Shown in pieces: positions 1 through 64,000 of a stretch of DNA of 64,000 bases (positions within the stretch are counted from its first letter, which is position 1; each line of letters begins with the position of its first letter). The DNA comes from Candidatus Wallbacteria bacterium. GTDB taxonomy: Bacteria; Muiribacteriota; UBA6191; JACPRK01. The notes beneath the pieces are model-generated. The model was not told the DNA's origin and did not search any database. It was given only the letters and a program-made list of their open reading frames with translations. Where the stretch lies: the NCBI GenBank assembly GCA_016190005.1, contig JACPRK010000170.1, positions 1,877-65,876 of the forward strand, given 5' to 3'. Position numbers and translations under genes: made by a program.

Positions 1-410
1 TCCAGACGCCGCATCAACAGGCCGCACCCGTGGAGGTGACCGAGCCCGTCGAGCACCTCCGAGGCCATGCGAAATGCCTCGTACGCGGGCAGCGCTCCCT
101 TGGCTTCTTCAAGGAGCTCGGCCAGACAGCTCGAGTCACGCAGGTCGGTGACGTAGAAGAGCCTCCCCTGCGTCACGCCGACGTCGAGCACCTTGATGAC
201 TGCGGCATGATCGAGCGTCAGGAGCGCCTCGCACTCCTTGCGGAATCGCAGGTGCGCCTCGTCCGGCCCGCCCACCGGCTCGTCAAGCAGCCGAATTTCG
301 ACTCCTCGACCCAGCGACTCCTGCACGGCGGAGAAGCGGCGAACCTCCGGCCTCAGGGCCGGCAGCTCGGCCCGGACGCTGTAGCGCGACAGGGTCGGCA
401 ATGCGGCCAC
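1..410 (-). CDS. Protein-kinase-like domain protein, N-terminal part only (gene runs off the left edge); catalytic residues look degenerate (possible pseudokinase)
   Basis: Own translation of the minus strand from GTG at 410: VAALPTLSRYSVRAEL...AVQESLGRGVEIRLLDE...LDHAAVIKVLDVGVTQGRLFYVTDL...EVLDGLGHLHGCGLLMRRL. Layout resembles Ser/Thr kinase subdomains I-VIb, but the VAIK Lys is Arg (VEIR) and HRD is MRR. Absent from the ORF track because it is open at the window edge. The + strand ORF 30..458 has an R/G/P-rich artefact-like composition. Confidence 0.4.
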   Translation of the reverse strand, partial: MAALPTLSRYSVRAELPALRPEVRRFSAVQESLGRGVEIRLLDEPVGGPDEAHLRFRKECEALLTLDHAAVIKVLDVGVTQGRLFYVTDLRDSSCLAELLEEAKGALPAYEAFRMASEVLDGLGHLHGCGLLMRRL

Positions 411-424
411 GACCCCGATTGTAG

Positions 425-452
425 CACCGGGCTCGCGACGGCGAGCCCGGTG
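425..452 (-). terminator. Perfect 12-bp GC-rich hairpin (CACCGGGCTCGC-GACG-GCGAGCCCGGTG) about 100 nt downstream of the cytochrome c gene; candidate intrinsic terminator without a U-tract
   Basis: Inverted repeat read directly from the sequence. It lies between the stop of the minus-strand gene at 554 and the next minus-strand start at about 410. No T-run follows on either strand. Confidence 0.35.
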
Positions 453-553
453 CCGTGATTCAGCGTGAGTGACGGACAGTACATCCGGATACGAGGGTGT
501 ACGCAGGGAGCCGGATTGCGGAATCGTCGCGGACCCGTCCCTTTCCCTGGCCG

Positions 554-2179
554 CTACTTCGCCGGTGCCTTCGGCGAGATCGCGTCCGCCAGCAGCTGGA
601 TGCCCTTGCGGGCCTCCTCGACTGAAGTCGTCAGGGATTGGCGCGCCGCGTCGGGGTTGTGGAACCCGTCCGAGTTCTCGGCCGTCCACCACTCCCAGAG
701 AACGTGCGCTTTCATGTGCTGCTCCTGGGCTTGCTTCAGGATGTCCTCGGCCACGCCGGCCTTCTTGGCTTCGGCGATCTTGTCGATGAGCGCTCCGAGC
801 CAGAACTCGGCCTTGCGCATCTTGCCGCGCACGTAGTGCTTGATGGAGTCGATCTGGTAGATCGCCTTCTTCTCGTCCATGTCCTTGTGGCAGCGCAGGC
901 AGGTCTGTTCGAGATAGTTGCGCGGGCTCGTCTGCCAGTGCGACGTGTAGGTCTTGCCGGCCTTGTTCTTGACCTTGGGCATGTGGCAGTCGGCGCAACC
1001 GACGCCGTTCTTGTCATGGCGCGAATTCCAGAAGGTCTCGGCCTCGGGGTGCTGCGCCTTCCAGAGCAGGCCGCCCGTGCCGGCATGCTTGAAGTCGCGG
1101 AACCCGAGCTTGTTGTAGTGCTCGTACATCTGGAACACGTCCTTGAACGGGAAGTGGTTCGTCACGCCCGAGTCGTAGCCGACCTTCGTGCCGTCCGCAG
1201 GATTGAAGCCGGCGTTGCAGTTGTACTCGACGTGACACTGGCCGCACTGGAGCTTGGAGTCGTACTTCTCGAGAAGGGCGATCTTGCGGAAGCCCTCCCG
1301 GAACTCGACGACGTCGATCTTGGTGGCCTTCGGGTCCTTGTGCCAGAGCGTGTCCTTCTCGGGGCGGGTCAGCGCCTGGATCAGCGCGTCGCGAACGATT
1401 CGAGGCTTCGCGGCGTGCGGGTCGTGACAGAAGATGCAGTTCAGCGCATTGCTCACGGATCGGGCGACCTCCACGGGGTTGCTCGTACGATCGAAGCGCG
1501 CCTTCGGGTCCTTGTCCCCCATGAACTTCCAGCGCAGGATGTTGTCCTGGCTCTTGCACTGAATGCAGGTCGGGTTGGCCGCCGGCGCCGTTTCAGGCTT
1601 GAAGGGCTTGTGCTCGTTGGTCCCGGGAACGGTGTCCTCGAGAACGTCCCACGCCTTGAGCACGCCTTGCTCGGTCACGTACTGCCAGCCCTTCTTGGGC
1701 TGGAACCGACCGCCATAGGCCCGGTCGACGGCAAGGTGATCGACGAGCATGAACGTGTGGCCTCGCGGGGCGTTGTGCTCCTTCGTGAATCCGTGGCCCG
1801 CCATCAGCTTCTCCCAGGCTGGGTTCGGGGAGCGCTCGGCGGGCTGCGACTTTTCGACTCTCGCGAGCTTCTTGTAATCGAACGTCGAGAAGCTCGAGAA
1901 CTGGTCCTTGTGGCAGCCGCCGCACGTCTCGTGATCCAGACGCGTGCCTGGAAGCGACTCGACGTTGGTAGCGTGGGCCGAAAGCCCCGAGTGACAGGCG
2001 GTGCAGGACAGCGCCGCGTGCTTGCCCAGGGCCTTGAGCGGTTCGATCTCTTTGTGGCAACCGAGACACTCCGCCATGTCGATTTTCTCGACAGCGGGTT
2101 TCTTGCTCTCCGCAGCCGAGAGCGGCCAGATAGTGAGCGACAGGGCCAGGATCAACGCCGATGAATGATGGCATCTCAT
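554..2179 (-). CDS. Octaheme cytochrome c nitrite reductase family protein (ONR/TvNiR-like, NrfA-related)
   Basis: 541 aa with a signal peptide. Eight heme motifs in order: CLGCH, CTACH, CGGCH, CIQCK, CIFCH, CGQCH, CADCH, CLRCH. The fourth is CxxCK, as in the NrfA/ONR catalytic heme. NrfA-type signatures CGQCHVEY and WWTAENSDGFHNP are present. Confidence 0.85.
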   Translation of the reverse strand: MRCHHSSALILALSLTIWPLSAAESKKPAVEKIDMAECLGCHKEIEPLKALGKHAALSCTACHSGLSAHATNVESLPGTRLDHETCGGCHKDQFSSFSTFDYKKLARVEKSQPAERSPNPAWEKLMAGHGFTKEHNAPRGHTFMLVDHLAVDRAYGGRFQPKKGWQYVTEQGVLKAWDVLEDTVPGTNEHKPFKPETAPAANPTCIQCKSQDNILRWKFMGDKDPKARFDRTSNPVEVARSVSNALNCIFCHDPHAAKPRIVRDALIQALTRPEKDTLWHKDPKATKIDVVEFREGFRKIALLEKYDSKLQCGQCHVEYNCNAGFNPADGTKVGYDSGVTNHFPFKDVFQMYEHYNKLGFRDFKHAGTGGLLWKAQHPEAETFWNSRHDKNGVGCADCHMPKVKNKAGKTYTSHWQTSPRNYLEQTCLRCHKDMDEKKAIYQIDSIKHYVRGKMRKAEFWLGALIDKIAEAKKAGVAEDILKQAQEQHMKAHVLWEWWTAENSDGFHNPDAARQSLTTSVEEARKGIQLLADAISPKAPAK

Positions 2180-2246
2180 GGGGTCCTCCTCGGGTCAGCT
2201 GAGCACTGAAGGTGGATCCACTTTGGAACAACTCATCACGGATGTC

Positions 2247-2262
2247 TGTGACGCCACTCACG
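2247..2262. promoter_or_regulatory. CRP/FNR-family-like inverted repeat TGTGA-N6-TCACG in the divergent promoter region
   Basis: TGTGAcgccacTCACg lies 68-83 nt upstream of the cytochrome c start codon (2179). It overlaps a second small palindrome, CTCAC-ggaa-GTGAG (2257..2270). The region is locally lower in GC. Confidence 0.3.
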
Positions 2263-2348
2263 GAAGTGAGCAGTTGTTTACAAGAAACGACTGTGGTCCC
2301 TCCCGGCCCCGACCGTAGCAGCGGACACTCGGACGTGATACGCATGAA

Positions 2349-3983
2349 ATGATGCAGGACAGACACCCCGTAGCCGCCGACGCCGGACCGCCGCACGCGC
2401 GTTCCAGGACGAGGGCTGCTCGCCGTGGCGGTTACACCCTCACCGAGCTCCTGGTGGGCCTGGCCGTCGGACTGGTGATCGTCGCGGTGCTCTACGCGGT
2501 CCTTTCGCTCGTCTACCGCGCCGGTGATCGGGCGGACGCCGAGGGAGGCAGCGCTCTGGAGTTGACGGAGCTGCTGGAGCATTTGTGTCAGGATTTGAGG
2601 GACGCCGACGAGCTGGCGTTCGAGGAGACGCGCGACGTGACGACGCTGCGACTGGTGCGCAAGGGCCCCGAGGGCCCTGCCGCGGTCGCGGCTTACGAGG
2701 TGACGGGCGCAGGACGGAGAGTCTCGCGGCGCGCGCCGCCCGACCGGCGACGCGATTACGACTTCACGCGCGGCCCCGGAGAGACAGACCCTCTGATGCT
2801 CGAGCTCTCCGCGGACCGGCGCACCCTCTTCGCGCGCGGACTGGGCCTGCGGCTGCACTTGCCGACCCCGGAGGCGCGCGCCGCACTCTCGAGCGCGGGG
2901 GGAGCGGCGTCCGCGAGCGGGCGCGACGGCGGCGGCCCGGATGCCGGCGGCGCCGCGCCAGAGCAGGCCCCGCAGGAGTTCGCTTTCGGTCCGGCACCAG
3001 CGCCCTCGAGCGGCGCGGTGCCCGATGGCGCAGACCTGCAGGAGGCTCCCGGCTCGAGCGCGGAGCCCGGTGGCGCCTCCGACTTCCCTGAGCCGCTCGC
3101 GCTGGCGGGAACCGGCGTGCCGATGGAAGGCGACGCGCACCCCATGGCCGTCCTCTACAGGTTCGCCGGCGGCGGCGACGAGGCCCCCATCCCGGGCGTC
3201 GATCCGGCAGGCCGGCGCTTCGGCTTCTACGAGAGCCGTTCCAATCTGGGCGACGCTGAAGGTGGACAGCCGCTCCTCTTCCTCCGGGGCGCCCGCGGCG
3301 AGCGGGACCCGGTCGAGCCGATGTATGTGCTGCCCGACCCGGCGACCGGCCGCATGCTGGCCGGAGGCACGCCCGACGACTCCTGGCCTGGCATCGCAGG
3401 CGGCCCGGGTCTGGGGAGCGGTGGGCCGGGTCCACGCGGCCCGGACCCGAGTGCCGGGACGGACACCGAGGGCAGCCCGCCCTCCGCCAGCGGCGGCCGC
3501 CCTGGCCCCGTGGCGGTCGACCCCCGCCGGGCGGCGCCGGCCCCGGACAGGTTGACGCTCGACCGCGCCCTGGCCGCAGCCATCACCGGCGACGACACGG
3601 CGCGCCAGGCGCTGCTCGATACGCTCCGAGACATGCGCGGTCTGCCGGCAGGTGCGGGCGACGCGATCCTCGAGCAGGTCGCCACTGGCATCGACCAGGC
3701 CCGCGAGAACATCGAGGCCCGGCGCGCGCAATCCGGAGAGGACCCGGAAGGTGAATTCGGTCCTCTTTCACGCACCACCTCCGTCGAGCGCCAGGTCCTC
3801 GCCAATATGATCCGCCGCGAGCAGGGGCTTTCCGAGTCCGAGGAGGAGGCCGCCGCCCGCGCCGTGGAGGACCGCCGCCGCAACCCCGCCGAACCCGCCG
3901 AACCGCCTGCGCCCGCCGCACCGGATTCCCCGCCTCCCGCCGCCGAGCCGCCTCCCGCCCAGGAGCCCCCCGACGGCAGATAG
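2349..3983 (+). CDS. Prepilin-type N-terminal cleavage/methylation domain protein with a long low-complexity P/G/A/D-rich body
   Basis: N-terminus ...RRGG|YTLTELLVGLAVGLVIVAVLY fits the type IV pilin/pseudopilin class III signal (G at -1, E at +5, hydrophobic helix). The remaining ~480 aa are largely low complexity. The antisense 712-aa ORF is judged an artefact. Confidence 0.6.
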   Translation: MMQDRHPVAADAGPPHARSRTRAARRGGYTLTELLVGLAVGLVIVAVLYAVLSLVYRAGDRADAEGGSALELTELLEHLCQDLRDADELAFEETRDVTTLRLVRKGPEGPAAVAAYEVTGAGRRVSRRAPPDRRRDYDFTRGPGETDPLMLELSADRRTLFARGLGLRLHLPTPEARAALSSAGGAASASGRDGGGPDAGGAAPEQAPQEFAFGPAPAPSSGAVPDGADLQEAPGSSAEPGGASDFPEPLALAGTGVPMEGDAHPMAVLYRFAGGGDEAPIPGVDPAGRRFGFYESRSNLGDAEGGQPLLFLRGARGERDPVEPMYVLPDPATGRMLAGGTPDDSWPGIAGGPGLGSGGPGPRGPDPSAGTDTEGSPPSASGGRPGPVAVDPRRAAPAPDRLTLDRALAAAITGDDTARQALLDTLRDMRGLPAGAGDAILEQVATGIDQARENIEARRAQSGEDPEGEFGPLSRTTSVERQVLANMIRREQGLSESEEEAAARAVEDRRRNPAEPAEPPAPAAPDSPPPAAEPPPAQEPPDGR

Positions 3984-4095
3984 CGGCCCCCCGCCTTCCG
4001 CGAACCAAGCGCCATCCTCACGGGGGCGTTGTCTTGGCGCGCCTTCGAGCGTACAGTCTCCAGACGACCGGTTGGGCCGCGAGGAGGACGCGAAC

Positions 4096-4779
4096 ATGCA
4101 AGTCGAGATTCTCTACCAGGGGGCGTTCGCGCTGGCAAAGCTCGCGCTCGAACAAGGCGAATCGGCGAAGGCCGAATCGGGCGCGATGGTCGCGATGAGC
4201 CCGACAGTCGACGTCGAGTCCCGCCTGGACGGCGGCGTCTTCGGCGCCCTGAAACGGAAGTTCCTCACCGGTGAGACGTTCTTCTTCCAGACGCTGCGCG
4301 CCACCCGGGGCCCGGGCGAAGTCCTCATCGCCCCCACCGTGCCGGGCGAGATTCTGAGCCTCGAGCTCGACGGGGCGCACGCCTACTGCCTCCAGAAGGA
4401 CGGCTTCCTGGCCAGCTCCGTCGGCGTCGACGTGCAGACCAAGACCCAGAGCCTCGCCAAGGGCTTCTTCAGCGGCGAGGGGTTCTTCGTCCTCCAGGCC
4501 ACCGGCACCGGCTCGCTCCTGGTCAACTCGTTCGGCTCCATCCACCGCCTGCTGCTCGGCCCCGCCCAGGAGTACATCGTCGACAACAGCCACCTGGTCG
4601 CCTGGAGCTCCTCCACGGAGTACGAGATCCGCAAGGCTTCCTCGGGCTGGTTCTCCAGCGTCGCCTCGGGCGAGGGGCTCGTCTGCCACTTCCAAGGCCC
4701 TGGCGAAGTCTTCATCCAGACCCGCAACCCGGGCGCCTTCGGCAGCTGGATCCGCCAGTTCATCCCGACCTCCGGCTGA
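4096..4779 (+). CDS. AIM24/TIGR00266 (DUF124) family protein
   Basis: MQVEILYQGAFALAKLALEQGESAKAESGAMVAMS...GEGFFVLQATGTGSLLVNSFGSI...VAWSSS...GEGLVCHFQGPGEVFIQTRN matches the family pattern by eye. GAGGAGG sits 8 nt upstream of the ATG at 4096. Confidence 0.8.
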   Translation: MQVEILYQGAFALAKLALEQGESAKAESGAMVAMSPTVDVESRLDGGVFGALKRKFLTGETFFFQTLRATRGPGEVLIAPTVPGEILSLELDGAHAYCLQKDGFLASSVGVDVQTKTQSLAKGFFSGEGFFVLQATGTGSLLVNSFGSIHRLLLGPAQEYIVDNSHLVAWSSSTEYEIRKASSGWFSSVASGEGLVCHFQGPGEVFIQTRNPGAFGSWIRQFIPTSG

Positions 4780-4793
4780 GCCCGGGAGCCCTC

Positions 4794-5984
4794 GTGGCAC
4801 CGACGACCGAAACCGACTGCCGCGGCCTGCTCTTCGACGGCGAATCGGCACCGACCGGCGATGCGGTGTCCATCATCGTCGATGCCGACAGTCTTGTCGT
4901 TACCCGGAACGACTCGCGCCCGGCCGATATCCGCCTCGACTCGATCACGGTCGAGTGGGGCGGCATCGATCGGACTCAACTCGTGATTCGAGACCGATCG
5001 CCCGCTCCCAGCCGCTCGGAACCCGAGGAGCCCGACGCTGCCGGCCCGCAGCCGGCGGCGCGGATGCTGCTCATCGCCGACCCTCGCTTCCTCGACACGC
5101 TTTCGGCCGCTGCCGGCCCCGAGCTGGCGGCGCGCCTCGACGCGCTGCGTCAGTCCCGCCGAGGGAGCGACAGGAGATGGCGGGCCGCGGGGCTGGCCCT
5201 GGCCACGGTCATCGCCCTCGCCACACTCGAGCTGCTCCGAGGCGCGCCGCTCTTGACCGGCCTCGCCATGAGCCTCGTGCCGCCCGCGTGGGAATCGAGC
5301 GCCGGCAAGCTGCTCGTCCGGCAGTTCCTTGCCGGTCAGCGAGTCCTCGACGATCCGGCCGTGACCAAGGAGCTCTCCCGGCTCATCGCTCCCCTGGTGG
5401 AGGCGCTGGGCCCGTCACCCTACCGGTTCGAGTTCCATGTCGTGGCCTCCGACGACATCAACGCTTTCGCCTTGCCCGGAGGCCAGGTCGTCCTGCTCAC
5501 GGGCCTCGTGAAAACGGCCGCCTCGGCCGAAGAGGTCGCAGGCGTTCTCGCCCACGAAATCCAGCACGTGGTCGGACGCCATACGCTGAGAAGCTTCGCC
5601 CAGAGGGTAGGACTGTCGGTGGTGCTGGGGCTGTTGCTCGGTGACGTCCAGGAGCTGGCCGGGCTCGCCTCCATCCTGATGACCTCCCGGTACAGCCGCA
5701 CCCAGGAGTCCTGGGCCGACGCCGAGGGCGCGCGGCTCCTGGTCCGTGCCGGCTTGCCGGTGGAGCCGATGGCTGCCTTCTTCGAGAAGCTGCAGGCCCG
5801 GGATTCGGGCGCAGGCCAGGCCCTCGAGTTCCTGGCCAGCCACCCCGCCAGCGCCGGCCGGGCCGCCGCCGTCCGAAAGCTCGCCCTGCAACAGAACGCT
5901 CGCCCGCCCAAACTACGCTCGCTCGGCATCGACTGGCCGCGATTTCAGAGCCTCGTCGCAACCCGCAGCTCCACCGGGCCGTAG
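4794..5984 (+). CDS. M48 family zinc metallopeptidase
   Basis: DINAFALPGGQVVLLTGL followed by the HEIQH (HExxH) zinc motif. Membrane helices lie upstream of the catalytic domain. GTG start 15 nt after the AIM24 stop. Confidence 0.8.
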   Translation: MAPTTETDCRGLLFDGESAPTGDAVSIIVDADSLVVTRNDSRPADIRLDSITVEWGGIDRTQLVIRDRSPAPSRSEPEEPDAAGPQPAARMLLIADPRFLDTLSAAAGPELAARLDALRQSRRGSDRRWRAAGLALATVIALATLELLRGAPLLTGLAMSLVPPAWESSAGKLLVRQFLAGQRVLDDPAVTKELSRLIAPLVEALGPSPYRFEFHVVASDDINAFALPGGQVVLLTGLVKTAASAEEVAGVLAHEIQHVVGRHTLRSFAQRVGLSVVLGLLLGDVQELAGLASILMTSRYSRTQESWADAEGARLLVRAGLPVEPMAAFFEKLQARDSGAGQALEFLASHPASAGRAAAVRKLALQQNARPPKLRSLGIDWPRFQSLVATRSSTGP

Positions 5985-6014
5985 TACTGATGGCGCCGCC
6001 GGCGCCGTCATCTC

Positions 6015-7316
6015 ATGTTGCGATTCCTGCTCGCGCTGCTCCTCTGCCTCGCCGCCCAGGCGGCGTCCATGGCGGCGGCGCCGGCCCTCGAGCAGGTCGA
6101 TCGCCAACTCTCGGCGGCAGTCCTCGAGCTCGAGGCGAAGCTCGTCTCGATGGGGCGGCTCGATCCGGCCCGCCTCACCGGCGCCCCGGAGATCTTCAAG
6201 ACGATGCAGTCCGGCTGGTTCAACGTGCCGGGCGAGTACATGTCCGAGGTCAAGGGCGTGCGCAGGTTCGTCGACGAGGTCAAGAAAGCCCGCAAGGCGA
6301 TGGGCGAAGACAGCGCCCGCGCAACCCTCACGGACTTCACCATCGCCCTCTGGCAGTCGTCACCGGACCGGCAGCTTGCGGCCGGCAACGCGGTCATCCT
6401 TCTCGACACGCTCTACAACATCGACACCATCGAAGACCCGGCCGACATGGCCCGCCACCTCGAGGTTCGACGGATCTTCTCCGACCTGCAGATGGCCATG
6501 GGCCAGCGCGCCTACCTCGCCAAGCCGCACCAGCCCAGGCAAGCCCAGCCCGCGCCGGCCCTGGTGCGCACCGCAATCTCGGTCCTCTCGAAGCTCCCCG
6601 GAGAGAAGGGTCGGGCCATCAAGACAACGGTCGGTCTGCTCGGTGTCGAGGACCTGACCGCATCGATCTTCTCCAACCACGCCCAGGCCCGTCTGAAGGA
6701 CCCCGCCGTGCGGGAGCGCATCCTGCGCCTCCACGATGCTCTGCTCGAGCGCCTCCGCGGCGCCAGGGCCGGCCGCCCGGGTCCTGGCCTCTGGGAGCTC
6801 GCCCTCGAGGTCTCAGGCGGTGCCAGCGAGGCCGTCGAGCTCCTCGGCGTCTTCACCACCCAGCACCGCACGCTGGCCAAGACCCTCCTGCCCCGCGCCG
6901 AGTCCTTCGAGGCCAAGCTGCCCGTGCTGCTCCCCCTGACCCGCTGCGCCTCCAACTTCTTCCTCGTCCAGGAGCTCGACGAGCTGACGCGCGCCCCCGG
7001 CGGCCTCTACAGCTTCCCGTACCCCGAGGGCTTCGCAACGGACAACCGCCGCTTCTACCACTTCTGGTCCGAGGCGTTCATCGCGCACGAGCTCGCCCGG
7101 CAAGGCGTGAGCGAGGGCACCGTCCGGTTCGTCACCTCCAACCTGGGCAAGGCCTACGAGAGCTACACGCTGCCTCTCAACCTGCGATTCGCCATGAAGA
7201 CCGGTGCCAAGGTCGGCCCGGTGTTCGGCGGCTGGTCGGAGGACGTGAGCGCCCACAAGAAGGGCGCCGAGTTCGGCCTCTCGCTCTCGAAGAGCTCCGC
7301 TCCCGCGGCGCGCTAG
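6015..7316 (+). CDS. Secreted hypothetical protein
   Basis: 433 aa with balanced composition and signal peptide MLRFLLALLLCLAAQAASMAAAP. No motif I can name. Follows the M48 gene by 30 nt. Confidence 0.6.
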   Translation: MLRFLLALLLCLAAQAASMAAAPALEQVDRQLSAAVLELEAKLVSMGRLDPARLTGAPEIFKTMQSGWFNVPGEYMSEVKGVRRFVDEVKKARKAMGEDSARATLTDFTIALWQSSPDRQLAAGNAVILLDTLYNIDTIEDPADMARHLEVRRIFSDLQMAMGQRAYLAKPHQPRQAQPAPALVRTAISVLSKLPGEKGRAIKTTVGLLGVEDLTASIFSNHAQARLKDPAVRERILRLHDALLERLRGARAGRPGPGLWELALEVSGGASEAVELLGVFTTQHRTLAKTLLPRAESFEAKLPVLLPLTRCASNFFLVQELDELTRAPGGLYSFPYPEGFATDNRRFYHFWSEAFIAHELARQGVSEGTVRFVTSNLGKAYESYTLPLNLRFAMKTGAKVGPVFGGWSEDVSAHKKGAEFGLSLSKSSAPAAR

Positions 7317-7320
7317 CCCC

Positions 7321-7845
7321 TCAGATCCGCTCCCGGCGCGCCAGCTCGGCCAGGACGTGCTCCACGGACTCGTCGACGCCCATGCGCCCCGTTTCGACCA
7401 CGATCTCGGGAACGGCCGGCTCTTCGTACGGATCGCTGATCCCGGTGAACTCCTTGAGCTCGCCGGCCAGCGCGCGAGCGTACATCCCCTTCACGTCGCG
7501 CCGGATGCACTCCTCCAGCGGCGCCTTCACGTAGAGCTCGACGAAATCCGGAATCATTGCACGCAGCTCCGCGCGGACTTCGCGGTAGGGCGAGATCGCC
7601 GCTCCGATCGCGACCACCCCATTGCGCGAAAGCAGGTGGCAGACGAAGCCGATCCGGCGGATGTTCGTGTCCCGGTCCTCTCGCGAAAAGCCGAGACCCT
7701 TCGACAGATGGGTCCGCACGACATCGCCATCGAGAACCTCCACATTCTTCCCCAGCTCCCGCAGTCGCGGCGCCAGCGCCGAGGCCAGCGTCGACTTGCC
7801 CGAACAGGGCAAACCCGTCATCCAGAGCGTGAATCCTCTTCTCAT
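7321..7845 (-). CDS. cysC: Adenylylsulfate (APS) kinase
   Basis: P-loop [11 protein letters not shown], then [31 protein letters not shown], typical of CysC. 174 aa. Confidence 0.95.
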
Positions 7846-7861
7846 CGCCTTCGCTTTGCCA

Positions 7862-9064
7862 TCACGGCCGTTCCAGCCCCCGATAGTGCTCCGTCAGCAC
7901 CGCTGCAACCTCGGGACGCGTGAACTCCCCGGGCAGCGGTTCCCCGCGGGAGAGCATCTCCCGGACGCGCGTCCCGGAGAGACTCAGATGCTCCTTCGAG
8001 TCGTGCGGGCAGGTCTTGGCCGACGCGAACCCGCCGCACGCCTTGCAAAAGAAGGTGTTGTCGAAGAAGAGCGGCACCAGGCCCAGCTGCTCTCGGGTGA
8101 AGCCTCGCAGGAGCTTCTGCGCGTCGTAGGTGCCGTAGTAGCTGCCGACGCCCGCGTGATCGCGGCCGACGATGAAGTGCGTGCAGCCGTAGTTCTTCCG
8201 CACTCGCGCATGGAAGAGCGCCTCGCGCGGACCCGCATATCGCATCGCCGACGGGAAGACCGAGAGCAGCACGCGGTCGGATGGGTAGTAGCGCCGCACC
8301 AGCGCCTCGTAGCAGCGCAGCCGCACGTCGGCCGGTATGTCCTCCCGGCGTGTCTCGCCGACCAGAGGATGCAGCAGCAAGCCGTCGACCGTCTCGAGCG
8401 CACACTTCGTCAGGTACTCGTGGGCGCGGTGGATCGGGTTGCGCGTCTGGAACCCGACGACCGTCGTCCAGCCGCGCTCCCGGAACAGTTCCCGAACCTG
8501 GCGCGGTGTCCGCAGGTGCTCGCCGAACCGTTCGTCGGCCGGCGGCGCCAGCAGGTCCACCGGCCCCGACAGGCAGTGCTCCGGAAGTGAGCGCAGCATC
8601 CGCACACCCGGATGCTCCTCGTCGGTCGTCCCGTAGGCCTCCCGGGCCTCGCGGACGGCGTCGCGCCGAAATTTCTCGCGCACCACCATCCGACCTCGCA
8701 GCCCGCGCGCCGCGTCCAAGAGCGCGATCTCGTCACCCTCTCGGATCTCCCGAGCCTCCTCGGCCGTCACGGACAGCAGCACCGGCAGCCCGATCGTCGT
8801 ACCGTCCGGCAGCGTCATGCCGCCCACGGTCGACTCGTACTGCCGCGCGTCCATGAACCCGTCGAGCGGCGCCAGCGCTCCGGTCCCCAGTAATCCCAGA
8901 TCCCAGAGGGCTATCGGATCGAGGGCGACCGAGCGCAACTCCCCGGCTCGCGCCAGGAGATCTTCCCGCTCTTCATTTCCGAGGATGCGCTCCTCTGGAG
9001 CTCGAAACTCTGCCACCCGGTCAGTATAGCCGAGGTCGCGGGTGCGGCCCTCGACCTCGGCCAT
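7862..9064 (-). CDS. sat: Sulfate adenylyltransferase (ATP sulfurylase, Sat type)
   Basis: [13 protein letters not shown] and [11 protein letters not shown] signatures. 400 aa. 16 nt upstream of cysC. Confidence 0.95.
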
Positions 9065-9072
9065 ATCCCATC

Positions 9073-10446
9073 TCAGACGTCATCCAGATACTTGTCGTGA
9101 TACAGCATCAGCATCATCGGGGGGACGGCGTCGGCGACCGTTCCGTCGATCAGCCGGAATGCCACCGCAATCGGCGAGGCCGCGCGGTTGTCGGTGTAGG
9201 GCGGGAACTCGTCGTCGAAGCGGCGGTTGGACTCCGTGGACCCCCAGCGCTTGCCGACGCAGAGCATGTCGAACTGCTCGAACTTCCTCGAGGCCTTGTT
9301 CCACCGGACCCAGCCGTAGACAGACGTCTCGAAGCCACGCTCAGCCGGCGTGGGCGTGCTCACCTCGGACTGCTTCCAGACTCCTCGCGCAACCGTGCGC
9401 GTGGCGCCTTCGAGCTTGATCTGCACCACGTCGCCCTCGATCTTCTCGACGACTCCGTCGATCGACGCCACCTTCACGTCGTCTCGGCCGAAGGGCGTGC
9501 TCAGACCGAGCACATTGTCTACGAGCTGGTAGCGGGCGAGCCGCCTGGCGAAACGCTCCGGCAACGAGAAGCGCTGACCCACCTCGAGCCGCTCGGGCAC
9601 CATCTCTGCCGGGTTCTCGTACCACGTGGCATCCATGTTCCACATGCCGAGAGTCCACTCCTTGCCGTAGTTGCCGTTGGCCTTCGGGTCGAATGGTCCG
9701 CGCTCGAGATCACGCGTGAAATTGCGCAACACCAGCGTGCCCTCGGGAATTCGGCGTCCATCGATGAAATGACTCCAACGGAAGCCGTGAGCCAGCTCGG
9801 ATGTGACCGAGCTCTTCAGGAGCCGTTCCTCCTTCGTCAGCTTCTTCCACTCCGCCAGCGCTTCTTCCAGCATCGGCTTCAAGTGGGTATCGCCCACCCG
9901 CGGGTTCTTGTTGAACGACGCCAGCGGCCGCCCACTCGGTGCGATCGCGTAGAAGCCGATGACGGTGGAACGCTCGCTCCAGCCGTGGTTCTTCCACGCC
10001 CGCTGCAAACTCGGCTGATCGGCCATCCCCGACTTGAAGAGGAACGGCCGCAACTCCGGATGATCGTGGACCTTCTTCTGCCAGGCCTTGTGATCCTCGG
10101 CAACAGGAATGAAATTCTGGGTGACCAGCTCCCTCACCCCGGGGTCGGACCAGACGAACCGCCGGTCATAGGCGCCCTGGCTTCAGACGAAGCCCATCGG
10201 CTGGCCGCGCTTCTGCCAGAGCAGGATCGGCTTGTCCTCGAGCTGCGCTTCCACGAGCGCCTCCAGCATCGTGAGCCGCCACGGGATCTCCTGGAAGGTG
10301 AGCTCCCTGGCCGGTGGCTGCACCCGCTGGAACAGCTTCCGCGCCTCGGCATCCTCCATCCGGGTCGGCGGCGCAGCCTGCGCCGCTCCGACGGCCACTC
10401 CCAACAGGACCGACCAGACCACCCCCCGCCAGCGCATCTCCATCAC
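9073..10446 (-). CDS. Secreted thioredoxin-fold (Thioredoxin_7-like) protein with one in-frame TGA (10183..10185): candidate selenoprotein, otherwise a disrupted gene
   Basis: ORFs 10183..10446 and 9073..10137 share one frame. The junction reads KPILLWQKRGQPMGFV-TGA-SQGAYDRRFVWSDPGVRELVTQNFIPVAED. Signal peptide at the N-terminus. The TGA falls at the position of the first Cys of the Trx CxxC motif. Confidence 0.55.
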
Positions 10447-10528
10447 AACGAAACCTCCTCGGCTCCCCGATCCACGACTTCAGTCTCCCAGGTCACCTCT
10501 CTAAAGATAGCACGACCAATGAAAACCG

Positions 10529-10587
10529 GGAAAACTGGGGACACACGACCAATTTTAAAAAAATTGGTCGTGTGTCCCCAGTTTTCC
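10529..10587. repeat. Perfect 59-nt palindrome (28-nt arms, 3-nt AAA centre)
   Basis: GGAAAACTGGGGACACACGACCAATTTT-AAA-AAAATTGGTCGTGTGTCCCCAGTTTTCC, read directly. AT-rich centre in a GC-rich genome, within the divergent intergenic region 10447..10661. Confidence 0.9.
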
Positions 10588-10593
10588 TGTTCG

Positions 10594-10607
10594 GTGACCG
10601 AGGTCAC
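10594..10607. promoter_or_regulatory. 14-nt palindrome GTGACC-GA-GGTCAC, candidate operator
   Basis: Read directly. Lies 19 nt upstream of the putative -35 of the caspase-like/FGE gene. An additional GGTCAC half-site is at about 10490. Confidence 0.25.
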
Positions 10608-10625
10608 GGCGATTTCGTATCCGAG

Positions 10626-10655
10626 TTGACACCTTCCAACGGGCGGGCGTAGAAC
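10626..10655 (+). promoter_or_regulatory. Sigma70-like promoter candidate (TTGACA-N18-TAGAAC) placing the transcription start at or next to the ATG (possibly leaderless mRNA)
   Basis: -35 TTGACA at 10626..10631 and -10 TAGAAC at 10650..10655. Only 6 nt (gggctc, no Shine-Dalgarno) separate the -10 from the ATG at 10662. Confidence 0.3.
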
Positions 10656-10661
10656 GGGCTC

Positions 10662-12170
10662 ATGAAGCCGATGAATACCCCCACGCACTTCGCCCGCGCG
10701 GGGCGGGCCGCACTGGCGGCGTCGCTGCTGCTCCTGGTCGGCCTGGCCGCGACGGCCATCGCCGAGGACCCGCCCTCGAAGAAGGAAGAGGAGCCCTGGA
10801 TTCCGGGCACAGACGAGGGACCTCCCTCACGCTGCCTCATCATCGGCATCGCCCGCTATCCGGCTTCGGAGGACGCGCTCCCGGCCGTCTCGGAGCCCGC
10901 CCGAAACCTGGCCCGCTTCTTCAAGGCGGGCTCCTTCAAGTCGATCGTCACGCTCTTCGACGAGGAGGCGACCTCGGAGGCCATCCGCCGCGAGGTGGAC
11001 AAGCTCACAAGCTACCCCCAGCCCTCGCGCCGCATCATCATCAACTATAGCGGCTGGCAGTGGAAAGACCCGGCCTCCGGCGCCAGCTTCCTGGTGCCCT
11101 ACGACGGCCTGCGCGACGGCTCGATGAAGAACCTCATCCCGATGGACCACGTCTCCCAGCGCCTGGCCCAGTCGAACGCCGAGCTGCGCGCAGCCTACTT
11201 CCACACCTGCTTCCGCAAGCTCGACCCGACCCCCATGGCCCGCGGCTTCGGCTCACTCGACTGGAAGGCTGAGGTGATTCCGGTCCCCGTGGGCAGCTGT
11301 GCCATTCTCACCTGCGGCCCGGAACCTACCGCCCTCGAGGAGCTCGGGCCATCCGGCGCACCCCCCACCCCTGCCACGACTGGGTCGCACAAGCCCAGCG
11401 TCCGCCGTAAGGGCCTGGCCTACCTGGGCCTCAACGGCCAAGGCTACGAGGAGTACAAGAACGAGCGCGACGGCTCCATCCTCATCTACGTCCCCGGCGG
11501 CACCTTCTGCCTGGGCCACGGCGGCCGCTGGATCGACACCATCCCGCGCGTGCGCGCCACCCTCTCGCCCTACCTCATTGGCAAGCACGAGGTCACCCTT
11601 GGCCAGTACAAGAAGTTCTGCGACGAGACCCCGTACGAGATGCCGAAGGTCGGCTGGTGGGACCCGGCCGATGACGAGCCGATGGAGGAAATGATGTGGG
11701 AAGACGCCGTCGGCTACGCGGACTGGGCCGGGTTGCGGCTTCCGACCGAGGCCGAGTGGGAGTACGCCGCGCGCGGGCCCGACGGACGCCGGTTCCCCTG
11801 GGGCAACGAACCCTGGAATGCCGGAGGGACCTTCCGGGCCAACTTCTTCGGCGACGAGGAGCTGGGCGTCACCTGTGACAAATTCTTCCGCACCGCGCCC
11901 GTCACCGCCTTCCCCGAGGGCGCCTCGCCATTCGGCTGCCTCAACATGCTCGGCAATGTGATGGAGTGGTGCGCTGATCGTTACGACGCCTTCGCCTACC
12001 TGACCGCCGAATCGACCAACCCGCAAGGCCCCAGCGCCGGCATCCACCGCACCCGCCGCGGCGGCAGCTGGAACTCTCCGCCCGAGGAGGTCCACGCCGC
12101 CAACCGCGGTCTGAACCACCCCTCGGAGCAGTGGGAGGACACCGGTTTCCGGATAGCGTGCTCTCCTTGA
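10662..12170 (+). CDS. Secreted caspase-like (peptidase C14-like) domain fused to an FGE/SUMF1-type (formylglycine-generating-enzyme-like) domain
   Basis: Signal peptide. N-domain CLIIGIARYP...IIINYSGWQW...AAYFHTCFRK resembles the caspase fold. C-domain RLPTEAEWEYAARG...FPWG...RGGSWNSPPEEVHAANRG...GFRIA is the FGE-sulfatase (PF03781) pattern. Confidence 0.75.
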   Translation: MKPMNTPTHFARAGRAALAASLLLLVGLAATAIAEDPPSKKEEEPWIPGTDEGPPSRCLIIGIARYPASEDALPAVSEPARNLARFFKAGSFKSIVTLFDEEATSEAIRREVDKLTSYPQPSRRIIINYSGWQWKDPASGASFLVPYDGLRDGSMKNLIPMDHVSQRLAQSNAELRAAYFHTCFRKLDPTPMARGFGSLDWKAEVIPVPVGSCAILTCGPEPTALEELGPSGAPPTPATTGSHKPSVRRKGLAYLGLNGQGYEEYKNERDGSILIYVPGGTFCLGHGGRWIDTIPRVRATLSPYLIGKHEVTLGQYKKFCDETPYEMPKVGWWDPADDEPMEEMMWEDAVGYADWAGLRLPTEAEWEYAARGPDGRRFPWGNEPWNAGGTFRANFFGDEELGVTCDKFFRTAPVTAFPEGASPFGCLNMLGNVMEWCADRYDAFAYLTAESTNPQGPSAGIHRTRRGGSWNSPPEEVHAANRGLNHPSEQWEDTGFRIACSP

Positions 12171-12375
12171 CCCACCCCACCCGGGTCTTGTCACAGTTCG
12201 TCACGGAAAGAACACGCACCCGTCGGTTGTAGCCCCGCGACGCCCGCATCACTGTTGCGGATACTTTGGATGAGGCCCGGCGTCGTTTGCCATGCGCCGC
12301 GTCTCGAGTGTATGCTGATCCAAGCCCAGAGCCGTTGACGGGAACTTCCAGAGGGGCCCAGGAGCCCCCGAGCGC

Positions 12376-14010
12376 ATGTCTCACGCCTACTCCCTCGACC
12401 CGGTCCTGTACACCTCCGCTTCCGACGCGGTCGACCAACGCTACATGGGCCAGATGCGCGAGCAGGACCAGGCTCCGGTCGCGACGGATGCCTCCAAGCC
12501 CCGCTTCACGCTCGTCGTCGGGCCCTCGCCCTTCACGATGCCGCGCGGCTGGGAGTTCTTCCTGGCCTCCCCGTACGAGGGCATCTCCTACATCGCCACG
12601 GTGCTCCACAACGCCGGTTATCCGGTTCGCATCGTCGACGTCCGCTACGACCGCAATCCGGTCCAGTCGGCGCTGGATCAGATCCTCCCGGGCACCGACG
12701 TGCTGGGCGTCGCGACCTTCGAGGACAACTTCCCCTTCCAGGAGGAGCTGATCGCCCTCGTCAAGCAGCGCCGGCCCGACCTCCCCGTCATCCTGGGCGG
12801 CTCGCTCGTCACCTCCGTGCCGCACGTGCTGATGCGCCACACGCGCGCCGACGTCGCCGTCATCAGTGAGGGCGAGATCACCATCCTGGAGCTGCTCGAC
12901 AGCTACGCGGCCGGCGACTGGCCGCGCAAGCTCCCCGAGATCCGCGGCATCTGGTATCGCACGCCGTCCGGGGAGATTGCCCGCACCACGCCCCGCGGCC
13001 AGGTGTTGGATCTCAACTCCCTGCCGCGCATGAACCTCTCGCTCTGGCCTCAGGCCCGTGGCCCGGGCGGTCTGCAGCCGCAGATCATCGCCTCGCACAG
13101 CCGGGGCTGCAAGATGGACTGTTCCTTCTGCTACCGCACGACCCCCCAGCTGCGCGAGAAGTCTCCCGAGAAGCTGCGTCAAGAGCTGCGTCATCTGAAG
13201 GACAACTACCAGATCGAGTTCGTCTTCTTCGTCGACCTCACCTTCACCTCGGACAAACGGCGCACACTGGAGCTCTGCAGCGTCATCGAGGAGTTCGACA
13301 TCGGCTGGACCTGCCTGACACGGTGTGCCGATGTCGATCCGGAAGTTCTCGGCGCAATGCAGCGCTCCGGCTGCGACATCATCCTCTACGGGGTCGAGTC
13401 GCTCTCGGCCAAGGTGCTGCGCGAGGCCCGCAAGGGCAGCCACGAGAACACCGTGCTGCGCGCGATGAACCAGACCTTCGACGCCGGCCTGCGATTTGGC
13501 GGCCTCACCATCGTCGGACTGCCCGGCGAGACCGAGGAATCGCTCGATCACATGTGCAGCTGGGCCGAGGAGTACCGGCACATCACGCGCGTGAAGTACC
13601 TCTCCGCCATGCCCGGCACCACCGTCTACCACGAGGCGCTGCGCGACGGGATGATCAGGAGCGAGGTCGATCACCTGCGCTGGCTCGCCACCGAGCAGGC
13701 GCTGGAGCGCGACGAGTTCCTCAACTACAACGGCCTGCCACCCACCGTCATCCGGCGCGCCTACAGGCGCCTCTACGACAGCTACCAGCCCGGCCCCGTG
13801 ATGGACTTCCGCCACTTCCCGGCCGAGTTCGAGTACTTCGATCCCGATCCGGACCCGTCCCGACCGTGGCGAGGCAAGTTCAGCAGCGCGTCCGCTCCGC
13901 TGATGCCGGGGATCGAGAATCACCGGCGCCCCGAGCTCTGCCACCCGGGCACGCGCTTCACCCCCCACCCGATCGAGGCGCAGCCGCCGATGCCGCCCGC
14001 CCACGTTTGA
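12376..14010 (+). CDS. Cobalamin-binding-domain radical SAM protein (class B)
   Basis: CKMDCSFC (Cx3Cx2C) radical SAM cluster motif. It is preceded by a Rossmann-like B12-binding-type domain (VRIVDVRY...DVLGVATF...PVILGGSLVT). 544 aa. Confidence 0.85.
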   Translation: MSHAYSLDPVLYTSASDAVDQRYMGQMREQDQAPVATDASKPRFTLVVGPSPFTMPRGWEFFLASPYEGISYIATVLHNAGYPVRIVDVRYDRNPVQSALDQILPGTDVLGVATFEDNFPFQEELIALVKQRRPDLPVILGGSLVTSVPHVLMRHTRADVAVISEGEITILELLDSYAAGDWPRKLPEIRGIWYRTPSGEIARTTPRGQVLDLNSLPRMNLSLWPQARGPGGLQPQIIASHSRGCKMDCSFCYRTTPQLREKSPEKLRQELRHLKDNYQIEFVFFVDLTFTSDKRRTLELCSVIEEFDIGWTCLTRCADVDPEVLGAMQRSGCDIILYGVESLSAKVLREARKGSHENTVLRAMNQTFDAGLRFGGLTIVGLPGETEESLDHMCSWAEEYRHITRVKYLSAMPGTTVYHEALRDGMIRSEVDHLRWLATEQALERDEFLNYNGLPPTVIRRAYRRLYDSYQPGPVMDFRHFPAEFEYFDPDPDPSRPWRGKFSSASAPLMPGIENHRRPELCHPGTRFTPHPIEAQPPMPPAHV

Positions 14011-14015
14011 CGCGC

Positions 14016-16337
14016 ATGACGCGCCCGCGGCTGCCGCTGCTCATCGCGGCCGCCCTCGCCACCGCCGCGGAGTCGCCGGCGGCAGCGCCGGCCGAGGTCT
14101 CGCTCGCGGTGGCTCCCCTGCACGGCCCCGCCCTCGCTGCGCGGGCGCCGTTTCGCATGACGCTTCGCGTCACAGCGCACACCCCATTCCCCGCGCCCGG
14201 CCAGTCGTTGCGCGTGGAGTTGCCTCACTATCACGCCTACGAGGGCCCCAGCGTCCCTCAGACCGACCAACCACAGGCCCCCGGCTATACGCGCTTGACG
14301 CTGGCTCCACCCGGCGCTTTCTTGCGCGTGCTGGAGCCGCGCCTGGCGCCGGTCGTCGTCGTCACCGCGGGCGCCGGCTTTGACCTGGTCCTGCCGCGCC
14401 CCCTGAAGCCCGGCCAGACACTCGAAGCCGTCTACGGCTCGGGCCTTCCCGGCGCCGCCCTCGCCGGCGAGCTGGCGGTCGAGCCGACCAGGCCCGGCTA
14501 CAAGCCGTTCGTTTGCCGGCTGCTCGAGCCTGACGGTGCTCCGGGTCCCGTCCTGGCCCAGGCCAGCCCGCCCATCCTTGCCGCAGCAGCGACAAAGCTC
14601 GCCGTCATCGGCCAGGCGGTCGTCCGACCGGGGCTGCCGTTTGCCCTTCGGCTGGTAACTCTCGACGCCTGGGGGAACCAGGCCGAGAGCTTCCGCGGCA
14701 CACTCACGGTCGACGCCCCAAGCGGACCCGTGCCGATCGCCTTTGGCGCCTCCGAGCGGGGAGTCGCGATCACCACCCTCACCGCGCCCGTCACGCCCAC
14801 CGTCTTGCGCCTCGCGGTCCGCGGCCCGGGAAAGCTGGCGGGCCGGAGCAATCCCGTGATCGTAAGCGCCGAGAAGGAGGGGGTCTTCTTCGGCGACCTC
14901 CACGTCCACTCGGGAGACGCATCGACCGACGCCTACGGGAGCTTCCAGGATGCGTACGCCTTCGCTCGCGACGTCGGCGGGCTAGACTTCGCCGCAAAGA
15001 CCGATCACGACGGAGAGCTGCCCGAGCCGCTCTGGCAGCGCTCGCGCGAGGCGGCCAGCCGCGCCGACGCTCCCGGGCGATTCGTGGCGTTTCTCGGTTT
15101 CGAGTGGACGCCGGCCCGCAGCTGGGGCCACCGAACGGTGCTGTTCAGCGGCCTCGAGGGCGCCGTGGTCCCGTGCGGTTCTGCGCGGGGCGCCACTCCT
15201 GGACAGCTCTGGCGCGCACTGGACCACTACCCGTGCCTGGGCATCCCACACCACCCCAGCTCCGAGCCCATCGAGCACCACCGCTTCGACTGGAGCGGCC
15301 ACGTGCCCGCGCGGGAGCCGCTGGTCGAGATCTTCAGCCAGTGGAACCGTTCCAAGGAACAGCTGATGGGGATGGACTCCGAGACCAATCCAAACGGCGT
15401 GCAGGCGGCGCTGGTCTCCGGGAAGCGGCTGGGATTCGTTGGCGGCAGCGACAGTCACACTGCGATGGGCGGCCGCACCGGCGGGTTGGCTGCGCTGCGC
15501 GCGCCCCGTCTGGACAGAGACTCGCTCTGGAGAGCGCTGATGAACCGGCGCACCTACGCGACCACGGGGGCACGGATTCTTCTGGACGTGCAAGTCGCCG
15601 AAGCGCCAGACCCCGGCCTGGCGATCGAGGTCCACGCCACGGCTCCCGTGACGCGCCTCGAGGTCGTCAAGGGCTGGCCCGGCGCCCCGATCCCCTTGGG
15701 TTCCTTCACGGTGCCGATTCCGCGCGACAGGGAAGACATCACGGTTCTTTGGCGAGACCCCGCGCCGGTGCGCGACAGCTTCTACTACGCGCGAGTCCTC
15801 CAGTCCGACGGCGGGCGCGCCTGGTCCAGCCCCGTCTGGGGGAGCCGGTCCGGGGCACGCGCGACCTCCAGTGATACGATCGAGTGGATGAAACTACCGC
15901 TCGGAAACCGGTGGAGCGCGGGTGCCCTCGAGTCACCCGCGCCGGCCCTTCCGGCGCTGACACTCCTGCCGAATGGCGTCGAGGTCCGCACCCCCGCCAT
16001 TCCATGGATTACCCGGGAACCCAGGCGGCGCGTCTCCTACTTTCACGCACGGATCGGCCCGATTGCCTTCGTCGAGGGGCGCCGCTACCGCCTCAAGGGC
16101 ACGCTCGGCGCCGAGCGGCCCACGATCGCCATCCTCCACACGCTCGACAACCGGACACGAAACCCGGGCCTCTTCTGCGCTGTGGAGCTGAAGGGGCCTG
16201 GCCACAAGGCCTCCATCGAGCGCAGCTTCGACGCCCGCCTGACCACCGGCGCGTCGCTGCACCTGTTCCTCCCCGTCGGAGACAACCGAGTGCGATTGAG
16301 CGAGCTGTCCATCGAGGAGGCCCGGGCCGCGCGCTGA
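14016..16337 (+). CDS. Secreted DUF3604 / PHP-like metal-dependent hydrolase domain protein
   Basis: Signal peptide MTRPRLPLLIAAALATAAE. FFGDLHVHSGDASTDAYGS...AAKTDHD...FLGFEWT...IPHHPS...GGSDSHT is a His/Asp-rich PHP/DUF3604-type pattern. ATG lies 5 nt after the rSAM stop. The ORF-track start at 13323 is an upstream extension overlapping the rSAM gene. Confidence 0.7.
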   Translation: MTRPRLPLLIAAALATAAESPAAAPAEVSLAVAPLHGPALAARAPFRMTLRVTAHTPFPAPGQSLRVELPHYHAYEGPSVPQTDQPQAPGYTRLTLAPPGAFLRVLEPRLAPVVVVTAGAGFDLVLPRPLKPGQTLEAVYGSGLPGAALAGELAVEPTRPGYKPFVCRLLEPDGAPGPVLAQASPPILAAAATKLAVIGQAVVRPGLPFALRLVTLDAWGNQAESFRGTLTVDAPSGPVPIAFGASERGVAITTLTAPVTPTVLRLAVRGPGKLAGRSNPVIVSAEKEGVFFGDLHVHSGDASTDAYGSFQDAYAFARDVGGLDFAAKTDHDGELPEPLWQRSREAASRADAPGRFVAFLGFEWTPARSWGHRTVLFSGLEGAVVPCGSARGATPGQLWRALDHYPCLGIPHHPSSEPIEHHRFDWSGHVPAREPLVEIFSQWNRSKEQLMGMDSETNPNGVQAALVSGKRLGFVGGSDSHTAMGGRTGGLAALRAPRLDRDSLWRALMNRRTYATTGARILLDVQVAEAPDPGLAIEVHATAPVTRLEVVKGWPGAPIPLGSFTVPIPRDREDITVLWRDPAPVRDSFYYARVLQSDGGRAWSSPVWGSRSGARATSSDTIEWMKLPLGNRWSAGALESPAPALPALTLLPNGVEVRTPAIPWITREPRRRVSYFHARIGPIAFVEGRRYRLKGTLGAERPTIAILHTLDNRTRNPGLFCAVELKGPGHKASIERSFDARLTTGASLHLFLPVGDNRVRLSELSIEEARAAR

Positions 16338-16349
16338 CCCGGCGGGAAG

Positions 16350-17759
16350 ATGCGGTACAACTCCTTCGCGTTTCTCGTCTTCGCCGCCGTCTTCTTCGCC
16401 ACATGGCCGCTGGTGCGCGGGCGCGACCGCAGCCGCTGGGTGGCCCTCACGCTCTTTTCCTTCTTCTTCTACGGGTGGTGGGACTGGCGCTTCACGACGC
16501 TCCTGGCCGCAAGCGGCCTCATCGACTACTGGGCCGCGCTGGCCATCGAGAAGTGGCGCGACCGGCGCCGGCCGCTCCTGGCCCTTTCCCTGGGCTGCAA
16601 CCTCACCATACTGGGCGCGTTCAAGTACGCCGGCTTCGCAGCCGAAAGCTTCAACAGCCTCTTCGAGGCCCTGGGAGGCAGCGCCTGGCTGCCCGTCCTC
16701 AGGATGCTTCCGCCGGCCGGCCTCAGCTTCTACACGTTCCAGGCGATGAGCTACACCATCGACGTCTACCGCGGCCGGCTCGCGGCGACGCGGGATATCT
16801 TCCACTTCTTCTCGTACCTCACCCTCTTTCCCCAGCTGGTCGCCGGTCCGATTGTGCGGGCCGCCGATCTCTTGCCTCAGCTCACCTGGGGCCGGGCGGT
16901 GACCGCCGAACAGCGGTGGGGTGGATTGCGCCTGATGGCGCAGGGTTTCTTCAAGAAGATGGTCATCGCCGACAACCTGGCCCCCGCCGTCAATCATGCG
17001 TTCTCGGCCTTCGACGTCACTCCCTCGGCGCCCTACTGGTGGCTGGTGGTGTCGATGACGGCCTTTCAGGTCTACGGCGACTTCAGCGGCTACTCCGACA
17101 TCGCGACGGGCCTCTGCAAGTGGATGGGCTACCAGCTCCTCCCCAACTTCGATCGCCCTTACACCGCCGCGAGTATGCGGGAGTTCTGGACCCGCTGGCA
17201 CATCTCGCTCACGAGCTGGTTCCGCGACTACGTCTACTACCCCTTGGGCGGCTCGCGCGGGACGGAGGCGATGACACACCGCAACAGCTGGCTCACCATG
17301 CTGCTGGTCGGCATCTGGCACGGGGCCAGCTGGAACTTCGTCGCCTTCGGCGTGCTACACGCCACTTTCCTCTCTGTTGAAAGGGTGGCCCGGATTCCGG
17401 AGCGGCTCTGCAAGCTGCCGCTGGGGCGGCCCGCCGCGGTCCTGCTCACGCTGGCGCAGGTCTGGCTCGGCTACGTGCTCTTCCGGGCCGTCAGCTTCGA
17501 CCAGGCAACCCGGATCATCCTTACACTCTTTTCACCTGGCGGGATGGACCAGGCAGGCCTGGGGCTGCTCCGGCCGGCGCTCCCCTTCCTGGCCCTCGGA
17601 GTGCTCTGGGAGCTGATCGCGGCGCTGGAGCCCCACAAGTGGTCCGTGACCGCGACCTCCGGGTGGCGGCAGGCGCAGATCGTCTTCACGGCCGTGCTCA
17701 TCTTTTGTTGCGTGTACCTGCGAGGGCCGGGTTCGGCCTTCGTCTACTTCCAGTTCTGA
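16350..17759 (+). CDS. MBOAT family O-acyltransferase (AlgI/DltB/PatA-like), copy 1
   Basis: SFYTFQAMSYTIDVYRG, FPQLVAGPIVRA and the invariant-His block GIWHGASWNF. Multi-pass membrane protein. 12 nt after the DUF3604 stop. Confidence 0.9.
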   Translation: MRYNSFAFLVFAAVFFATWPLVRGRDRSRWVALTLFSFFFYGWWDWRFTTLLAASGLIDYWAALAIEKWRDRRRPLLALSLGCNLTILGAFKYAGFAAESFNSLFEALGGSAWLPVLRMLPPAGLSFYTFQAMSYTIDVYRGRLAATRDIFHFFSYLTLFPQLVAGPIVRAADLLPQLTWGRAVTAEQRWGGLRLMAQGFFKKMVIADNLAPAVNHAFSAFDVTPSAPYWWLVVSMTAFQVYGDFSGYSDIATGLCKWMGYQLLPNFDRPYTAASMREFWTRWHISLTSWFRDYVYYPLGGSRGTEAMTHRNSWLTMLLVGIWHGASWNFVAFGVLHATFLSVERVARIPERLCKLPLGRPAAVLLTLAQVWLGYVLFRAVSFDQATRIILTLFSPGGMDQAGLGLLRPALPFLALGVLWELIAALEPHKWSVTATSGWRQAQIVFTAVLIFCCVYLRGPGSAFVYFQF

Positions 17760-17770
17760 CGCGCGTCACG

Positions 17771-18754
17771 ATGCGAGATCCCACCTTCCAGACCGGGCTC
17801 CTGGCGATCGTGCTGATCCTGGCGGTCGCGCTCTACCGGCCGCCCGGCCGCGTCACGGGCGTGCCACCGGAGCAGCTCTGGAACCAGAAGCTGCTCTGGG
17901 GTCCCGAGTTCGACCTGGTGCTGGCGGGCGACTCGCGGACCTTCCAGGGCCTCTCGCCGGCGCGCATGCGCGATACGGTCGGCTGCCGCCGGATCGCAAA
18001 CTTCGGCTTCGCGGCGGCCGCGCTGACCACGTCCTACCTGCGCGCCTCCGAGGCGCTGCTAGATCCCGCAAGCTCGCGGCGGGCCCTGGTGCTCGGCGTA
18101 ACGCCGCACTCGCTCACGCCGAACGCGGCCCGCGAAAACGAGCTGGTCTCGCGCTGGACCCAGATCCGGCCCTGGCACCCCGGCCTGGTCGAACGGCAGT
18201 GGGACAACGAGTTCCTCTCCCTGGCACACCAGGAGCGCCTGGGCGTGGAGCTGGGCGTCTGGCTGGGGCCGCTCTTCCACACCCTGCGACCCCTGCGGCT
18301 TGGCGAGCTCCGCTCCTGGTGGGGAGGGCACCGCACCGGCTACTTCCAGACCTTTCACCCCGACGGCTGGGTCGAGTCCCGGCAGCTTCCCGAAGGCAAC
18401 CCCGACGCCATCTCCTGGAGTCGACGTATCTTTCAAGGCAATCGCATCTCTCCCGAGCTGACCACGGCTGCGTTCGACTGGGTGACGGCCGCAACCCGGC
18501 GCGGGGCCAACGTCTACGGCTTTCTGTTTCCCGTGCCTGCCCCCGTCGCCGCCGTCGAGGCCGCGGTCAGCGGATGGAGCGAGATACGCTTCGCGGAGCG
18601 GTTCCAGCAGGCCGGCGGCGTCTGGCTCGATTTTTCAGCCAAGGCCTATGCCAGCCACGACGACTGTCATCTGAGGGCCGACGCGGCGCTCTCGCTCTCG
18701 ACCGACCTGGCGCTCGCCATCCTGCGTCACGAGCAGAAGGGCGGTGCCCGGTGA
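17771..18754 (+). CDS. Membrane-anchored SGNH/GDSL-like protein, partner of MBOAT copy 1
   Basis: N-terminal TM helix, GDS block VLAGDSRTFQGLSP and C-terminal DxxH-like block HDDCHL. Paralogous to 21105..22088 and 22085..23086. ATG lies 11 nt after the MBOAT stop. Confidence 0.65.
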   Translation: MRDPTFQTGLLAIVLILAVALYRPPGRVTGVPPEQLWNQKLLWGPEFDLVLAGDSRTFQGLSPARMRDTVGCRRIANFGFAAAALTTSYLRASEALLDPASSRRALVLGVTPHSLTPNAARENELVSRWTQIRPWHPGLVERQWDNEFLSLAHQERLGVELGVWLGPLFHTLRPLRLGELRSWWGGHRTGYFQTFHPDGWVESRQLPEGNPDAISWSRRIFQGNRISPELTTAAFDWVTAATRRGANVYGFLFPVPAPVAAVEAAVSGWSEIRFAERFQQAGGVWLDFSAKAYASHDDCHLRADAALSLSTDLALAILRHEQKGGAR

Positions 18755-18771
18755 CCGCCCGGCGGCGACGC

Positions 18772-19266
18772 TCAAGGGTCGGGCCGTCGCAAGCCGAACC
18801 AACCCGCCCAGGCCGCCACGATGGCGCAGACGGCCGCCCGCCTCAACACCGGCAACGCGGCCGCAAGCCCTGTCGGTCCGTCGGCGCTCATCCAGAGAAA
18901 GGTCGCCCAGCAGAGGCTGCCCGCCAGCAGTATCCCCGCCACCGCGGTCACGACCAGCGTCGCCGGCCAGGCCGCACCGGGCACGGCCAGCAGCGCTCCG
19001 CCGAGCAGCTGCCCCCCGGCCACCCAGGCCGCCATCGTCCGCCCCGCCGCCCCCTCCAACGGCATCTTCTCTGCGAACCCTCGATAGTGATGGAGGTGAT
19101 ACGCCCCGGAGGCCATCAGCACGATCGCCAGGGAGAGCCGCCCCCGCGTCCTGAAATCCGACGCGAGCCGCCCGAAGAGCAGCCCTGCCACCGTCAACAG
19201 CAGGTGCAGCGAGATCAGCGTCGCAAGAAGGACCATGAGCGTGGGCCAGGGTGGAGTACTGGGCAA
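18772..19266 (-). CDS. Hypothetical integral membrane protein (about 4 TM helices, DoxX-like by eye)
   Basis: 164 aa with hydrophobic helices. Convergent with the preceding operon. No diagnostic motif. Confidence 0.45.
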   Translation of the reverse strand: MPSTPPWPTLMVLLATLISLHLLLTVAGLLFGRLASDFRTRGRLSLAIVLMASGAYHLHHYRGFAEKMPLEGAAGRTMAAWVAGGQLLGGALLAVPGAAWPATLVVTAVAGILLAGSLCWATFLWMSADGPTGLAAALPVLRRAAVCAIVAAWAGWFGLRRPDP

Positions 19267-19292
19267 TGGTGCTCATTGCTGTCGGGTGCTCC

Positions 19293-19357
19293 GCCCCCGA
19301 ACCCCCACCAAGGGGCCAGAGGCCCCCTGGACCCCCGATTGATTGCGGTCTCTGGGG
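19293..19357 (+). repeat. REP/MITE-like element, family A, copy 1
   Basis: GCCCCCGAACCCCCACCAAGGGGCCAGAGGCCCCCTGGACCCCCGATTGATTGCGGTCTCTGGGG. Near-identical to 27310..27374. Contains an imperfect hairpin CCAAGGGGCC/GGCCCCCTGG. Confidence 0.8.
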
Positions 19358-19498
19358 CTTTCGAGAGTCTGGCGAGATTCGAGGAGGCCAGAGATCTATC
19401 GAGAGATTCGTACACGCTCGCGGGCTCCACCTCCTTCCTCCCACTCTGTGAGAGAGCAGCCGCATTGTCCGCGAAACCCACGAGGACCCGCGGGGGCG

Positions 19499-19554
19499 CC
19501 GCAAAGAGACAGGGGTCCAGGGGAGCACTGCTCCCCTGGTGGGGGTTCGGGGGC
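19499..19554 (-). repeat. REP/MITE-like element, family A, copy 2 (inverted relative to copy 1)
   Basis: ...GGGGTCCAGGGGAGCACTGCTCCCCTGGTGGGGGTTCGGGGGC. Contains a perfect 11-bp hairpin CCAGGGGAGCA-C-TGCTCCCCTGG. Confidence 0.8.
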
Positions 19555-19652
19555 GAAGCCCCTGAGAGGATTGAGTACCACTTCAAGCGCCTGCACTTTC
19601 TCGATTGCCCCCGCCCAGCTGGCCTCCCATGCTACAACAGCGCCGCCAGTAA

Positions 19653-21065
19653 ATGACCTTCAACTCCTTCCCGTTCCTCATCTTCGCGATCGTCTTCTAC
19701 TCGCTCTGGCCGTACGCCAGGCAGCGACAGAGCTGGCGATGGTTCTTCCTCGTCGTCTTCTCCTTCTTCTTCTACGGCTGGTTCGATTGGCGCTACCTGG
19801 GACTGCTATTGGCCAGCGGCGTCGTCGACTTCTACGCGGCCCTGGCGATGAAGCGCTACCCCGAGCGGCGCCGCGCGCTGCTCTGGCTCTCCATGTCCGC
19901 CAACCTGGGCTTGCTCGCGGCTTTCAAGTACATCACGTTCTTCACGACAAACCTCAACGAGCTCTCGCGTCTGCTGGGCGGCGACGCGCTCGTCCCGGTC
20001 CTCTACGTCTTTCCCCCCGCCGGCATCAGCTTCTACACCTTCCAGTCGATGAGCTACACCATCGACGTCTACAAGGGAAAGCTGGCGCCAACCGACAGCC
20101 TGCTCAAGTTCTTCGCCTTCCTCTCGCTCTTTCCTCAGCTGGTCGCCGGTCCCATCGTGCGCGCCACCGAGCTGATGGACCAGCTGGACGGCGTACCCAG
20201 CCCCACCGAGCGCCAGCAGTGGGAGGGGCTGCGCCTGCTGGTCCACGGCTACTTCAAGAAGGCCGTGCTGGCCGACAACCTCGCCCCGGCCGTCGAGCAC
20301 GCCGCGGGCGCGCTCCATTTCATCGATTCCACCCCCTTCTGGTGGCTCGCAGCGCTAATGCTCGGCATCCAGATCTACTGCGACTTCGCCGGCTACAGCG
20401 ACATCGCCCGAGGGCTCGGCAAGTGGATGGGCTACGAGTTCCCGGTCAACTTCGACCATCCCTACCTGGCCACCTCGCTGCGCGGCTTCTGGATGCGCTG
20501 GAACATGACCGTGACGCGCTGGTTCCGCGACTACGTCTACCTCGGCCTCAAGGGCTCCCGGACCAGTCTGTGGCGTTCTGCCCGCAACCTCTGGATCACC
20601 GTCATCCTCCTCGGCTTCTGGCACGGCGCCAACTGGACCTTCGTCATCTTCGGGACGCTTCAGGCCATCCTGCTCACCATCGAGCGCGTCACGCACCTCC
20701 CCAGGCGCCTCGCCAAGATCCCGTTCCTGGGCCGAGGCATCTGCGTCGTGCTGGTCGCGCTGCAGATGATGCTCACGGGCGTCTTCTTCCGCGCGCCCTC
20801 CGTGGAGCACGCCCTGCTGGCCCTCCAGGCGATGCTCTCATTCAAGTCGTTCGACACCGCCCCCATCGGCTCCCTCTTCTTCGCCATCCCCTTCCTGATC
20901 GTGGCCATCCTCTGGGAGGTGCTGGTCTTCTGCGGGGCCGACATCAAGACCCTGGAGCGCTCCCCCCGCTTCGTCCGCCTCGAGCCTCTCCTGCTCATCC
21001 TGATGATCGTCTGCTCGGTCTACCTCCGCGGCCTCGGCACCGCCTTCGTCTACTTCCAGTTCTGA
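19653..21065 (+). CDS. MBOAT family O-acyltransferase, copy 2
   Basis: SFYTFQSMSYTIDVYKG, FPQLVAGPIVRA, GFWHGANWTF. Roughly half of residues identical to copy 1 by eye. Confidence 0.9.
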   Translation: MTFNSFPFLIFAIVFYSLWPYARQRQSWRWFFLVVFSFFFYGWFDWRYLGLLLASGVVDFYAALAMKRYPERRRALLWLSMSANLGLLAAFKYITFFTTNLNELSRLLGGDALVPVLYVFPPAGISFYTFQSMSYTIDVYKGKLAPTDSLLKFFAFLSLFPQLVAGPIVRATELMDQLDGVPSPTERQQWEGLRLLVHGYFKKAVLADNLAPAVEHAAGALHFIDSTPFWWLAALMLGIQIYCDFAGYSDIARGLGKWMGYEFPVNFDHPYLATSLRGFWMRWNMTVTRWFRDYVYLGLKGSRTSLWRSARNLWITVILLGFWHGANWTFVIFGTLQAILLTIERVTHLPRRLAKIPFLGRGICVVLVALQMMLTGVFFRAPSVEHALLALQAMLSFKSFDTAPIGSLFFAIPFLIVAILWEVLVFCGADIKTLERSPRFVRLEPLLLILMIVCSVYLRGLGTAFVYFQF

Positions 21066-21104
21066 AGCAGCCCTCATGACGCGCGAGCCCCCTGAACACC
21101 TTCG

Positions 21105-22088
21105 ATGACTCTCAACCGTACCCAGCTCACGCTCCTCTGGGCCGCCGTCGCGGTCGTCGTCGCCGGATACGCGAGGCCGGTGCAGTCGGTGGCCGGCGTG
21201 CCCGTGGAGCGATTCTTCTACATGAAGATGCTCTGGCATCACGAGTTCGACGTGGTGGTCGCGGGCGACTCGAGGCCGCTCCTGGGGGTCTCGCCTGCCG
21301 CGATGCGCGAGGCGCTTCCCGGGCGGCGCATCGCCAACTTCGGCTTCCGGCTGGCCGGCTACTCCCGCCAGTACGTGGAGCGAGCCGAGTCACTGCTGGA
21401 CCCGGCCAGCCCGGGTCGGGTCCTGGTCCTGGGCGTCGATCCGCATGCGCTCACCACCAACGCGGCGCGCGACATCGACACCCCCTCGACCTGGATGTCG
21501 CTGCACCCCTGGCGGCCCGGCCACTTCAACGTCGATCTCGACAACGAGTTCCTCTGGCTCAGCGCCCAGCACCCGGCCGAGATCCGGCTTGCCGTGGCAC
21601 TCTCGCCGATCCACTCGTTCTTCGGGCGGTTGACCTCGCTCGACTTGAACCAGCTCTTCTACACCAAGGAGCGCCGGCCGATGCTCATCGCGCACGAGGA
21701 CGGCTGGTTCGAGAGCCGGATGGGCAAGTGGGATCAGAAGAACGTGCTGCGCTACATCCCGCCGATGTACAAGGGGAACCCCGTCTCGCCGCACGTGATA
21801 CAGAAGCTGATGGAGATGGTGCGCGGCATCCGAGACCGGGGAGTCGCGGTCTACGGCTTCGAGCCGCCGACGTCCGACGAGGTGGGTCGACTCGAGAACC
21901 TGCACTCCAAGTTCGAAGAGAAGGCTTTCGCTACCGCCTTCGAGGCGGCCGGCGCGACCTGGTTGCCCTTCCGGGACGCCGACTTCGAGACCTGGGACGG
22001 GCACCACCTCTCGCAAGAATCGGCCCTGAGATTCTCCAGAGCGCTGGCCGAGCGGATCGCAGCCGCCGAGCGCGCCGCCGGAAGATGA
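21105..22088 (+). CDS. Membrane-anchored SGNH/GDSL-like protein, paralogue 2
   Basis: TM helix, VVAGDSRPLLGVSP and C-terminal WDGHHL (DxxH). Confidence 0.65.
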   Translation: MTLNRTQLTLLWAAVAVVVAGYARPVQSVAGVPVERFFYMKMLWHHEFDVVVAGDSRPLLGVSPAAMREALPGRRIANFGFRLAGYSRQYVERAESLLDPASPGRVLVLGVDPHALTTNAARDIDTPSTWMSLHPWRPGHFNVDLDNEFLWLSAQHPAEIRLAVALSPIHSFFGRLTSLDLNQLFYTKERRPMLIAHEDGWFESRMGKWDQKNVLRYIPPMYKGNPVSPHVIQKLMEMVRGIRDRGVAVYGFEPPTSDEVGRLENLHSKFEEKAFATAFEAAGATWLPFRDADFETWDGHHLSQESALRFSRALAERIAAAERAAGR

Positions 22089-23086
22089 GGCTCGGGCGCA
22101 CCCAGGCCACGTTGCTCGGGGCCGTCTTTGCCGTGCTCGCCGCGGGCTGGATGCGGCCCGTCTCGTCGGTGGGCGGCATGCCGGCCGAGCTCTTCTTCTA
22201 CCGCAAGATGCTCTGGCACCATGAGTTCGACGTCGTCTGCGCGGGCGATTCCCGGACGCTCCTGGGCGTCTCTCCGGCGGCGATGCGGACCGTGATGGGC
22301 CAGCGCAGGATCGCCAACTTCGGTTTTCGCCTGGCCGGCTATTCGACCCGCTATGCGGAGCGTGCAGTGGAGTTGATAGACCCGGCGACTCCCAGGCCCC
22401 TGATGCTGCTCGGCGTCGACCCGCACTCGCTCACGACCAATGCCGCGCGCAACCTGGACCAGCCGTCGACCTGGATGTCGTTGCACCCGTGGCGCCCGGG
22501 CCACTTCAACGCGGAGCTGGAAAACGAGTTCCTGTGGCTGGCGGCCCAGCACCCCTGGGAGATCCGCCTTCAGGTGCAGCTCGGCCCGCTGCTGGCCTTC
22601 TTCGGCCGCATCACGACGCTCGACTTCTCCCAGCTCATCCAGGGCAACACGCGCTATCCGGTGATGGTGGCTCACGAGGACGGCTGGTTCTCCAGCCGCT
22701 TCAAGCAGCAGGGGCTGGAGCGGGCGGTGCGCTTCATCCCGGCGATGTACGCCGGCAACCGAGTGTCGCCGCACGTGGTGGCGCAGCTGCTGAAGGCGGT
22801 CCGGCGGATGCAGTGGCGCGGCATCGAGGTCTTCGGCTTTCGCCTCCCGACCGACCCCCGGGTGACACAACTGGAGAACCAGTGTTCCGGTTTCGACGAA
22901 GCTGCGCTCGCCCGCGACCTGGCCGCCGCCGGCGGCAAGTGGCTGCCGTTTGACGACCGCGACTTCCACACCTTCGACGGCCACCACCTGGGCGAGGACG
23001 AGGCCGTCCGCTTCTCCACCGCGCTGGCCCGGAAGGTCGAAGCCTCGCGGGAGCGTCCAGGCAACCTTTCTGGCCGGAAGCCGTAG
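22085..23086 (+). CDS. Membrane-anchored SGNH/GDSL-like protein, paralogue 3
   Basis: TM helix, VCAGDSRTLLGVSP and FDGHHL. Its ATG overlaps the stop of paralogue 2 (ATGA at 22085..22088). The ORF-track start at 21728 is an upstream extension. Confidence 0.65.
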   Translation: MRLGRTQATLLGAVFAVLAAGWMRPVSSVGGMPAELFFYRKMLWHHEFDVVCAGDSRTLLGVSPAAMRTVMGQRRIANFGFRLAGYSTRYAERAVELIDPATPRPLMLLGVDPHSLTTNAARNLDQPSTWMSLHPWRPGHFNAELENEFLWLAAQHPWEIRLQVQLGPLLAFFGRITTLDFSQLIQGNTRYPVMVAHEDGWFSSRFKQQGLERAVRFIPAMYAGNRVSPHVVAQLLKAVRRMQWRGIEVFGFRLPTDPRVTQLENQCSGFDEAALARDLAAAGGKWLPFDDRDFHTFDGHHLGEDEAVRFSTALARKVEASRERPGNLSGRKP

Positions 23087-23161
23087 TTGTGGACAAGGGG
23101 GATTCGCCCGCGCGCGGCGATCAATGACGACAACAACCAGAAAGCTGAGAGGAACCTGCCC

Positions 23162-24523
23162 ATGAGCCCCGCCCGTTCGCCGTTTCGTGTTTCGAGCCTC
23201 GGCAGCCCGCTCGCCCTTGTGCTGGCGGCGCTGATAGTCCCGGCGGCCGCTGGGGCCCAGTCGCAGCTCACCCGGGAGGACCTGGCCCGGCTCTATCCCG
23301 GCGCCAATCTGGACCAGCTCTCTGCGGCCGAGCTGAACATCTGCCTGCGCAGCTCACAGCACAGCAAGCTCAAGGCGGCGCTCGACGCGGCAGGGACGGC
23401 GGGGGCATCCTCTGCCGTGGAGGCCGCCGGCCCGGCCGACTCTCCCGCGGCGCCGCAGTCGGATCCTGGCTTCGAGGATCTCGCTGCGGCGCGTCCCAAG
23501 GCCGCCGTGACTCTCACCGACGCCGAACTGACCGAGTGCTTCGGGGCGGATCGGTTCGGACGGATGAGCGGCGCCCGGCGGGACCGCTGGCGCGCCCACG
23601 CCACCCTCATCAAGTTCCACGGGTTCTACAAGTCCGGGCGGATGACGCTCTCGGGGCTGCAGGACATGGCGAACAACCTGCTTGTCTCCGAGAAGCCGCC
23701 GCTGGTCACGAAGGCCGGCCTCCCCCTGCGCAAGCAGCTTCCGCTCGAGGGCAAGCACTTCCGCCTGGGCCTGAGCCTCTCGACCGGCTGGGCGTACATC
23801 GAGAAGGACCGGGCGAAGAACCAGCGAGACCAGCAGATCGCCAACGTCTGGGCGGCTCTCAACGACGAGGAGCGCGATTCGCAGATCGCCGACGAGCTGG
23901 CCATGCTCTTCTTCCTCAACAAGGGGAAGAAGATTCAAATCATCCTCAATCTGAAGATGCTTCACCGGGGACAGATCGGCACGTTCGACTCCTTCAAGGT
24001 CATCAGCCTGGGCCTGGACAACCCCTGGCTCTCGCCGAACCAGAACCAGGCCTACCTGCGCAGCGTCATCTGCCACGAGCTCGGCCACTTTCTGCAGGAC
24101 CTGCTCTACGGCCGGAAGCCGACCGTCGGCCCCATCGCCAGGTTCGCCGGCCTGCGCCACAACCCCGAAGTCACCACCAACGAGCAGATCGCTCTCTCGG
24201 AGGGGTGGGGCGACTTCTGCGGCGTCACGTACGGGAAGAGCGATTACTGGGATTGGCAGGAGGGCTATCGTCACGAGGGCTACGAGGAACGCAACCCTCT
24301 CAAGAGCCGGAGCGACCTGCTTCGCACCGAAGGGGTCGTGACCCGCACGCTCCTGCTCGCAAACGAGAGCATTCCCAACTTCCGCCTTCTGGTCATGAAC
24401 ACGTTCGCCAAGTACAAGCCCGGCTCGATGACCGACCTCGTCAAAGGGTTCTCCAAGGATTACCCCTCCGAGGCGCCCAAGTTGCAAGCCGCCCTGGAGG
24501 AGACGCTGAAGGGCTCAAAGTAA
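23162..24523 (+). CDS. Secreted putative zinc metalloprotease (HExxH)
   Basis: Signal peptide MSPARSPFRVSSLGSPLALVLAALIVPAAAGA, and HELGH in VICHELGHFLQDLLYG. No further family assignment possible by eye. Confidence 0.6.
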   Translation: MSPARSPFRVSSLGSPLALVLAALIVPAAAGAQSQLTREDLARLYPGANLDQLSAAELNICLRSSQHSKLKAALDAAGTAGASSAVEAAGPADSPAAPQSDPGFEDLAAARPKAAVTLTDAELTECFGADRFGRMSGARRDRWRAHATLIKFHGFYKSGRMTLSGLQDMANNLLVSEKPPLVTKAGLPLRKQLPLEGKHFRLGLSLSTGWAYIEKDRAKNQRDQQIANVWAALNDEERDSQIADELAMLFFLNKGKKIQIILNLKMLHRGQIGTFDSFKVISLGLDNPWLSPNQNQAYLRSVICHELGHFLQDLLYGRKPTVGPIARFAGLRHNPEVTTNEQIALSEGWGDFCGVTYGKSDYWDWQEGYRHEGYEERNPLKSRSDLLRTEGVVTRTLLLANESIPNFRLLVMNTFAKYKPGSMTDLVKGFSKDYPSEAPKLQAALEETLKGSK

Positions 24524-24609
24524 GCGCCCGGTTTCTCAGGGCCGTCGTCGGCTTCTCCATCGCGCAAGCGCGGCTCTGCGCGGCCGGCGAGCCGAGCGGG
24601 GCCGCGGCT

Positions 24610-25953
24610 CTACTCCCCTTGCGAGTCCTCGGGGGGCGGAGGGTAGTAGGCTAGCCTCTCGCGCAGCTCGCGGGCCAGCTCGTGGCGTTCGCCGCAACGC
24701 TCGAGCGCCTCGGCCAGGGCCTGGTCGCGGCCGGCGCCGTCGTCTTTTTGACTCAAAAGCTCCGCGAGCTCCGTCCATGCCGTCGGATCGACAGCGCTGG
24801 CGCCGAGCGCGGCACGCAGCTGCACAACGGCCTCGTCTAGCTGGCCGGCCTCGGCCAGGTACCGGGCAAGATGCCGCCTCGACGCGGGTGTGGTCGCGGC
24901 CGGGCCCAGTCGGGTCCGCAGCAGCTCCGCGGCCCGAGCGTCCTGGCCGTCCTTGGCCAGCGCCACGTAGAGGTCCAGGCTCGCCTGCTGGTGCTCGGCC
25001 GGCGTCGCTGGATGGGACAGCGCCTCACGCAGCCCGGCGGCAGCCTCGGCGTGGCGCCCCAAGGCCGAGAGGACCCGGCCCCGGAAAGCCAGCAGCCAGA
25101 ACCGCACGTCCCCGCCCTCGGAGGCCAGCGCGGAGCCGACCGCGTCCAGCAGCGCCTCGCGCTCGCCTTGGAGGAACCGGCGCTCCAGCTCCGCCGACAC
25201 CAGGCGGGGACGGTTGCCGAGGAGCTGGAAGCCCCGCTGGATCAGCTCGGCGGCGCGGGTGAGCTGGCGCGTCACGTGCAGGTAGCCGTGGACCAACATC
25301 AGCAGGTGCTGCTCGGCGAAGCCAATCTCGGCCTCCCTGCGCTGCCCGTGGCCGCAGAGCGCCAGCCGTGTGGCGATCGCCCCGAGCGCCTGGTCTGCGC
25401 TGGCCCGGGCCTGCGACTCGTCTCCGGCACGCGCGCACGATTGGGCCCAGGACACGCGCACCTTGACGTCACCCGGCGCAAGCTCGAGCGAGCGCGCGTA
25501 GGCCCTGCGCGCTTCGGCCAGCAGACCCGTCTGCTCCAGGGCGCGCGCCAGCGCCGACCAGGCCCCACCGCACGCAGGATGCTGCCTCACGGTCTCTCTG
25601 GAGCACTCGACCGCCCTCTCGAGCAGGCCGTTCGCCAGCAGCCCCTCGCATTGCTTGACCGCCCGATCCGCGTAAAGGCTCTCATCCGACGGCGGGCCAG
25701 GTCCCAGCTCGAGGAACGAACGCGCAAAACGATCGAAGCTCACGCCGGCGTGCTCGGTGAACGCAGCGACGTCGGCAGCTAGCGGCAGCCACTCGTCGGG
25801 TGTCAGCCGTCCGTCGCCGTTCCGATCGAAGGCGGCGAAGGCACGGGACAACGCCGTCGAGCCGGCGGCGTCGATCGGCGGTACCGGCACGGCCAGCACA
25901 CCGGCCGCCGGCGCTAGAGCGAAGCACATGCAGAGCGCGAGCGCGCGTCTCAC
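24610..25953 (-). CDS. Secreted EF-hand + TPR repeat protein (module copy 1)
   Basis: Canonical EF-hand loop DRNGDGRLTPDE followed by TPR-like Ala/Leu-rich repeats. The GTG start overlaps the stop of the upstream sulfatase-like gene (GTGA). An alternative ATG is at 25929. Confidence 0.7.
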   Translation of the reverse strand: MRRALALCMCFALAPAAGVLAVPVPPIDAAGSTALSRAFAAFDRNGDGRLTPDEWLPLAADVAAFTEHAGVSFDRFARSFLELGPGPPSDESLYADRAVKQCEGLLANGLLERAVECSRETVRQHPACGGAWSALARALEQTGLLAEARRAYARSLELAPGDVKVRVSWAQSCARAGDESQARASADQALGAIATRLALCGHGQRREAEIGFAEQHLLMLVHGYLHVTRQLTRAAELIQRGFQLLGNRPRLVSAELERRFLQGEREALLDAVGSALASEGGDVRFWLLAFRGRVLSALGRHAEAAAGLREALSHPATPAEHQQASLDLYVALAKDGQDARAAELLRTRLGPAATTPASRRHLARYLAEAGQLDEAVVQLRAALGASAVDPTAWTELAELLSQKDDGAGRDQALAEALERCGERHELARELRERLAYYPPPPEDSQGE

Positions 25954-27536
25954 CAGTACCCCCTCTGACGGAAAACGGCGCGCTCGGCGTCGGTCAGGTG
26001 GGAGCTGGTGCCTCGTGGCTCGGCCCGATGACGTTCCACCCAGTCGCGCAGCATGCTCGCAAGACGTTCGGCCTGCTTGGTCTCGCGAGTGCTGACGTCG
26101 GTCTGCTCGAGCGGATCGGCGGCAAGGTCGTAGAGCTCGCGCGCGCCCGACGGGCGCAGGAGGAGATGCCACCGGCGCGAGCGCGCCGAGAGCTGGTCCG
26201 AGAGCGCGCTGAAGGCGACACGGTCAGGCTCGGAGGGGGGAAGCCCGCCCGGGGTCAGGTACGGGGCCAGCGAGCGGCCCACGTGCCCGTGGTCGGGCGG
26301 GAACCCGGCAAGCGCCAGGAGCGTAGGCGCCAGCCCGAACGTCTCGACGACGTCGGTGACCCGCCGACCTCGGGCCACACCGGGCCCCGCGATGACGAGC
26401 GGAACGTGGATCTGGCGGTCGTAGAGGCTCCAGCGGTGGCCGAAGTAGCCGTGCTCGCCCAGCTCCTCGCCGTGGTCACCTGCGACGACGATCACGGTCC
26501 GGTCATCGAGACCCAGACGCGCCATCGACTCCAGGAAGAGCCCGAGCCAGGTGTCGGCGTAGGTGACGGCCCCGTCGTAGTGCGCAACCACGTGGGCAAC
26601 GTCGGCCGCCCCCAGCCTCACCTCGCGCACGGACCGCGCGGCGCCGGAGGTCACGCGCCCGGCCGGCGAGGACGGCCCGACCCAGCGGAAGACATTGCCG
26701 GCCACGGTTCTCAGCACCTCGCTGTCGAGGACGTTCAGATCGTGAACGGGGCCGGCGTAGCCCCGGTCGTACATCTCGGCGAACCCCATCGGAGGCTTGT
26801 AGGGCAGGTGCGCGTCATAGCCCTGGACCATCAGGAAGAAGGGCTCCGGGTCGCGGTCGCGCAGCCACTGGATCGCCGCCGGAACCGTGTGGAAGAGGGA
26901 GCCGTAATGGGGCGCATCCCGATAAGTCTGGAAACCCTGGGCCATGCCGAACAATCGGCTCAAGTGGCCGCCGCCGACGAAGCCCGCTGTGCGGTATCCG
27001 AGCCTGCCGAAGATCTCCGGGAGAGTCGTGAACGAGTCGTCCAGCTTCTGACACCGCTCGTCGACGGCGTGCGCCGGCGGCGGCAGCGAAGTGAAGATCG
27101 AGGAGTAGGTCGGCAGGCTCCAGGAGCTCGGCGCAATCGCAGCCTCGAAGAGCGTGCCGCGTGCGGCCAGGGAATCGAGCGAGGGCGTGGTGGCGCGAGG
27201 GTACCCGTAGCAGTGGACCTGCGCGGCACGAAGCGTGTCGATGAAGAACAGGACGACGTTGGGGGGATGAAAGTCGGGGGGACTGGACCTGAGCCCAGGC
27301 GGGGGCCTTGCCCCCGAACCCCCACCAGGAGACCGCAGGCCCCCTGGACCCCCGTTGGCTTGCGGCTCTGGGGGTAAGTGAAAGTTTGGAGAGCTCGGCG
27401 GGTTCGAGGACTCCTTCGATTCCCCCATGGCTGCCTTTGGCGCACCGGCAGCCGGTCCGGACCCGGAGCAGAACAGGCTTAGCAATAGAGCAGGCCCTAA
27501 CCCGGCTGAAGCCGCCATGTTCCGTCCACAAACCAT
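25950..27536 (-). CDS. Sulfatase-family (alkaline phosphatase superfamily) protein lacking the CxPxR motif, copy 1
   Basis: NVVLFFIDTLRA...TTPSLDSLAARGTLFE...SSWSLPTYSSIFTSL...GDHGEELGEHGYFGH. Signal peptide, then an extra linker encoded by repeat A copy 3. Alternative start at 27518. Confidence 0.8.
   Translation of the reverse strand: MVCGRNMAASAGLGPALLLSLFCSGSGPAAGAPKAAMGESKESSNPPSSPNFHLPPEPQANGGPGGLRSPGGGSGARPPPGLRSSPPDFHPPNVVLFFIDTLRAAQVHCYGYPRATTPSLDSLAARGTLFEAAIAPSSWSLPTYSSIFTSLPPPAHAVDERCQKLDDSFTTLPEIFGRLGYRTAGFVGGGHLSRLFGMAQGFQTYRDAPHYGSLFHTVPAAIQWLRDRDPEPFFLMVQGYDAHLPYKPPMGFAEMYDRGYAGPVHDLNVLDSEVLRTVAGNVFRWVGPSSPAGRVTSGAARSVREVRLGAADVAHVVAHYDGAVTYADTWLGLFLESMARLGLDDRTVIVVAGDHGEELGEHGYFGHRWSLYDRQIHVPLVIAGPGVARGRRVTDVVETFGLAPTLLALAGFPPDHGHVGRSLAPYLTPGGLPPSEPDRVAFSALSDQLSARSRRWHLLLRPSGARELYDLAADPLEQTDVSTRETKQAERLASMLRDWVERHRAEPRGTSSHLTDAERAVFRQRGYW
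27310..27374 (+). repeat. REP/MITE-like element, family A, copy 3 (inside the coding region of 25950..27536)
   Basis: GCCCCCGAACCCCCACCAGGAGACCGCAGGCCCCCTGGACCCCCGTTGGCTTGCGGCTCTGGGGG. Translated in the gene frame as PPEPQANGGPGGLRSPGGGSGA. Confidence 0.8.
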
Positions 27537-27793
27537 CTCCTCGGAGACTGGCGGTTCGCAGTGACGGGCGCGTGACAAGAGGGCTACGCCTGTCCGAAGT
27601 TCACGTGTCAGTTGTGACCGTGGGGTAGGACAAACATCCCCAGGCAAGCCGCGCCTGCGGCGCGCCCCAGACCCGTTGCGCACACGCACTTCCTGAACCT
27701 CAGTGTTGAAGAGCTGTTTCGGTAGAAGCAGCTGCGGACCCGCTACCGCCGGCCTTCACCGCAAGGCCGCGGCCAACTCGCCGGCGGCATGAG

Positions 27794-29989
27794 CTACCGC
27801 GTCGGACGAGTGGTAGCCGAAGTCACTGGCACTGACTCCTCCGCCAGTCGCGCCCGCAGCTCCCTTAGCCCCGCCCGCCGCGCTTCGGGGATCTCGCCAC
27901 CGGCCAGCGCCCGGTCCAGCGCCCGCACCCCGCCGGCACCATCGCCGATCTCCTCCAGCATCAGCGCCAGCTGCTCCACGGCTCGCGCATCGCCGGGCTT
28001 GGCCTCGACCCCTCGTCGCTGGTGCGCCGCCGCTCGCTGCTTCTTCCCCAGGCTCGAAAGCACCCCCGCCATGAGGAACTGCGCAGCAGCATCGCCCCCC
28101 AGCGCGTCGACCTCGACGCCCTGGAGCGCCTCGACGGCGCCCGGCCGGTCACCCGACTCGAGCCGGGCCTGCGCCAGCAACAGCCGGTTCGCCGCCGCTC
28201 CCTGCCCCCCTCCAATCGCCCGCTCGAGCCAGACGGCGGCCTCACGCATCCGATTGCGCGCCAGAAGCGCCCGCCCGACCTCGAGCACCGCAGCTGCCGA
28301 AAGCCGCTCGGCCTCGAGCCGCCCGAGCGCCGCAGATCCGTCCGCGTCTCGCCCCAGGTCCAAGAGCAGGCCAACCTCCAGTGCCGCGGTCTGCTCGACT
28401 CCGGCGTTCAACCGCCGCGCCTCCCGCACATGCTCGAGTGCCTCTGCGCGCCTCCCGGCCCTGGCCAGCGTCCGTGCCAGCGCCAGCCGCAGCGTCCCTA
28501 GCGTTCCCCGCGCAGCAGTCGCGCCCAAGCGCTCGAGCGCCTGGCGGGCGGCTCCGGCAGCCTTCGCGTCCTGACCGCTCTCTTCGAGCCGCCGGACCTT
28601 TTCAGTCCAAATTGACGCCTCCCCGGGATGGCGGACCAGCGCGCGATCGAGCAGCCCCAGGACGGCCCCGGGCGGGCTTCCTGTCTCGTCCATCAGCGCC
28701 GCCAGGTCCAGGTAACGCACCGCACCCGCCCGCGCGTCCTCACGCAGCATCCGCTCGAGCCCGGCCACATCCCCGGCCGCCTGCGCGCGCTCGTACGGAC
28801 TCGCCAGCCCCTTCCCGCCCGGCATCCGTTCCAGATCCTGGAGCTGCCACGCAGCCTCGGCCCGCCGGCCGCACCTGAGCAGCATCCGCGCCACATCCAG
28901 CCGCTCCCGCGCCGTCCTCGATCGCGCCACTACAAGGGCCAACGCCTGGCTGGCCGCGGCCGTCCGCCCCGCGCTCGTCAGCGCCTCGACCTGGTCCAGC
29001 ATCGTCATCCGCCGCTCCGACGGCGCCCCTTCCCCACTCCTGGCCAGCGCCTTCGCAAACCACTCCGAGGCCTCCGCGGCCCGCCCCTGCCGCCTCGTGA
29101 TCCGGCCGCGCGCGTCGAGCGACCAGTAGCTCACACCGCTCTGACGCTCCTCCCGGTCCAGCTCCACCAGAGGCTCGCCCGTCCCGCCCACCGCCATGGT
29201 CCAGGCCCGCCGCGCGGCCAACCTGGGCCGCCCACCTAGGAACTTCTCACAGCGCGCCAGGAGCTCGAGCGACTTCGCGGGCGCGGACGCCTCGTGCGTG
29301 AAGTACTGCGTCAGCCTCATCACTTCGCCCTCGGCGTGCCCCAGCTCTGCCTCGCGACGGTTGCCGCGGCCGTGAACCGCCAGCCGCAGATCCAAGAGCG
29401 CAAGCCCCCGCTCGAGCGCCCGCTCGCTCGCCGCTCCGGTGCCCAGGGCATGCTCGACGGTGGCCAACCTCAGCCATGCCATCTGGCTGTTCGGCGCAAG
29501 CTCCGTCGCCCGGCTCAGCGCCCGCCGGGCCTCCTCGCGCCGACCCTGCTGTCCCAGCACCTCTCCCAACGACGTCCACACGCCGGCCCACTCCGGGTAC
29601 AGCTCGATCGCCTTTCGATACCGTGCCTCGGCGCCGGCCAGGTCGCCTGCTTCGGCCAGCGCCTTCCCCTCGCTGAGGAAGCGCTTGGCAAGGATGCCCT
29701 GGTTTGGGGGAACCCGCGAGTTGACCACTTCGAACGAGCGCGCGAATTCGGCCAGTCCTATCGCGCCATCGCCGTCGAAGTCGATCGGCTCGTCGGCCTT
29801 CTCCCGGACGAGAGGCTCCCATTCGGCCCGCGAAATTTTTCCGTCCTCATCAAGGTCGAAGCGCTCGAACGCGCTCCGGACCGCCGCCGGTGGATTCGAA
29901 GGGTCGAAAATGCTCGGCCGCCCGGCAGCATCGACCCGGAGGGCGTAGACGCCCAGGAGCAGGACCGCAGCCATCGCGCGCGCTTTCAC
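27794..29989 (-). CDS. Secreted EF-hand (x2) + TPR repeat protein (module copy 2)
   Basis: EF-hand loops DLDEDGKISRAE and DFDGDGAIGLAE, followed by a long TPR-like region. The start overlaps the stop of the upstream sulfatase-like gene by 4 nt. Confidence 0.75.
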   Translation of the reverse strand: MKARAMAAVLLLGVYALRVDAAGRPSIFDPSNPPAAVRSAFERFDLDEDGKISRAEWEPLVREKADEPIDFDGDGAIGLAEFARSFEVVNSRVPPNQGILAKRFLSEGKALAEAGDLAGAEARYRKAIELYPEWAGVWTSLGEVLGQQGRREEARRALSRATELAPNSQMAWLRLATVEHALGTGAASERALERGLALLDLRLAVHGRGNRREAELGHAEGEVMRLTQYFTHEASAPAKSLELLARCEKFLGGRPRLAARRAWTMAVGGTGEPLVELDREERQSGVSYWSLDARGRITRRQGRAAEASEWFAKALARSGEGAPSERRMTMLDQVEALTSAGRTAAASQALALVVARSRTARERLDVARMLLRCGRRAEAAWQLQDLERMPGGKGLASPYERAQAAGDVAGLERMLREDARAGAVRYLDLAALMDETGSPPGAVLGLLDRALVRHPGEASIWTEKVRRLEESGQDAKAAGAARQALERLGATAARGTLGTLRLALARTLARAGRRAEALEHVREARRLNAGVEQTAALEVGLLLDLGRDADGSAALGRLEAERLSAAAVLEVGRALLARNRMREAAVWLERAIGGGQGAAANRLLLAQARLESGDRPGAVEALQGVEVDALGGDAAAQFLMAGVLSSLGKKQRAAAHQRRGVEAKPGDARAVEQLALMLEEIGDGAGGVRALDRALAGGEIPEARRAGLRELRARLAEESVPVTSATTRPTR

Positions 29990-31446
29990 CAGTAACCGGA
30001 CCTCCGGAACATCTCCCGATCGGGCTCGGACAGCGGCGCCGCGAGCGCCGCAGGCTCGCGCCGGCAGCGCTCGTACCAGTCGAGAAGCCGACTTTCGAGC
30101 TGCTCCTTCACGCGCGGTTGCTCCTTCGCGACATTGCGCTGCTCGGTCGGGTCAGCCTGCAGATCGTAGAGCTCCTCGCGTCCGTCGGCGTACCGCACGA
30201 GGTGCCAACGCGCTGTCCGCGCTGACATCGCGTTGGCCAGCGCACTGAACGCCGTCCGCTCGGGCAGCTCGGGCGGCGCGGCACCCGGCCGCAGGAACGC
30301 CGCGAGCGACACCCCCTGGTGCCCCTGGTGGCGCGGAATGCCGGCCAGCTCGAGCAGCGTCGGCGCCAGATCGACCAGCTCCACGATCGAGCGCACGCGA
30401 CGCCCCGCGGAAACCCCGGGACCGGCCACCACCAGCGGCACGTGGAGCTGGGAGTCGTAGAGGTCCCACCGGTGCTGAAAGACACCCTTCTCGCCCAGCG
30501 CCTCGCCGTGATCGCCCGCCACCACCACCAGCGTCGCCTCGAGAAGCCCCCGCTTCTGGAGCGCGGCCAGGAAGACTCCGAGCCAGAGATCCGCGTACGT
30601 CAACGCGCCGTCATAGTGCGCGACGATGTGCGCCCGGTCCCTCGCCGAAAGGGGAGCAGCGGCTGCGCGCGCATCGAGCGGCACCGAGTCGTCCTCGTTC
30701 ACGTCCATCTCCGCAACCGGCGGCTCGCCAGGAGCCGTCCGGGCAGCGTAGTGATAGACGTTGCCCGAGATGCGCTTGGCATTCTCGAACCTCAAGATGT
30801 CCAGGTCGTGGACGATTCCTCGGTACCCGGGATCGTAGAGCTCCGAGAAACCGAGCGGCGCCTGGTACGGCAGGTGGACGTCGTAGCCCTGCACCATCAG
30901 GAAGAAGGGCCGGGTACTGGCGGGGGAGGGCCCCTCCGAGCGCGACTCGAGCCAGGACAGCGCCTTCGGGACCGTATGGAAAAAGCTGCCGTAGTGCGGC
31001 TTGTCCTCGTACTTGGCGAAGCCGACGTCCATGCCGAAGATGGCGCTCAGGTGGCCGCCGCCGACGAACGCGGCCGTGTCGTAGCCGAACGCCCGAAAGA
31101 TGCCGGCGACGCGCGGCAACGCCGGGTCCAGCATCTGCAACGTCTCGTTGGTGTTGTGTGCCGGCGGATAGAGCGACGTGAAGACGCTGCTGTAGCTGGG
31201 CAGGCTCCAGGAAGACTGCGCGATCGCCTGTTCGAAGAGCGTGCCACGCGCCGCCAGAGCGTCCAGGTTCGGCGTCGTCGGCCGAGGATTCCCGTAGGCG
31301 TGCACGCGGTCGGCCCTCAGCGTATCGATGAAGAAGAGCACGACGTTCGGCCGGTCGGCCGCCAGGACGGCCCCGGCAAAGAGCCAGACCGCGACCGCCG
31401 CAAGGGCCCCGCGACCTGCCCGGCTCGCGCTTGTTATCCTGTGCAC
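29986..31446 (-). CDS. Sulfatase-family protein lacking the CxPxR motif, copy 2
   Basis: Signal peptide, then directly NVVLFFIDTLRAD...SSWSLPSYSSVFTSLYPPAH...GDHGEALGEKGVFQH. A clear paralogue of 25950..27536. Confidence 0.85.
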   Translation of the reverse strand: MHRITSASRAGRGALAAVAVWLFAGAVLAADRPNVVLFFIDTLRADRVHAYGNPRPTTPNLDALAARGTLFEQAIAQSSWSLPSYSSVFTSLYPPAHNTNETLQMLDPALPRVAGIFRAFGYDTAAFVGGGHLSAIFGMDVGFAKYEDKPHYGSFFHTVPKALSWLESRSEGPSPASTRPFFLMVQGYDVHLPYQAPLGFSELYDPGYRGIVHDLDILRFENAKRISGNVYHYAARTAPGEPPVAEMDVNEDDSVPLDARAAAAPLSARDRAHIVAHYDGALTYADLWLGVFLAALQKRGLLEATLVVVAGDHGEALGEKGVFQHRWDLYDSQLHVPLVVAGPGVSAGRRVRSIVELVDLAPTLLELAGIPRHQGHQGVSLAAFLRPGAAPPELPERTAFSALANAMSARTARWHLVRYADGREELYDLQADPTEQRNVAKEQPRVKEQLESRLLDWYERCRREPAALAAPLSEPDREMFRRSGYW

Positions 31447-31502
31447 GCTCTCCCTACCGGCCGGCGCCGCCGGGCGCCGGCCCCGACGCTCTTCGAGTTG
31501 GA

Positions 31503-32891
31503 ATGATGATGCAGCTTAGCCGATTCGCCGCGATGCTCGCCGCGGCCCTGGCGCTCACGGCTGGCCACGCCGCCGACGCCGCCAGCCCCTGGTCCCACCC
31601 GAACGCCAACGTGCTGCTCGTCGGCTTCGACGCCGTCCGGATGCGCAGCATGTCGCTCTACGGCCACTCCAGGCCCACCACCCCGCGCCTGGAGGCGTTC
31701 GCCCGCCGCGCCATCGTCTTTCACCAGGCCATCAGCCCCGCCGCCTGGACCCTTCCGGCGACGATGTCGGTCTTCACCGGCCTGTGGCCCTCCCTCCACG
31801 GCGTCATCAACAAGAACCTGCTGCTCGGAAACAAGATGGTCCCCTCGCGGCTCAACCCCGCCATCGAAACCTTCCCTCAGGTCCTGGCCCGCCACGGCTA
31901 CACCCTGGGCGCCTTCACCGGAGACGCCGGAGTCAAAGCCTCTTTCGGGTACGGTGCTGGCTTCGACACCTACCTGGACGACCTCCGCTTCGGCGGCTTC
32001 GACCACAGCATGCCGCCCGCCCTCGACTGGCTCGAGAAGCACAAATCGCGCAAGTTCTTCGTCTTCCTCCACGGCTACGACGCTCACGGCCAGTACGATC
32101 CTCCCGCGGGCTACAGCCGCCGGTACGCTCCCGGCTACAAGGGCCCGATGAAGGGCGGCAAGCAAGAGCAAGGGAGACTGAGAGAGGCCGGGCTCGACGT
32201 CCGCAGGCTCGGAGCCGTGACCGACCGGCCCAGCCTTCCCGACGTGAAGCCAGCAGACTTCGCCTTCCACGAAGCCCTCTACGACGAAAAGATCGAGGAC
32301 GCCGACAAGCGCTTCGGCGACTTCCTCGACCGCTTCGAGAAGATGGGGCTGCTCGAGAAGACCATCGTCGTCGTCTTCGCCGACCACGGCGAGGAGTTCG
32401 GCGAGCACGGCTACATCGACCACGGCCCCACGCTCTACGACGAGATGGTCCGCGTCCCGTTCCTCATCCGCTTCCCGGGCCAGAAGACGCGCCTGGACGT
32501 CCGAGACCAGGTCCGCACCCTCGACGCTTTCCCGACCGTCCTGGACGCCCTCGGCATCCGCACCGAGAAGATCGCCAACGGCGTCTCCCTGCTCCCGGCC
32601 ATTCGCGGCGAGAAGCTGGACCTGCCGGCCTTCTCCGAGACCGACTACCGCCACATCACCCACAAGCGCTCCATCCGCACCCCCCGCCACAAGCTCATCG
32701 TCACCCTCGAAACCGGCGCCCGGGAGCTCTACGACCTGGAAAAGGACCCGCTCGAGAAGACCAACATCGCCGAATCCGCCGGCCCCGTCGCCTACGAGCT
32801 CGAACAGCGCCTCTTCGAGTGGATGAGCAAGACCAACCAGCACCCCGACTCGTTCCGCGATCGGATCGAGCCATTCATCATGGAGTACTGA
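31503..32891 (+). CDS. Sulfatase-family protein lacking the CxPxR motif, copy 3 (divergent)
   Basis: Signal peptide. NVLLVGFDAVRMRS...TTPRLEAFARRAIVF...AAWTLPATMSVFTGLWPSLHGV...ADHGEEFGEHGYIDH. Confidence 0.8.
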   Translation: MMMQLSRFAAMLAAALALTAGHAADAASPWSHPNANVLLVGFDAVRMRSMSLYGHSRPTTPRLEAFARRAIVFHQAISPAAWTLPATMSVFTGLWPSLHGVINKNLLLGNKMVPSRLNPAIETFPQVLARHGYTLGAFTGDAGVKASFGYGAGFDTYLDDLRFGGFDHSMPPALDWLEKHKSRKFFVFLHGYDAHGQYDPPAGYSRRYAPGYKGPMKGGKQEQGRLREAGLDVRRLGAVTDRPSLPDVKPADFAFHEALYDEKIEDADKRFGDFLDRFEKMGLLEKTIVVVFADHGEEFGEHGYIDHGPTLYDEMVRVPFLIRFPGQKTRLDVRDQVRTLDAFPTVLDALGIRTEKIANGVSLLPAIRGEKLDLPAFSETDYRHITHKRSIRTPRHKLIVTLETGARELYDLEKDPLEKTNIAESAGPVAYELEQRLFEWMSKTNQHPDSFRDRIEPFIMEY

Positions 32892-33071
32892 GACGCCAAA
32901 GATCGTCTCCTGGGTCCTGCCGAAGTCTCGAGCCCGGAGGCGGAAAACGGGGACTGGCTCCGGAAGCCCGCTTGAAACCTGGCAGTTGTCCGGTCGGCCG
33001 GCCGGGCTTCCGGTGCTTGTACCCGATTTCCGGCGACTTTGCCGTTGCCCTGAGATCGCCTCGCGCCCCTC

Positions 33072-33100
33072 TTGACCGGACGGCGCGCGAGTTGTATCCT
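33072..33100 (+). promoter_or_regulatory. Sigma70-like promoter candidate for the moxR/bat operon (TTGACC-N17-TATCCT)
   Basis: -35 at 33072..33077 and -10 at 33095..33100, read directly. About 65 nt upstream of the moxR ATG. A 9-bp hairpin GGTGGTAGA...TCTACCACC (33118..33148) lies in the presumed leader. Confidence 0.35.
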
Positions 33101-33165
33101 CGCGGCCGAACAGAAACGGTGGTAGATGGCTGGTTTTCGTCTACCACCGTGACCGAAGACCTGCC

Positions 33166-34152
33166 ATGACCAACATCCAGGAACTCAACACACGAGTCGC
33201 CGAGGCCAGCGCGTTCTCCGACCTGTTGATGGCGGAAGTCGGGAAGGTCATCGTCGGCCAGAAGTACATGATCGAGCGGCTCCTCATCGGGCTGCTCTCC
33301 AACGGCCACGTCCTCATCGAGGGCGTCCCGGGCCTGGCCAAGACCACCGCCGTCAAGACCCTCGCTGATTGCATCAGCACCAAGTTTCGCCGCATCCAGT
33401 TCACCCCGGACCTGCTGCCGGCGGACCTGATCGGCACGATGATCTACAACCCCAAGGACAGCAACTTCGTCACGAAAAAGGGCCCGATCTTCACCAACAT
33501 CCTGCTCGCCGACGAGATCAACCGCGCCCCTGCCAAGGTCCAGAGCGCGCTGCTCGAGGCGATGCAGGAACACCAGGTCACGATCGGCGAGACGACTTTC
33601 CCCCTCGAGGACCCCTTCCTGGTGCTGGCCACCCAGAACCCGATCGAGCAGGAAGGCACCTACCCGCTCCCCGAGGCCCAGGTCGACCGCTTCGTGATGA
33701 AGCTCAGAGTCACCTACCCCAGCCGCCGCGAAGAGGCGGAGATCGTCAATCGCATGACGGAAGGCACTCCTCCACAGGCCTCGCCCGTGACGGACGCCGC
33801 GGCCATCCTCAAGGCGCGCAAGCTGGTCGCCGAGATCTACGTCGACGACAAGGTGAAGAACTACATCCTCGACCTGGTCTTCGCCACGCGCAACCCGGCC
33901 GAGTCCGGCTTGAAGGACCTGGCGCCCCTCATCCAGTACGGCGCCTCGCCGCGCGCCAGCCTCTGCCTCACGCAAGCGGCCCGCGCCCACGCCTTCCTCC
34001 GCCACCGCGGCTACGTCACTCCCGACGACGTCAAGCTCATCGGCCTGGACGTGCTGCGCCACCGCATCCTCGTTACCTACGAGGCCGAGGCCGAGGAGAT
34101 CACCTCCGACGAGGTCGTGCGGCGCCTGTTCGACGGCATCGAAGTCCCTTGA
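33166..34152 (+). CDS. moxR: MoxR-family AAA+ ATPase
   Basis: GHVLIEGVPGLAKT (Walker A), ILLADEINRAPAKVQSALLEAMQE (Walker B / sensor), ATQNPIEQEGTYPLPEAQVDRF. 328 aa. Confidence 0.9.
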   Translation: MTNIQELNTRVAEASAFSDLLMAEVGKVIVGQKYMIERLLIGLLSNGHVLIEGVPGLAKTTAVKTLADCISTKFRRIQFTPDLLPADLIGTMIYNPKDSNFVTKKGPIFTNILLADEINRAPAKVQSALLEAMQEHQVTIGETTFPLEDPFLVLATQNPIEQEGTYPLPEAQVDRFVMKLRVTYPSRREEAEIVNRMTEGTPPQASPVTDAAAILKARKLVAEIYVDDKVKNYILDLVFATRNPAESGLKDLAPLIQYGASPRASLCLTQAARAHAFLRHRGYVTPDDVKLIGLDVLRHRILVTYEAEAEEITSDEVVRRLFDGIEVP

Positions 34153-34180
34153 GCTCGACCACCGGAGGCCGGCGAGGAAG

Positions 34181-35101
34181 ATGGGCGCCATTCCGACCGA
34201 AATACTCCGCAGAGTCCGGCGGATCGAGATCAAGACCCGCAGCCTCGTAGAGAACGTCTTCAGCGGCCAGTACCACTCCGTCTTCAAGGGCCGCGGAATG
34301 GAGTTCGCCGAGGTCCGCGAGTACCAGTACGGCGACGACATCCGCTCCATCGATTGGAACGTCAGCGCCCGCATGGGCGCCCCCTTCGTCAAGCAATTCC
34401 AGGAAGAGCGCGAGCTGACCGTGATGCTCGTCGTCGACGCCAGCGGCAGCGGCGACTTCGGCACCGTGCGCCAGTTCAAGGGCGAGATGGCTGTCGAGAT
34501 CGCCGCGCTGCTCGCCTTCAGCGCCATCAAGAACAACGACCGCGTCGGCCTCCTCATGTTCACCGGCGAGATCGAGAAGTTCGTCCCGCCCAAGAAGGGC
34601 CGCCAGCACGTCCTGCGCGTGCTACGGGAGTTGCTCTACTTCAAGCCGCAAGGCAGGGGCACCAACATCGGCGAGGCGCTTCGTTACCTGGAACGCGTGC
34701 TGGTCCACAAGGCCGTCGTATTCTTGCTCAGTGACTTCATGGCCAGCGGCTACGAGAAGACGATGCGCGTCGCGGCGCGCCGACACGACCTCATCGCGGT
34801 CCCGATCTCCGACCCGCGCGAGGAAGAGATGCCTCCCGTCGGTCTGGTCGAGCTCGAAGACGCCGAGACCGGGGAGCGCCTGCTGGTCGACACCTTCGAC
34901 CCCGGATTCCGCAAGGCCTACCGCGACCTCTCCCACCGCCACCGCCAGGAGCTGCTCACCCGCCTGCGCGGCATGAAGGTCGACTCCATCCCTCTTTCGA
35001 CCGGCCCCGCTGGGGCAGCCGCCACCACCCACCCCTCCGAACCGCCCTACGTGAAGCCTCTCGTCGGCTTCTTCCGCGACCGCGCCCGGAGGTTCCGATG
35101 A
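34181..35101 (+). CDS. DUF58 domain protein (MoxR partner)
   Basis: GQYHSVFKGRGMEFAEVREYQYGDDIRSIDWNVSAR is the DUF58 signature. A VWA-like remainder follows. Confidence 0.85.
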   Translation: MGAIPTEILRRVRRIEIKTRSLVENVFSGQYHSVFKGRGMEFAEVREYQYGDDIRSIDWNVSARMGAPFVKQFQEERELTVMLVVDASGSGDFGTVRQFKGEMAVEIAALLAFSAIKNNDRVGLLMFTGEIEKFVPPKKGRQHVLRVLRELLYFKPQGRGTNIGEALRYLERVLVHKAVVFLLSDFMASGYEKTMRVAARRHDLIAVPISDPREEEMPPVGLVELEDAETGERLLVDTFDPGFRKAYRDLSHRHRQELLTRLRGMKVDSIPLSTGPAGAAATTHPSEPPYVKPLVGFFRDRARRFR

Positions 35102-36435
35102 AACCGGCCGCTATGGCGAACCTCTTTCCGGAGCCCTTCCCGGCAGTCTTGCGAATGTTCTCAGACCCGTCACCGTCGGGGGTCCAGGGGGCCGATGGTC
35201 CCCTGGTGAGAGCTCGAGGGCAAGGCCCTCGATTGGAACAAGTACAACCAGACTCCATGCGGCTTCTCAGGAGATGCCTGGATGCTCGAGGGCGGAGCCC
35301 CCACCACAAGTCCAGTACCACCTCATCCGATGCGGCCTCCAGGCGACTCGTCCCTACACGTGCGTTCCGCCCGTACCTCCTCGCCTTGGCGCTCGCCCTC
35401 GCCCTCGCCGGCCCCTCGCCGGCCGCTCCGCTCAGCGTGAGCGCCACCCTGGGCGTCACGTCGGCCTCGCTCGGCGAGCTGCTGGAGTACACGATCACGG
35501 TCTCGGCCCCGCCCGGCTCGACCACGACCCTCTCGGCGCTGGCCTCGGCACTCGCTTCGGCGGGCATCGAGACGGTCTCCACCACGGCGGCCGCGCAGGC
35601 CGCGCTCCAGGCCACGACCGCCGCGACCTCCGCGCCCGGGGCCGCGCTCCTCGAGCCGAAGCCGGACAACCAGCGCACCTCACGCGTGGGCGACGTCGAC
35701 GTCACCGTGCGCAAGTGGCGCGTGGCCCCCTTCGCGCTCGGGCCCACCGAAATCGCCGGCGCGCGCCTCCGCTACACGCTCCCCGGTGGTCAGCCGGGCG
35801 AGCTCCCGGTGCCGGCCGTCCCGCTGCAGGTCGGCCCCGTCGCGTTGCCCGCAAACATGAAGCCGGCCGACGGCCAGACCTTCGGCGTCAAACCTCCGGT
35901 CTTCATTGCGGTCACGGCGACCACTCGGTGGGGTCTGGCCGCGCTCATCATCGCCCTCGGATTCCTGGTGGCGCTTGCCCTCTGGAAGCCCGAGCTCCTC
36001 GCCCGGCTCTTCGGCAAGCGCTCCGGCCCGCCGCCCCCGCCCAGGCCTGCCCACGTCATCGCTCTGGAGGCGCTCGATGTTCTGGTGGCCGAGGGGCTGA
36101 TCCAGCGTGGCCAGGTGCGTGAGTACTACGGCCGGCTCTCGGAGATCCTCCGCGGCTACATCGATTCCCGGTTCGGCCTTCGCTCGCTGGAGGCCACAAC
36201 GGATGAACTGACTCCCATCATCCGGCGCCACGAGGTGCTGGGAAAGCTGTGGCTGGAGCCGCTGCGGAAGTTCTTGACCACCTGCGACCTGGCCAAGTTC
36301 GCCCGTCACGTGCCTTCGCAAGGCGTGACCGACGAGGCGACCGCCTTCGCGCGCCAGCTCGTGCGTGAGACCCGCCCCGAGGAGCGCTCGCAGGAGCCCT
36401 CGTCCGTCGCATCCAGGGAGGCGACTGCGCCGTGA
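35098..36435 (+). CDS. BatD-N-like / DUF4381-like membrane protein of the bat operon
   Basis: The ATG overlaps the DUF58 stop (ATGA). LGELLEYTITVSAPPGS resembles the BatD N-domain. One TM helix (WGLAALIIALGFLVALALW) is followed by ...YYGRLSEILRGYIDSRFG...CDLAKFARHVP, a DUF4381/BatD-tail-like region. The true start is uncertain (alternative ATG at 35257) because repeat A copy 4 sits in the first 45 codons. Confidence 0.6.
   Translation: MKPAAMANLFPEPFPAVLRMFSDPSPSGVQGADGPLVRARGQGPRLEQVQPDSMRLLRRCLDARGRSPHHKSSTTSSDAASRRLVPTRAFRPYLLALALALALAGPSPAAPLSVSATLGVTSASLGELLEYTITVSAPPGSTTTLSALASALASAGIETVSTTAAAQAALQATTAATSAPGAALLEPKPDNQRTSRVGDVDVTVRKWRVAPFALGPTEIAGARLRYTLPGGQPGELPVPAVPLQVGPVALPANMKPADGQTFGVKPPVFIAVTATTRWGLAALIIALGFLVALALWKPELLARLFGKRSGPPPPPRPAHVIALEALDVLVAEGLIQRGQVREYYGRLSEILRGYIDSRFGLRSLEATTDELTPIIRRHEVLGKLWLEPLRKFLTTCDLAKFARHVPSQGVTDEATAFARQLVRETRPEERSQEPSSVASREATAP
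35173..35229 (-). repeat. REP/MITE-like element, family A, copy 4 (diverged)
   Basis: CCGTCGGGGGTCCAGGGGGCCGATGGTCCCCTGGTGAGAGCTCGAGGGCAAGGCCC. Shares GGGTCCAGGGG...CCCCTGGTG and the ...GGGCAAGGCCC tail with copies 2 and 3. Confidence 0.65.
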
Positions 36436-37472
36436 GCTCCGCATTCGACTTCGCCAACCCGGCGCTGATGGCCGTCGCACTCGCCGTGCTCCTGCCGACT
36501 GTCCTCTGGCACCACGTGGCCGAGCGCCGTCACCGCCGCGGAACTGTCCGCTACAGCGACGTCTCCCGGCTCAAGGAGGCGATCCCCCGCCCCAGCTTCT
36601 TCCACCGCCACGCGCTGGTCGCGCTCCGACTGGCCTCGCTCGGACTGGCCATCCTCGCCCTGGGCCGCCCACGGCTCACCGAATCGCTGGAGGAGCTGCT
36701 CTCCCGCGGCATCGACATCTGCATCACGCTCGACCTGAGCGGCAGCATGCTGGCCGAGGACATGCCCCCGGAGAACCGCATCGTCGCCGCCAAGAAAGTC
36801 GTCCACGACTTCATCGAAGGGCGCCGCTCCGACCGCATCGGACTGGTCGTCTTCTCGGGCCGCGCCTACACGCAGTGCCCCCTCACCACCGACTATGCCG
36901 TGCTCCAGTCGCTGCTGGAGCGCGCCCACCCGTCGATGATGCGTGAAGACGGCACCGCCATCGGCATGGGGCTGGCCTTGGCCGTCAACCGACTGCGCGA
37001 CACGGGCGCCCGCAGCCGCGTCGTCATCCTGGTCACCGACGGGCGCAGCAACGCCGGCAAGATCGAACCCGCCACCGCCGCCGAGCTCGCCAAGGCCCTC
37101 GGGATCAAGGTCTACACGATCGGTATTGGTGGTCGCGGCCGCGCGCGCGTCCCGGTGCTCGATCCGCGCACAGGCAAGCTGATGGCCGACCCTTTCACCG
37201 GCCGGCCGATGTACGGCTACATCGACGAAGACTTGAACGAGGAGGGTCTGCGCGACATCGCCACCAAGACCGGTGGCGTCTACTTCCGGGCCACCGCCAC
37301 CCAGGCTCTGGCGGCGGTCTTCGCCGAGATCGACCGCCTCGAGAAGAGCGACGTCAAGACTCGCGAGTACCAGCGCCACACGGAGCTCTACCTCTACCCT
37401 CTGGCCGCCGCACTCCTGCTGCTCCTGGCGGAAGTCCTGCTCGCCAGCACGCGGCTTCGCCGCATACCATGA
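36432..37472 (+). CDS. batA: VWA domain membrane protein, BatA-like
   Basis: N-terminal TM helices, DICITLDLSGSM (MIDAS DxSxS), VILVTDGRSNAG and a C-terminal TM helix. GTGA overlap with the previous gene. Confidence 0.8.
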   Translation: MSSAFDFANPALMAVALAVLLPTVLWHHVAERRHRRGTVRYSDVSRLKEAIPRPSFFHRHALVALRLASLGLAILALGRPRLTESLEELLSRGIDICITLDLSGSMLAEDMPPENRIVAAKKVVHDFIEGRRSDRIGLVVFSGRAYTQCPLTTDYAVLQSLLERAHPSMMREDGTAIGMGLALAVNRLRDTGARSRVVILVTDGRSNAGKIEPATAAELAKALGIKVYTIGIGGRGRARVPVLDPRTGKLMADPFTGRPMYGYIDEDLNEEGLRDIATKTGGVYFRATATQALAAVFAEIDRLEKSDVKTREYQRHTELYLYPLAAALLLLLAEVLLASTRLRRIP

Positions 37473-37484
37473 ACCTCGTCCCGC

Positions 37485-38510
37485 ATGCGCTTCGCTAACC
37501 CACAAGCCTTCTGGATGCTCGGCCTGCTACCGATGCTGGCGCTCTTCTTCATCGCCAGCTTCCGCGCCAAACGCCAGGCCCTCGACCGGTTCGGAAGCCA
37601 CGACCTGATGCTGCGCCTGACCTCGTCGGCGAGCCTGACGCGCCAGTACATCAAGATGGCGCTGATGCTCTCCGGGATGTTCTGGCTCGTAGTCGCGATG
37701 GCGCGCCCGCAGTTCGGCACGGTCGTCGAATCGATCCGCCGCGAGGGGTCCGACCTCGTCATTGCTCTCGACGTCTCCAAATCGATGCTGGCGCAGGACA
37801 TGAAGCCCAACCGGCTCGTGAAGGCCAAGAGCGAGATCCAGTCGCTCCTGGCGCGCCTGCACGGCAACCGCGTCGGCCTGGTCGTCTTCGCCGGCAGCGC
37901 GTTTCTGCAGTGCCCGCTCACCACCGACTACCGGGCGATGGAGGTCTTCCTCGACGCCGTCGACACCGACTCCGTCAGCCGCCACGGCACCGACCTGGGC
38001 GAGGCGATCCGGACCGCCCTCAAGGCCTTCGAGGATCGCTCCGGCAACTTCCGCGCAATCGCCCTCATCACCGACGGCGAGGATAACGAAGGCAAGGGCG
38101 CCGAGGCCGCCAAGGAAGCCGCCACCGCCGGCGTGCGTATCTTCACGATCGGCGTCGGCTCGACCGCCGGAGAGCCCGTTCCCGTGGGCGGGCAGACCGG
38201 CGAGGGCGGTTACAAGAAGTCGAAGGCCGGCGAGATCGTGCTGTCGCGCCTCGACGCCGCCGGGCTGGCCGAGATCGCCCGCGTCACACACGGAGTCTTC
38301 CACCAGGCCACGCGCGAGGAGCTTGAGCTGGAGACGGTTTACAGGGAGATCGAAAGCCTGGAGAAGCACGAGCTCTACAGCAAGGAGATGGCCCGATACC
38401 AGGACCAGTTCCAGGTCTTCCTGGCGCTCGGGCTCTTGCTCCTGGCGGCCGAGTGGTTCCTCACCGATCGGCGCAGCACCGCCGACCAGTGGCAAGGGAG
38501 GTTCGCATGA
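37485..38510 (+). CDS. batB: VWA domain membrane protein, BatB-like
   Basis: DLVIALDVSKSM (MIDAS), IALITDGEDNEG, and TM helices at both ends. Confidence 0.8.
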   Translation: MRFANPQAFWMLGLLPMLALFFIASFRAKRQALDRFGSHDLMLRLTSSASLTRQYIKMALMLSGMFWLVVAMARPQFGTVVESIRREGSDLVIALDVSKSMLAQDMKPNRLVKAKSEIQSLLARLHGNRVGLVVFAGSAFLQCPLTTDYRAMEVFLDAVDTDSVSRHGTDLGEAIRTALKAFEDRSGNFRAIALITDGEDNEGKGAEAAKEAATAGVRIFTIGVGSTAGEPVPVGGQTGEGGYKKSKAGEIVLSRLDAAGLAEIARVTHGVFHQATREELELETVYREIESLEKHELYSKEMARYQDQFQVFLALGLLLLAAEWFLTDRRSTADQWQGRFA

Positions 38511-39364
38511 AACTCGTGCTCGCCCTGGCCATCCTCGGGCTCGCCGGCCCGGCGGCCGCCCCCGCGGCCGATGCTCTGCCCGGCGGCAAATCGGCCGGCG
38601 CCATCGTCGCCGAGGGCAACCAGCTCTATGCGCAAGGCGATTTCGAAGGCGCCCTCAAGAAGTACCTGGAGGCACAAACGCTGGCTCCCAATGCGCCCGA
38701 ACTGCACTTCAACATCGGCGACGTCCACTTCGGCAAGGGCAAGTACGACGAGGCCGCTTCCGAGTTCCGCCGCGTGCTGCAGAAGGGCGATCGGAAGCTG
38801 CTGCAACCGCTGGCCTACAACCTGGCGACAGCGGCGATGAAGCAGGGCAAGTTCGACCAGGCGGTCGAGCTCTACAAGACGGCGATCAAGCTCGACCCGA
38901 AGGACCTGGAGGCGCGGCACAACCTGGGCGTGCTGCTCGAGATGATGCGTCAGCAACAGGAGAAGAAGCAGGACCAACAGCAGCAGGACCAGCAAGATCA
39001 GAAGGACCAGAAGGACCAGCAGCAGCAGCAGCAGCAAGGTAAGGACTCCCAGCAGCAGCAGGCCCAGTCCCCGCCCCCACCTAAGGAGGGCGACAAGAAG
39101 GACCAGCAGGACGCGTCGAAACCGGACCAGCAGAAGGACCAGAAGAAGCCTGAGCAGCAGCAACAGGCTCAGGCCTCCCAGCCCGAGGACCAGAAGAAGG
39201 ACGGCAAGCAGCCGCCGCCCGGGGAGCCCGGAAAGATCGAGGGAATGATTCCGCGCGAGCAAGCCGAACGACTCCTCGAGCTCCTTAAGGATGAAGAGAA
39301 GAACAGCGTCTTCCTCTTCCAGCCGAAGCACACCGACGAGCCCGATCCGGAAAAGGACTGGTGA
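38507..39364 (+). CDS. batC: TPR protein with Q/K/D-rich tail, BatC-like
   Basis: Signal peptide, TPR repeats (YAQGDFEGALKKYLEA..., FGKGKYDEAASEFRRVL..., MKQGKFDQAVELYKTAIKLDP), then a low-complexity Q/D/K tract. ATGA overlap with batB. Confidence 0.7.
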   Translation: MKLVLALAILGLAGPAAAPAADALPGGKSAGAIVAEGNQLYAQGDFEGALKKYLEAQTLAPNAPELHFNIGDVHFGKGKYDEAASEFRRVLQKGDRKLLQPLAYNLATAAMKQGKFDQAVELYKTAIKLDPKDLEARHNLGVLLEMMRQQQEKKQDQQQQDQQDQKDQKDQQQQQQQGKDSQQQQAQSPPPPKEGDKKDQQDASKPDQQKDQKKPEQQQQAQASQPEDQKKDGKQPPPGEPGKIEGMIPREQAERLLELLKDEEKNSVFLFQPKHTDEPDPEKDW

Positions 39365-41463
39365 TGGGAGAAAGGGCTGAAAAGCAGGAGGCCGCGTGCG
39401 CCAGCGACTCGTGGGGCATCCTTCGACAAGCTCAGGATGAGCGGACCTTGGGGGGGCGCGACGGCGCGGGCAGCCTTCGACAAGCTCAGGATGAGCGGGT
39501 CTCGAGGGGGCGCTACGGCGCGGGCATCCTTCGGGGTGGCTGGCGGCTGGGCTGGGTCGCCGCTCTCGCGTGCGCGTTGACGGCCGGCGTCGTATTCGGA
39601 GCCCCGAGCGCGTCCATCCAGGCGTCGGTCGATCGGGACACGGTCGCCGTGGGCGAGGCCCTGCTCTACACCATCACAGTCTCCAGCCAGAGCGGGCAGT
39701 CGCCGCAGCCCAGGCCCCCGTCCTTCGACGGTTTCTTGGCCCAGAGCAGCGGCAGCAGCACGTCGCTCAACATGACCAACGGCACCGTGCAGCTCACCAT
39801 CAGCTCCAGCTTCCAGCTCATCGCCCAGAAGGAAGGCACCTTCAAGCTCGGGCCGGCCGAGCTCGACGCCGACGGGACGGTCCTGAAGTCCAACCCGGTC
39901 ACGATCACGGTCGTGCCGGCCGGTGCCCCTCCGCAGCTTCCGAGCAATCCTCCCGGCGCCGCCAGCGAACCCGGCGAGGCCGACCCGGCCCCGGCCCAGG
40001 GCGGCATCAACCCCAGGAAGCTCTTTCTCTTCGCCGACGTCGGCAAGAAGGAAGTGATGGTCGGCGAGCCGCTCAGCTACTACTCGGCGCTCTTGAGCGA
40101 GTACGACCTGGCCGAGTGCAGCATCGCCTCGGAGGCTCTCTTCACCGGCTTCGTCGTCGAGAACCTGGACGTGAAGCGCCAGCTCCAGCCGGTGACCTTC
40201 CGAGGAAAGCACTACCCGCTCGGCTGCGAGGTCTCCAAGAAACTCCTGATCCCGGCGGCCCCCGGCACCTTCACCATCCGGCCCGAGATGCTCCGCGCCG
40301 GCGTCAAGGTGCCGAACGCCCAGCGGCCCAGGCGCCGCGGCGGCTGGCCGTTCAACGACCCCTTCGGCAGTGACGATCCCTTCGACGACCCGATCTTCGA
40401 CCGCTTCTTCGGCCGCAACTTCCAGGTCCGCCAGACCTCGGTGGCGGCCGACCCGATCGTGGTCAAGGTCCTGCCCCTGCCTGCCGCAGGCAAGCCGGCG
40501 AGCTTCTCGGGCATCATCGCCGAGGACTTGACCATCAGCGCGGGCCTGGACCGCAAGGTCGACCGCAACAAGGTGCAGAAGAGCCTCAAGGAGACCGACG
40601 CCCTCAACTTCAAGGTCGTGCTGAGCGGCCGGGGCGACATCCGGGCACTGCCCAAGCCAGAGCTGGCTCTGGGCGACGGCTTCAAGGAGTACGAGTCGAA
40701 GGCCACGCCGGAAGTGAAAGTCGACGAGAGTGGGATCTCGGGCCGCAAGACGTTCGAGTTCGTGCTCGTGCCGCGCCGCTCGGGCCAGCTCACGATTCCC
40801 GCGGTCGAGGTGACCTACTTCGATTCGTCGAAGCGCCAGTACCGGACGATCCGCTCCAGACCGATCGACATCCAGGTGGCTCCGGGTGAGAGGGAGGAAG
40901 CGCTGTCGACGGGCGTGGCGTCAGCGCGCAAGGACGTCAAGGTGCTGGGGACGGACCTGCGTTACATCGTGGAGAGCCCGGCGGCGCTCATCTCCTACTC
41001 GGAGCCGTTGCACCTCTCCCGCGCGTTCCAGCTGCTCAACTTCCTGCCGTTCGCGGGATTCGTGGGCGCGGTGCTCCAGACCAGGCGACGCCGGTGGTTG
41101 GAGCGCGACCCGGCGCGTGCGCGGCGGGAGCGGGCCGGCAAGACGGCGCGCGAGGCCGTGACGCGGGCGCGCGAACTGGCCGCAGGCGGCTCGGCCAAGG
41201 AGACGTGCGCGCGGCTCGAGGAGGCGCTGCTGCAGTACCTCTGGGCCAAACTGAACGTGCCCGCCAACTCCATCGTCGTCGAGACGTCGGACGCGACGCT
41301 CGCCGCCCACGGCGTCCCCGCGGAGCTGGCGTCGCACGCCAAGGAGCTGCTCACGAGGTTCGAGATGAGCCGCTACGCTCCGGGTGCTCTTGCCTCCGGC
41401 GCCGCCGAACGGGACGTCCTTGCGACGGAAGAGCTGCTGGCCGAGCTGGAGCGCGCATTGTGA
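39364..41463 (+). CDS. batD: BatD-like oxygen-tolerance family protein
   Basis: DRDTVAVGEALLYTITVSS..., repeated Ig-like segments, a C-terminal TM helix (FLPFAGFVGAVL) and a tail ending ...LLTRFEMSRYAPG. The ATG overlaps the batC stop by 1 nt. The first 55 codons are the family B tandem repeat. Confidence 0.7.
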   Translation: MGERAEKQEAACASDSWGILRQAQDERTLGGRDGAGSLRQAQDERVSRGRYGAGILRGGWRLGWVAALACALTAGVVFGAPSASIQASVDRDTVAVGEALLYTITVSSQSGQSPQPRPPSFDGFLAQSSGSSTSLNMTNGTVQLTISSSFQLIAQKEGTFKLGPAELDADGTVLKSNPVTITVVPAGAPPQLPSNPPGAASEPGEADPAPAQGGINPRKLFLFADVGKKEVMVGEPLSYYSALLSEYDLAECSIASEALFTGFVVENLDVKRQLQPVTFRGKHYPLGCEVSKKLLIPAAPGTFTIRPEMLRAGVKVPNAQRPRRRGGWPFNDPFGSDDPFDDPIFDRFFGRNFQVRQTSVAADPIVVKVLPLPAAGKPASFSGIIAEDLTISAGLDRKVDRNKVQKSLKETDALNFKVVLSGRGDIRALPKPELALGDGFKEYESKATPEVKVDESGISGRKTFEFVLVPRRSGQLTIPAVEVTYFDSSKRQYRTIRSRPIDIQVAPGEREEALSTGVASARKDVKVLGTDLRYIVESPAALISYSEPLHLSRAFQLLNFLPFAGFVGAVLQTRRRRWLERDPARARRERAGKTAREAVTRARELAAGGSAKETCARLEEALLQYLWAKLNVPANSIVVETSDATLAAHGVPAELASHAKELLTRFEMSRYAPGALASGAAERDVLATEELLAELERAL
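39416..39534 (+). repeat. Tandem repeat, family B, period 54 nt, about 2.2 copies
   Basis: Units 39416..39469 and 39470..39523 (GCAnCCTTCGACAAGCTCAGGATGAGCGG...GGCGCGG) plus a partial third. Reads in frame as GILRQAQDERTLGGRDGA / GSLRQAQDERVSRGRYGA. Confidence 0.9.
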
Positions 41464-42248
41464 TGAAAAACATCCTTTCACTCCTGCTCGCCGTAGCGGT
41501 CGCCGGCTCCGCCGCCGCCCAGGACGTCGAGATCTTCAGGAAGGCCAACGAGGCCTACAAGGCCGGCGACTACGAGACAGCCCTCCAGGGCTACCGCAAG
41601 CTCGCCGGCAGTGTCTCCAACCCCAGCCTCTTCCTCAATCTGGGAAACGCCGCCTTCAAGACCGGCCACTCGGGCTGGGCCGTCGTCTACTACGAGCGAG
41701 GCCTCCGCCTGGAGCCCCGGAACCCAGATCTGACGGCCAACCTCGAGTTCGTCCGGGAACGGATCGTCGACAAGTCCACCGAAGGGACCGACTGGTTCTC
41801 CGGCCTGGTCGCGGGAACCTACCGGTACCTGAGCCTCAAGGAGTTGCTGGTCCTCACCAGCGTCTTCTGGTTCCAATTTCTGGGAGTAGCCGCCTCCCTC
41901 TACTGGCTGGACGTGCCGCTGACGCGGAGCCTGGGCGTCCTATTCTCGTTCCTGGAGGCTCCCCGGCGCGAGAAGCTGGCGGCTCTCCTGCTGCCTGCCG
42001 CACTCGGCCTGGTCTTCTTCGCGGGCTGGACGGGCACCCGCATCCACGACGAGACCATCCCCCGTGCGGTCGTCGTCGAAAAGGAAGTGAAGGCCACCAG
42101 CGGCCCAGGCGCCGACGCCACCGTCGTCTTCGCCGTCCACGAGGGGACAAAGCTGACCGTGCTGCGACGCTCGGACCGATGGGCCCAGGTCAGTCTGGCC
42201 AACGGCTACAGCGGATGGCTGCCCGAGGACGCCATCGAAGAGATCTGA
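41463..42248 (+). CDS. batE: TPR + TM + SH3b protein, BatE-like
   Basis: Signal peptide, TPR (YKAGDYETALQGYRKL..., FKTGHSGWAVVYYERGLRLEP), TM helices and a C-terminal SH3-like region ...RWAQVSLANGYSGWLPEDAIEEI. The ATG overlaps the batD stop by 1 nt. Confidence 0.65.
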   Translation: MKNILSLLLAVAVAGSAAAQDVEIFRKANEAYKAGDYETALQGYRKLAGSVSNPSLFLNLGNAAFKTGHSGWAVVYYERGLRLEPRNPDLTANLEFVRERIVDKSTEGTDWFSGLVAGTYRYLSLKELLVLTSVFWFQFLGVAASLYWLDVPLTRSLGVLFSFLEAPRREKLAALLLPAALGLVFFAGWTGTRIHDETIPRAVVVEKEVKATSGPGADATVVFAVHEGTKLTVLRRSDRWAQVSLANGYSGWLPEDAIEEI

Positions 42249-42291
42249 GGCTTGAGGAGTGAGGCTTGGAGAGTCGATGGAGAATTCGAGG

Positions 42292-43170
42292 ATGAATGGT
42301 GCGCGACGGGGGCTTCGCCTGGCGCTGGCGGTGTTCCTGGCCTTCGCGTCGGCGGCCTCGCCGGCGCTGGCCGAGGGACTGTTTCGCCACGTGGTGATCG
42401 TCAGCGTCGACGGCCTGAGGCCCGATGCCATCACCTCCGCGCGCACGCCGGTGCTGGCCGGTTTGATGCGCCGCGGCTCCTCGACACTGAAGGCCAGGAC
42501 GACGTTGCCGAGCGTCACGCTCGTCTCCCACGCCTCGATGCTGACCGGCGTCCGCCCCGACGTCCACGGGATCACCTGGAACACCGAAGACCAGAAAGGC
42601 CCGCTCAAGGCCCGGACCATCTTCCAGCTCGCCGCCCGCGCCGGCCTCTCCACGGCCGTCATCGCCGGCAAGCAGCGCCTGAAGCAACTCATCCCCGATA
42701 CCCGGGTCACGCCTTTCCTCCAACCGGGCTGGACCGCCGCCCCCGTCGTGAAGGCCGCCTCGAAGCTCTTCGCCGAGAAGCCCCCCGCCCTGACGCTGGT
42801 CCACCTGACCGATCCGGACAACAACGGCCACAAGGACGGCTGGATGACCCCTCACTACTTCAAAGGAGTCGCCTCCGCCGATCGCGCCCTGGGCCAGCTC
42901 CTCACGGGTCTCGACGCCGCCGGCATCCGACAGGAGACGCTCCTCATCGTGACCGCCGACCACGGCGGCAAGGGGAAAAGCCACGGCCCCAACACGCCCG
43001 AATGCGTGCTGATTCCGTGGGTCGCATACGGATCGGGTGTTCGACCCGGCTACGTCCTGAAGAAGCCCGTCTCTACTTGCGACACGGCCGCAACCGCCCT
43101 GTGGGCGCTGGGACTGCCCTTACCTTCCACTTTCGCCGGCAAGCCAATGACGGAGGCCTTTCGGCGCTAG
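42292..43170 (+). CDS. Secreted nucleotide pyrophosphatase/phosphodiesterase (NPP, type I phosphodiesterase) family protein
   Basis: VVIVSVDGLRPDAI, TLPSVTLVSHASMLTG..HGI, HLTDPDNNGHKDGW and VTADHGG are the AP-superfamily NPP pattern. Start uncertain (GTG 42259, ATG 42277, ATG 42292). Confidence 0.8.
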   Translation: MNGARRGLRLALAVFLAFASAASPALAEGLFRHVVIVSVDGLRPDAITSARTPVLAGLMRRGSSTLKARTTLPSVTLVSHASMLTGVRPDVHGITWNTEDQKGPLKARTIFQLAARAGLSTAVIAGKQRLKQLIPDTRVTPFLQPGWTAAPVVKAASKLFAEKPPALTLVHLTDPDNNGHKDGWMTPHYFKGVASADRALGQLLTGLDAAGIRQETLLIVTADHGGKGKSHGPNTPECVLIPWVAYGSGVRPGYVLKKPVSTCDTAATALWALGLPLPSTFAGKPMTEAFRR

Positions 43171-43258
43171 GACATTTCCACCCCAGTCCTCTCTTCATCG
43201 GCTCGCGGCTTCCGGGTTTCACCGGAAAAACTCCACCTTAGGTGGTACGCTGTCACCC

Positions 43259-43843
43259 ATGCGAGTCCTGATCGCCGAAGACGAGCGCTCCGTTCTCTCG
43301 TACCTGGAAGGGTTGGTCCGGGAATGGGGCTACGAGGTCGAAGGTTACGAGAATGGCCAGCAGGCTTTCGATGCCCTGGCGGGACAAGACGGCCCCAAGC
43401 TCCTCTTGCTCGACTGGATGCTTCCCGGCCTGACGGCGATCGACATCACGCAAAAGCTGAGGGCAGTCGAGACCGACGTTCCCCACTACGTCATCATCAT
43501 CACAGTGCTCGGCGGACAAGAGAAGCTGGCCGAGGCCTTCGCGGTCGGCGTCAACGACTTCATCGCAAAGCCGTTCGGGATGCTGGAGCTGCAGGCTCGG
43601 CTGGAAGGCGGCGCCCGCACGATTCAGCTCCAGGAGAAGCTGGTCGCCCGGGCGAGGGAGCTCCAGGACGCCCTGTCGAACGTGAAGACCCTCCGAGGCC
43701 TCCTCCCGATCTGCTCCTATTGCAAGAGCGTGCGGGATGACAAGAACTACTGGCAGCAGGTCGAGAAGTACCTCGCGGCACACGCCGAGGTCCGCTTCAC
43801 ACACGGGATCTGCCCCGAGTGTCTCTCCCGGGTGGTGGGCTGA
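43259..43843 (+). CDS. Response regulator receiver domain with a C-terminal four-Cys (CxxC...CxxC) module
   Basis: REC features: AEDE, LLLLDWMLPG (phospho-acceptor Asp), IAKPF. A coiled linker follows, then LPICSYCKSVRDDKNYWQQVEKYLAAHAEVRFTHGICPECL. Confidence 0.85.
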   Translation: MRVLIAEDERSVLSYLEGLVREWGYEVEGYENGQQAFDALAGQDGPKLLLLDWMLPGLTAIDITQKLRAVETDVPHYVIIITVLGGQEKLAEAFAVGVNDFIAKPFGMLELQARLEGGARTIQLQEKLVARARELQDALSNVKTLRGLLPICSYCKSVRDDKNYWQQVEKYLAAHAEVRFTHGICPECLSRVVG

Positions 43844-43858
43844 GCGTTCTCCTGGCGG

Positions 43859-44722
43859 CTACTTCTTGAAGAGAATCACGTACTCGTGGCGGAAGATGTA
43901 GAAGCCGCCGTAGAGCGCGCGATAGCGCCATAGGTTCTCGACGTTACGCTTGGCGCGGTTGCCCGTCATGTTCTTCACGACCACGCTCTTGAGCGTCAGC
44001 CCCCTGGCCAGCGCCCGCTGCATCGTGTAGAAGCCGAGCGGAATCCACTGGCCGCCGTCGTACTTGTCGCCGATCACCAGCGCCAGGTAGCGATCCTCCT
44101 CGAGGAGATCGATCGTCTGCGCCAGCACCTCGTCGAACATCGACAGAAACTCCTCGGTGGAGGCGGCGTTGGACAGATCGCTCGTGTCGTCGCTGAACTT
44201 GATGATGTCGTGGTAGGGCGGGTGGAGCACGGCGCACTGGAAGTGCGTGCGGCCCAGCTCCTTGAGGAAGTTGAGCGCCCAGATCTTGGTGCGGCTCGAG
44301 CGGCAGTCTTCGTTGATGACTTTGATCGCCGACCCGTGCGGGTTGGCTTCTTGCGATAGTCTCGCCTTGGCCGCAGCCGCGACCGGTGCCTGGAGCTCCA
44401 CGCCGAGCGCGTGTCGCCCCATACGCTGCGCCTCGATGAGAGTCGTGCCGCTTCCCAGGAACGGGTCGAACACCGCCTCGCCCTTCTTGGTGTACCGCAT
44501 CATCACCTGGTGCGGGATCTGCGGCACGAAGTTCCCGTGGTAATCCCCACGGTGAACCCCCGTCGAATCCCGCTCGGGGATGATCCAGAGGCTGTCGGTG
44601 ACGATCTCCTCGTACTGTTTCCAGTTCTTCAGGTCCAGGTCGTTGACCTGGCTGCGACGCGGAGTCGGCGACGCGGGGGCGGCGGCGGATGCTGCCGCTG
44701 AAGCGGCCATGAGCCTCGACAT
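43859..44722 (-). CDS. SAM-dependent N-methyltransferase (DNA methylase N-4/N-6 or UPF0020/Trm11-like), no restriction partner nearby
   Basis: SLWIIPERD...HGNFVPQIPHQVMMRYTKKGEAVFDPFLGSGTTLIEA (motif I region), followed about 85 aa later by VLHPPYHD (motif IV-like xPPY). Visibly lower GC than its neighbours. The longest ORF extends to 44788. Confidence 0.65.
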   Translation of the reverse strand: MSRLMAASAAASAAAPASPTPRRSQVNDLDLKNWKQYEEIVTDSLWIIPERDSTGVHRGDYHGNFVPQIPHQVMMRYTKKGEAVFDPFLGSGTTLIEAQRMGRHALGVELQAPVAAAAKARLSQEANPHGSAIKVINEDCRSSRTKIWALNFLKELGRTHFQCAVLHPPYHDIIKFSDDTSDLSNAASTEEFLSMFDEVLAQTIDLLEEDRYLALVIGDKYDGGQWIPLGFYTMQRALARGLTLKSVVVKNMTGNRAKRNVENLWRYRALYGGFYIFRHEYVILFKK

Positions 44723-44887
44723 GTGCGGTGGTTCCTTTGCGGGTCTCGAACGGTGTCTGTTACCTGAGGTATCGTCCCGTTCGAACAAAAAGCGAAGGCA
44801 CCAGCGCGATTATGTATCCGACATGGCGATCCCCTCGATGCTACGATGGGTTCCGCGTCCGCCCCAGCGGCGGGAAAGGAACTCCGG

Positions 44888-45697
44888 ATGCGAGTGGCAC
44901 TCTTCCTGGCGCTCGGTGCGGGCCTGGCGGCGGCGGCCCCCGCCGCTGACTTCGACCGCGCTCACGGCCTCTTCGCTCAGGTGTTGAAGGCACACGTCCG
45001 CAGCGGGTTGGTGGACTACAAGGCGCTCGCCGCCGACCGGTCGCGCCTCGATTCCTACGTTGGTGCGCTCGGCGCTGTCGGCGCCTCGGAGCTGGCGGCG
45101 CTTGGCCGCGACGATCAGTTCGCCTTCTGGATCAACGCCTACAACGCGTTCACGTTGAAGGCGGTGGTCGATCGCTATCCGCTCGCGCCCAGCTCCCAGT
45201 ACCCGCGCGGCAGCATCCGGCAGATCCCGGGCGTCTGGGACCGCCTCACCTTCACAGCGGCCGGCAGGCCGTTCACGCTGAACGCCATCGAACACGAGAT
45301 TCTTCGGGCCCGCTTCCTCGACCCTCGGCTCCACGCCGCGATCAACTGCGCGTCGATCTCATGCCCCGAGCTGCGGAACGAACCCTACCTGGGCGATCGC
45401 CTCGAGACCCAGCTCACGGATGCCGCTCGCCAGTTCGCCGCCAGCCTCGCGCGCAACCGGATCGACCTGACGGCGAAGACCATTCATGCCTCCGAGATCT
45501 TCTCCTGGTTCTACCAGGACTTTCTGAAGGCCTACGCCCCGGGAGGGACGTTCGCCGGACTCTCCGGAAAGGACGCCGCCGCAGCGTCCTTCCTGGCCGG
45601 CTTCGGCCCCGCGGCCGCCGCGCAGGCCATCCGCTCGGGCGGTTTCCGGGTCCGGTTCCTGCCCTACGACTGGAACCTCAACGACACGCCGCGCTAG
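44888..45697 (+). CDS. DUF547 domain protein (secreted)
   Basis: Signal peptide, FWINAYNAFTLKAVVDRYP and LHAAINCASISCPELRNEPY are typical DUF547 blocks. Confidence 0.8.
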   Translation: MRVALFLALGAGLAAAAPAADFDRAHGLFAQVLKAHVRSGLVDYKALAADRSRLDSYVGALGAVGASELAALGRDDQFAFWINAYNAFTLKAVVDRYPLAPSSQYPRGSIRQIPGVWDRLTFTAAGRPFTLNAIEHEILRARFLDPRLHAAINCASISCPELRNEPYLGDRLETQLTDAARQFAASLARNRIDLTAKTIHASEIFSWFYQDFLKAYAPGGTFAGLSGKDAAAASFLAGFGPAAAAQAIRSGGFRVRFLPYDWNLNDTPR

Positions 45698-45706
45698 CTG
45701 CCGGCC

Positions 45707-46483
45707 TCAGCGCTTGAGGACCCAGACCTGCTCACCGGAGCCCGCGGTGAAGGGAGAGCGGTCGAACCCGCCGTGCAGCGATTCCACGGTGAAACCAGCC
45801 CGCGAGGCCAGGTGCTCGAACTCCCAGCGGTACGTCCAGCGCATCGAGAGCGGCACCACGTGCTGCTCCACGACCTTGCCCGCCGGGTCCAGCTCGTGGA
45901 ACATCATCTGGTTGTGGATCACCTGCTGACCCCAGTCGGGGACGGTCGCCGCGAACTGCAGCACGCGCCGGCCCGAAACCGGGTGCGTGAACGAGCCCTC
46001 GAGCAGCGGCTGGCCCGACTTGCGCGTCAGACGCTCCACATCGGCGTTGAAGATGTTGAGCGCCAGGCGGCCGCCGGGCAGCAAGTGCTCTCGCAGGTTG
46101 CCGAGCGCCGCCAGCTGGTCGGCCGGCTTGAGCATGTGCTGGAACACCCGGAACGGCAACAGGATCAGCCGGAACTTGCGCTCCAGCTTGAAGTTGCGCA
46201 TGTCGCCGACGTGCAGCTTGCAGTTGAAGCCCAGCTTCTTGGCCTTGGCGCGAAGCAGCTCGAGCATGCCCTCCGAGATGTCGAGCCCCCAGACGTCGAT
46301 GCCGGCTTTCTTGATCGCCAGCAGCACGCGGCCCGTGCCGCAGCCGACCTCCAGCACGCGCCCGCCGGCCTCCAGCGCCAGGTCCGTGTAGAAGAGCACG
46401 TCCTGCTTCAGATCGGGACGATCGGCGTGCTGGGCGTCGTAAGTCTGGTAGATGTAGGAGTACTGTCCGTAGATGGGCTGCAA
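45707..46483 (-). CDS. Class I SAM-dependent methyltransferase
   Basis: Motif I RVLEVGCGTGRVL, then DVWGLDISEGML. Proposed TTG start at 46483 with AGGAGG 9 nt upstream. The ORF-track start at 46717 would overlap the divergent ABC gene. Confidence 0.8.
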   Translation of the reverse strand: MQPIYGQYSYIYQTYDAQHADRPDLKQDVLFYTDLALEAGGRVLEVGCGTGRVLLAIKKAGIDVWGLDISEGMLELLRAKAKKLGFNCKLHVGDMRNFKLERKFRLILLPFRVFQHMLKPADQLAALGNLREHLLPGGRLALNIFNADVERLTRKSGQPLLEGSFTHPVSGRRVLQFAATVPDWGQQVIHNQMMFHELDPAGKVVEQHVVPLSMRWTYRWEFEHLASRAGFTVESLHGGFDRSPFTAGSGEQVWVLKR

Positions 46484-46553
46484 GCGGCATCCCCTCCTCG
46501 CGACTGAAGTATCCCTCACCCACGCGTCCCTCCACAAGCACCAAGGAGCTTCA

Positions 46554-47498
<945 letters not shown>

Positions 47499-47567
47499 CG
47501 GCAGTAGCGGAATTCGGCGGTCCGGGGCAAATTGATAAACAACGCCTTCGGGGGCTAGGAGAGATCG

Positions 47568-49085
47568 ATGCTCGACAACGCCGAATTCATCAGGAGCGTA
47601 CGCGGAGACAAGGACCTGCCGAGAGGCACGGTCCACGTGACCGGCTACGTGATGCTGGCAGCGCTCTGGTTCATGTACCACTTCGCGCGCTATCAGGCCG
47701 GCGAGGAGTTGGACAGGCTGGTCGGCCCGTACCTGCTCGGGCTGCTCGGGTTCCACTTCTTCGTCGCCGCGTTCGCCGGGCTGCTGGCAGGCGGCGCCTC
47801 CATCGCCCGCGACAAGGAAAACGGCACCCTCGACAGCCAGCGCATCACGGCCTTGACGCCGCTGGAGCTGGCCGCGGGCAAGCTCCTGGGCCTGACCGCC
47901 TCGACCCACTTCGTAAATCTTCTGGCATTGCCTTTCGCGCTGGGCGCTGCCGCGCTCGGCGGGTTCTCAGTCGGCCAGATCCTGGCCGTGTTCGCCATCC
48001 TCACGGGTACAACCTTCTTCTATTGCGCGCTCGGGCTGCTGATGTCGACGGGCGCCGCCAAGGGCGATAGCGGCTCGGGCAACGCCATGGTCGGCGGGCT
48101 CTTGCTCACCGGAGTGCTGGCAAGCTGCCCGGTGCCGGTGATCGAGGCGGCTACTCCGGTTCCGGCGCTCTTCCACCTGATGGGTACGGTGCGGCCCGCA
48201 GAACGCTATGCGCCGCCGCTCGCCGGCCTCGGCATCCCGATCGAGCTGCTCACGGTCCTCTTCTACGCGCTGGGGACCTGGGCCTGCCTCCTGGGCGTCA
48301 CCCGCTACCTGGCCCGGCCGGCCGCGCCGCCCTGGACGCGCAAGCAGCTCCTCACGGGCTACGCCGGTATGGTCACTCTGGCTGTGGGGTTCCTGCTCAG
48401 CTACCCGGTCGACGGCGCCGTGTCCCAGAAGGACCTGTTGCTGGGCGTGGCACTGTTCCAGAGTCTGATGATGGTCGCCCTCGTCGCCATCGGCGTGGCG
48501 CTGGTACCCGGCCGCGAGCGCACGGAGCAGGAGCTCTGGCGCGGCGCAGTCTCCGGCCGCGAGCAGCTTCTGGGCGAGTCGGGCTCGCCGCTGGCCTTCC
48601 TGGTCCTGCTGGCGGCCCTCTCCAACGCCGTCCCCCTGGCCGTCTGGGCCGCGCCCTGGCTCAACGCCGGTGCCTCGGCGGCCGAGCTCGGGCTCTTGCT
48701 GGTGGTCGGCAACGCACTCACCTTCCTGGCGCTGAAGTTTGCCTGCCGCACCCACGAGTGGATGACGCTGGTGGTTCCCGATTTCGCCAGGTTTCTCACC
48801 TTCTTCGCCATGATGACGATCGCGATGGGGCCGCTGGCCGTCGCCATGGCCACGACCGAAAACGTGGAGCACTTCCTGCCCCTGCTCATGGTCGGCAATC
48901 CCCCCTTCGTCCTCATCAACCTGGTCAATCCCGTCCGCCCCAGCGCGGACCCGTCGGGCCTGGCGATGCTCTCCATCCTCCTCGCCAGCGTCCTGGCCCT
49001 CTCCTCCTGCTACCTCGCCACCCGCCGCCGCGCCACCCTCGCCGCCCAGATCGCCGCCAAGAAAGCCTCCCTCGGCGTCGACTGA
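47568..49085 (+). CDS. ABC-2-type transporter permease-like membrane protein
   Basis: 505 aa, many TM helices. ARDKENGTLDSQRITALTPLELAAGKLLG resembles the ABC-2 permease E-x-GT-L-E/P motif block. Confidence 0.7.
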   Translation: MLDNAEFIRSVRGDKDLPRGTVHVTGYVMLAALWFMYHFARYQAGEELDRLVGPYLLGLLGFHFFVAAFAGLLAGGASIARDKENGTLDSQRITALTPLELAAGKLLGLTASTHFVNLLALPFALGAAALGGFSVGQILAVFAILTGTTFFYCALGLLMSTGAAKGDSGSGNAMVGGLLLTGVLASCPVPVIEAATPVPALFHLMGTVRPAERYAPPLAGLGIPIELLTVLFYALGTWACLLGVTRYLARPAAPPWTRKQLLTGYAGMVTLAVGFLLSYPVDGAVSQKDLLLGVALFQSLMMVALVAIGVALVPGRERTEQELWRGAVSGREQLLGESGSPLAFLVLLAALSNAVPLAVWAAPWLNAGASAAELGLLLVVGNALTFLALKFACRTHEWMTLVVPDFARFLTFFAMMTIAMGPLAVAMATTENVEHFLPLLMVGNPPFVLINLVNPVRPSADPSGLAMLSILLASVLALSSCYLATRRRATLAAQIAAKKASLGVD

Positions 49086-49117
49086 AAACCCGTGGCGTCT
49101 ACCCGTACCGGGTTTTT
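49085..49117. terminator. Hairpin AAAACCCG...CGGGTTTTT between convergent genes; candidate bidirectional terminator
   Basis: 8-bp stem (49085..49092 with 49109..49116) and 16-nt loop, with A-run and T-run flanks. Lies between the permease stop (49085) and the nfi stop (49124). Confidence 0.35.
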
Positions 49118-49123
49118 CGGCCC

Positions 49124-49846
49124 TCACGGGCCGTTCACGCGGGTGGCGGGGCTTTCGCCGCGGCGGGCCCGGTTGGCCAGGCGGTGCGCTTCGCGCTGGG
49201 GGATCGGCAGCCGGTAGGGCCCCAGCAGCAGCCGCACCCACTCCAGCGCCAGCTCCGCGGACACGCGGTGGCCCGGGCTGACCCAAAGCGGCTTGCAGCC
49301 CGCGCGGCCACGCACGACGTAGCCAATCCGCTCGCCGGCGTCCAGCATAGGTACGGCCGCGCCGGCCGTATCGCCGAGCGGGTCGCCCGGCTCGCCGACG
49401 AGCCGGCTCTTGGCACAGCCGATCGTGGGCAAGTCGAGCTCCAACCCGAGGTGACAGGCGAGCCCGAACCGCCTGGGATGGGCCAGCCCCTGCCCATCCA
49501 CGATCGCCAGGTCGGGCCACCGGGAAAGCCGCTCGAAGGCAGAGACGAGCGGCGGCACCTCCCGGAACCCGAGCAATCCCGTCCGGTACGGAAACGGGTC
49601 TTCGCAGACGACCGACGCCGAATCGACCAGCTCCAACCCCGGCCAGGCGAAGACGACGACCGAGGCCCAGACCGTCGGCGCGTACGGACCGGCCGAGAGG
49701 TCCGTCCCCGCGACGAGCCGGACCGGCCCCAGCCGGTCCTGGAGCACCACGCGTGCGGCCAGCTCCTCTTGCTTGCGCCGCAGCGCCGCAAAGTCGACCT
49801 GAGCGGTGGGAGCGCCGCCAGGGTCGCAGAAATCGCGCCGCATCAT
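49124..49846 (-). CDS. nfi: Endonuclease V
   Basis: VAGTDLS...FPYRTGLLGFREVPPLVSAFERL...PDLAIVDGQGLAHPRRFGLACHLGLELDLPTIGCAKSRL matches the Nfi pattern. The ATG overlaps the upstream stop (ATGA). Confidence 0.85.
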   Translation of the reverse strand: MMRRDFCDPGGAPTAQVDFAALRRKQEELAARVVLQDRLGPVRLVAGTDLSAGPYAPTVWASVVVFAWPGLELVDSASVVCEDPFPYRTGLLGFREVPPLVSAFERLSRWPDLAIVDGQGLAHPRRFGLACHLGLELDLPTIGCAKSRLVGEPGDPLGDTAGAAVPMLDAGERIGYVVRGRAGCKPLWVSPGHRVSAELALEWVRLLLGPYRLPIPQREAHRLANRARRGESPATRVNGP

Positions 49847-51570
49847 CCGGAGGCCACGCTCCCCGAGAGCCTCACGCACAGGGTCGGGTCGCAGGGGACG
49901 ACGAGAGTCTGGAAAGTGCGCAAGGTCACGAGACCCGCAGGAGCACCGGGAGGCTTTTTGACGTTTTCGGCCAGGGTGTAGGCGACGGTCGCCTTGGCAG
50001 CGTAGCGCTGCGGACTGAAGTGGGCGGCGATCTGGGCGGCCTCGGTGAGGGTGGCGGCGGGGCAGCCGGCGCCGGCCAGCTTCACGACGACGTGGGCGCC
50101 GGCGGTCTCGTGAGCGTGCAACCAGAGATCGCCGCGGCGGGCGACACGGGTCGAGAGCGCGTCGTTCTCGCGGGCACTGCGGCCGGCCAGAATGCGCAGA
50201 CCGTCGGAGGAACGAAACTCTCGGAAGCGCGGCTTTTCCTTGCGGCGGTCTCGCGCGGGGGAAGAGTCGCCGCCGTCCTGCAGCCCCGTGGCCTGCAGCC
50301 GGGTCTCGAGCTCGCGGAGCGCGATGAGTGGCGCCGGCGATAAAGCGACTCGATGGAGCTCTCGAGTCCATTGCTCCAGGCGCTCGAGCTCGGCGCGGCA
50401 CTCCGCTTCGGCCTGACGGGCCGCGGGCGCCGTGCGGCGCAGCCGGCGGGCCCGGTTGAAGAGCGCCGCCGCGTTCGCGGCCATCGTGTGGCCCGGCCGC
50501 AGAGGGATCTCTATCGTCGGCGCCTCGGGGGCGAACAGGTCGGGCAGCGGAACCGACGTGGCGTACGGGCCTACTGCGCCAGGGTTGGCCTGCAGCAGGT
50601 GTCCCCAGCGCTCCAGCCGATCGGCCTCGCCAGCCCGTTCCTGATCCTCGAGCGCGCGCTCCAGACGCTGCCCCAGACGCGCGCGTCGTCGCTCGAGCGC
50701 CGAGAGCATCCGATCTCGGAGCCTGTCGGCCAGCTGCGCCTGCACGCCCTCGCCCAGCAGCTTCTCGACGGCCGCCGACGGCGACGAGAGCAGCTCGCAC
50801 CCAGGTGGCAGCGGGGCTGCCGGCATCCAGGGAAAGACAGCCGCGTCCTGAGGGCCGCGATAGGCGACCGCCCCGACACCCAGCTCCACCGACGCGCGCA
50901 CCACTGCCAGCGCCGTCCAGGCTGCGTCTACGCCGCCCGACTGAGCGCGCTCGAGCAGCAGCTTCGCCAGCCCGCGCCCGGCACCGTCGAAGGCGTTGAC
51001 AATCGGCTTGGGGTTTCCGCGCGCGAGCGCCTCGGAGGCGGCCCGTTCGACCGATTCGCGATCGGCCTCGAGCACGCTGGGCTTCGACGGCTGGGGCGGC
51101 AGCACGTAGATTCCGCCCTGGAGCCGCTCCACTTGCTGGTAGTGCCGGCAGGCGCCCAGAATCCGTCCGTCGGCGTTCAGGAGATATGCATTGGGCACGT
51201 GGCCAAAGAGCTCGATGACCAGGGTGTAGGCCGCGGGCTCTCCCTCCCAGGCGGCCGTCAAGGCGAGCTCGAGTATGCGCTCGAGCCCAGGCTGGCGAAC
51301 CCCTCGGACTCGGGCGCCGCCCAGGTACTTGCGCAGCAGTGAGCAGAAGGCTGGCGGGACCGGTGGGTTCTTCGACTCCCGGCGCGTCAGGGCCACGTGC
51401 CCCAGGGTGCGGTCGAGGCAGATCGCGAGGCTGCAATCCCCGGGCGCCGGATAGAGGCGCAGCAGGATCGTGTCCGGCTCGGGCTGGTGGATCTTCTCCA
51501 GCCGCACACCGTCGAGCCGACGGTCCAGCTCCTGGGCCAGCGCCCGGACAACCAGCGAATCGATCAGCAC
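49843..51570 (-). CDS. rqcH: NFACT/FbpA family protein (RqcH-like ribosome quality control factor) with C-terminal DUF814
   Basis: N-terminus (GTG) LIDSLVVRALAQELDRRLDGVRLEKIHQPEPDTILLRLY. C-terminal FRSSDGLRILAGRSARENDAL...DLWLHAHETAGAHVVVK is DUF814-like. Confidence 0.8.
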   Translation of the reverse strand: MLIDSLVVRALAQELDRRLDGVRLEKIHQPEPDTILLRLYPAPGDCSLAICLDRTLGHVALTRRESKNPPVPPAFCSLLRKYLGGARVRGVRQPGLERILELALTAAWEGEPAAYTLVIELFGHVPNAYLLNADGRILGACRHYQQVERLQGGIYVLPPQPSKPSVLEADRESVERAASEALARGNPKPIVNAFDGAGRGLAKLLLERAQSGGVDAAWTALAVVRASVELGVGAVAYRGPQDAAVFPWMPAAPLPPGCELLSSPSAAVEKLLGEGVQAQLADRLRDRMLSALERRRARLGQRLERALEDQERAGEADRLERWGHLLQANPGAVGPYATSVPLPDLFAPEAPTIEIPLRPGHTMAANAAALFNRARRLRRTAPAARQAEAECRAELERLEQWTRELHRVALSPAPLIALRELETRLQATGLQDGGDSSPARDRRKEKPRFREFRSSDGLRILAGRSARENDALSTRVARRGDLWLHAHETAGAHVVVKLAGAGCPAATLTEAAQIAAHFSPQRYAAKATVAYTLAENVKKPPGAPAGLVTLRTFQTLVVPCDPTLCVRLSGSVASG

Positions 51571-51901
51571 AGCAAATGTAGAGCGGCAACTCCGGGCGAA
51601 GCGTTCGTCGACACGCCCAGGATGAGCGGCCTTCGGAGGGGCGGACACGCGCGAGCGCGTCCGCCGGCAGGCGCAGACCGAGCGAGCTTCGCACCGGATC
51701 CGGGGACCGGCGTCGGCGACCGCCGGCGCCATACTACCTCAGCGGCCGAGGAGCGCCGGAAAGTGCGCTGCTCATACGCGCCGCAAACCGACCCCCAACC
51801 CGCTAGATGTCGATGGATTCTGCCTTCCCTGGTGGGACAGCAGTCCGGGGCGAATGGGGCGATAGTCGGTCGCCCGACGGCGTCCCCGACTCGAGTGGTC
51901 T

Positions 51902-53047
51902 TTAGAGGATTCCCTCGCCGGCAGCATAGACGTGCAATGGTACGGCCTCCACTCTGTCGCCGAGCGGGAAGCGTTTTGCGCCGGGATAGACGACCACGAC
52001 CCGTTCTAGATCGAGATCCTCTAGCGCAATTCGGATCGAGCGCGTAAGCCGCGGCGCGTCGGCTCGCTTGCACTCGACGCCCAGCAGTCGGTCACCACGG
52101 CGCAAGACCAAGTCCAGTTCGGCGCCCTGATGTGTGGCCCAGAAACAGGCCTCGTCATGTGGCTCCACGGCGAGGATCTGCTCGATGGCGAATCCCTCCC
52201 ATGAGGCACCCGACTTGGGATGATTGAGCAATGCGCTCTCGCTTTGCAGCCCGAGGAGCTGGTGGAGCAATCCACTGTCGCGAACATAGAGTTTGGGTGA
52301 CTTGACCTGTCGCTTGCTCAGATTGGCGTGCCAGGGCTGGAGCTGGCGGACCACCAGAGCGTCCGTCAACAAGTCGAGGTATCGTCGGGTCGTGGCGGGA
52401 TTCACTCCCATTGCCCTGGCCGGCTCCGAGGCGTTCCAGATCTGACCATGGTAGTGCGCGATCATCGTCCAGAAGCGGAGCAAAGCCTTGGCCGGCACGC
52501 GGACTCCCCACTGGGGCAAGTCTCGTTCGAGGAGTGTCAGGATGAACTGCTTGCGCCAGGACACGCTGTCGAAATCCGTGCCCGCCAGGAAGGAGCTCGG
52601 GAACCCCCCTCGCCGCCACAAGTCGTGCAGCGACGTTGCTCCGAGCTCGGCAAGCGTGAACCCTCCGAGCTCCACTTGCTCAATCCGCCCGGCCAGGCTC
52701 TCCGATCCTTGCCGCCTCAGCTCGCCCGAGGCACTTCCCAGGATCAAGAAGCTTGCTGGATTTGGCCGCCGATCGGCCAGAACGCGCAGCACCGGAAAGA
52801 GCTCCGGCCTACGTTGAATCTCGTCGATAACGACCAGGCCTCGCAGCGGCTCGAGGGCAGTCCTGGGCTCGTCCAGGCGGCCAAGGCTCGCCGGATCTTC
52901 GAGATCGAAGTACCCGACGGAATCCGGCGTCAGTAGCTCTCGGGCGAGCGTTGTCTTGCCGCACTGCCTAGGTCCCGTGAGCAGCACCACGGGGGCCCGC
53001 GTCAGGGCAGTCCTCACTCGGTCGAGGATGCGACTGCGAGCAATCAC
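51902..53047 (-). CDS. AAA family ATPase with DUF4143 domain
   Basis: LLTGPRQCGKTTLA (Walker A), VVIDEIQR (Walker B), C-terminal ...VECKRADAP... . Noticeably lower GC than the flanks. Confidence 0.85.
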   Translation of the reverse strand: MIARSRILDRVRTALTRAPVVLLTGPRQCGKTTLARELLTPDSVGYFDLEDPASLGRLDEPRTALEPLRGLVVIDEIQRRPELFPVLRVLADRRPNPASFLILGSASGELRRQGSESLAGRIEQVELGGFTLAELGATSLHDLWRRGGFPSSFLAGTDFDSVSWRKQFILTLLERDLPQWGVRVPAKALLRFWTMIAHYHGQIWNASEPARAMGVNPATTRRYLDLLTDALVVRQLQPWHANLSKRQVKSPKLYVRDSGLLHQLLGLQSESALLNHPKSGASWEGFAIEQILAVEPHDEACFWATHQGAELDLVLRRGDRLLGVECKRADAPRLTRSIRIALEDLDLERVVVVYPGAKRFPLGDRVEAVPLHVYAAGEGIL

Positions 53048-53215
53048 CTGCAGATCCTACCACGAAACTTATGCTAGCACCGCGGGATTTTCGTGGTTAT
53101 TTGTTGGCGCGAGCAGCTGCGACAAAACGCTCGCTGGCGCTTTTCGCGAGTACGGCGAGGTCGTGGTATGGCTCGTGAGGTAGCTCTGGGAGCAGCTCGG
53201 GAGAGCCCGACTGGC

Positions 53216-53815
53216 TCAGTGAGTGGTCGCTGCGCTCGAAGCTGCGGAAGCGGGCTCCGACTTCTCGGGAGCGGCGGACGCGGTGGATGCCGTCGTGGCC
53301 GGGGCGGCAGGAGCAGATTCCGGTGTCGCAGACGCCGGCGATGGCGCGGCGGCAGGGGCCGAGGGCTCGGGGGCACTGGGCGCGGCTGCCGGCTCGGCGG
53401 GCGTAGCGGCAGGCGCCTCGCCGCCGTGCGTGGGTGCGCCGGCCGCAGTGGTCGCGGGAGCGGCGCCCGACTGCAGCGGCGTGAGGTGAGTGCGCTCGAA
53501 GGGCCGGCCGAAGAGCGGCACCAGCTCATCGGGCCTGCCGACGTCGGTGATGGTGCCGCCGACCAGCACGCCGACGAGCACGATGGGCACGGCGCAGACC
53601 AGATAGAGCAGCCACCCCTCGAACTTGAGGTGCATGTACCAGAGCGCCACCAGCCCCGCCTTGGTGAAAGCCAGAACGACCAGCCAGAGCACGACGTTCG
53701 AGCGGCCGAGCTGCTGGGTCATCTGCGCCACGCCCAGCTCCGCCAGCGTCAGAACGATGAGGGCCACAAACACGGCCATGTAGTTGGGTTCTTCGTAGGT
53801 ATGGGTCGACTCCAT
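53216..53815 (-). CDS. Cytochrome c oxidase subunit IV-like protein with a long A/P-rich C-terminal tail
   Basis: The first ~100 aa form three TM helices in the bacterial COX IV pattern (YMAVFVALIVLTLAELG..., LWYMHLKFE). A tail of about 90 aa rich in A, P, T and S follows. Confidence 0.7.
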   Translation of the reverse strand: MESTHTYEEPNYMAVFVALIVLTLAELGVAQMTQQLGRSNVVLWLVVLAFTKAGLVALWYMHLKFEGWLLYLVCAVPIVLVGVLVGGTITDVGRPDELVPLFGRPFERTHLTPLQSGAAPATTAAGAPTHGGEAPAATPAEPAAAPSAPEPSAPAAAPSPASATPESAPAAPATTASTASAAPEKSEPASAASSAATTH

Positions 53816-53837
53816 CGGTCGAGTCCTTTCGGTCGGG

Positions 53838-54473
53838 TCAGACGAGGTAGACGATGGTGAAGAGGATGATCCAGACCAGGTCGACGAAGTGCCAGTAGAG
53901 GCCGGCCAGCTCGATCGGCATGTAGTTGCGGGAGCCGAACCGTCCCTGGAGGGCGCCGAGCAAGATGATGCCGAGCCAGATAACGCCGCCGGTGACGTGG
54001 GCGCCGTGGAACCCGGTCATCGTGTAGAAGGTGCTCCCGAAGATGTCCGACCAGGGCAGGAACCCGTTCGTGTAAGGGCCGTGGGCGTGGTGCGAGAGGC
54101 TGTAGTACTCGTAGGCCTGGATCGAGAGGAACACGCAGCCCAGCCCCACGGTGGCGCCCAGGAACTTGCGGATTCCGGCCTGGTCGTCGCGGTGAGCAGC
54201 CGACAGTGCCTTCACCATCGTCACGCTGCTGCAGATGAGGAGAAAGGTATTGAAGCCCGTGAGCGGGATGTTGAGCGTCTCGGACGGGACCGGCCACCGC
54301 GCCGTGCCGAACCTGAGCACGATATAGGAGCCGATCAGCCCCGCGAAGAACATCACCTCAGAGGCGAGGAAAATCCAGATCCCGAGCTTCCCGTCCGGAA
54401 CGCCCGTGCCCGCCGTCGCGTGTGCGTGGCCAGGCGCCAGACCTACGTCCTCCATCGTCGCGTCGTGTGACAA
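53838..54473 (-). CDS. ctaE: Cytochrome c oxidase subunit III
   Basis: WIFLASEVMFFAGLIGSYIVLR...TGFHGAHVTGGVIWL...LYWHFVDLVWIILFTIVYL. Confidence 0.9.
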   Translation of the reverse strand: MSHDATMEDVGLAPGHAHATAGTGVPDGKLGIWIFLASEVMFFAGLIGSYIVLRFGTARWPVPSETLNIPLTGFNTFLLICSSVTMVKALSAAHRDDQAGIRKFLGATVGLGCVFLSIQAYEYYSLSHHAHGPYTNGFLPWSDIFGSTFYTMTGFHGAHVTGGVIWLGIILLGALQGRFGSRNYMPIELAGLYWHFVDLVWIILFTIVYLV

Positions 54474-54498
54474 GACCTCGTCTCCTTTCGTTCCTGCC

Positions 54499-54783
54499 TC
54501 ATGCCCCCGGGTGGCGCGGCGCGCCGGCTGTCATGCCGGGCTCGTAGTTTCGATACGCCCGCACAATCAGAAATGCCGCCGCGCCGAAGACCCCGTAGAT
54601 TGCCCCGAGCATGAAGAAGATGCTGGTGTTGATTCCCTTCGAGTAGTCCCCGGCCTGCTCCGGCGGTTTTACATTGCCCTTCTCGTCGACCAGGACCGCG
54701 GCCTTGCAGTTGGGGCACGCAGCCGCCGGCGCCGCCGTTCCAAGCGCCGCGATCAAGGTGACTATCCAGAGCCGCTTCATCAT
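54499..54783 (-). CDS. Small exported/membrane protein with a CPNC motif (unknown function)
   Basis: 94 aa: signal peptide, CPNC directly after the predicted cleavage site, and one C-terminal TM helix (IFFMLGAIYGVFGAAAFLIV). Embedded in the cox operon. Confidence 0.5.
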   Translation of the reverse strand: MMKRLWIVTLIAALGTAAPAAACPNCKAAVLVDEKGNVKPPEQAGDYSKGINTSIFFMLGAIYGVFGAAAFLIVRAYRNYEPGMTAGAPRHPGA

Positions 54784-54792
54784 TCGAGTCGC

Positions 54793-55221
54793 TCAGGCGG
54801 GCCGGAACCCGTGATAGAGCATCCAGTAGACCGTCACGCCGGTTACCGACACATAAAGCCACACGGGCAGCGCCCAGCGGGCCACGCGCCGGTGACGGTC
54901 GAATTCGCCCCGCGCCGCACGTGCCAGAGCCGTGAGGATCAGCGGGACCACCGCCGCCGCCAGGATCGTGTGAGTCAGCAGGATGGTGAAGTAGACCGGC
55001 CGGATCCATCCCTGACCGGTAAACCGCGTGGAGCCGAAGTTCCAGTGGTAGAAAAGGTAGGAGGCCAGGAAAGCCACCGAAGCGCCGAAGGCCGAGAGCA
55101 TGAAGGCGCGGTGGACGCGGACGTTCTTCCGGCGAATGGAGACGAACCCGCCACAGAGGCAGAGCGCCGCCGTGGCGTTGAGGCCTGCGTTGAGCGAGGG
55201 CAGCCAGGTCAGCTCCATCAC
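54793..55221 (-). CDS. DUF420 membrane protein (CtaM-like)
   Basis: LNATAALCLCGGFVSIRRKNVRVHRAFMLSAF...THTILAAAVVPL...HRRVARWALPVWLYVSVTGV is the DUF420 pattern. Confidence 0.8.
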   Translation of the reverse strand: MMELTWLPSLNAGLNATAALCLCGGFVSIRRKNVRVHRAFMLSAFGASVAFLASYLFYHWNFGSTRFTGQGWIRPVYFTILLTHTILAAAVVPLILTALARAARGEFDRHRRVARWALPVWLYVSVTGVTVYWMLYHGFRPA

Positions 55222-55889
55222 GGCGTCCCCTCTGCGCTCACGCGGACCGTATCGGCCAGGAGCCGCTCCACCGCGGCGTCCTCCGTCGCGTCATAGTACC
55301 CGCGCACCCGCGCCTGACCGTCGACCAGGATGAGCCTGGTGCTGTGCAAGAGCGGCATCGTCTCCGTCCCCTTCACGTCCGGGCCGTTCTTCTCGACGCC
55401 CAGCTTGAAGCCTTCCTTGGAGAGACTGAAGATCTCCTTCTCGACGCCTGTGAAAAAAATCCACCGGTCGGGCTGGGCACCCACGCTCTTGGCGTAGCTG
55501 GCCAGCCGCTCGGGCGTGTCGTGAGCCGGGTCGACGCTGATGGTCGCCAGACGCACCGAGGAGCTCGTCGCCAGCCGCTTCTGCAGACTGGCCATCCGCT
55601 GGGCCATCAGCGGACAGGGCCCGGAGCACCGCGTGAACACGAAGTCGAAGATCCACGTGCGGCCGGCCATGTCCTTCTTCGAGAACTTCCGGCCGTTCTG
55701 ATCCACCAGGGAGAACTCGGGCAAGGTCGACAGTTCCGGCATCCGTTCCGCCGCCCGCGCGTTGACGACCACCCGCTCCCGTGTCTGGACACCCCAGAGC
55801 ACGATGCCCGATCCGCCGACTGCGAAAAGCAGCAGCGCCACCGGGTGCAGCCAGGAGCTCGCCGGAGCCTTTGCGTCTGCTGCGTTCAT
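55218..55889 (-). CDS. sco: SCO1/SenC family copper chaperone
   Basis: FVFTRCSGPCPLM (CxxxC) and a thioredoxin-like fold with an N-terminal TM anchor. Start taken as the ATG at 55889 (ATGA overlap with the small ORF). Alternative ATG at 55901. Confidence 0.85.
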   Translation of the reverse strand: MNAADAKAPASSWLHPVALLLFAVGGSGIVLWGVQTRERVVVNARAAERMPELSTLPEFSLVDQNGRKFSKKDMAGRTWIFDFVFTRCSGPCPLMAQRMASLQKRLATSSSVRLATISVDPAHDTPERLASYAKSVGAQPDRWIFFTGVEKEIFSLSKEGFKLGVEKNGPDVKGTETMPLLHSTRLILVDGQARVRGYYDATEDAAVERLLADTVRVSAEGTP

Positions 55890-56023
55890 CGTCCCCACCA
55901 TCCCAGCAGGATGAACCCGAGCGAGCCCAGGAAGAGGGTCACGCTCACGGCCGTCAACGCAAGCCCCGTGCGGCGCACACGCGAGGCCGTACCGTGGTCC
56001 CGAGCCGCGACCGCGCCGATCAT
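55886..56023 (-). CDS. Candidate 45-aa single-TM small protein between ctaB and sco
   Basis: MIGAVAARDHGTASRVRRTGLALTAVSVTLFLGSLGFILLGWWGR. Its ATG overlaps the ctaB stop (ATGA at 56020..56023) and its stop overlaps the ATG at 55889 (ATGA). Confidence 0.3.
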   Translation of the reverse strand: MIGAVAARDHGTASRVRRTGLALTAVSVTLFLGSLGFILLGWWGR

Positions 56024-56940
56024 CGCGCCACCCCGTCCAGCATCAGGACCGTCAGAAGCACGGGCAGATAGACCAGCGACGCCAGGAACATTCCGCGCGC
56101 GGCCTGCGTCGTCCGCACCCACGCCAGCCGTCCGGCCGCGGCGGTGTACGCCAGGCTCAACACGAGCGCCGTGAAGAAGTACCACGCGCCAGCGAATCCC
56201 AGCACCGACGGCAGAAGACTCACAGGCAAGAGCGCCAGACAGTGCAGCACCGCCTGCCGGCCCGCGCTGCCGCCCTCGGGATCGACGACTGTCAACATCG
56301 GGAATCCGCCGCGCTCGTAGTCTTCCCGGCGCATCCAGGCGATGGCCAGGAAGTGCGGCAACTGCCAGAGGAAGAGGATCGAGAACAGGACCCACGTCCC
56401 GGGCTCGATCTGGTTGGTGGCCGCGGTCCAACCCATGGCCGGCGGCAGCGCGCCGGGAAGCGCGCCGGCAATCGTGCAGAGCCCCGTGGTCTTCTTGAGC
56501 GGCGTGTAGACGAAGAGATAGCTGACGACCGCCACGACCCCCAAGAGCGACGTGAGCGCGTTGGTGCCCGCAATCAGCAGGAACATCCCGAGCGCGGTCA
56601 GCGCCATCCCGAAGATGGCGCTCTCGAATGGCTGCAGCCGCCCCGAGGGGATGGGCCGAGTGCGCGTCCGCTCCATGCGCGCGTCGAGCTCGTGTTCCAT
56701 CACCATGTTGAGCGCGCACCCGCCGGCGGCCAGCAGCGTCGTCCCGCCGAGCGCCGCCACCAGCTGCGGGAGGTCAGAGGCACCTCGAGCCCCGGCGCCC
56801 GACATGTAGCCGACCAGCGCGGTCAGCGAGACCAGGCTGGTCAGACGAGGCTTCGTCAGCTCGACGAAATCGCGCACGCTCGCCGCTCCCCCCACCCTGG
56901 GGAGCGCTACCTCAGGCTTGGCGATGCTCAGGCTGTTCAA
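56020..56940 (-). CDS. ctaB: Protoheme IX farnesyltransferase (heme O synthase)
   Basis: ELTKPRLTSLV...DARMERTRTRPIPSGR...YTPLKKTT; UbiA-family polytopic protein. The TTG start overlaps the ctaA stop. Confidence 0.9.
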   Translation of the reverse strand: MNSLSIAKPEVALPRVGGAASVRDFVELTKPRLTSLVSLTALVGYMSGAGARGASDLPQLVAALGGTTLLAAGGCALNMVMEHELDARMERTRTRPIPSGRLQPFESAIFGMALTALGMFLLIAGTNALTSLLGVVAVVSYLFVYTPLKKTTGLCTIAGALPGALPPAMGWTAATNQIEPGTWVLFSILFLWQLPHFLAIAWMRREDYERGGFPMLTVVDPEGGSAGRQAVLHCLALLPVSLLPSVLGFAGAWYFFTALVLSLAYTAAAGRLAWVRTTQAARGMFLASLVYLPVLLTVLMLDGVAR

Positions 56941-57941
56941 GCTGTCGCCTCCGTGAGACTACCCTGGGCCACCGGCGCGGCCGGCGTTTGCCGAAGCGCC
57001 CGGAACGTGGCCAGCGTCATCAGGTAAGCGGTGACGAGCGTCAGCGCGCCCGTGGCCACGTGGGCCGCGGTCATCTCGACGGCGCGCTCGGACCAGATCA
57101 CGTACCCGCCCAGCAAGATCTGCCCGGACACGATGACCAAGAGCGCAACGGCCGGAAGAAGCACCGGGCCCAGCCCGTGGTCCGGCCGGCGCCTGGCCTG
57201 CGCCAGCTCCAGGTCCCCGAACAGCCTCACCGCCGTCGCCACGGCCAAAAGCGCCACGAGCACGGCACCGACCCGGTGCGCGAAATGGATGCCGACATAG
57301 AAGGAATCGATGTCCGGAATCCACTTGCCGTCGGCCAGGGGGAAGGTCCTGATCGAAAGCCCTGCGCCGTAGTGGCGTACCAGAGCGCCCAGGAGAATTT
57401 GCAGGTAGACGACGGCGGTCAGAAGCGCACACTGAAGCTGCAAACCCAGCGCGCTCGCCGACGGCAACGGGCCCTCGGCGCGACGCCACCAGCCCGACGT
57501 CACCAGCGCCATCGTGGCCGCCACGCAGAAGAAGATTTCCGCAAGACCGGCGTGCGCGATGCTCACGATCGGCGGAAGCTTCAGCAGGACGGTCATCCCG
57601 CCCAGGCATCCCTGCGTGAGGATGATGGCCAGCGAAATCGTGCTGAGCCTGCGGACCCAGCGGCGCGATTCAGTCCGGTGAATCCAGACGACCAGCCCGA
57701 TCGTCAGGAGCCCGACGAAAGTCGCCACCATCCGGTGCCCGTGCTCGAAGAAGACGCCGCCGACCATCTCCGGCATCAGCCGGCCAAAGGAGAGCGGCCA
57801 GTCAGGCACGGCCAGGCCGGAGCCCGTGCTCTTCACAAGGGCACCGGCGACGATCAACAGGAAGGTGCAGACGGCGGTCAGCACCGCATAGCGGTGCATC
57901 CACGCGAGCGAGGGCGATTTGGGCGAAGACTGCTCGGACAT
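56937..57941 (-). CDS. ctaA: Heme A synthase (COX15/CtaA)
   Basis: Eight TM helices with conserved His pairs (EHGHRMVATFVGLL, GIHFAHRVGAVL). Confidence 0.85.
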   Translation of the reverse strand: MSEQSSPKSPSLAWMHRYAVLTAVCTFLLIVAGALVKSTGSGLAVPDWPLSFGRLMPEMVGGVFFEHGHRMVATFVGLLTIGLVVWIHRTESRRWVRRLSTISLAIILTQGCLGGMTVLLKLPPIVSIAHAGLAEIFFCVAATMALVTSGWWRRAEGPLPSASALGLQLQCALLTAVVYLQILLGALVRHYGAGLSIRTFPLADGKWIPDIDSFYVGIHFAHRVGAVLVALLAVATAVRLFGDLELAQARRRPDHGLGPVLLPAVALLVIVSGQILLGGYVIWSERAVEMTAAHVATGALTLVTAYLMTLATFRALRQTPAAPVAQGSLTEATA

Positions 57942-57956
57942 CTCTTCTCTTTGGGG

Positions 57957-59750
57957 TCAGGCCGACCGGGGCGGCGCGGACTGCACGATGTAGTCCGACT
58001 CCATCCCGGGAACGCTGAATTCGTACGGCGGGTGATGGACAGTGGGGATCTGGAGGTAATTGTAGTAGGGCGGCGGGGACGCCGTCGTCCACTCCAGCGT
58101 TGTCGCCTCCCAGGGATTCTCGCCGACGCGCTCGCCTCTCAGGAGGCTGACGGCGATGTTGGCAATCACGATGAACTGGCTGAAGCCGAGCACGACTGCG
58201 AACATCGTGATGTAGACGTTCCAGCTCTGAAGCGGCGCCAGGTGCTGATAGATGGTCGGGTCGGCGATGCGCCGCATCATGCCGCCGATGCCGAGGATGT
58301 GCATCGGGAAGAAGACGCCGTTGAAGCTGATGAACGAGAGCCAGAAGTGGACCTTGCCCCAGAATTCGCTCATTTTCCGGCCCGTCACCTTCGGGAACCA
58401 GTAATAGAGCCCGGCGAAGATCCCGAACACGCTGCCGCCGAACACCACGTAGTGGATGTGGGCGACGACGTAGTAGGTGTCGTGGAAGAAGATGTCCACC
58501 GGCGTGGCCGCCAGGAACACGCCCGAGAGGCCGCCGATGATGAACATGCTGACGAACGCCAGACAGCAGAGCATCGGGGTGGTGAACCGGATAGAGCCGC
58601 CGTAGAGGCTGCCGAGCCAGTTGAAGACCTTCACCGAGGACGGCGTCGCGATGACCATCGTGGCGACCATGAAGCTGGTGGCCACGTACGGGTTCATGCC
58701 GGCCTGGAACATGTGGTGTCCCCAGACGATGAACCCGAGCCCGGCGATCGCCGCCATCGAGTAGGCCATCGCCTTGTAGCCGAAGATCGGCTTGCGCGTA
58801 AAGGTCGGGATGATGTCGCTCACCAGACCCATCGCCGGAAGCACCAGAATGTAGACGGCGGGGTGCGAGTAGAACCAGAAGAGGTGCTGGAAGAGCAGCG
58901 GGTTGCCGCCGCCGGCCTGAGCGATGGCCTGGCCGCCCACATTGACGCCCGCGGGGAGGAAGAAGCTGGTGCCGAGGAGCTTGTCGAAGAGGAGCAGGAT
59001 GCTCGCCGCGGCCAGCACCGGAGTGGCCAGCACCTGGAGCACCGACGTGATGAAGAGCGCCCAGACCGACAGGGGCATCCGGGTCAAGGACATCCCGGGC
59101 GCCCGCAGGTTGATGATAGTCGTCAGGTAGTTGATGCCACCCATGATGGAGGACCATCCGACACAGAAGATGGAGAGCAGCCAGAGCGTCTGACCGGTGC
59201 CGGAGCCCGGCGAGGCCTGGGGCAGAGCGGAGAGAGGAGGGTAGCTGGTCCAGCCGGCGCCGGGACCGCCCGCTTCGGTGAGGAACGCCATGATGATGAG
59301 AATGCCCGCAGGGACGGCGACCCAGTAGCTCAGCATGTTGAGCAGGGGGAACGCCATGTCGCGCGCGCCTATCTTGAGCGGGATCAGGTAGTTGCCGAAA
59401 GCGCCGGTCAGGAGCGGGATGATGACGAAGAAGACCATCACCGTGCCGTGCATGGTGACCAAGGTCGGGTACGACTCCGGCGGCATCGTGTTGCCGGGTG
59501 CGCTCGCATAGATGACCTTGCCCAGCCCGAACGGAAGCGGCTGGAAGGGAAAAGCGATCTGCCATCGCAAGAGGAGCGCGAACAGCCCGCCCACAAGGAA
59601 CATCGTGAAGCCCATGCAGAAGAACTGGACTGCGATGACTTTGTGGTCGGTGCTGAAAACATACTTGGTCAGGAAGTTCGACGGGGGTGGATGGATGTGA
59701 TCCTCTCCGTGCCCGTGATCGTGCCCGTGTCCGTTGGGTGCGCTTTCCAT
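57957..59750 (-). CDS. ctaD: Cytochrome c oxidase subunit I
   Basis: WFYSHPAVYILVLPAMG, VWGHHMF and HDTYYVVAHIHYV, the canonical heme-copper oxidase A-type signatures. 597 aa. Confidence 0.95.
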   Translation of the reverse strand: MESAPNGHGHDHGHGEDHIHPPPSNFLTKYVFSTDHKVIAVQFFCMGFTMFLVGGLFALLLRWQIAFPFQPLPFGLGKVIYASAPGNTMPPESYPTLVTMHGTVMVFFVIIPLLTGAFGNYLIPLKIGARDMAFPLLNMLSYWVAVPAGILIIMAFLTEAGGPGAGWTSYPPLSALPQASPGSGTGQTLWLLSIFCVGWSSIMGGINYLTTIINLRAPGMSLTRMPLSVWALFITSVLQVLATPVLAAASILLLFDKLLGTSFFLPAGVNVGGQAIAQAGGGNPLLFQHLFWFYSHPAVYILVLPAMGLVSDIIPTFTRKPIFGYKAMAYSMAAIAGLGFIVWGHHMFQAGMNPYVATSFMVATMVIATPSSVKVFNWLGSLYGGSIRFTTPMLCCLAFVSMFIIGGLSGVFLAATPVDIFFHDTYYVVAHIHYVVFGGSVFGIFAGLYYWFPKVTGRKMSEFWGKVHFWLSFISFNGVFFPMHILGIGGMMRRIADPTIYQHLAPLQSWNVYITMFAVVLGFSQFIVIANIAVSLLRGERVGENPWEATTLEWTTASPPPYYNYLQIPTVHHPPYEFSVPGMESDYIVQSAPPRSA

Positions 59751-59859
59751 GGTTTGTTGCCTCCGGAACTTCCGGTCCGGTCAGGACCGGGATGCCCTGT
59801 GAGTGTGCCGAGGGTCGTCGCTGCGCCTGCCCAGGGCGCGCTCCACCGACGGCGTCCGG

Positions 59860-60666
59860 CTACTCGTCTTCCTTCTCCGTCTGAATCCAGTTCAAGACCT
59901 GCGGCAGCGGCTCGATGGTGACCGAGCCGCGCATGCGGTAGTGACCCAGCCCGCAGAGCTCGGCGCAAGCGATCTCCGTCTTGGCGGCCCGGGAAGCTTC
60001 GAACCAGATTTCCGTCTCCAGCCCGGGAACGGCGTCCTGCTTCACCCGCAACTCCGGCAGGAAGAAGCTGTGGATGACGTCCTGGGCCGTGAGCCGCACG
60101 CGGACCGGCTTGTCGTAGGGGACGTGCAGGTCGTTGATGGTCTCGTAGTCGTCCTCGGTGCCGAAGAGCCCGTCCTTGCCCGGATAGCGGATGAGCCACT
60201 CGAACTGCCGTCCCGTGACCTTGACGGTGAACGCGTCCTTCGGGAAGAGGTTTCGGTCCTTCATGCGTGCCCACATGTCAGCGCTGGTCACGCCCAGGAC
60301 GACGAAGATGACGACCGGCAGCAAGGTCCAGCCGACCTCCAGGCCCATGTGGCCGTGAGAGTAGTGCGCCCTCTTGCCCGGCTGCGCCCTGTACTTCCAG
60401 AGGAAGAACAGCAGAAGTCCCTCGGTCAGGAAGAAGACGGCGCCCGTGACATAGAGGATCTTGTCGTAGAGGCCCTGAAGCTCGGCGCCGTGCTTGGAGA
60501 GGTCCGGCGGCCAATCGCCGAACCGGTACGTCCGCGGCGCCGGCGCCGCGGCGGGAGCCGTCGCGTCCGCAAAGGCGGGAGCGGCGACGGCCGTCAGTAC
60601 GGCCGCAATGGAAAAGGCCAGCGCGAGCGCGAGTCTCGGTCGCAGCCTTGGCGTGCCCAGCGTCAT
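59860..60666 (-). CDS. ctaC: Cytochrome c oxidase subunit II (no fused cytochrome c domain)
   Basis: Cu_A site DVIHSF...CAELCGLGHYRM. Two TM helices. AAGGAGG upstream of the ATG at 60666. Confidence 0.9.
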   Translation of the reverse strand: MTLGTPRLRPRLALALAFSIAAVLTAVAAPAFADATAPAAAPAPRTYRFGDWPPDLSKHGAELQGLYDKILYVTGAVFFLTEGLLLFFLWKYRAQPGKRAHYSHGHMGLEVGWTLLPVVIFVVLGVTSADMWARMKDRNLFPKDAFTVKVTGRQFEWLIRYPGKDGLFGTEDDYETINDLHVPYDKPVRVRLTAQDVIHSFFLPELRVKQDAVPGLETEIWFEASRAAKTEIACAELCGLGHYRMRGSVTIEPLPQVLNWIQTEKEDE

Positions 60667-60828
60667 CCCGGGGTCCTCCTTGTTGCGGTCCGCGTGCCAT
60701 CCGGCTGAACCGGCGAGAGCTGCCTCTCTCGAGCCGGGAGCTAGACGGCCGTCCGGGCCGCGATGCCCTGTGTCGTGAAACCGAACGAGCATCCGGCGAT
60801 TGCTCGCCGGATGCTCGCGTTGTAAACC

Positions 60829-61560
60829 TTACTTCCCGGCGTCCTTTGCGGGAGCCTTGAAGGTGAAGGTCACGGGGGCGCCACCTGCCGCCTCGACCTT
60901 CACCTTCGCCGACTGGGTCCCACAGACCTCCTGCCAGGCCTCCAGGTCGTACTCGCCCGGAGGCAAGTTGTCGATCTTGAAGGCACCCTTGTCGTCGGTC
61001 ACCGCGAAGTACGGGTGCTCCACGACGCAGGCGTAGGACTTCATCCAGCCGTGCACGTCACACTTGAGCGGCACGCCGAGCTGCGCCTTCTGGAACTTCT
61101 GGGTCAGCGGCTGCCCGTTGCCCGGCTGACCCATGTTGAACGTGTTTCCGGGCTCGCCGAAGGCATGAATGTTGTGCAACACGCCGTTGTCGCTGTTCAG
61201 GATCTTCAGGGTCTGGCCAACCCGGATACCGAACACGTGCGGCTTGTACTGGCAGCCGATCTGGTCGATCGTGACCTCGCCAGTCGCCGCCGCGGCGCCG
61301 GCCGGAGCGTTCTTGACGTAGACGAACACGTTCGCCAGGCTCTTGCCGTCGGCGCCGATCACGACGTCTTCCTGGCGCATCGGCTCCTTGTGGTGCTTCT
61401 CGCAGGACTGCTCCTGCGCCATCTTGATCTTCTTCATCTTGGGGGCCGGGCCGTCGAGCACGCACGTGCCGCTGACGCTGCCCTGGGCACTGGCGATTCC
61501 GAGGGTACAAAGAGCAACTCCACCCGCGATCGCCAGTTGACGCAAATTCCTGAGATTCAT
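60829..61560 (-). CDS. Secreted cupredoxin (type-1 copper, plastocyanin/azurin-like) protein
   Basis: Signal peptide. Candidate ligand set LHNIH ... CDVHGWM (C-x2-H-x2-M). C-terminal Ig/carboxypeptidase-regulatory-like beta domain (FKIDNLPPGEYDLEAW). Confidence 0.75.
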   Translation of the reverse strand: MNLRNLRQLAIAGGVALCTLGIASAQGSVSGTCVLDGPAPKMKKIKMAQEQSCEKHHKEPMRQEDVVIGADGKSLANVFVYVKNAPAGAAAATGEVTIDQIGCQYKPHVFGIRVGQTLKILNSDNGVLHNIHAFGEPGNTFNMGQPGNGQPLTQKFQKAQLGVPLKCDVHGWMKSYACVVEHPYFAVTDDKGAFKIDNLPPGEYDLEAWQEVCGTQSAKVKVEAAGGAPVTFTFKAPAKDAGK

Positions 61561-61727
61561 CGTCCGACTTTCCTCCTGTCGTTCACCATCCGGTCCACGG
61601 ACCTCACGCGCGCGAATCTTACAGAGCCCAATCTGCAGAGTCAACGGGATTCGGCGACCCGGGTCACGGCTGAGCGGCGTCGCTCCCCCGCTGCCCGAGA
61701 GGCTGGTCACGCCAAGCGGTCGCCGGT

Positions 61728-63053
61728 ATGCTGGCCGGCATGCCTTCCGACCTCGTCTACCAGATCTTCCCCGACCGTTGGCGGCGCGAGGCCCCCGAGC
61801 CTCGTGTGGCCGGCGGGGCCTGGCACTGGCGGAATCACCCCATCCGCTTTTCGTCCGACCCGCGCCAGCTGACGGTCAACCCGAGCGACCAGTACACGTT
61901 CTACGGCGGGGACCTGGCCGGTGTGACCGCGAGCCTGCCGTACCTGCAAGAGCTGGGTGTCGGCACTCTCTATCTCACCCCGATCTTCCAGGCACGCAGC
62001 ACGCACCGTTACGACGCCGTCGACTACGGCGCCATCGACCCGATCCTGGGGACACGCGCGGACTTCTCGGAGCTCGCCACCCGGCTCAGGGCGGGCGGCA
62101 TCCGGCTCTTTCTGGACGGCGTCTTCAACCACACCTCGGAGGACCATCCCTGGCATCGTGACGCAGCGCGTCGCGGCCGCTTCTACGTCCCGGACGCAGC
62201 CGGAGGCACCATGACATGGCAGGGCGGCGGCACCCTGCCGAAACTGGATATCCAACGGCCCGCCGTGGCGCGCGAGATCGTGCGGGTCCTGGACGCCTGG
62301 CCCGAGGCCGACGGCTGGCGACTGGACGCAGCGCACCTGCTGCCTCAGGCCTTCCTGGCCAGGCTACGCAAGCATGCCCACCCGCGCCCGATCGTGGTCG
62401 AAGACTGGTTCTACGCCCGCCACTACCTGGCCCGCGGCCTGGCCGACGGCGTGACGAACATGCTCTTCCGCGAGGCGATGCGCAGCTACTTCCGGGAGGA
62501 CTGCTCCCCGGAGACGCTCTTCGAGCGGCTCGGCCTCTACATCGACCGCTACCCGCGCCGCGCCATGGCGCACACGTGGAATCTGCTCGACAACCACGAC
62601 CTGCCTCGCTTTCGCTCGCTCGTCGGCCGGGACCGGCTGTTCCGGGCGTTGGTGCTGCTCTTCACGCTCCCTGGGACACCGCTCCTGTATCAGGGGACGG
62701 AGATCGGCATGGAAGGCAAGACCGAGGGCGAATCGCGCAGCCCCATGATCTGGGACCGGAGGCGCTGGGACCTGGAGCTCCTGGCGCACGTGCGCGAGCT
62801 GAACGCGCTGCGGCGCGAAAACCCGGTCCTGATGCGGGGTTCCTTCGTCCGGCTCGCAGCGGACAACCGTTCGCGGACGCTGGTCTTCGAGCGCAGGACA
62901 ACCTCGGCGCGGGCCGTCGTGGGCGTGAACGACGGCCACCACGCGTTTCGTTACCGGGGTGACGACTTCCGGATGGACCTGCCACCCGGCTGCTGGCAAC
63001 TGCTGATCGAGTCCCGCGGCATTGGCCGTCGGATCTGGCCGCACGAGCCATGA
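61728..63053 (+). CDS. GH13 alpha-amylase family glycoside hydrolase
   Basis: Conserved regions I DGVFNHTS, II GWRLDAAHLL, III VVEDW, IV LLDNHDLPRF, plus VYQIFPDRW at the N-terminus. Confidence 0.85.
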   Translation: MLAGMPSDLVYQIFPDRWRREAPEPRVAGGAWHWRNHPIRFSSDPRQLTVNPSDQYTFYGGDLAGVTASLPYLQELGVGTLYLTPIFQARSTHRYDAVDYGAIDPILGTRADFSELATRLRAGGIRLFLDGVFNHTSEDHPWHRDAARRGRFYVPDAAGGTMTWQGGGTLPKLDIQRPAVAREIVRVLDAWPEADGWRLDAAHLLPQAFLARLRKHAHPRPIVVEDWFYARHYLARGLADGVTNMLFREAMRSYFREDCSPETLFERLGLYIDRYPRRAMAHTWNLLDNHDLPRFRSLVGRDRLFRALVLLFTLPGTPLLYQGTEIGMEGKTEGESRSPMIWDRRRWDLELLAHVRELNALRRENPVLMRGSFVRLAADNRSRTLVFERRTTSARAVVGVNDGHHAFRYRGDDFRMDLPPGCWQLLIESRGIGRRIWPHEP

Positions 63054-63115
63054 ACGTGCTAAGCTCGATGCCCGCTTTCGACCCGGCGTCGAAGCATGAC
63101 AAGGAGTGCCCGGAG

Positions 63116-64000
63116 ATGGAAATCCTCGTAGTCGGCTCAGTCGGTCTCGACTCGATCACCACCCCCCACGGAAAGCGCGAAGAGGTCGTCGGCGGCTCAG
63201 CCTCGCACTTCGCGATGAGCGCCAGCTACTTCGCGCCCGTCAACATGGTCGCCGTGGTCGGCAAGGACTTTCCCGAAGAGACCCACCAGCTCTTTCGACG
63301 CCACAAAATCGATCTCGAGGGCCTGCAGATCGTCGAGGGCCGCACGTTCCGCTGGTCCGGCTACTACAACATCGACTACCACAAGGCCTACACGCTCGAG
63401 ACGCAGTTGAACGTCTTCAGCGACTTCAAGCCCGTCATCCCCGACCGCTACCAGACCGCCGAATGCATCTTCCTCGGCAACATCGACCCGGTGCTGCAAT
63501 TGCAGGTGCTCGACCAGGTCAAGGAGCCCAAGCTGGTCGTCGGCGACACGATGAACTTCTGGATCGAGAGCAAGCGCGACGAGGTCATCGCGCTGATGAA
63601 GCGGGTCGACGTGATGCTCCTCAATGACCAGGAGGCGCGCGACCTGGGCGAGACCCACGACATGATCCGCGCCGGCCGCCGAGTGCTCGGCATGGGTCCG
63701 CGCGCCGTCGTCATCAAGAAGGGCGAGCATGGCGCCGTGCTCTTCCACGGCGACGAGATCTTCATCGCGCCCGCCTACCCCTACTCCAAGGTCGTCGACC
63801 CCACCGGCGCCGGCGACAGCTTCGCAGGCGGCTTCGTCGGCCACCTGGCCCGCACCGGCGACCCCACTGCCAGGAACTTCCGCCAGGCGATCATCTACGG
63901 CAGCATCATGGGCAGCTTCAACATCGAAGACTTCAGCCTCTACCGCATCAGCCAGCTCGCCGAGAGCGAGATCGCCACCCGCTACGACGCCTTTCGCGAG
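63116..64000 (+). CDS. PfkB family carbohydrate/nucleoside kinase (3' end beyond the window)
   Basis: Own translation: MEILVVGSVGLDSITTPHG...VVIKKGEHGAVL...VVDPTGAGDSFAGGFVGHL (DTxGAGD-type motif). Not in the ORF track because it has no stop within the window. Confidence 0.8.
   Translation, partial: MEILVVGSVGLDSITTPHGKREEVVGGSASHFAMSASYFAPVNMVAVVGKDFPEETHQLFRRHKIDLEGLQIVEGRTFRWSGYYNIDYHKAYTLETQLNVFSDFKPVIPDRYQTAECIFLGNIDPVLQLQVLDQVKEPKLVVGDTMNFWIESKRDEVIALMKRVDVMLLNDQEARDLGETHDMIRAGRRVLGMGPRAVVIKKGEHGAVLFHGDEIFIAPAYPYSKVVDPTGAGDSFAGGFVGHLARTGDPTARNFRQAIIYGSIMGSFNIEDFSLYRISQLAESEIATRYDAFRE

Follow-up and report, generated by a model that had tools for sequence, protein, structure and literature searches.

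Two adjacent hypothetical ORFs upstream of sat and cysC probably form one gene for an exported thioredoxin-fold selenoprotein

The locus and its surroundings

The original prediction held that two open reading frames on the minus strand of the 64-kb window (the whole stretch of DNA analyzed here), 10183..10446 (-) of 87 aa and 9073..10137 (-) of 354 aa, are in the same frame with only one TGA between them. Translation of 9073..10500 (-) in one frame bears this out, giving a single internal stop with GQPMGFV before it and SQGAYDRRFVWSDPGVRELV after it, which is read from the sequence as TGA at 10185..10183. The terminator of the same gene is also TGA (9075..9073). Based on the single frame and on conservation across the junction, the complete selenoprotein gene, from its start through the Sec-TGA to the final TGA, is assigned to 9073..10446 (-), and its preprotein comprises 457 aa from GTG 10446 or 456 aa from ATG 10443. 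A GAGGAGG motif at 10454..10460 (-), presumably acting as a Shine-Dalgarno sequence, lies 7 nt from the GTG and 10 nt from the ATG. Every public annotation shows two 'hypothetical protein' ORFs here. The same truncated N-terminal ORF of 86-87 aa recurs in several independent assemblies and on a second MAG contig (L009), so the internal TGA is not an assembly error.

The N-terminus has the features of a Sec-type signal peptide, as had been proposed. The predicted peptide (10375..10446 (-)) reads (M)MEMRWRGVVWSVLLGVAVGAAQA, with probable cleavage after AQA and before APP, and combines two Arg with a hydrophobic core of 13 residues and an A-x-A site; its best 11-residue hydropathy window is 2.57. 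A hydrophobic N-terminal segment is found in 72 of 80 family members.

Downstream lie sat, encoding ATP sulfurylase (7862..9064 (-); Pfam ATP-sulfurylase, 2.5e-95, plus PUA_2), and cysC, encoding APS kinase (7321..7845 (-); Pfam APS_kinase, 9.4e-59), the third gene of a probable operon. The ATG of sat at 9064 is 8 nt from the selenoprotein stop and no terminator-like site was found on the minus strand between the two genes, which are probably co-transcribed. The suggested operon with sat and cysC is probable at this locus, but the linkage is lineage-specific and is absent even from the homologue that is 67% identical. When ORFs within 7 kb were clustered across 83 loci, no neighbor was conserved in more than 7 of them, so the sat-cysC link cannot be generalized; the top clusters were the selenoprotein gene itself and its shadow ORFs. 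The region of the window is rich in sulfatases, and sulfatase and FGE genes stand beside the operon. Together, operon and setting hint at a link to sulfur metabolism in this lineage only. A cytoplasmic thioredoxin-like reductant for PAPS reductase, which would explain the company of sat and cysC, was rejected as the main reading because this protein has a signal peptide and export signals occur throughout the family.

Three other same-frame pairs in the window were considered as selenoprotein candidates and rejected as ordinary neighbors, the downstream ORF starting 3-5 codons past the TGA: 36369-37472/37473-38510, in which each ORF has its own Pfam domains (BatA/VWA), 54499-54792/54793-55290 and 56937-57956/57957-59780.

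A conserved UGA followed by a stem-loop

The internal TGA (10183..10185 (-), residue 87 counted from ATG 10443) is read as selenocysteine (Sec) because the homologous codon is TGA in 88 of 88 related loci examined, from Planctomycetota, Armatimonadota, Verrucomicrobiota and Chloroflexota; it is never TAA or TAG, and never a Cys codon. The flanks are conserved as well (PILLWAMNGHPL[AG]CT-U-NNGV..R..VWSDP), and in none of these loci does the protein end or split at the TGA, conservation running across it in all 88. UGA conserved in orthologues with coding sequence on both sides, by which bacterial selenoproteins are recognized, is thus what is found at this locus, where GC3 is 0.85-0.87 on either side of the codon.

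Cys aligned to the TGA column, which had been named as a check on the selenoprotein reading, is present in rare full-length homologues (P0015, P0031, P0066 and P0129 from a MAFFT alignment; P0065 by eye), 5 among the best 150 representatives. DNA was retrieved for two Cys forms, P0015 and P0066, and the Cys codons are TGT (L090) and TGC (L093). Among the 13 full-length homologues in the best 150, the column holds Cys in five, Asp in three, Ser in two and otherwise Ala, Arg or Glu, so that Cys is the commonest substitute and Trp or Gly never occurs. The other 137 are fragments that start just after the Sec codon, the pattern in which gene callers truncate selenoproteins. TGA also serves as an ordinary stop, in 32 of 83 family genes (TAG 38, TAA 12) and in most ORFs called in the 64-kb window, which argues that it is not reassigned. 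Conservation of the UGA at 10185..10183 as a selected feature of a large protein family is strongly supported by these data.

The prediction of a SECIS-shaped hairpin after the TGA held up, with one qualification. The hairpin, GACCGGCG-GUU-CG-U-CUGGUC, lies at 10167..10148 (nt 19-38 from the U of UGA, starting 15 nt past the TGA) and has 8 bp, interrupted by one bulged U and capped by a GUU loop. When the 45 nt that follow the TGA are folded with ViennaRNA, it is the minimum free energy structure (-13.6 kcal/mol), and its helix is kept in orthologues; taken alone, however, it is no stabler than shuffled sequence (z = +0.46) and so does not rise beyond chance. Its shape agrees with the bSECIS model, which specifies a loop of 3-9 nt, G within the first two loop positions, an upper stem of at least 4 bp and a UGA-to-loop spacing of 16-37 nt (PMC13188914); here the loop is GUU, the stem 4+4 bp with a bulged U and the spacing 23 nt. 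Rfam at gathering thresholds gave no match anywhere in the window.

The family provides the stronger evidence, with a hairpin at the same distance that shows both covariation and codon bias. At the same columns 78.5% of cells are paired, versus 21-52% in slid registers; a shuffle control is only modestly lower, at 76.2%, since these columns vary little. The closing pair covaries between G-C and A-U (GC 29, AU 22, GU 4), and columns 29 and 33 are associated at p = 4e-7 by a statistic that ignores phylogeny. In the 5' arm the Arg codon is AGR in 47 of 83 genes (57%), versus 194 of 2,989 (6.5%) elsewhere in the same genes (p = 5e-32), and the hairpin Val codon is GTC in 69 of 70 (99%) versus 44% elsewhere (p = 3e-23). 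In this stretch, folding is weak in three of the four homologues that lack Sec (-5.1, -6.8 and -7.6 versus a median of -11.6 kcal/mol). RNAalifold returned no consensus structure for the 83-sequence alignment because members use two stem registers, recognized by inspection, and a named helix was tested in place of the consensus. These comparisons strongly support a stem-loop that is conserved at a fixed spacing from the UGA and whose apical loop begins with G.

A search of the 64-kb window with ARAGORN gave no tRNA or tmRNA, and no selA, selB, selC or selD was detected there by ARAGORN, Rfam or Pfam, the last run on 30 of the 43 called ORFs. Elsewhere in the family, a tRNA-Sec lies 4-7 kb from the gene at two loci (L053 and L067); no sel genes stand beside these tRNAs, only housekeeping genes. 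Gemmata and Isosphaera are reported to possess the full Sec machinery (PMC4807772), and the families of both carry the selenoprotein gene. The invariant TGA, the hairpin at fixed distance, the Cys homologues, the use of TGA as an ordinary stop and the nearby tRNA-Sec at two loci together lend the selenoprotein reading strong support.

Redox motif and competing explanations

The TGA had been placed at the first redox Cys with Gly in place of the second. In the predicted structure Sec does occupy the active-site position, and Gly stands where the second Cys would be, but the family motif is C-x-U. A CxxC-type dithiol is not present: position +3 is an invariant Gly, and the partner Cys of the family motif C-T-U-N-N-G lies two residues upstream of Sec (-2) and is kept in more than 90% of the family. 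In the window branch, which has lost this partner Cys, the motif reads F-V-U-S-Q-G, and the branch has no conserved Cys anywhere. Given this loss, its chemistry may differ or be impaired.

One alternative is that the family is genuine while the window copy is a decaying or functionally diverged relic, poorly or not decoded in this organism, an explanation that we regard as improbable. The altered motif would fit it, as would the mere 31-45% identity of the window branch to the main family, the shifted register of a hairpin that shuffled sequences equal in stability, the lack of visible Sec machinery in the window, and P0107, a protein resembling the window branch that has Glu in place of Sec. 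Against decay, both halves of the gene are intact with high GC3, every family-invariant residue is present in the window protein, and the gene, with its strong Shine-Dalgarno sequence, heads an apparently intact operon. The homologue L001 (67% identical) has kept the TGA together with its neighboring residues and the hairpin, and the sole change in its stem relative to the window hairpin is a synonymous CGG->CGA that turns G.U into A-U and preserves pairing.

It is very improbable that the TGA is a real stop, yielding an 87-aa secreted peptide and a 354-aa cytoplasmic protein from GTG 10137, or else a pseudogene. Although the uniform annotation as two ORFs and a GTG 15 codons past the TGA would suit this explanation, those 15 codons (SQGAYDRRFVWSDPG) are among the most conserved of the family, the Cys-containing homologues are continuous, and termination would cut the predicted thioredoxin fold between strand 1 and helix 1. 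The interrupting codon is always TGA and never TAA or TAG, and a nonsense mutation would not persist in four phyla. UGA has been reassigned to Trp or Gly in some uncultured bacterial lineages. That one of the standard amino acids Trp, Gly or Cys is inserted here, through such reassignment or through programmed near-cognate read-through, the latter being inseparable from Sec insertion by sequence alone, is equally improbable, since TGA also terminates this gene, the carriers belong to four ordinary code-11 phyla, homologues mostly have Cys and never Trp or Gly at the column, the conserved G-first stem-loop fits SelB-dependent decoding, and tRNA-Sec lies beside two family genes.

We conclude that the two adjacent 'hypothetical' ORFs are a single gene, in which the internal TGA almost certainly encodes selenocysteine. 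The full reading, an exported selenoprotein encoded by the single gene 9073..10446 (-), we put at a probability of roughly 0.87.

The AlphaFold2 model of the protein is confident (pLDDT 84.5, pTM 0.86; pLDDT low for residues 1-20). The model, together with Foldseek, suggests a thioredoxin-like N-terminal domain at about residues 30-210 (9814..10356 (-)), with a lineage-specific, low-confidence insertion at residues 142-160. Strand 73-77 is followed by Sec87 and by helix 89-96, so that Sec, two residues before the helix, takes the canonical active-site position. As modeled, the protein is a member of the thioredoxin-fold superfamily whose reactive residue lies at the N-terminal end of helix 1. 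The resemblance to a Thioredoxin_7/DsbD-gamma pattern noted in the original prediction accordingly holds at the level of fold, with Foldseek matches to 3ira (probability 1.00), AGR3 (3ph9; 0.98) and DsbD-gamma (1vrs_E; 0.95), but not at the level of sequence: the window protein has no match to Pfam Thioredoxin_7 (PF13899) at E<=1, the gathering threshold being 27 bits. Sub-threshold matches to this model occur in the N-terminal domains of 11 of 32 relatives (best E 0.0097), and L002 scores 13 bits (E 0.12).

The C-terminal domain, at about residues 230-456 (9076..9756 (-)), is predicted to be beta-rich, with long antiparallel strands and pLDDT mostly above 90. It carries the conserved motifs RDL, WNxDxxW, RLxR, D.V.G, G.RWG and N.R.DD. 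Foldseek found no PDB fold for it with a probability above about 0.12, and its sequence was unmatched in PDB, Pfam and NCBIfam. When the full-length and N-domain alignments were run as profiles against PDB sequences, the matches were at chance level only (Nef, MarR and p65, E 0.4-1.2).

In the mechanism that we propose, SelB with Sec-tRNA(Sec) would bind the stem-loop on the translating mRNA and insert selenocysteine. The Sec-type signal peptide would direct the resulting preprotein, of about 456 aa, across the cytoplasmic membrane. In the mature N-terminal domain the selenol would sit where CxxC oxidoreductases have their nucleophile, at the N-terminal end of the first helix, and the C-terminal domain, with its invariant Arg, Asp, Asn and Trp, most likely binds the putative substrate. 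Most members could form a selenenylsulfide between Sec and the upstream Cys of C-T-U-N-N-G and cycle through it. As the window branch has no conserved Cys, it would instead be a single-selenol catalyst or carrier, passing through a mixed selenenylsulfide with substrate or a small thiol, or through a selenenic-acid intermediate. Only in this lineage does the selenoprotein gene head a probable operon with sat and cysC.

The family and its relation to known systems

An exhaustive HMMER profile search returned 2,354 cluster representatives, 407 of them at E<=1e-30. Word-indexed homologue searches are nearly blind to the family (4 and 7 matches), and a genome pattern scan and exhaustive HMMER were needed to recover it. 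Pfam gave nothing above threshold for the read-through proteins, and NCBIfam release 20 held no family at E<=1 for three members. The 119 selenoprotein families of the 2026 catalogue (PMC13188914) gave no match when compared through Pfam, NCBIfam and TIGRFAM models, which define all but a few entries that have CDD or PANTHER identifiers only. The gene belongs to a large exported thioredoxin-fold family of four phyla that was found in no family library or selenoprotein catalogue searched. Current selenoprotein predictors rely on abundant Cys homologues (PMC12013277), and the family was probably missed because its Cys forms are rare, with none in the 88 loci.

More than 1,000 relatives are likewise split into two 'hypothetical proteins', and recognizing the family would put these annotations right and bring a further selenoprotein family to phyla of which selenoproteome surveys have seen little. 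That an exported protein of thioredoxin fold should retain Sec so strongly suggests chemistry in which sulfur substitutes poorly, and for this reason the family is useful for asking why selenium is used. The C-terminal domain, lacking a structural relative, raises the questions of its structure and substrate. More speculatively, and at rather long odds, the family may consist of unrecognized, almost obligately Sec-dependent exported redox enzymes whose C-terminal domain is a new fold serving a new extracytoplasmic reaction, and few selenoproteins might be more widespread in Planctomycetota and Armatimonadota; the Cys-less, single-selenol variant of the window, recruited into the operon with sat and cysC, would then have as its target an oxyanion of sulfur or selenium, or else a sulfated substrate. 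Direct tests may be possible in the cultured genera among the MAG labels (Fimbriimonas, Chthonomonas and Thermoflexus) and in relatives of the carrier families (Gemmata and Isosphaera).

Three known systems offer useful comparisons. In Escherichia coli fdhF, the SECIS is a stem-loop within the coding sequence after the UGA, with a bulged U and a small apical loop of G then U. The window hairpin resembles it in position, in its small G-then-U loop, in its bulged U and in a spacing that falls within the 16-37 nt of the consensus model; they share no sequence similarity beyond the loop, Rfam gave no match, and the main family version differs in having a continuous 8-bp stem without a bulge.

With proteins of the Thioredoxin_7 type (PF13899: DsbD gamma, AGR2/AGR3 and 3ira), the N-terminal domain shares, in the superposed predicted structure, a reactive residue that comes after strand 1, at the N-terminal end of helix 1, and with DsbD-gamma and AGR it shares an extracytoplasmic location, given its predicted export. 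AGR proteins, too, rely on one reactive Cys (CxxS). Unlike these proteins, the family has C-x-U or x-x-U followed by x-x-G rather than CxxC or CxxS, and neither the window protein nor its relatives reach the Pfam gathering score. The loop before the active site is several residues longer, and the C-terminal domain of about 230 residues fused here is absent from the Thioredoxin_7 type.

The third comparison is with the catalogued thioredoxin-like bacterial selenoproteins, with which the family has in common a bacterial host, a thioredoxin-like fold, a single Sec in a redox motif and a SECIS immediately downstream; the C-x-U spacing is also present in Sec.1. The models NF041199 and PF13192, like all others in NCBIfam and Pfam, match neither the window protein nor its relatives, and the family is set apart from them by its architecture (the C-terminal beta domain), its size (about 400-460 aa) and its taxonomic range.

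An in-frame TGA conserved across a family of probably exported proteins

The ORF listing of the window contains an 87-aa minus-strand ORF with a GTG start (10183..10446) and a 354-aa ORF on the same strand (9073..10137). Translation of 9073..10500 in one frame joined the two except for one stop (...KPILLWQKRGQPMGFV*SQGAYDRRFVWSDPGVRELVTQNFIPVAED...), which reads TGA in the window sequence (10185..10183), bearing out in every detail the original prediction of a single-frame pair split by one TGA. TGA is also an ordinary stop codon in these organisms, because it terminates 32 of 83 distinct family genes (TAG 38, TAA 12) and most of the ORFs called in the window, including the window gene itself, whose true terminator is the TGA at 9075..9073.

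A first word-indexed protein search returned three relatives only. Each of their contigs carries a short same-frame upstream ORF ending in TGA at the homologous place, with GQPMGFV-U-SQG around it in the 67%-identical relative (L001) and GCT-U-GNG and GCV-U-NNG in the more distant ones (about 30% identity). One genome per GTDB species was scanned with peptide patterns that left out the TGA itself, and 175 relatives were confirmed. Carriers among the best 80 of these 175 belong to the Planctomycetota (Gemmataceae, Isosphaeraceae, Pirellulaceae, Phycisphaerales, Brocadiaceae), Armatimonadota (Fimbriimonadaceae, Chthonomonas), Verrucomicrobiota and Chloroflexota (Thermoflexus), with a few MAGs otherwise labelled; the window's own sequence also occurs in a groundwater MAG labelled Candidatus Wallbacteria (L009). 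At the position of the window TGA, 88/88 loci have TGA, so the homologues neither end nor split at this site. Its usual context across the 88 loci is PILLWAMNGHPL[A/G]-C-T-U-N-N-G-V..R..VWSDP, with C-N-T-U-G-N-G or [G/A]-N-T-U-G-N-G in a verrucomicrobial subgroup, while F-V-U-S-Q-G is limited to the window, its near-identical copy L009 and L001.

Searched exhaustively with HMMER, 1.84 billion cluster representatives yielded 2,354 family members (1,063 at E<=1e-10, 407 at E<=1e-30). Among the best 150 of the 2,354, 137 are fragments of 210-405 aa that match from just after the Sec column (two of them about 720 aa, with a C-terminal extension), the output expected because gene callers restart after a UGA. 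The other 13 are full length. Five have the Cys predicted to align with the TGA, namely P0015 (S-T-C), P0031 (Q-A-C), and P0065, P0066 and P0129 (all C-x-C), and the retrieved DNA of two of these reads TGT (P0066) and TGC (P0015). The remaining full-length forms have Asp (three), Ser (two), Ala, Arg or Glu (one each), and a separate homologue search gave one more Ala form. In one representative, P0012 (1541 aa), the family relative forms the C-terminal part, where the Sec column holds Asp and the partner-Cys position Thr; ahead of it lie, judged by eye, an N-terminus like that of Ser/Thr protein kinases and then repeat regions.

A SECIS-like hairpin

The hairpin proposed downstream of the TGA (10167..10148) is present as described, and the 45 nt past the TGA adopt it as their minimum-free-energy structure (-13.6 kcal/mol). 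However, shuffled versions of this G+C-rich sequence fold at least as well (z = +0.46), and the hairpin by itself carries no weight. In 83 distinct sequences aligned without gaps and numbered from the U of UGA, nt 19-26 pair with nt 30-37, typically as GCCAGACG-GUC-CGUCUGGU with an invariant G as first loop nucleotide. Standard pairs occupy 78.5% of the cells of this helix, compared with 21-52% once the 3' arm is displaced by 1-3 columns, and at the closing pair 29 sequences have G-C, 22 have A-U and 4 have G-U. The shuffle control for percent paired is weak (76.2 vs 78.5 observed) because the columns are conserved; the double-change count in the helix is supported, being reached by 0/500 shuffles. 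RNAalifold returned no consensus structure for the family alignment. By inspection there are two stem registers, the first a continuous 8-bp stem and the second, to which the window hairpin belongs, with C in place of A22, a bulged U and a lower stem displaced by one.

Synonymous codon bias points to the hairpin independently of the protein sequence. The Arg codon of the 5' arm is AGA/AGG in 47/83 genes, compared with 194/2,989 Arg codons elsewhere in those genes (p = 5e-32), and CGC, which leads the Arg codons elsewhere with 48%, is used at this site once. The Val codon of the 3' arm is GTC in 69/70 genes, compared with 44% elsewhere (p = 3e-23). Base 2 of the Arg/Gln codon covaries with base 3 of the next codon (G+C 29, A+T 22, discordant 4 and 7; p = 4e-7, by a statistic that ignores phylogeny), and the stem of L001 differs from that of the window solely by a synonymous CGG-to-CGA change that turns a G.U pair into A-U. 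Published constraints on bacterial SECIS elements (loop of 3-9 nt with G in its first two positions, 4 bp or more in the upper stem, UGA-to-loop distance of 16-37 nt; PMC13188914) all hold for this element, with a distance of 23 nt. The corresponding stretch of non-Sec genes folds weakly in 3/4 (-5.1, -6.8 and -7.6 kcal/mol), compared with a median of -11.6 (range -7.9 to -18.5) kcal/mol in Sec genes, and with n = 4 this difference is at most suggestive. The hairpin is therefore conserved in orthologues, in the same columns and with both covariation and codon bias. Together with the TGA in 88/88 loci and the Cys homologues, this supports the reading of the window gene as a selenoprotein gene.

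Selenocysteine machinery and genomic surroundings

No tRNA was found in the 64-kb window, and no selA, selB or selD among the 30 window ORFs scanned with Pfam. ARAGORN, run on 90 loci carrying family genes, found tRNA-Sec (anticodon TCA) in two, at 2214-2308 in L053 (an Armatimonadota MAG), 3.7 kb upstream of the family gene, and at 12976-13068 in L067 (a Planctomycetia MAG), 5.8 kb downstream. With one tRNA-Sec per genome of several Mb, we estimate about 0.1-0.2 chance matches in the roughly 0.8 Mb that these loci total. No sel genes lie beside either tRNA-Sec, the adjoining ORFs being housekeeping (histidine phosphatase, EPSP synthase, cytidylate kinase). The families of Gemmata and Isosphaera are among the carriers, and Gemmata obscuriglobus and Isosphaera pallida are reported to possess complete Sec-insertion gene sets (PMC4807772). 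At a further locus, from a Planctomycetales MAG (L010), 11 tRNA genes lie on one strand at 8988-10300, about 5 kb downstream of the family gene.

The predicted linkage to sat and cysC stands for this lineage only. The minus-strand sat gene (ATP-sulfurylase + PUA_2) has its ATG at 9064, 8 nt after the stop of the candidate selenoprotein gene, cysC (APS kinase, same strand) follows after a 16-nt gap, and no terminator-like site was found between the three. Across 83 loci, none of the neighbouring genes recurs in more than 7, and the downstream gene of L001 is convergent and is not sat. The probable operon is therefore a trait of this lineage and not of the family, and gives no basis for assigning a family function. 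A PF06439 (3-keto-disaccharide hydrolase/DUF1080) gene directly follows the family gene in a few loci that are not related (2539-3444 etc. in L002-L004; 7478-8080 in L089), the site next to the Ala-form homologue among them, a linkage too rare for a conserved neighbourhood.

Directly upstream and divergent lies a caspase-domain/FGE-sulfatase fusion gene (10662-12167, +). Between it and the candidate selenoprotein gene lies a 28-nt perfect inverted repeat (10529-10587; GGAAAACTGGGGACACACGACCAATTTT / AAAATTGGTCGTGTGTCCCCAGTTTTCC, arms 3 nt apart), which occurs nowhere else in the window and whose centre is rich in A+T within this 68% G+C genome. It may serve as an operator or as a terminator for both directions, or may represent a small mobile element. 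Sulfatase-theme genes at 25953-27689 (-), 29989-31446 (-), 31431-32888 (+) and 42259-43167 (+) comprise three sulfatases, 16-23 kb away, and a phosphodiesterase/sulfatase-like one, giving the neighbourhood a sulfur theme with the FGE fusion, sat and cysC. Elsewhere the window carries an NrfA-like multihaem cytochrome c552 near its start (557-2179, -; Pfam 4.3e-61), paralogous MBOAT membrane O-acyltransferase genes 2 kb apart (16350-17756 and 19653-21062, both +) and an aerotolerance-type (Bat) operon (33166-41460, +; MoxR AAA_3 ATPase, DUF58, BatA-type and BatB-type VWA proteins, BatD). With its many sulfatases, prepilin-type N-methylation-motif protein and Bat operon, and with the relatives of the selenoprotein, this content points to a Planctomycetota/Verrucomicrobiota-like organism, and the Wallbacteria label may deserve a check.

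Relation to catalogued families and to thioredoxin-fold proteins

A 2026 review tabulates 119 prokaryotic selenoprotein families/subfamilies, each with a Pfam, NCBIfam, TIGRFAM, CDD or PANTHER identifier (PMC13188914), and BSepDB was built from already reported families (PMC13326102). NCBIfam release 20 gave nothing at E<=1 for three family members, Pfam gave nothing above threshold, and both gene halves are publicly annotated as "hypothetical protein". Based on this, we regard the family as uncatalogued within the libraries and literature searched, although mention in other papers is possible; an unnamed "hypothetical" planctomycete selenoprotein candidate in a 2016 supplement may or may not concern it. 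The authors of deep-Sep say that selenoproteins without Cys homologues may be missed (PMC12013277), a caveat that fits this family because its Cys forms are rare.

A hydrophobic N-terminal segment is present in 72/80 members, and for the window protein we infer UGA decoding as Sec and export. The Chloroflexota-type members (L007, L046, L077 and L078, from Thermoflexus and relatives) are without this segment, although both the TGA and the C-x-U motif are retained in them; they may be cytoplasmic or exported differently.

AlphaFold2, given the read-through sequence and a 71-row alignment, produced a model with mean pLDDT 84.5 and pTM 0.86. Confidence is low over residues 1-20 (counted from the ATG at 10443), as would fit a signal peptide, residues about 30-210 form an alpha/beta domain (strand 73-77, Sec87, helix 89-96), and residues about 230-456 are mostly long antiparallel strands, for which Foldseek against the PDB gave no credible match. 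The N-terminal domain matched 3ira (E 6e-4, prob 1.00), AGR3 3ph9 (0.98), DsbD-gamma 1vrs_E (0.95) and PDI-A6/P5 domains. The Thioredoxin_7/DsbD-gamma-like pattern originally predicted thus holds for the modelled fold but not for the sequence, where Thioredoxin_7 is sub-threshold in 11/32 N-domains (best E 0.0097) and has no match at all in the window protein. The model therefore suggests a relationship to thioredoxins at the level of fold only.

The original prediction of Sec at the redox position with Gly at +3 is supported on both counts, but the family motif proved to be C-x-U, with the second redox residue a Cys at -2. The window's branch has lost this partner Cys. The only Cys of the window protein (residue 396) is not shared even by L001, which leaves Sec as its sole redox candidate. 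The predicted N-terminal domain is alike in fold to thioredoxin-fold proteins of Thioredoxin_7 type. Lying two residues before the first helix of the model, Sec would occupy the position of the nucleophilic Cys of CxxC proteins, whereas the +3 position is here an invariant Gly.
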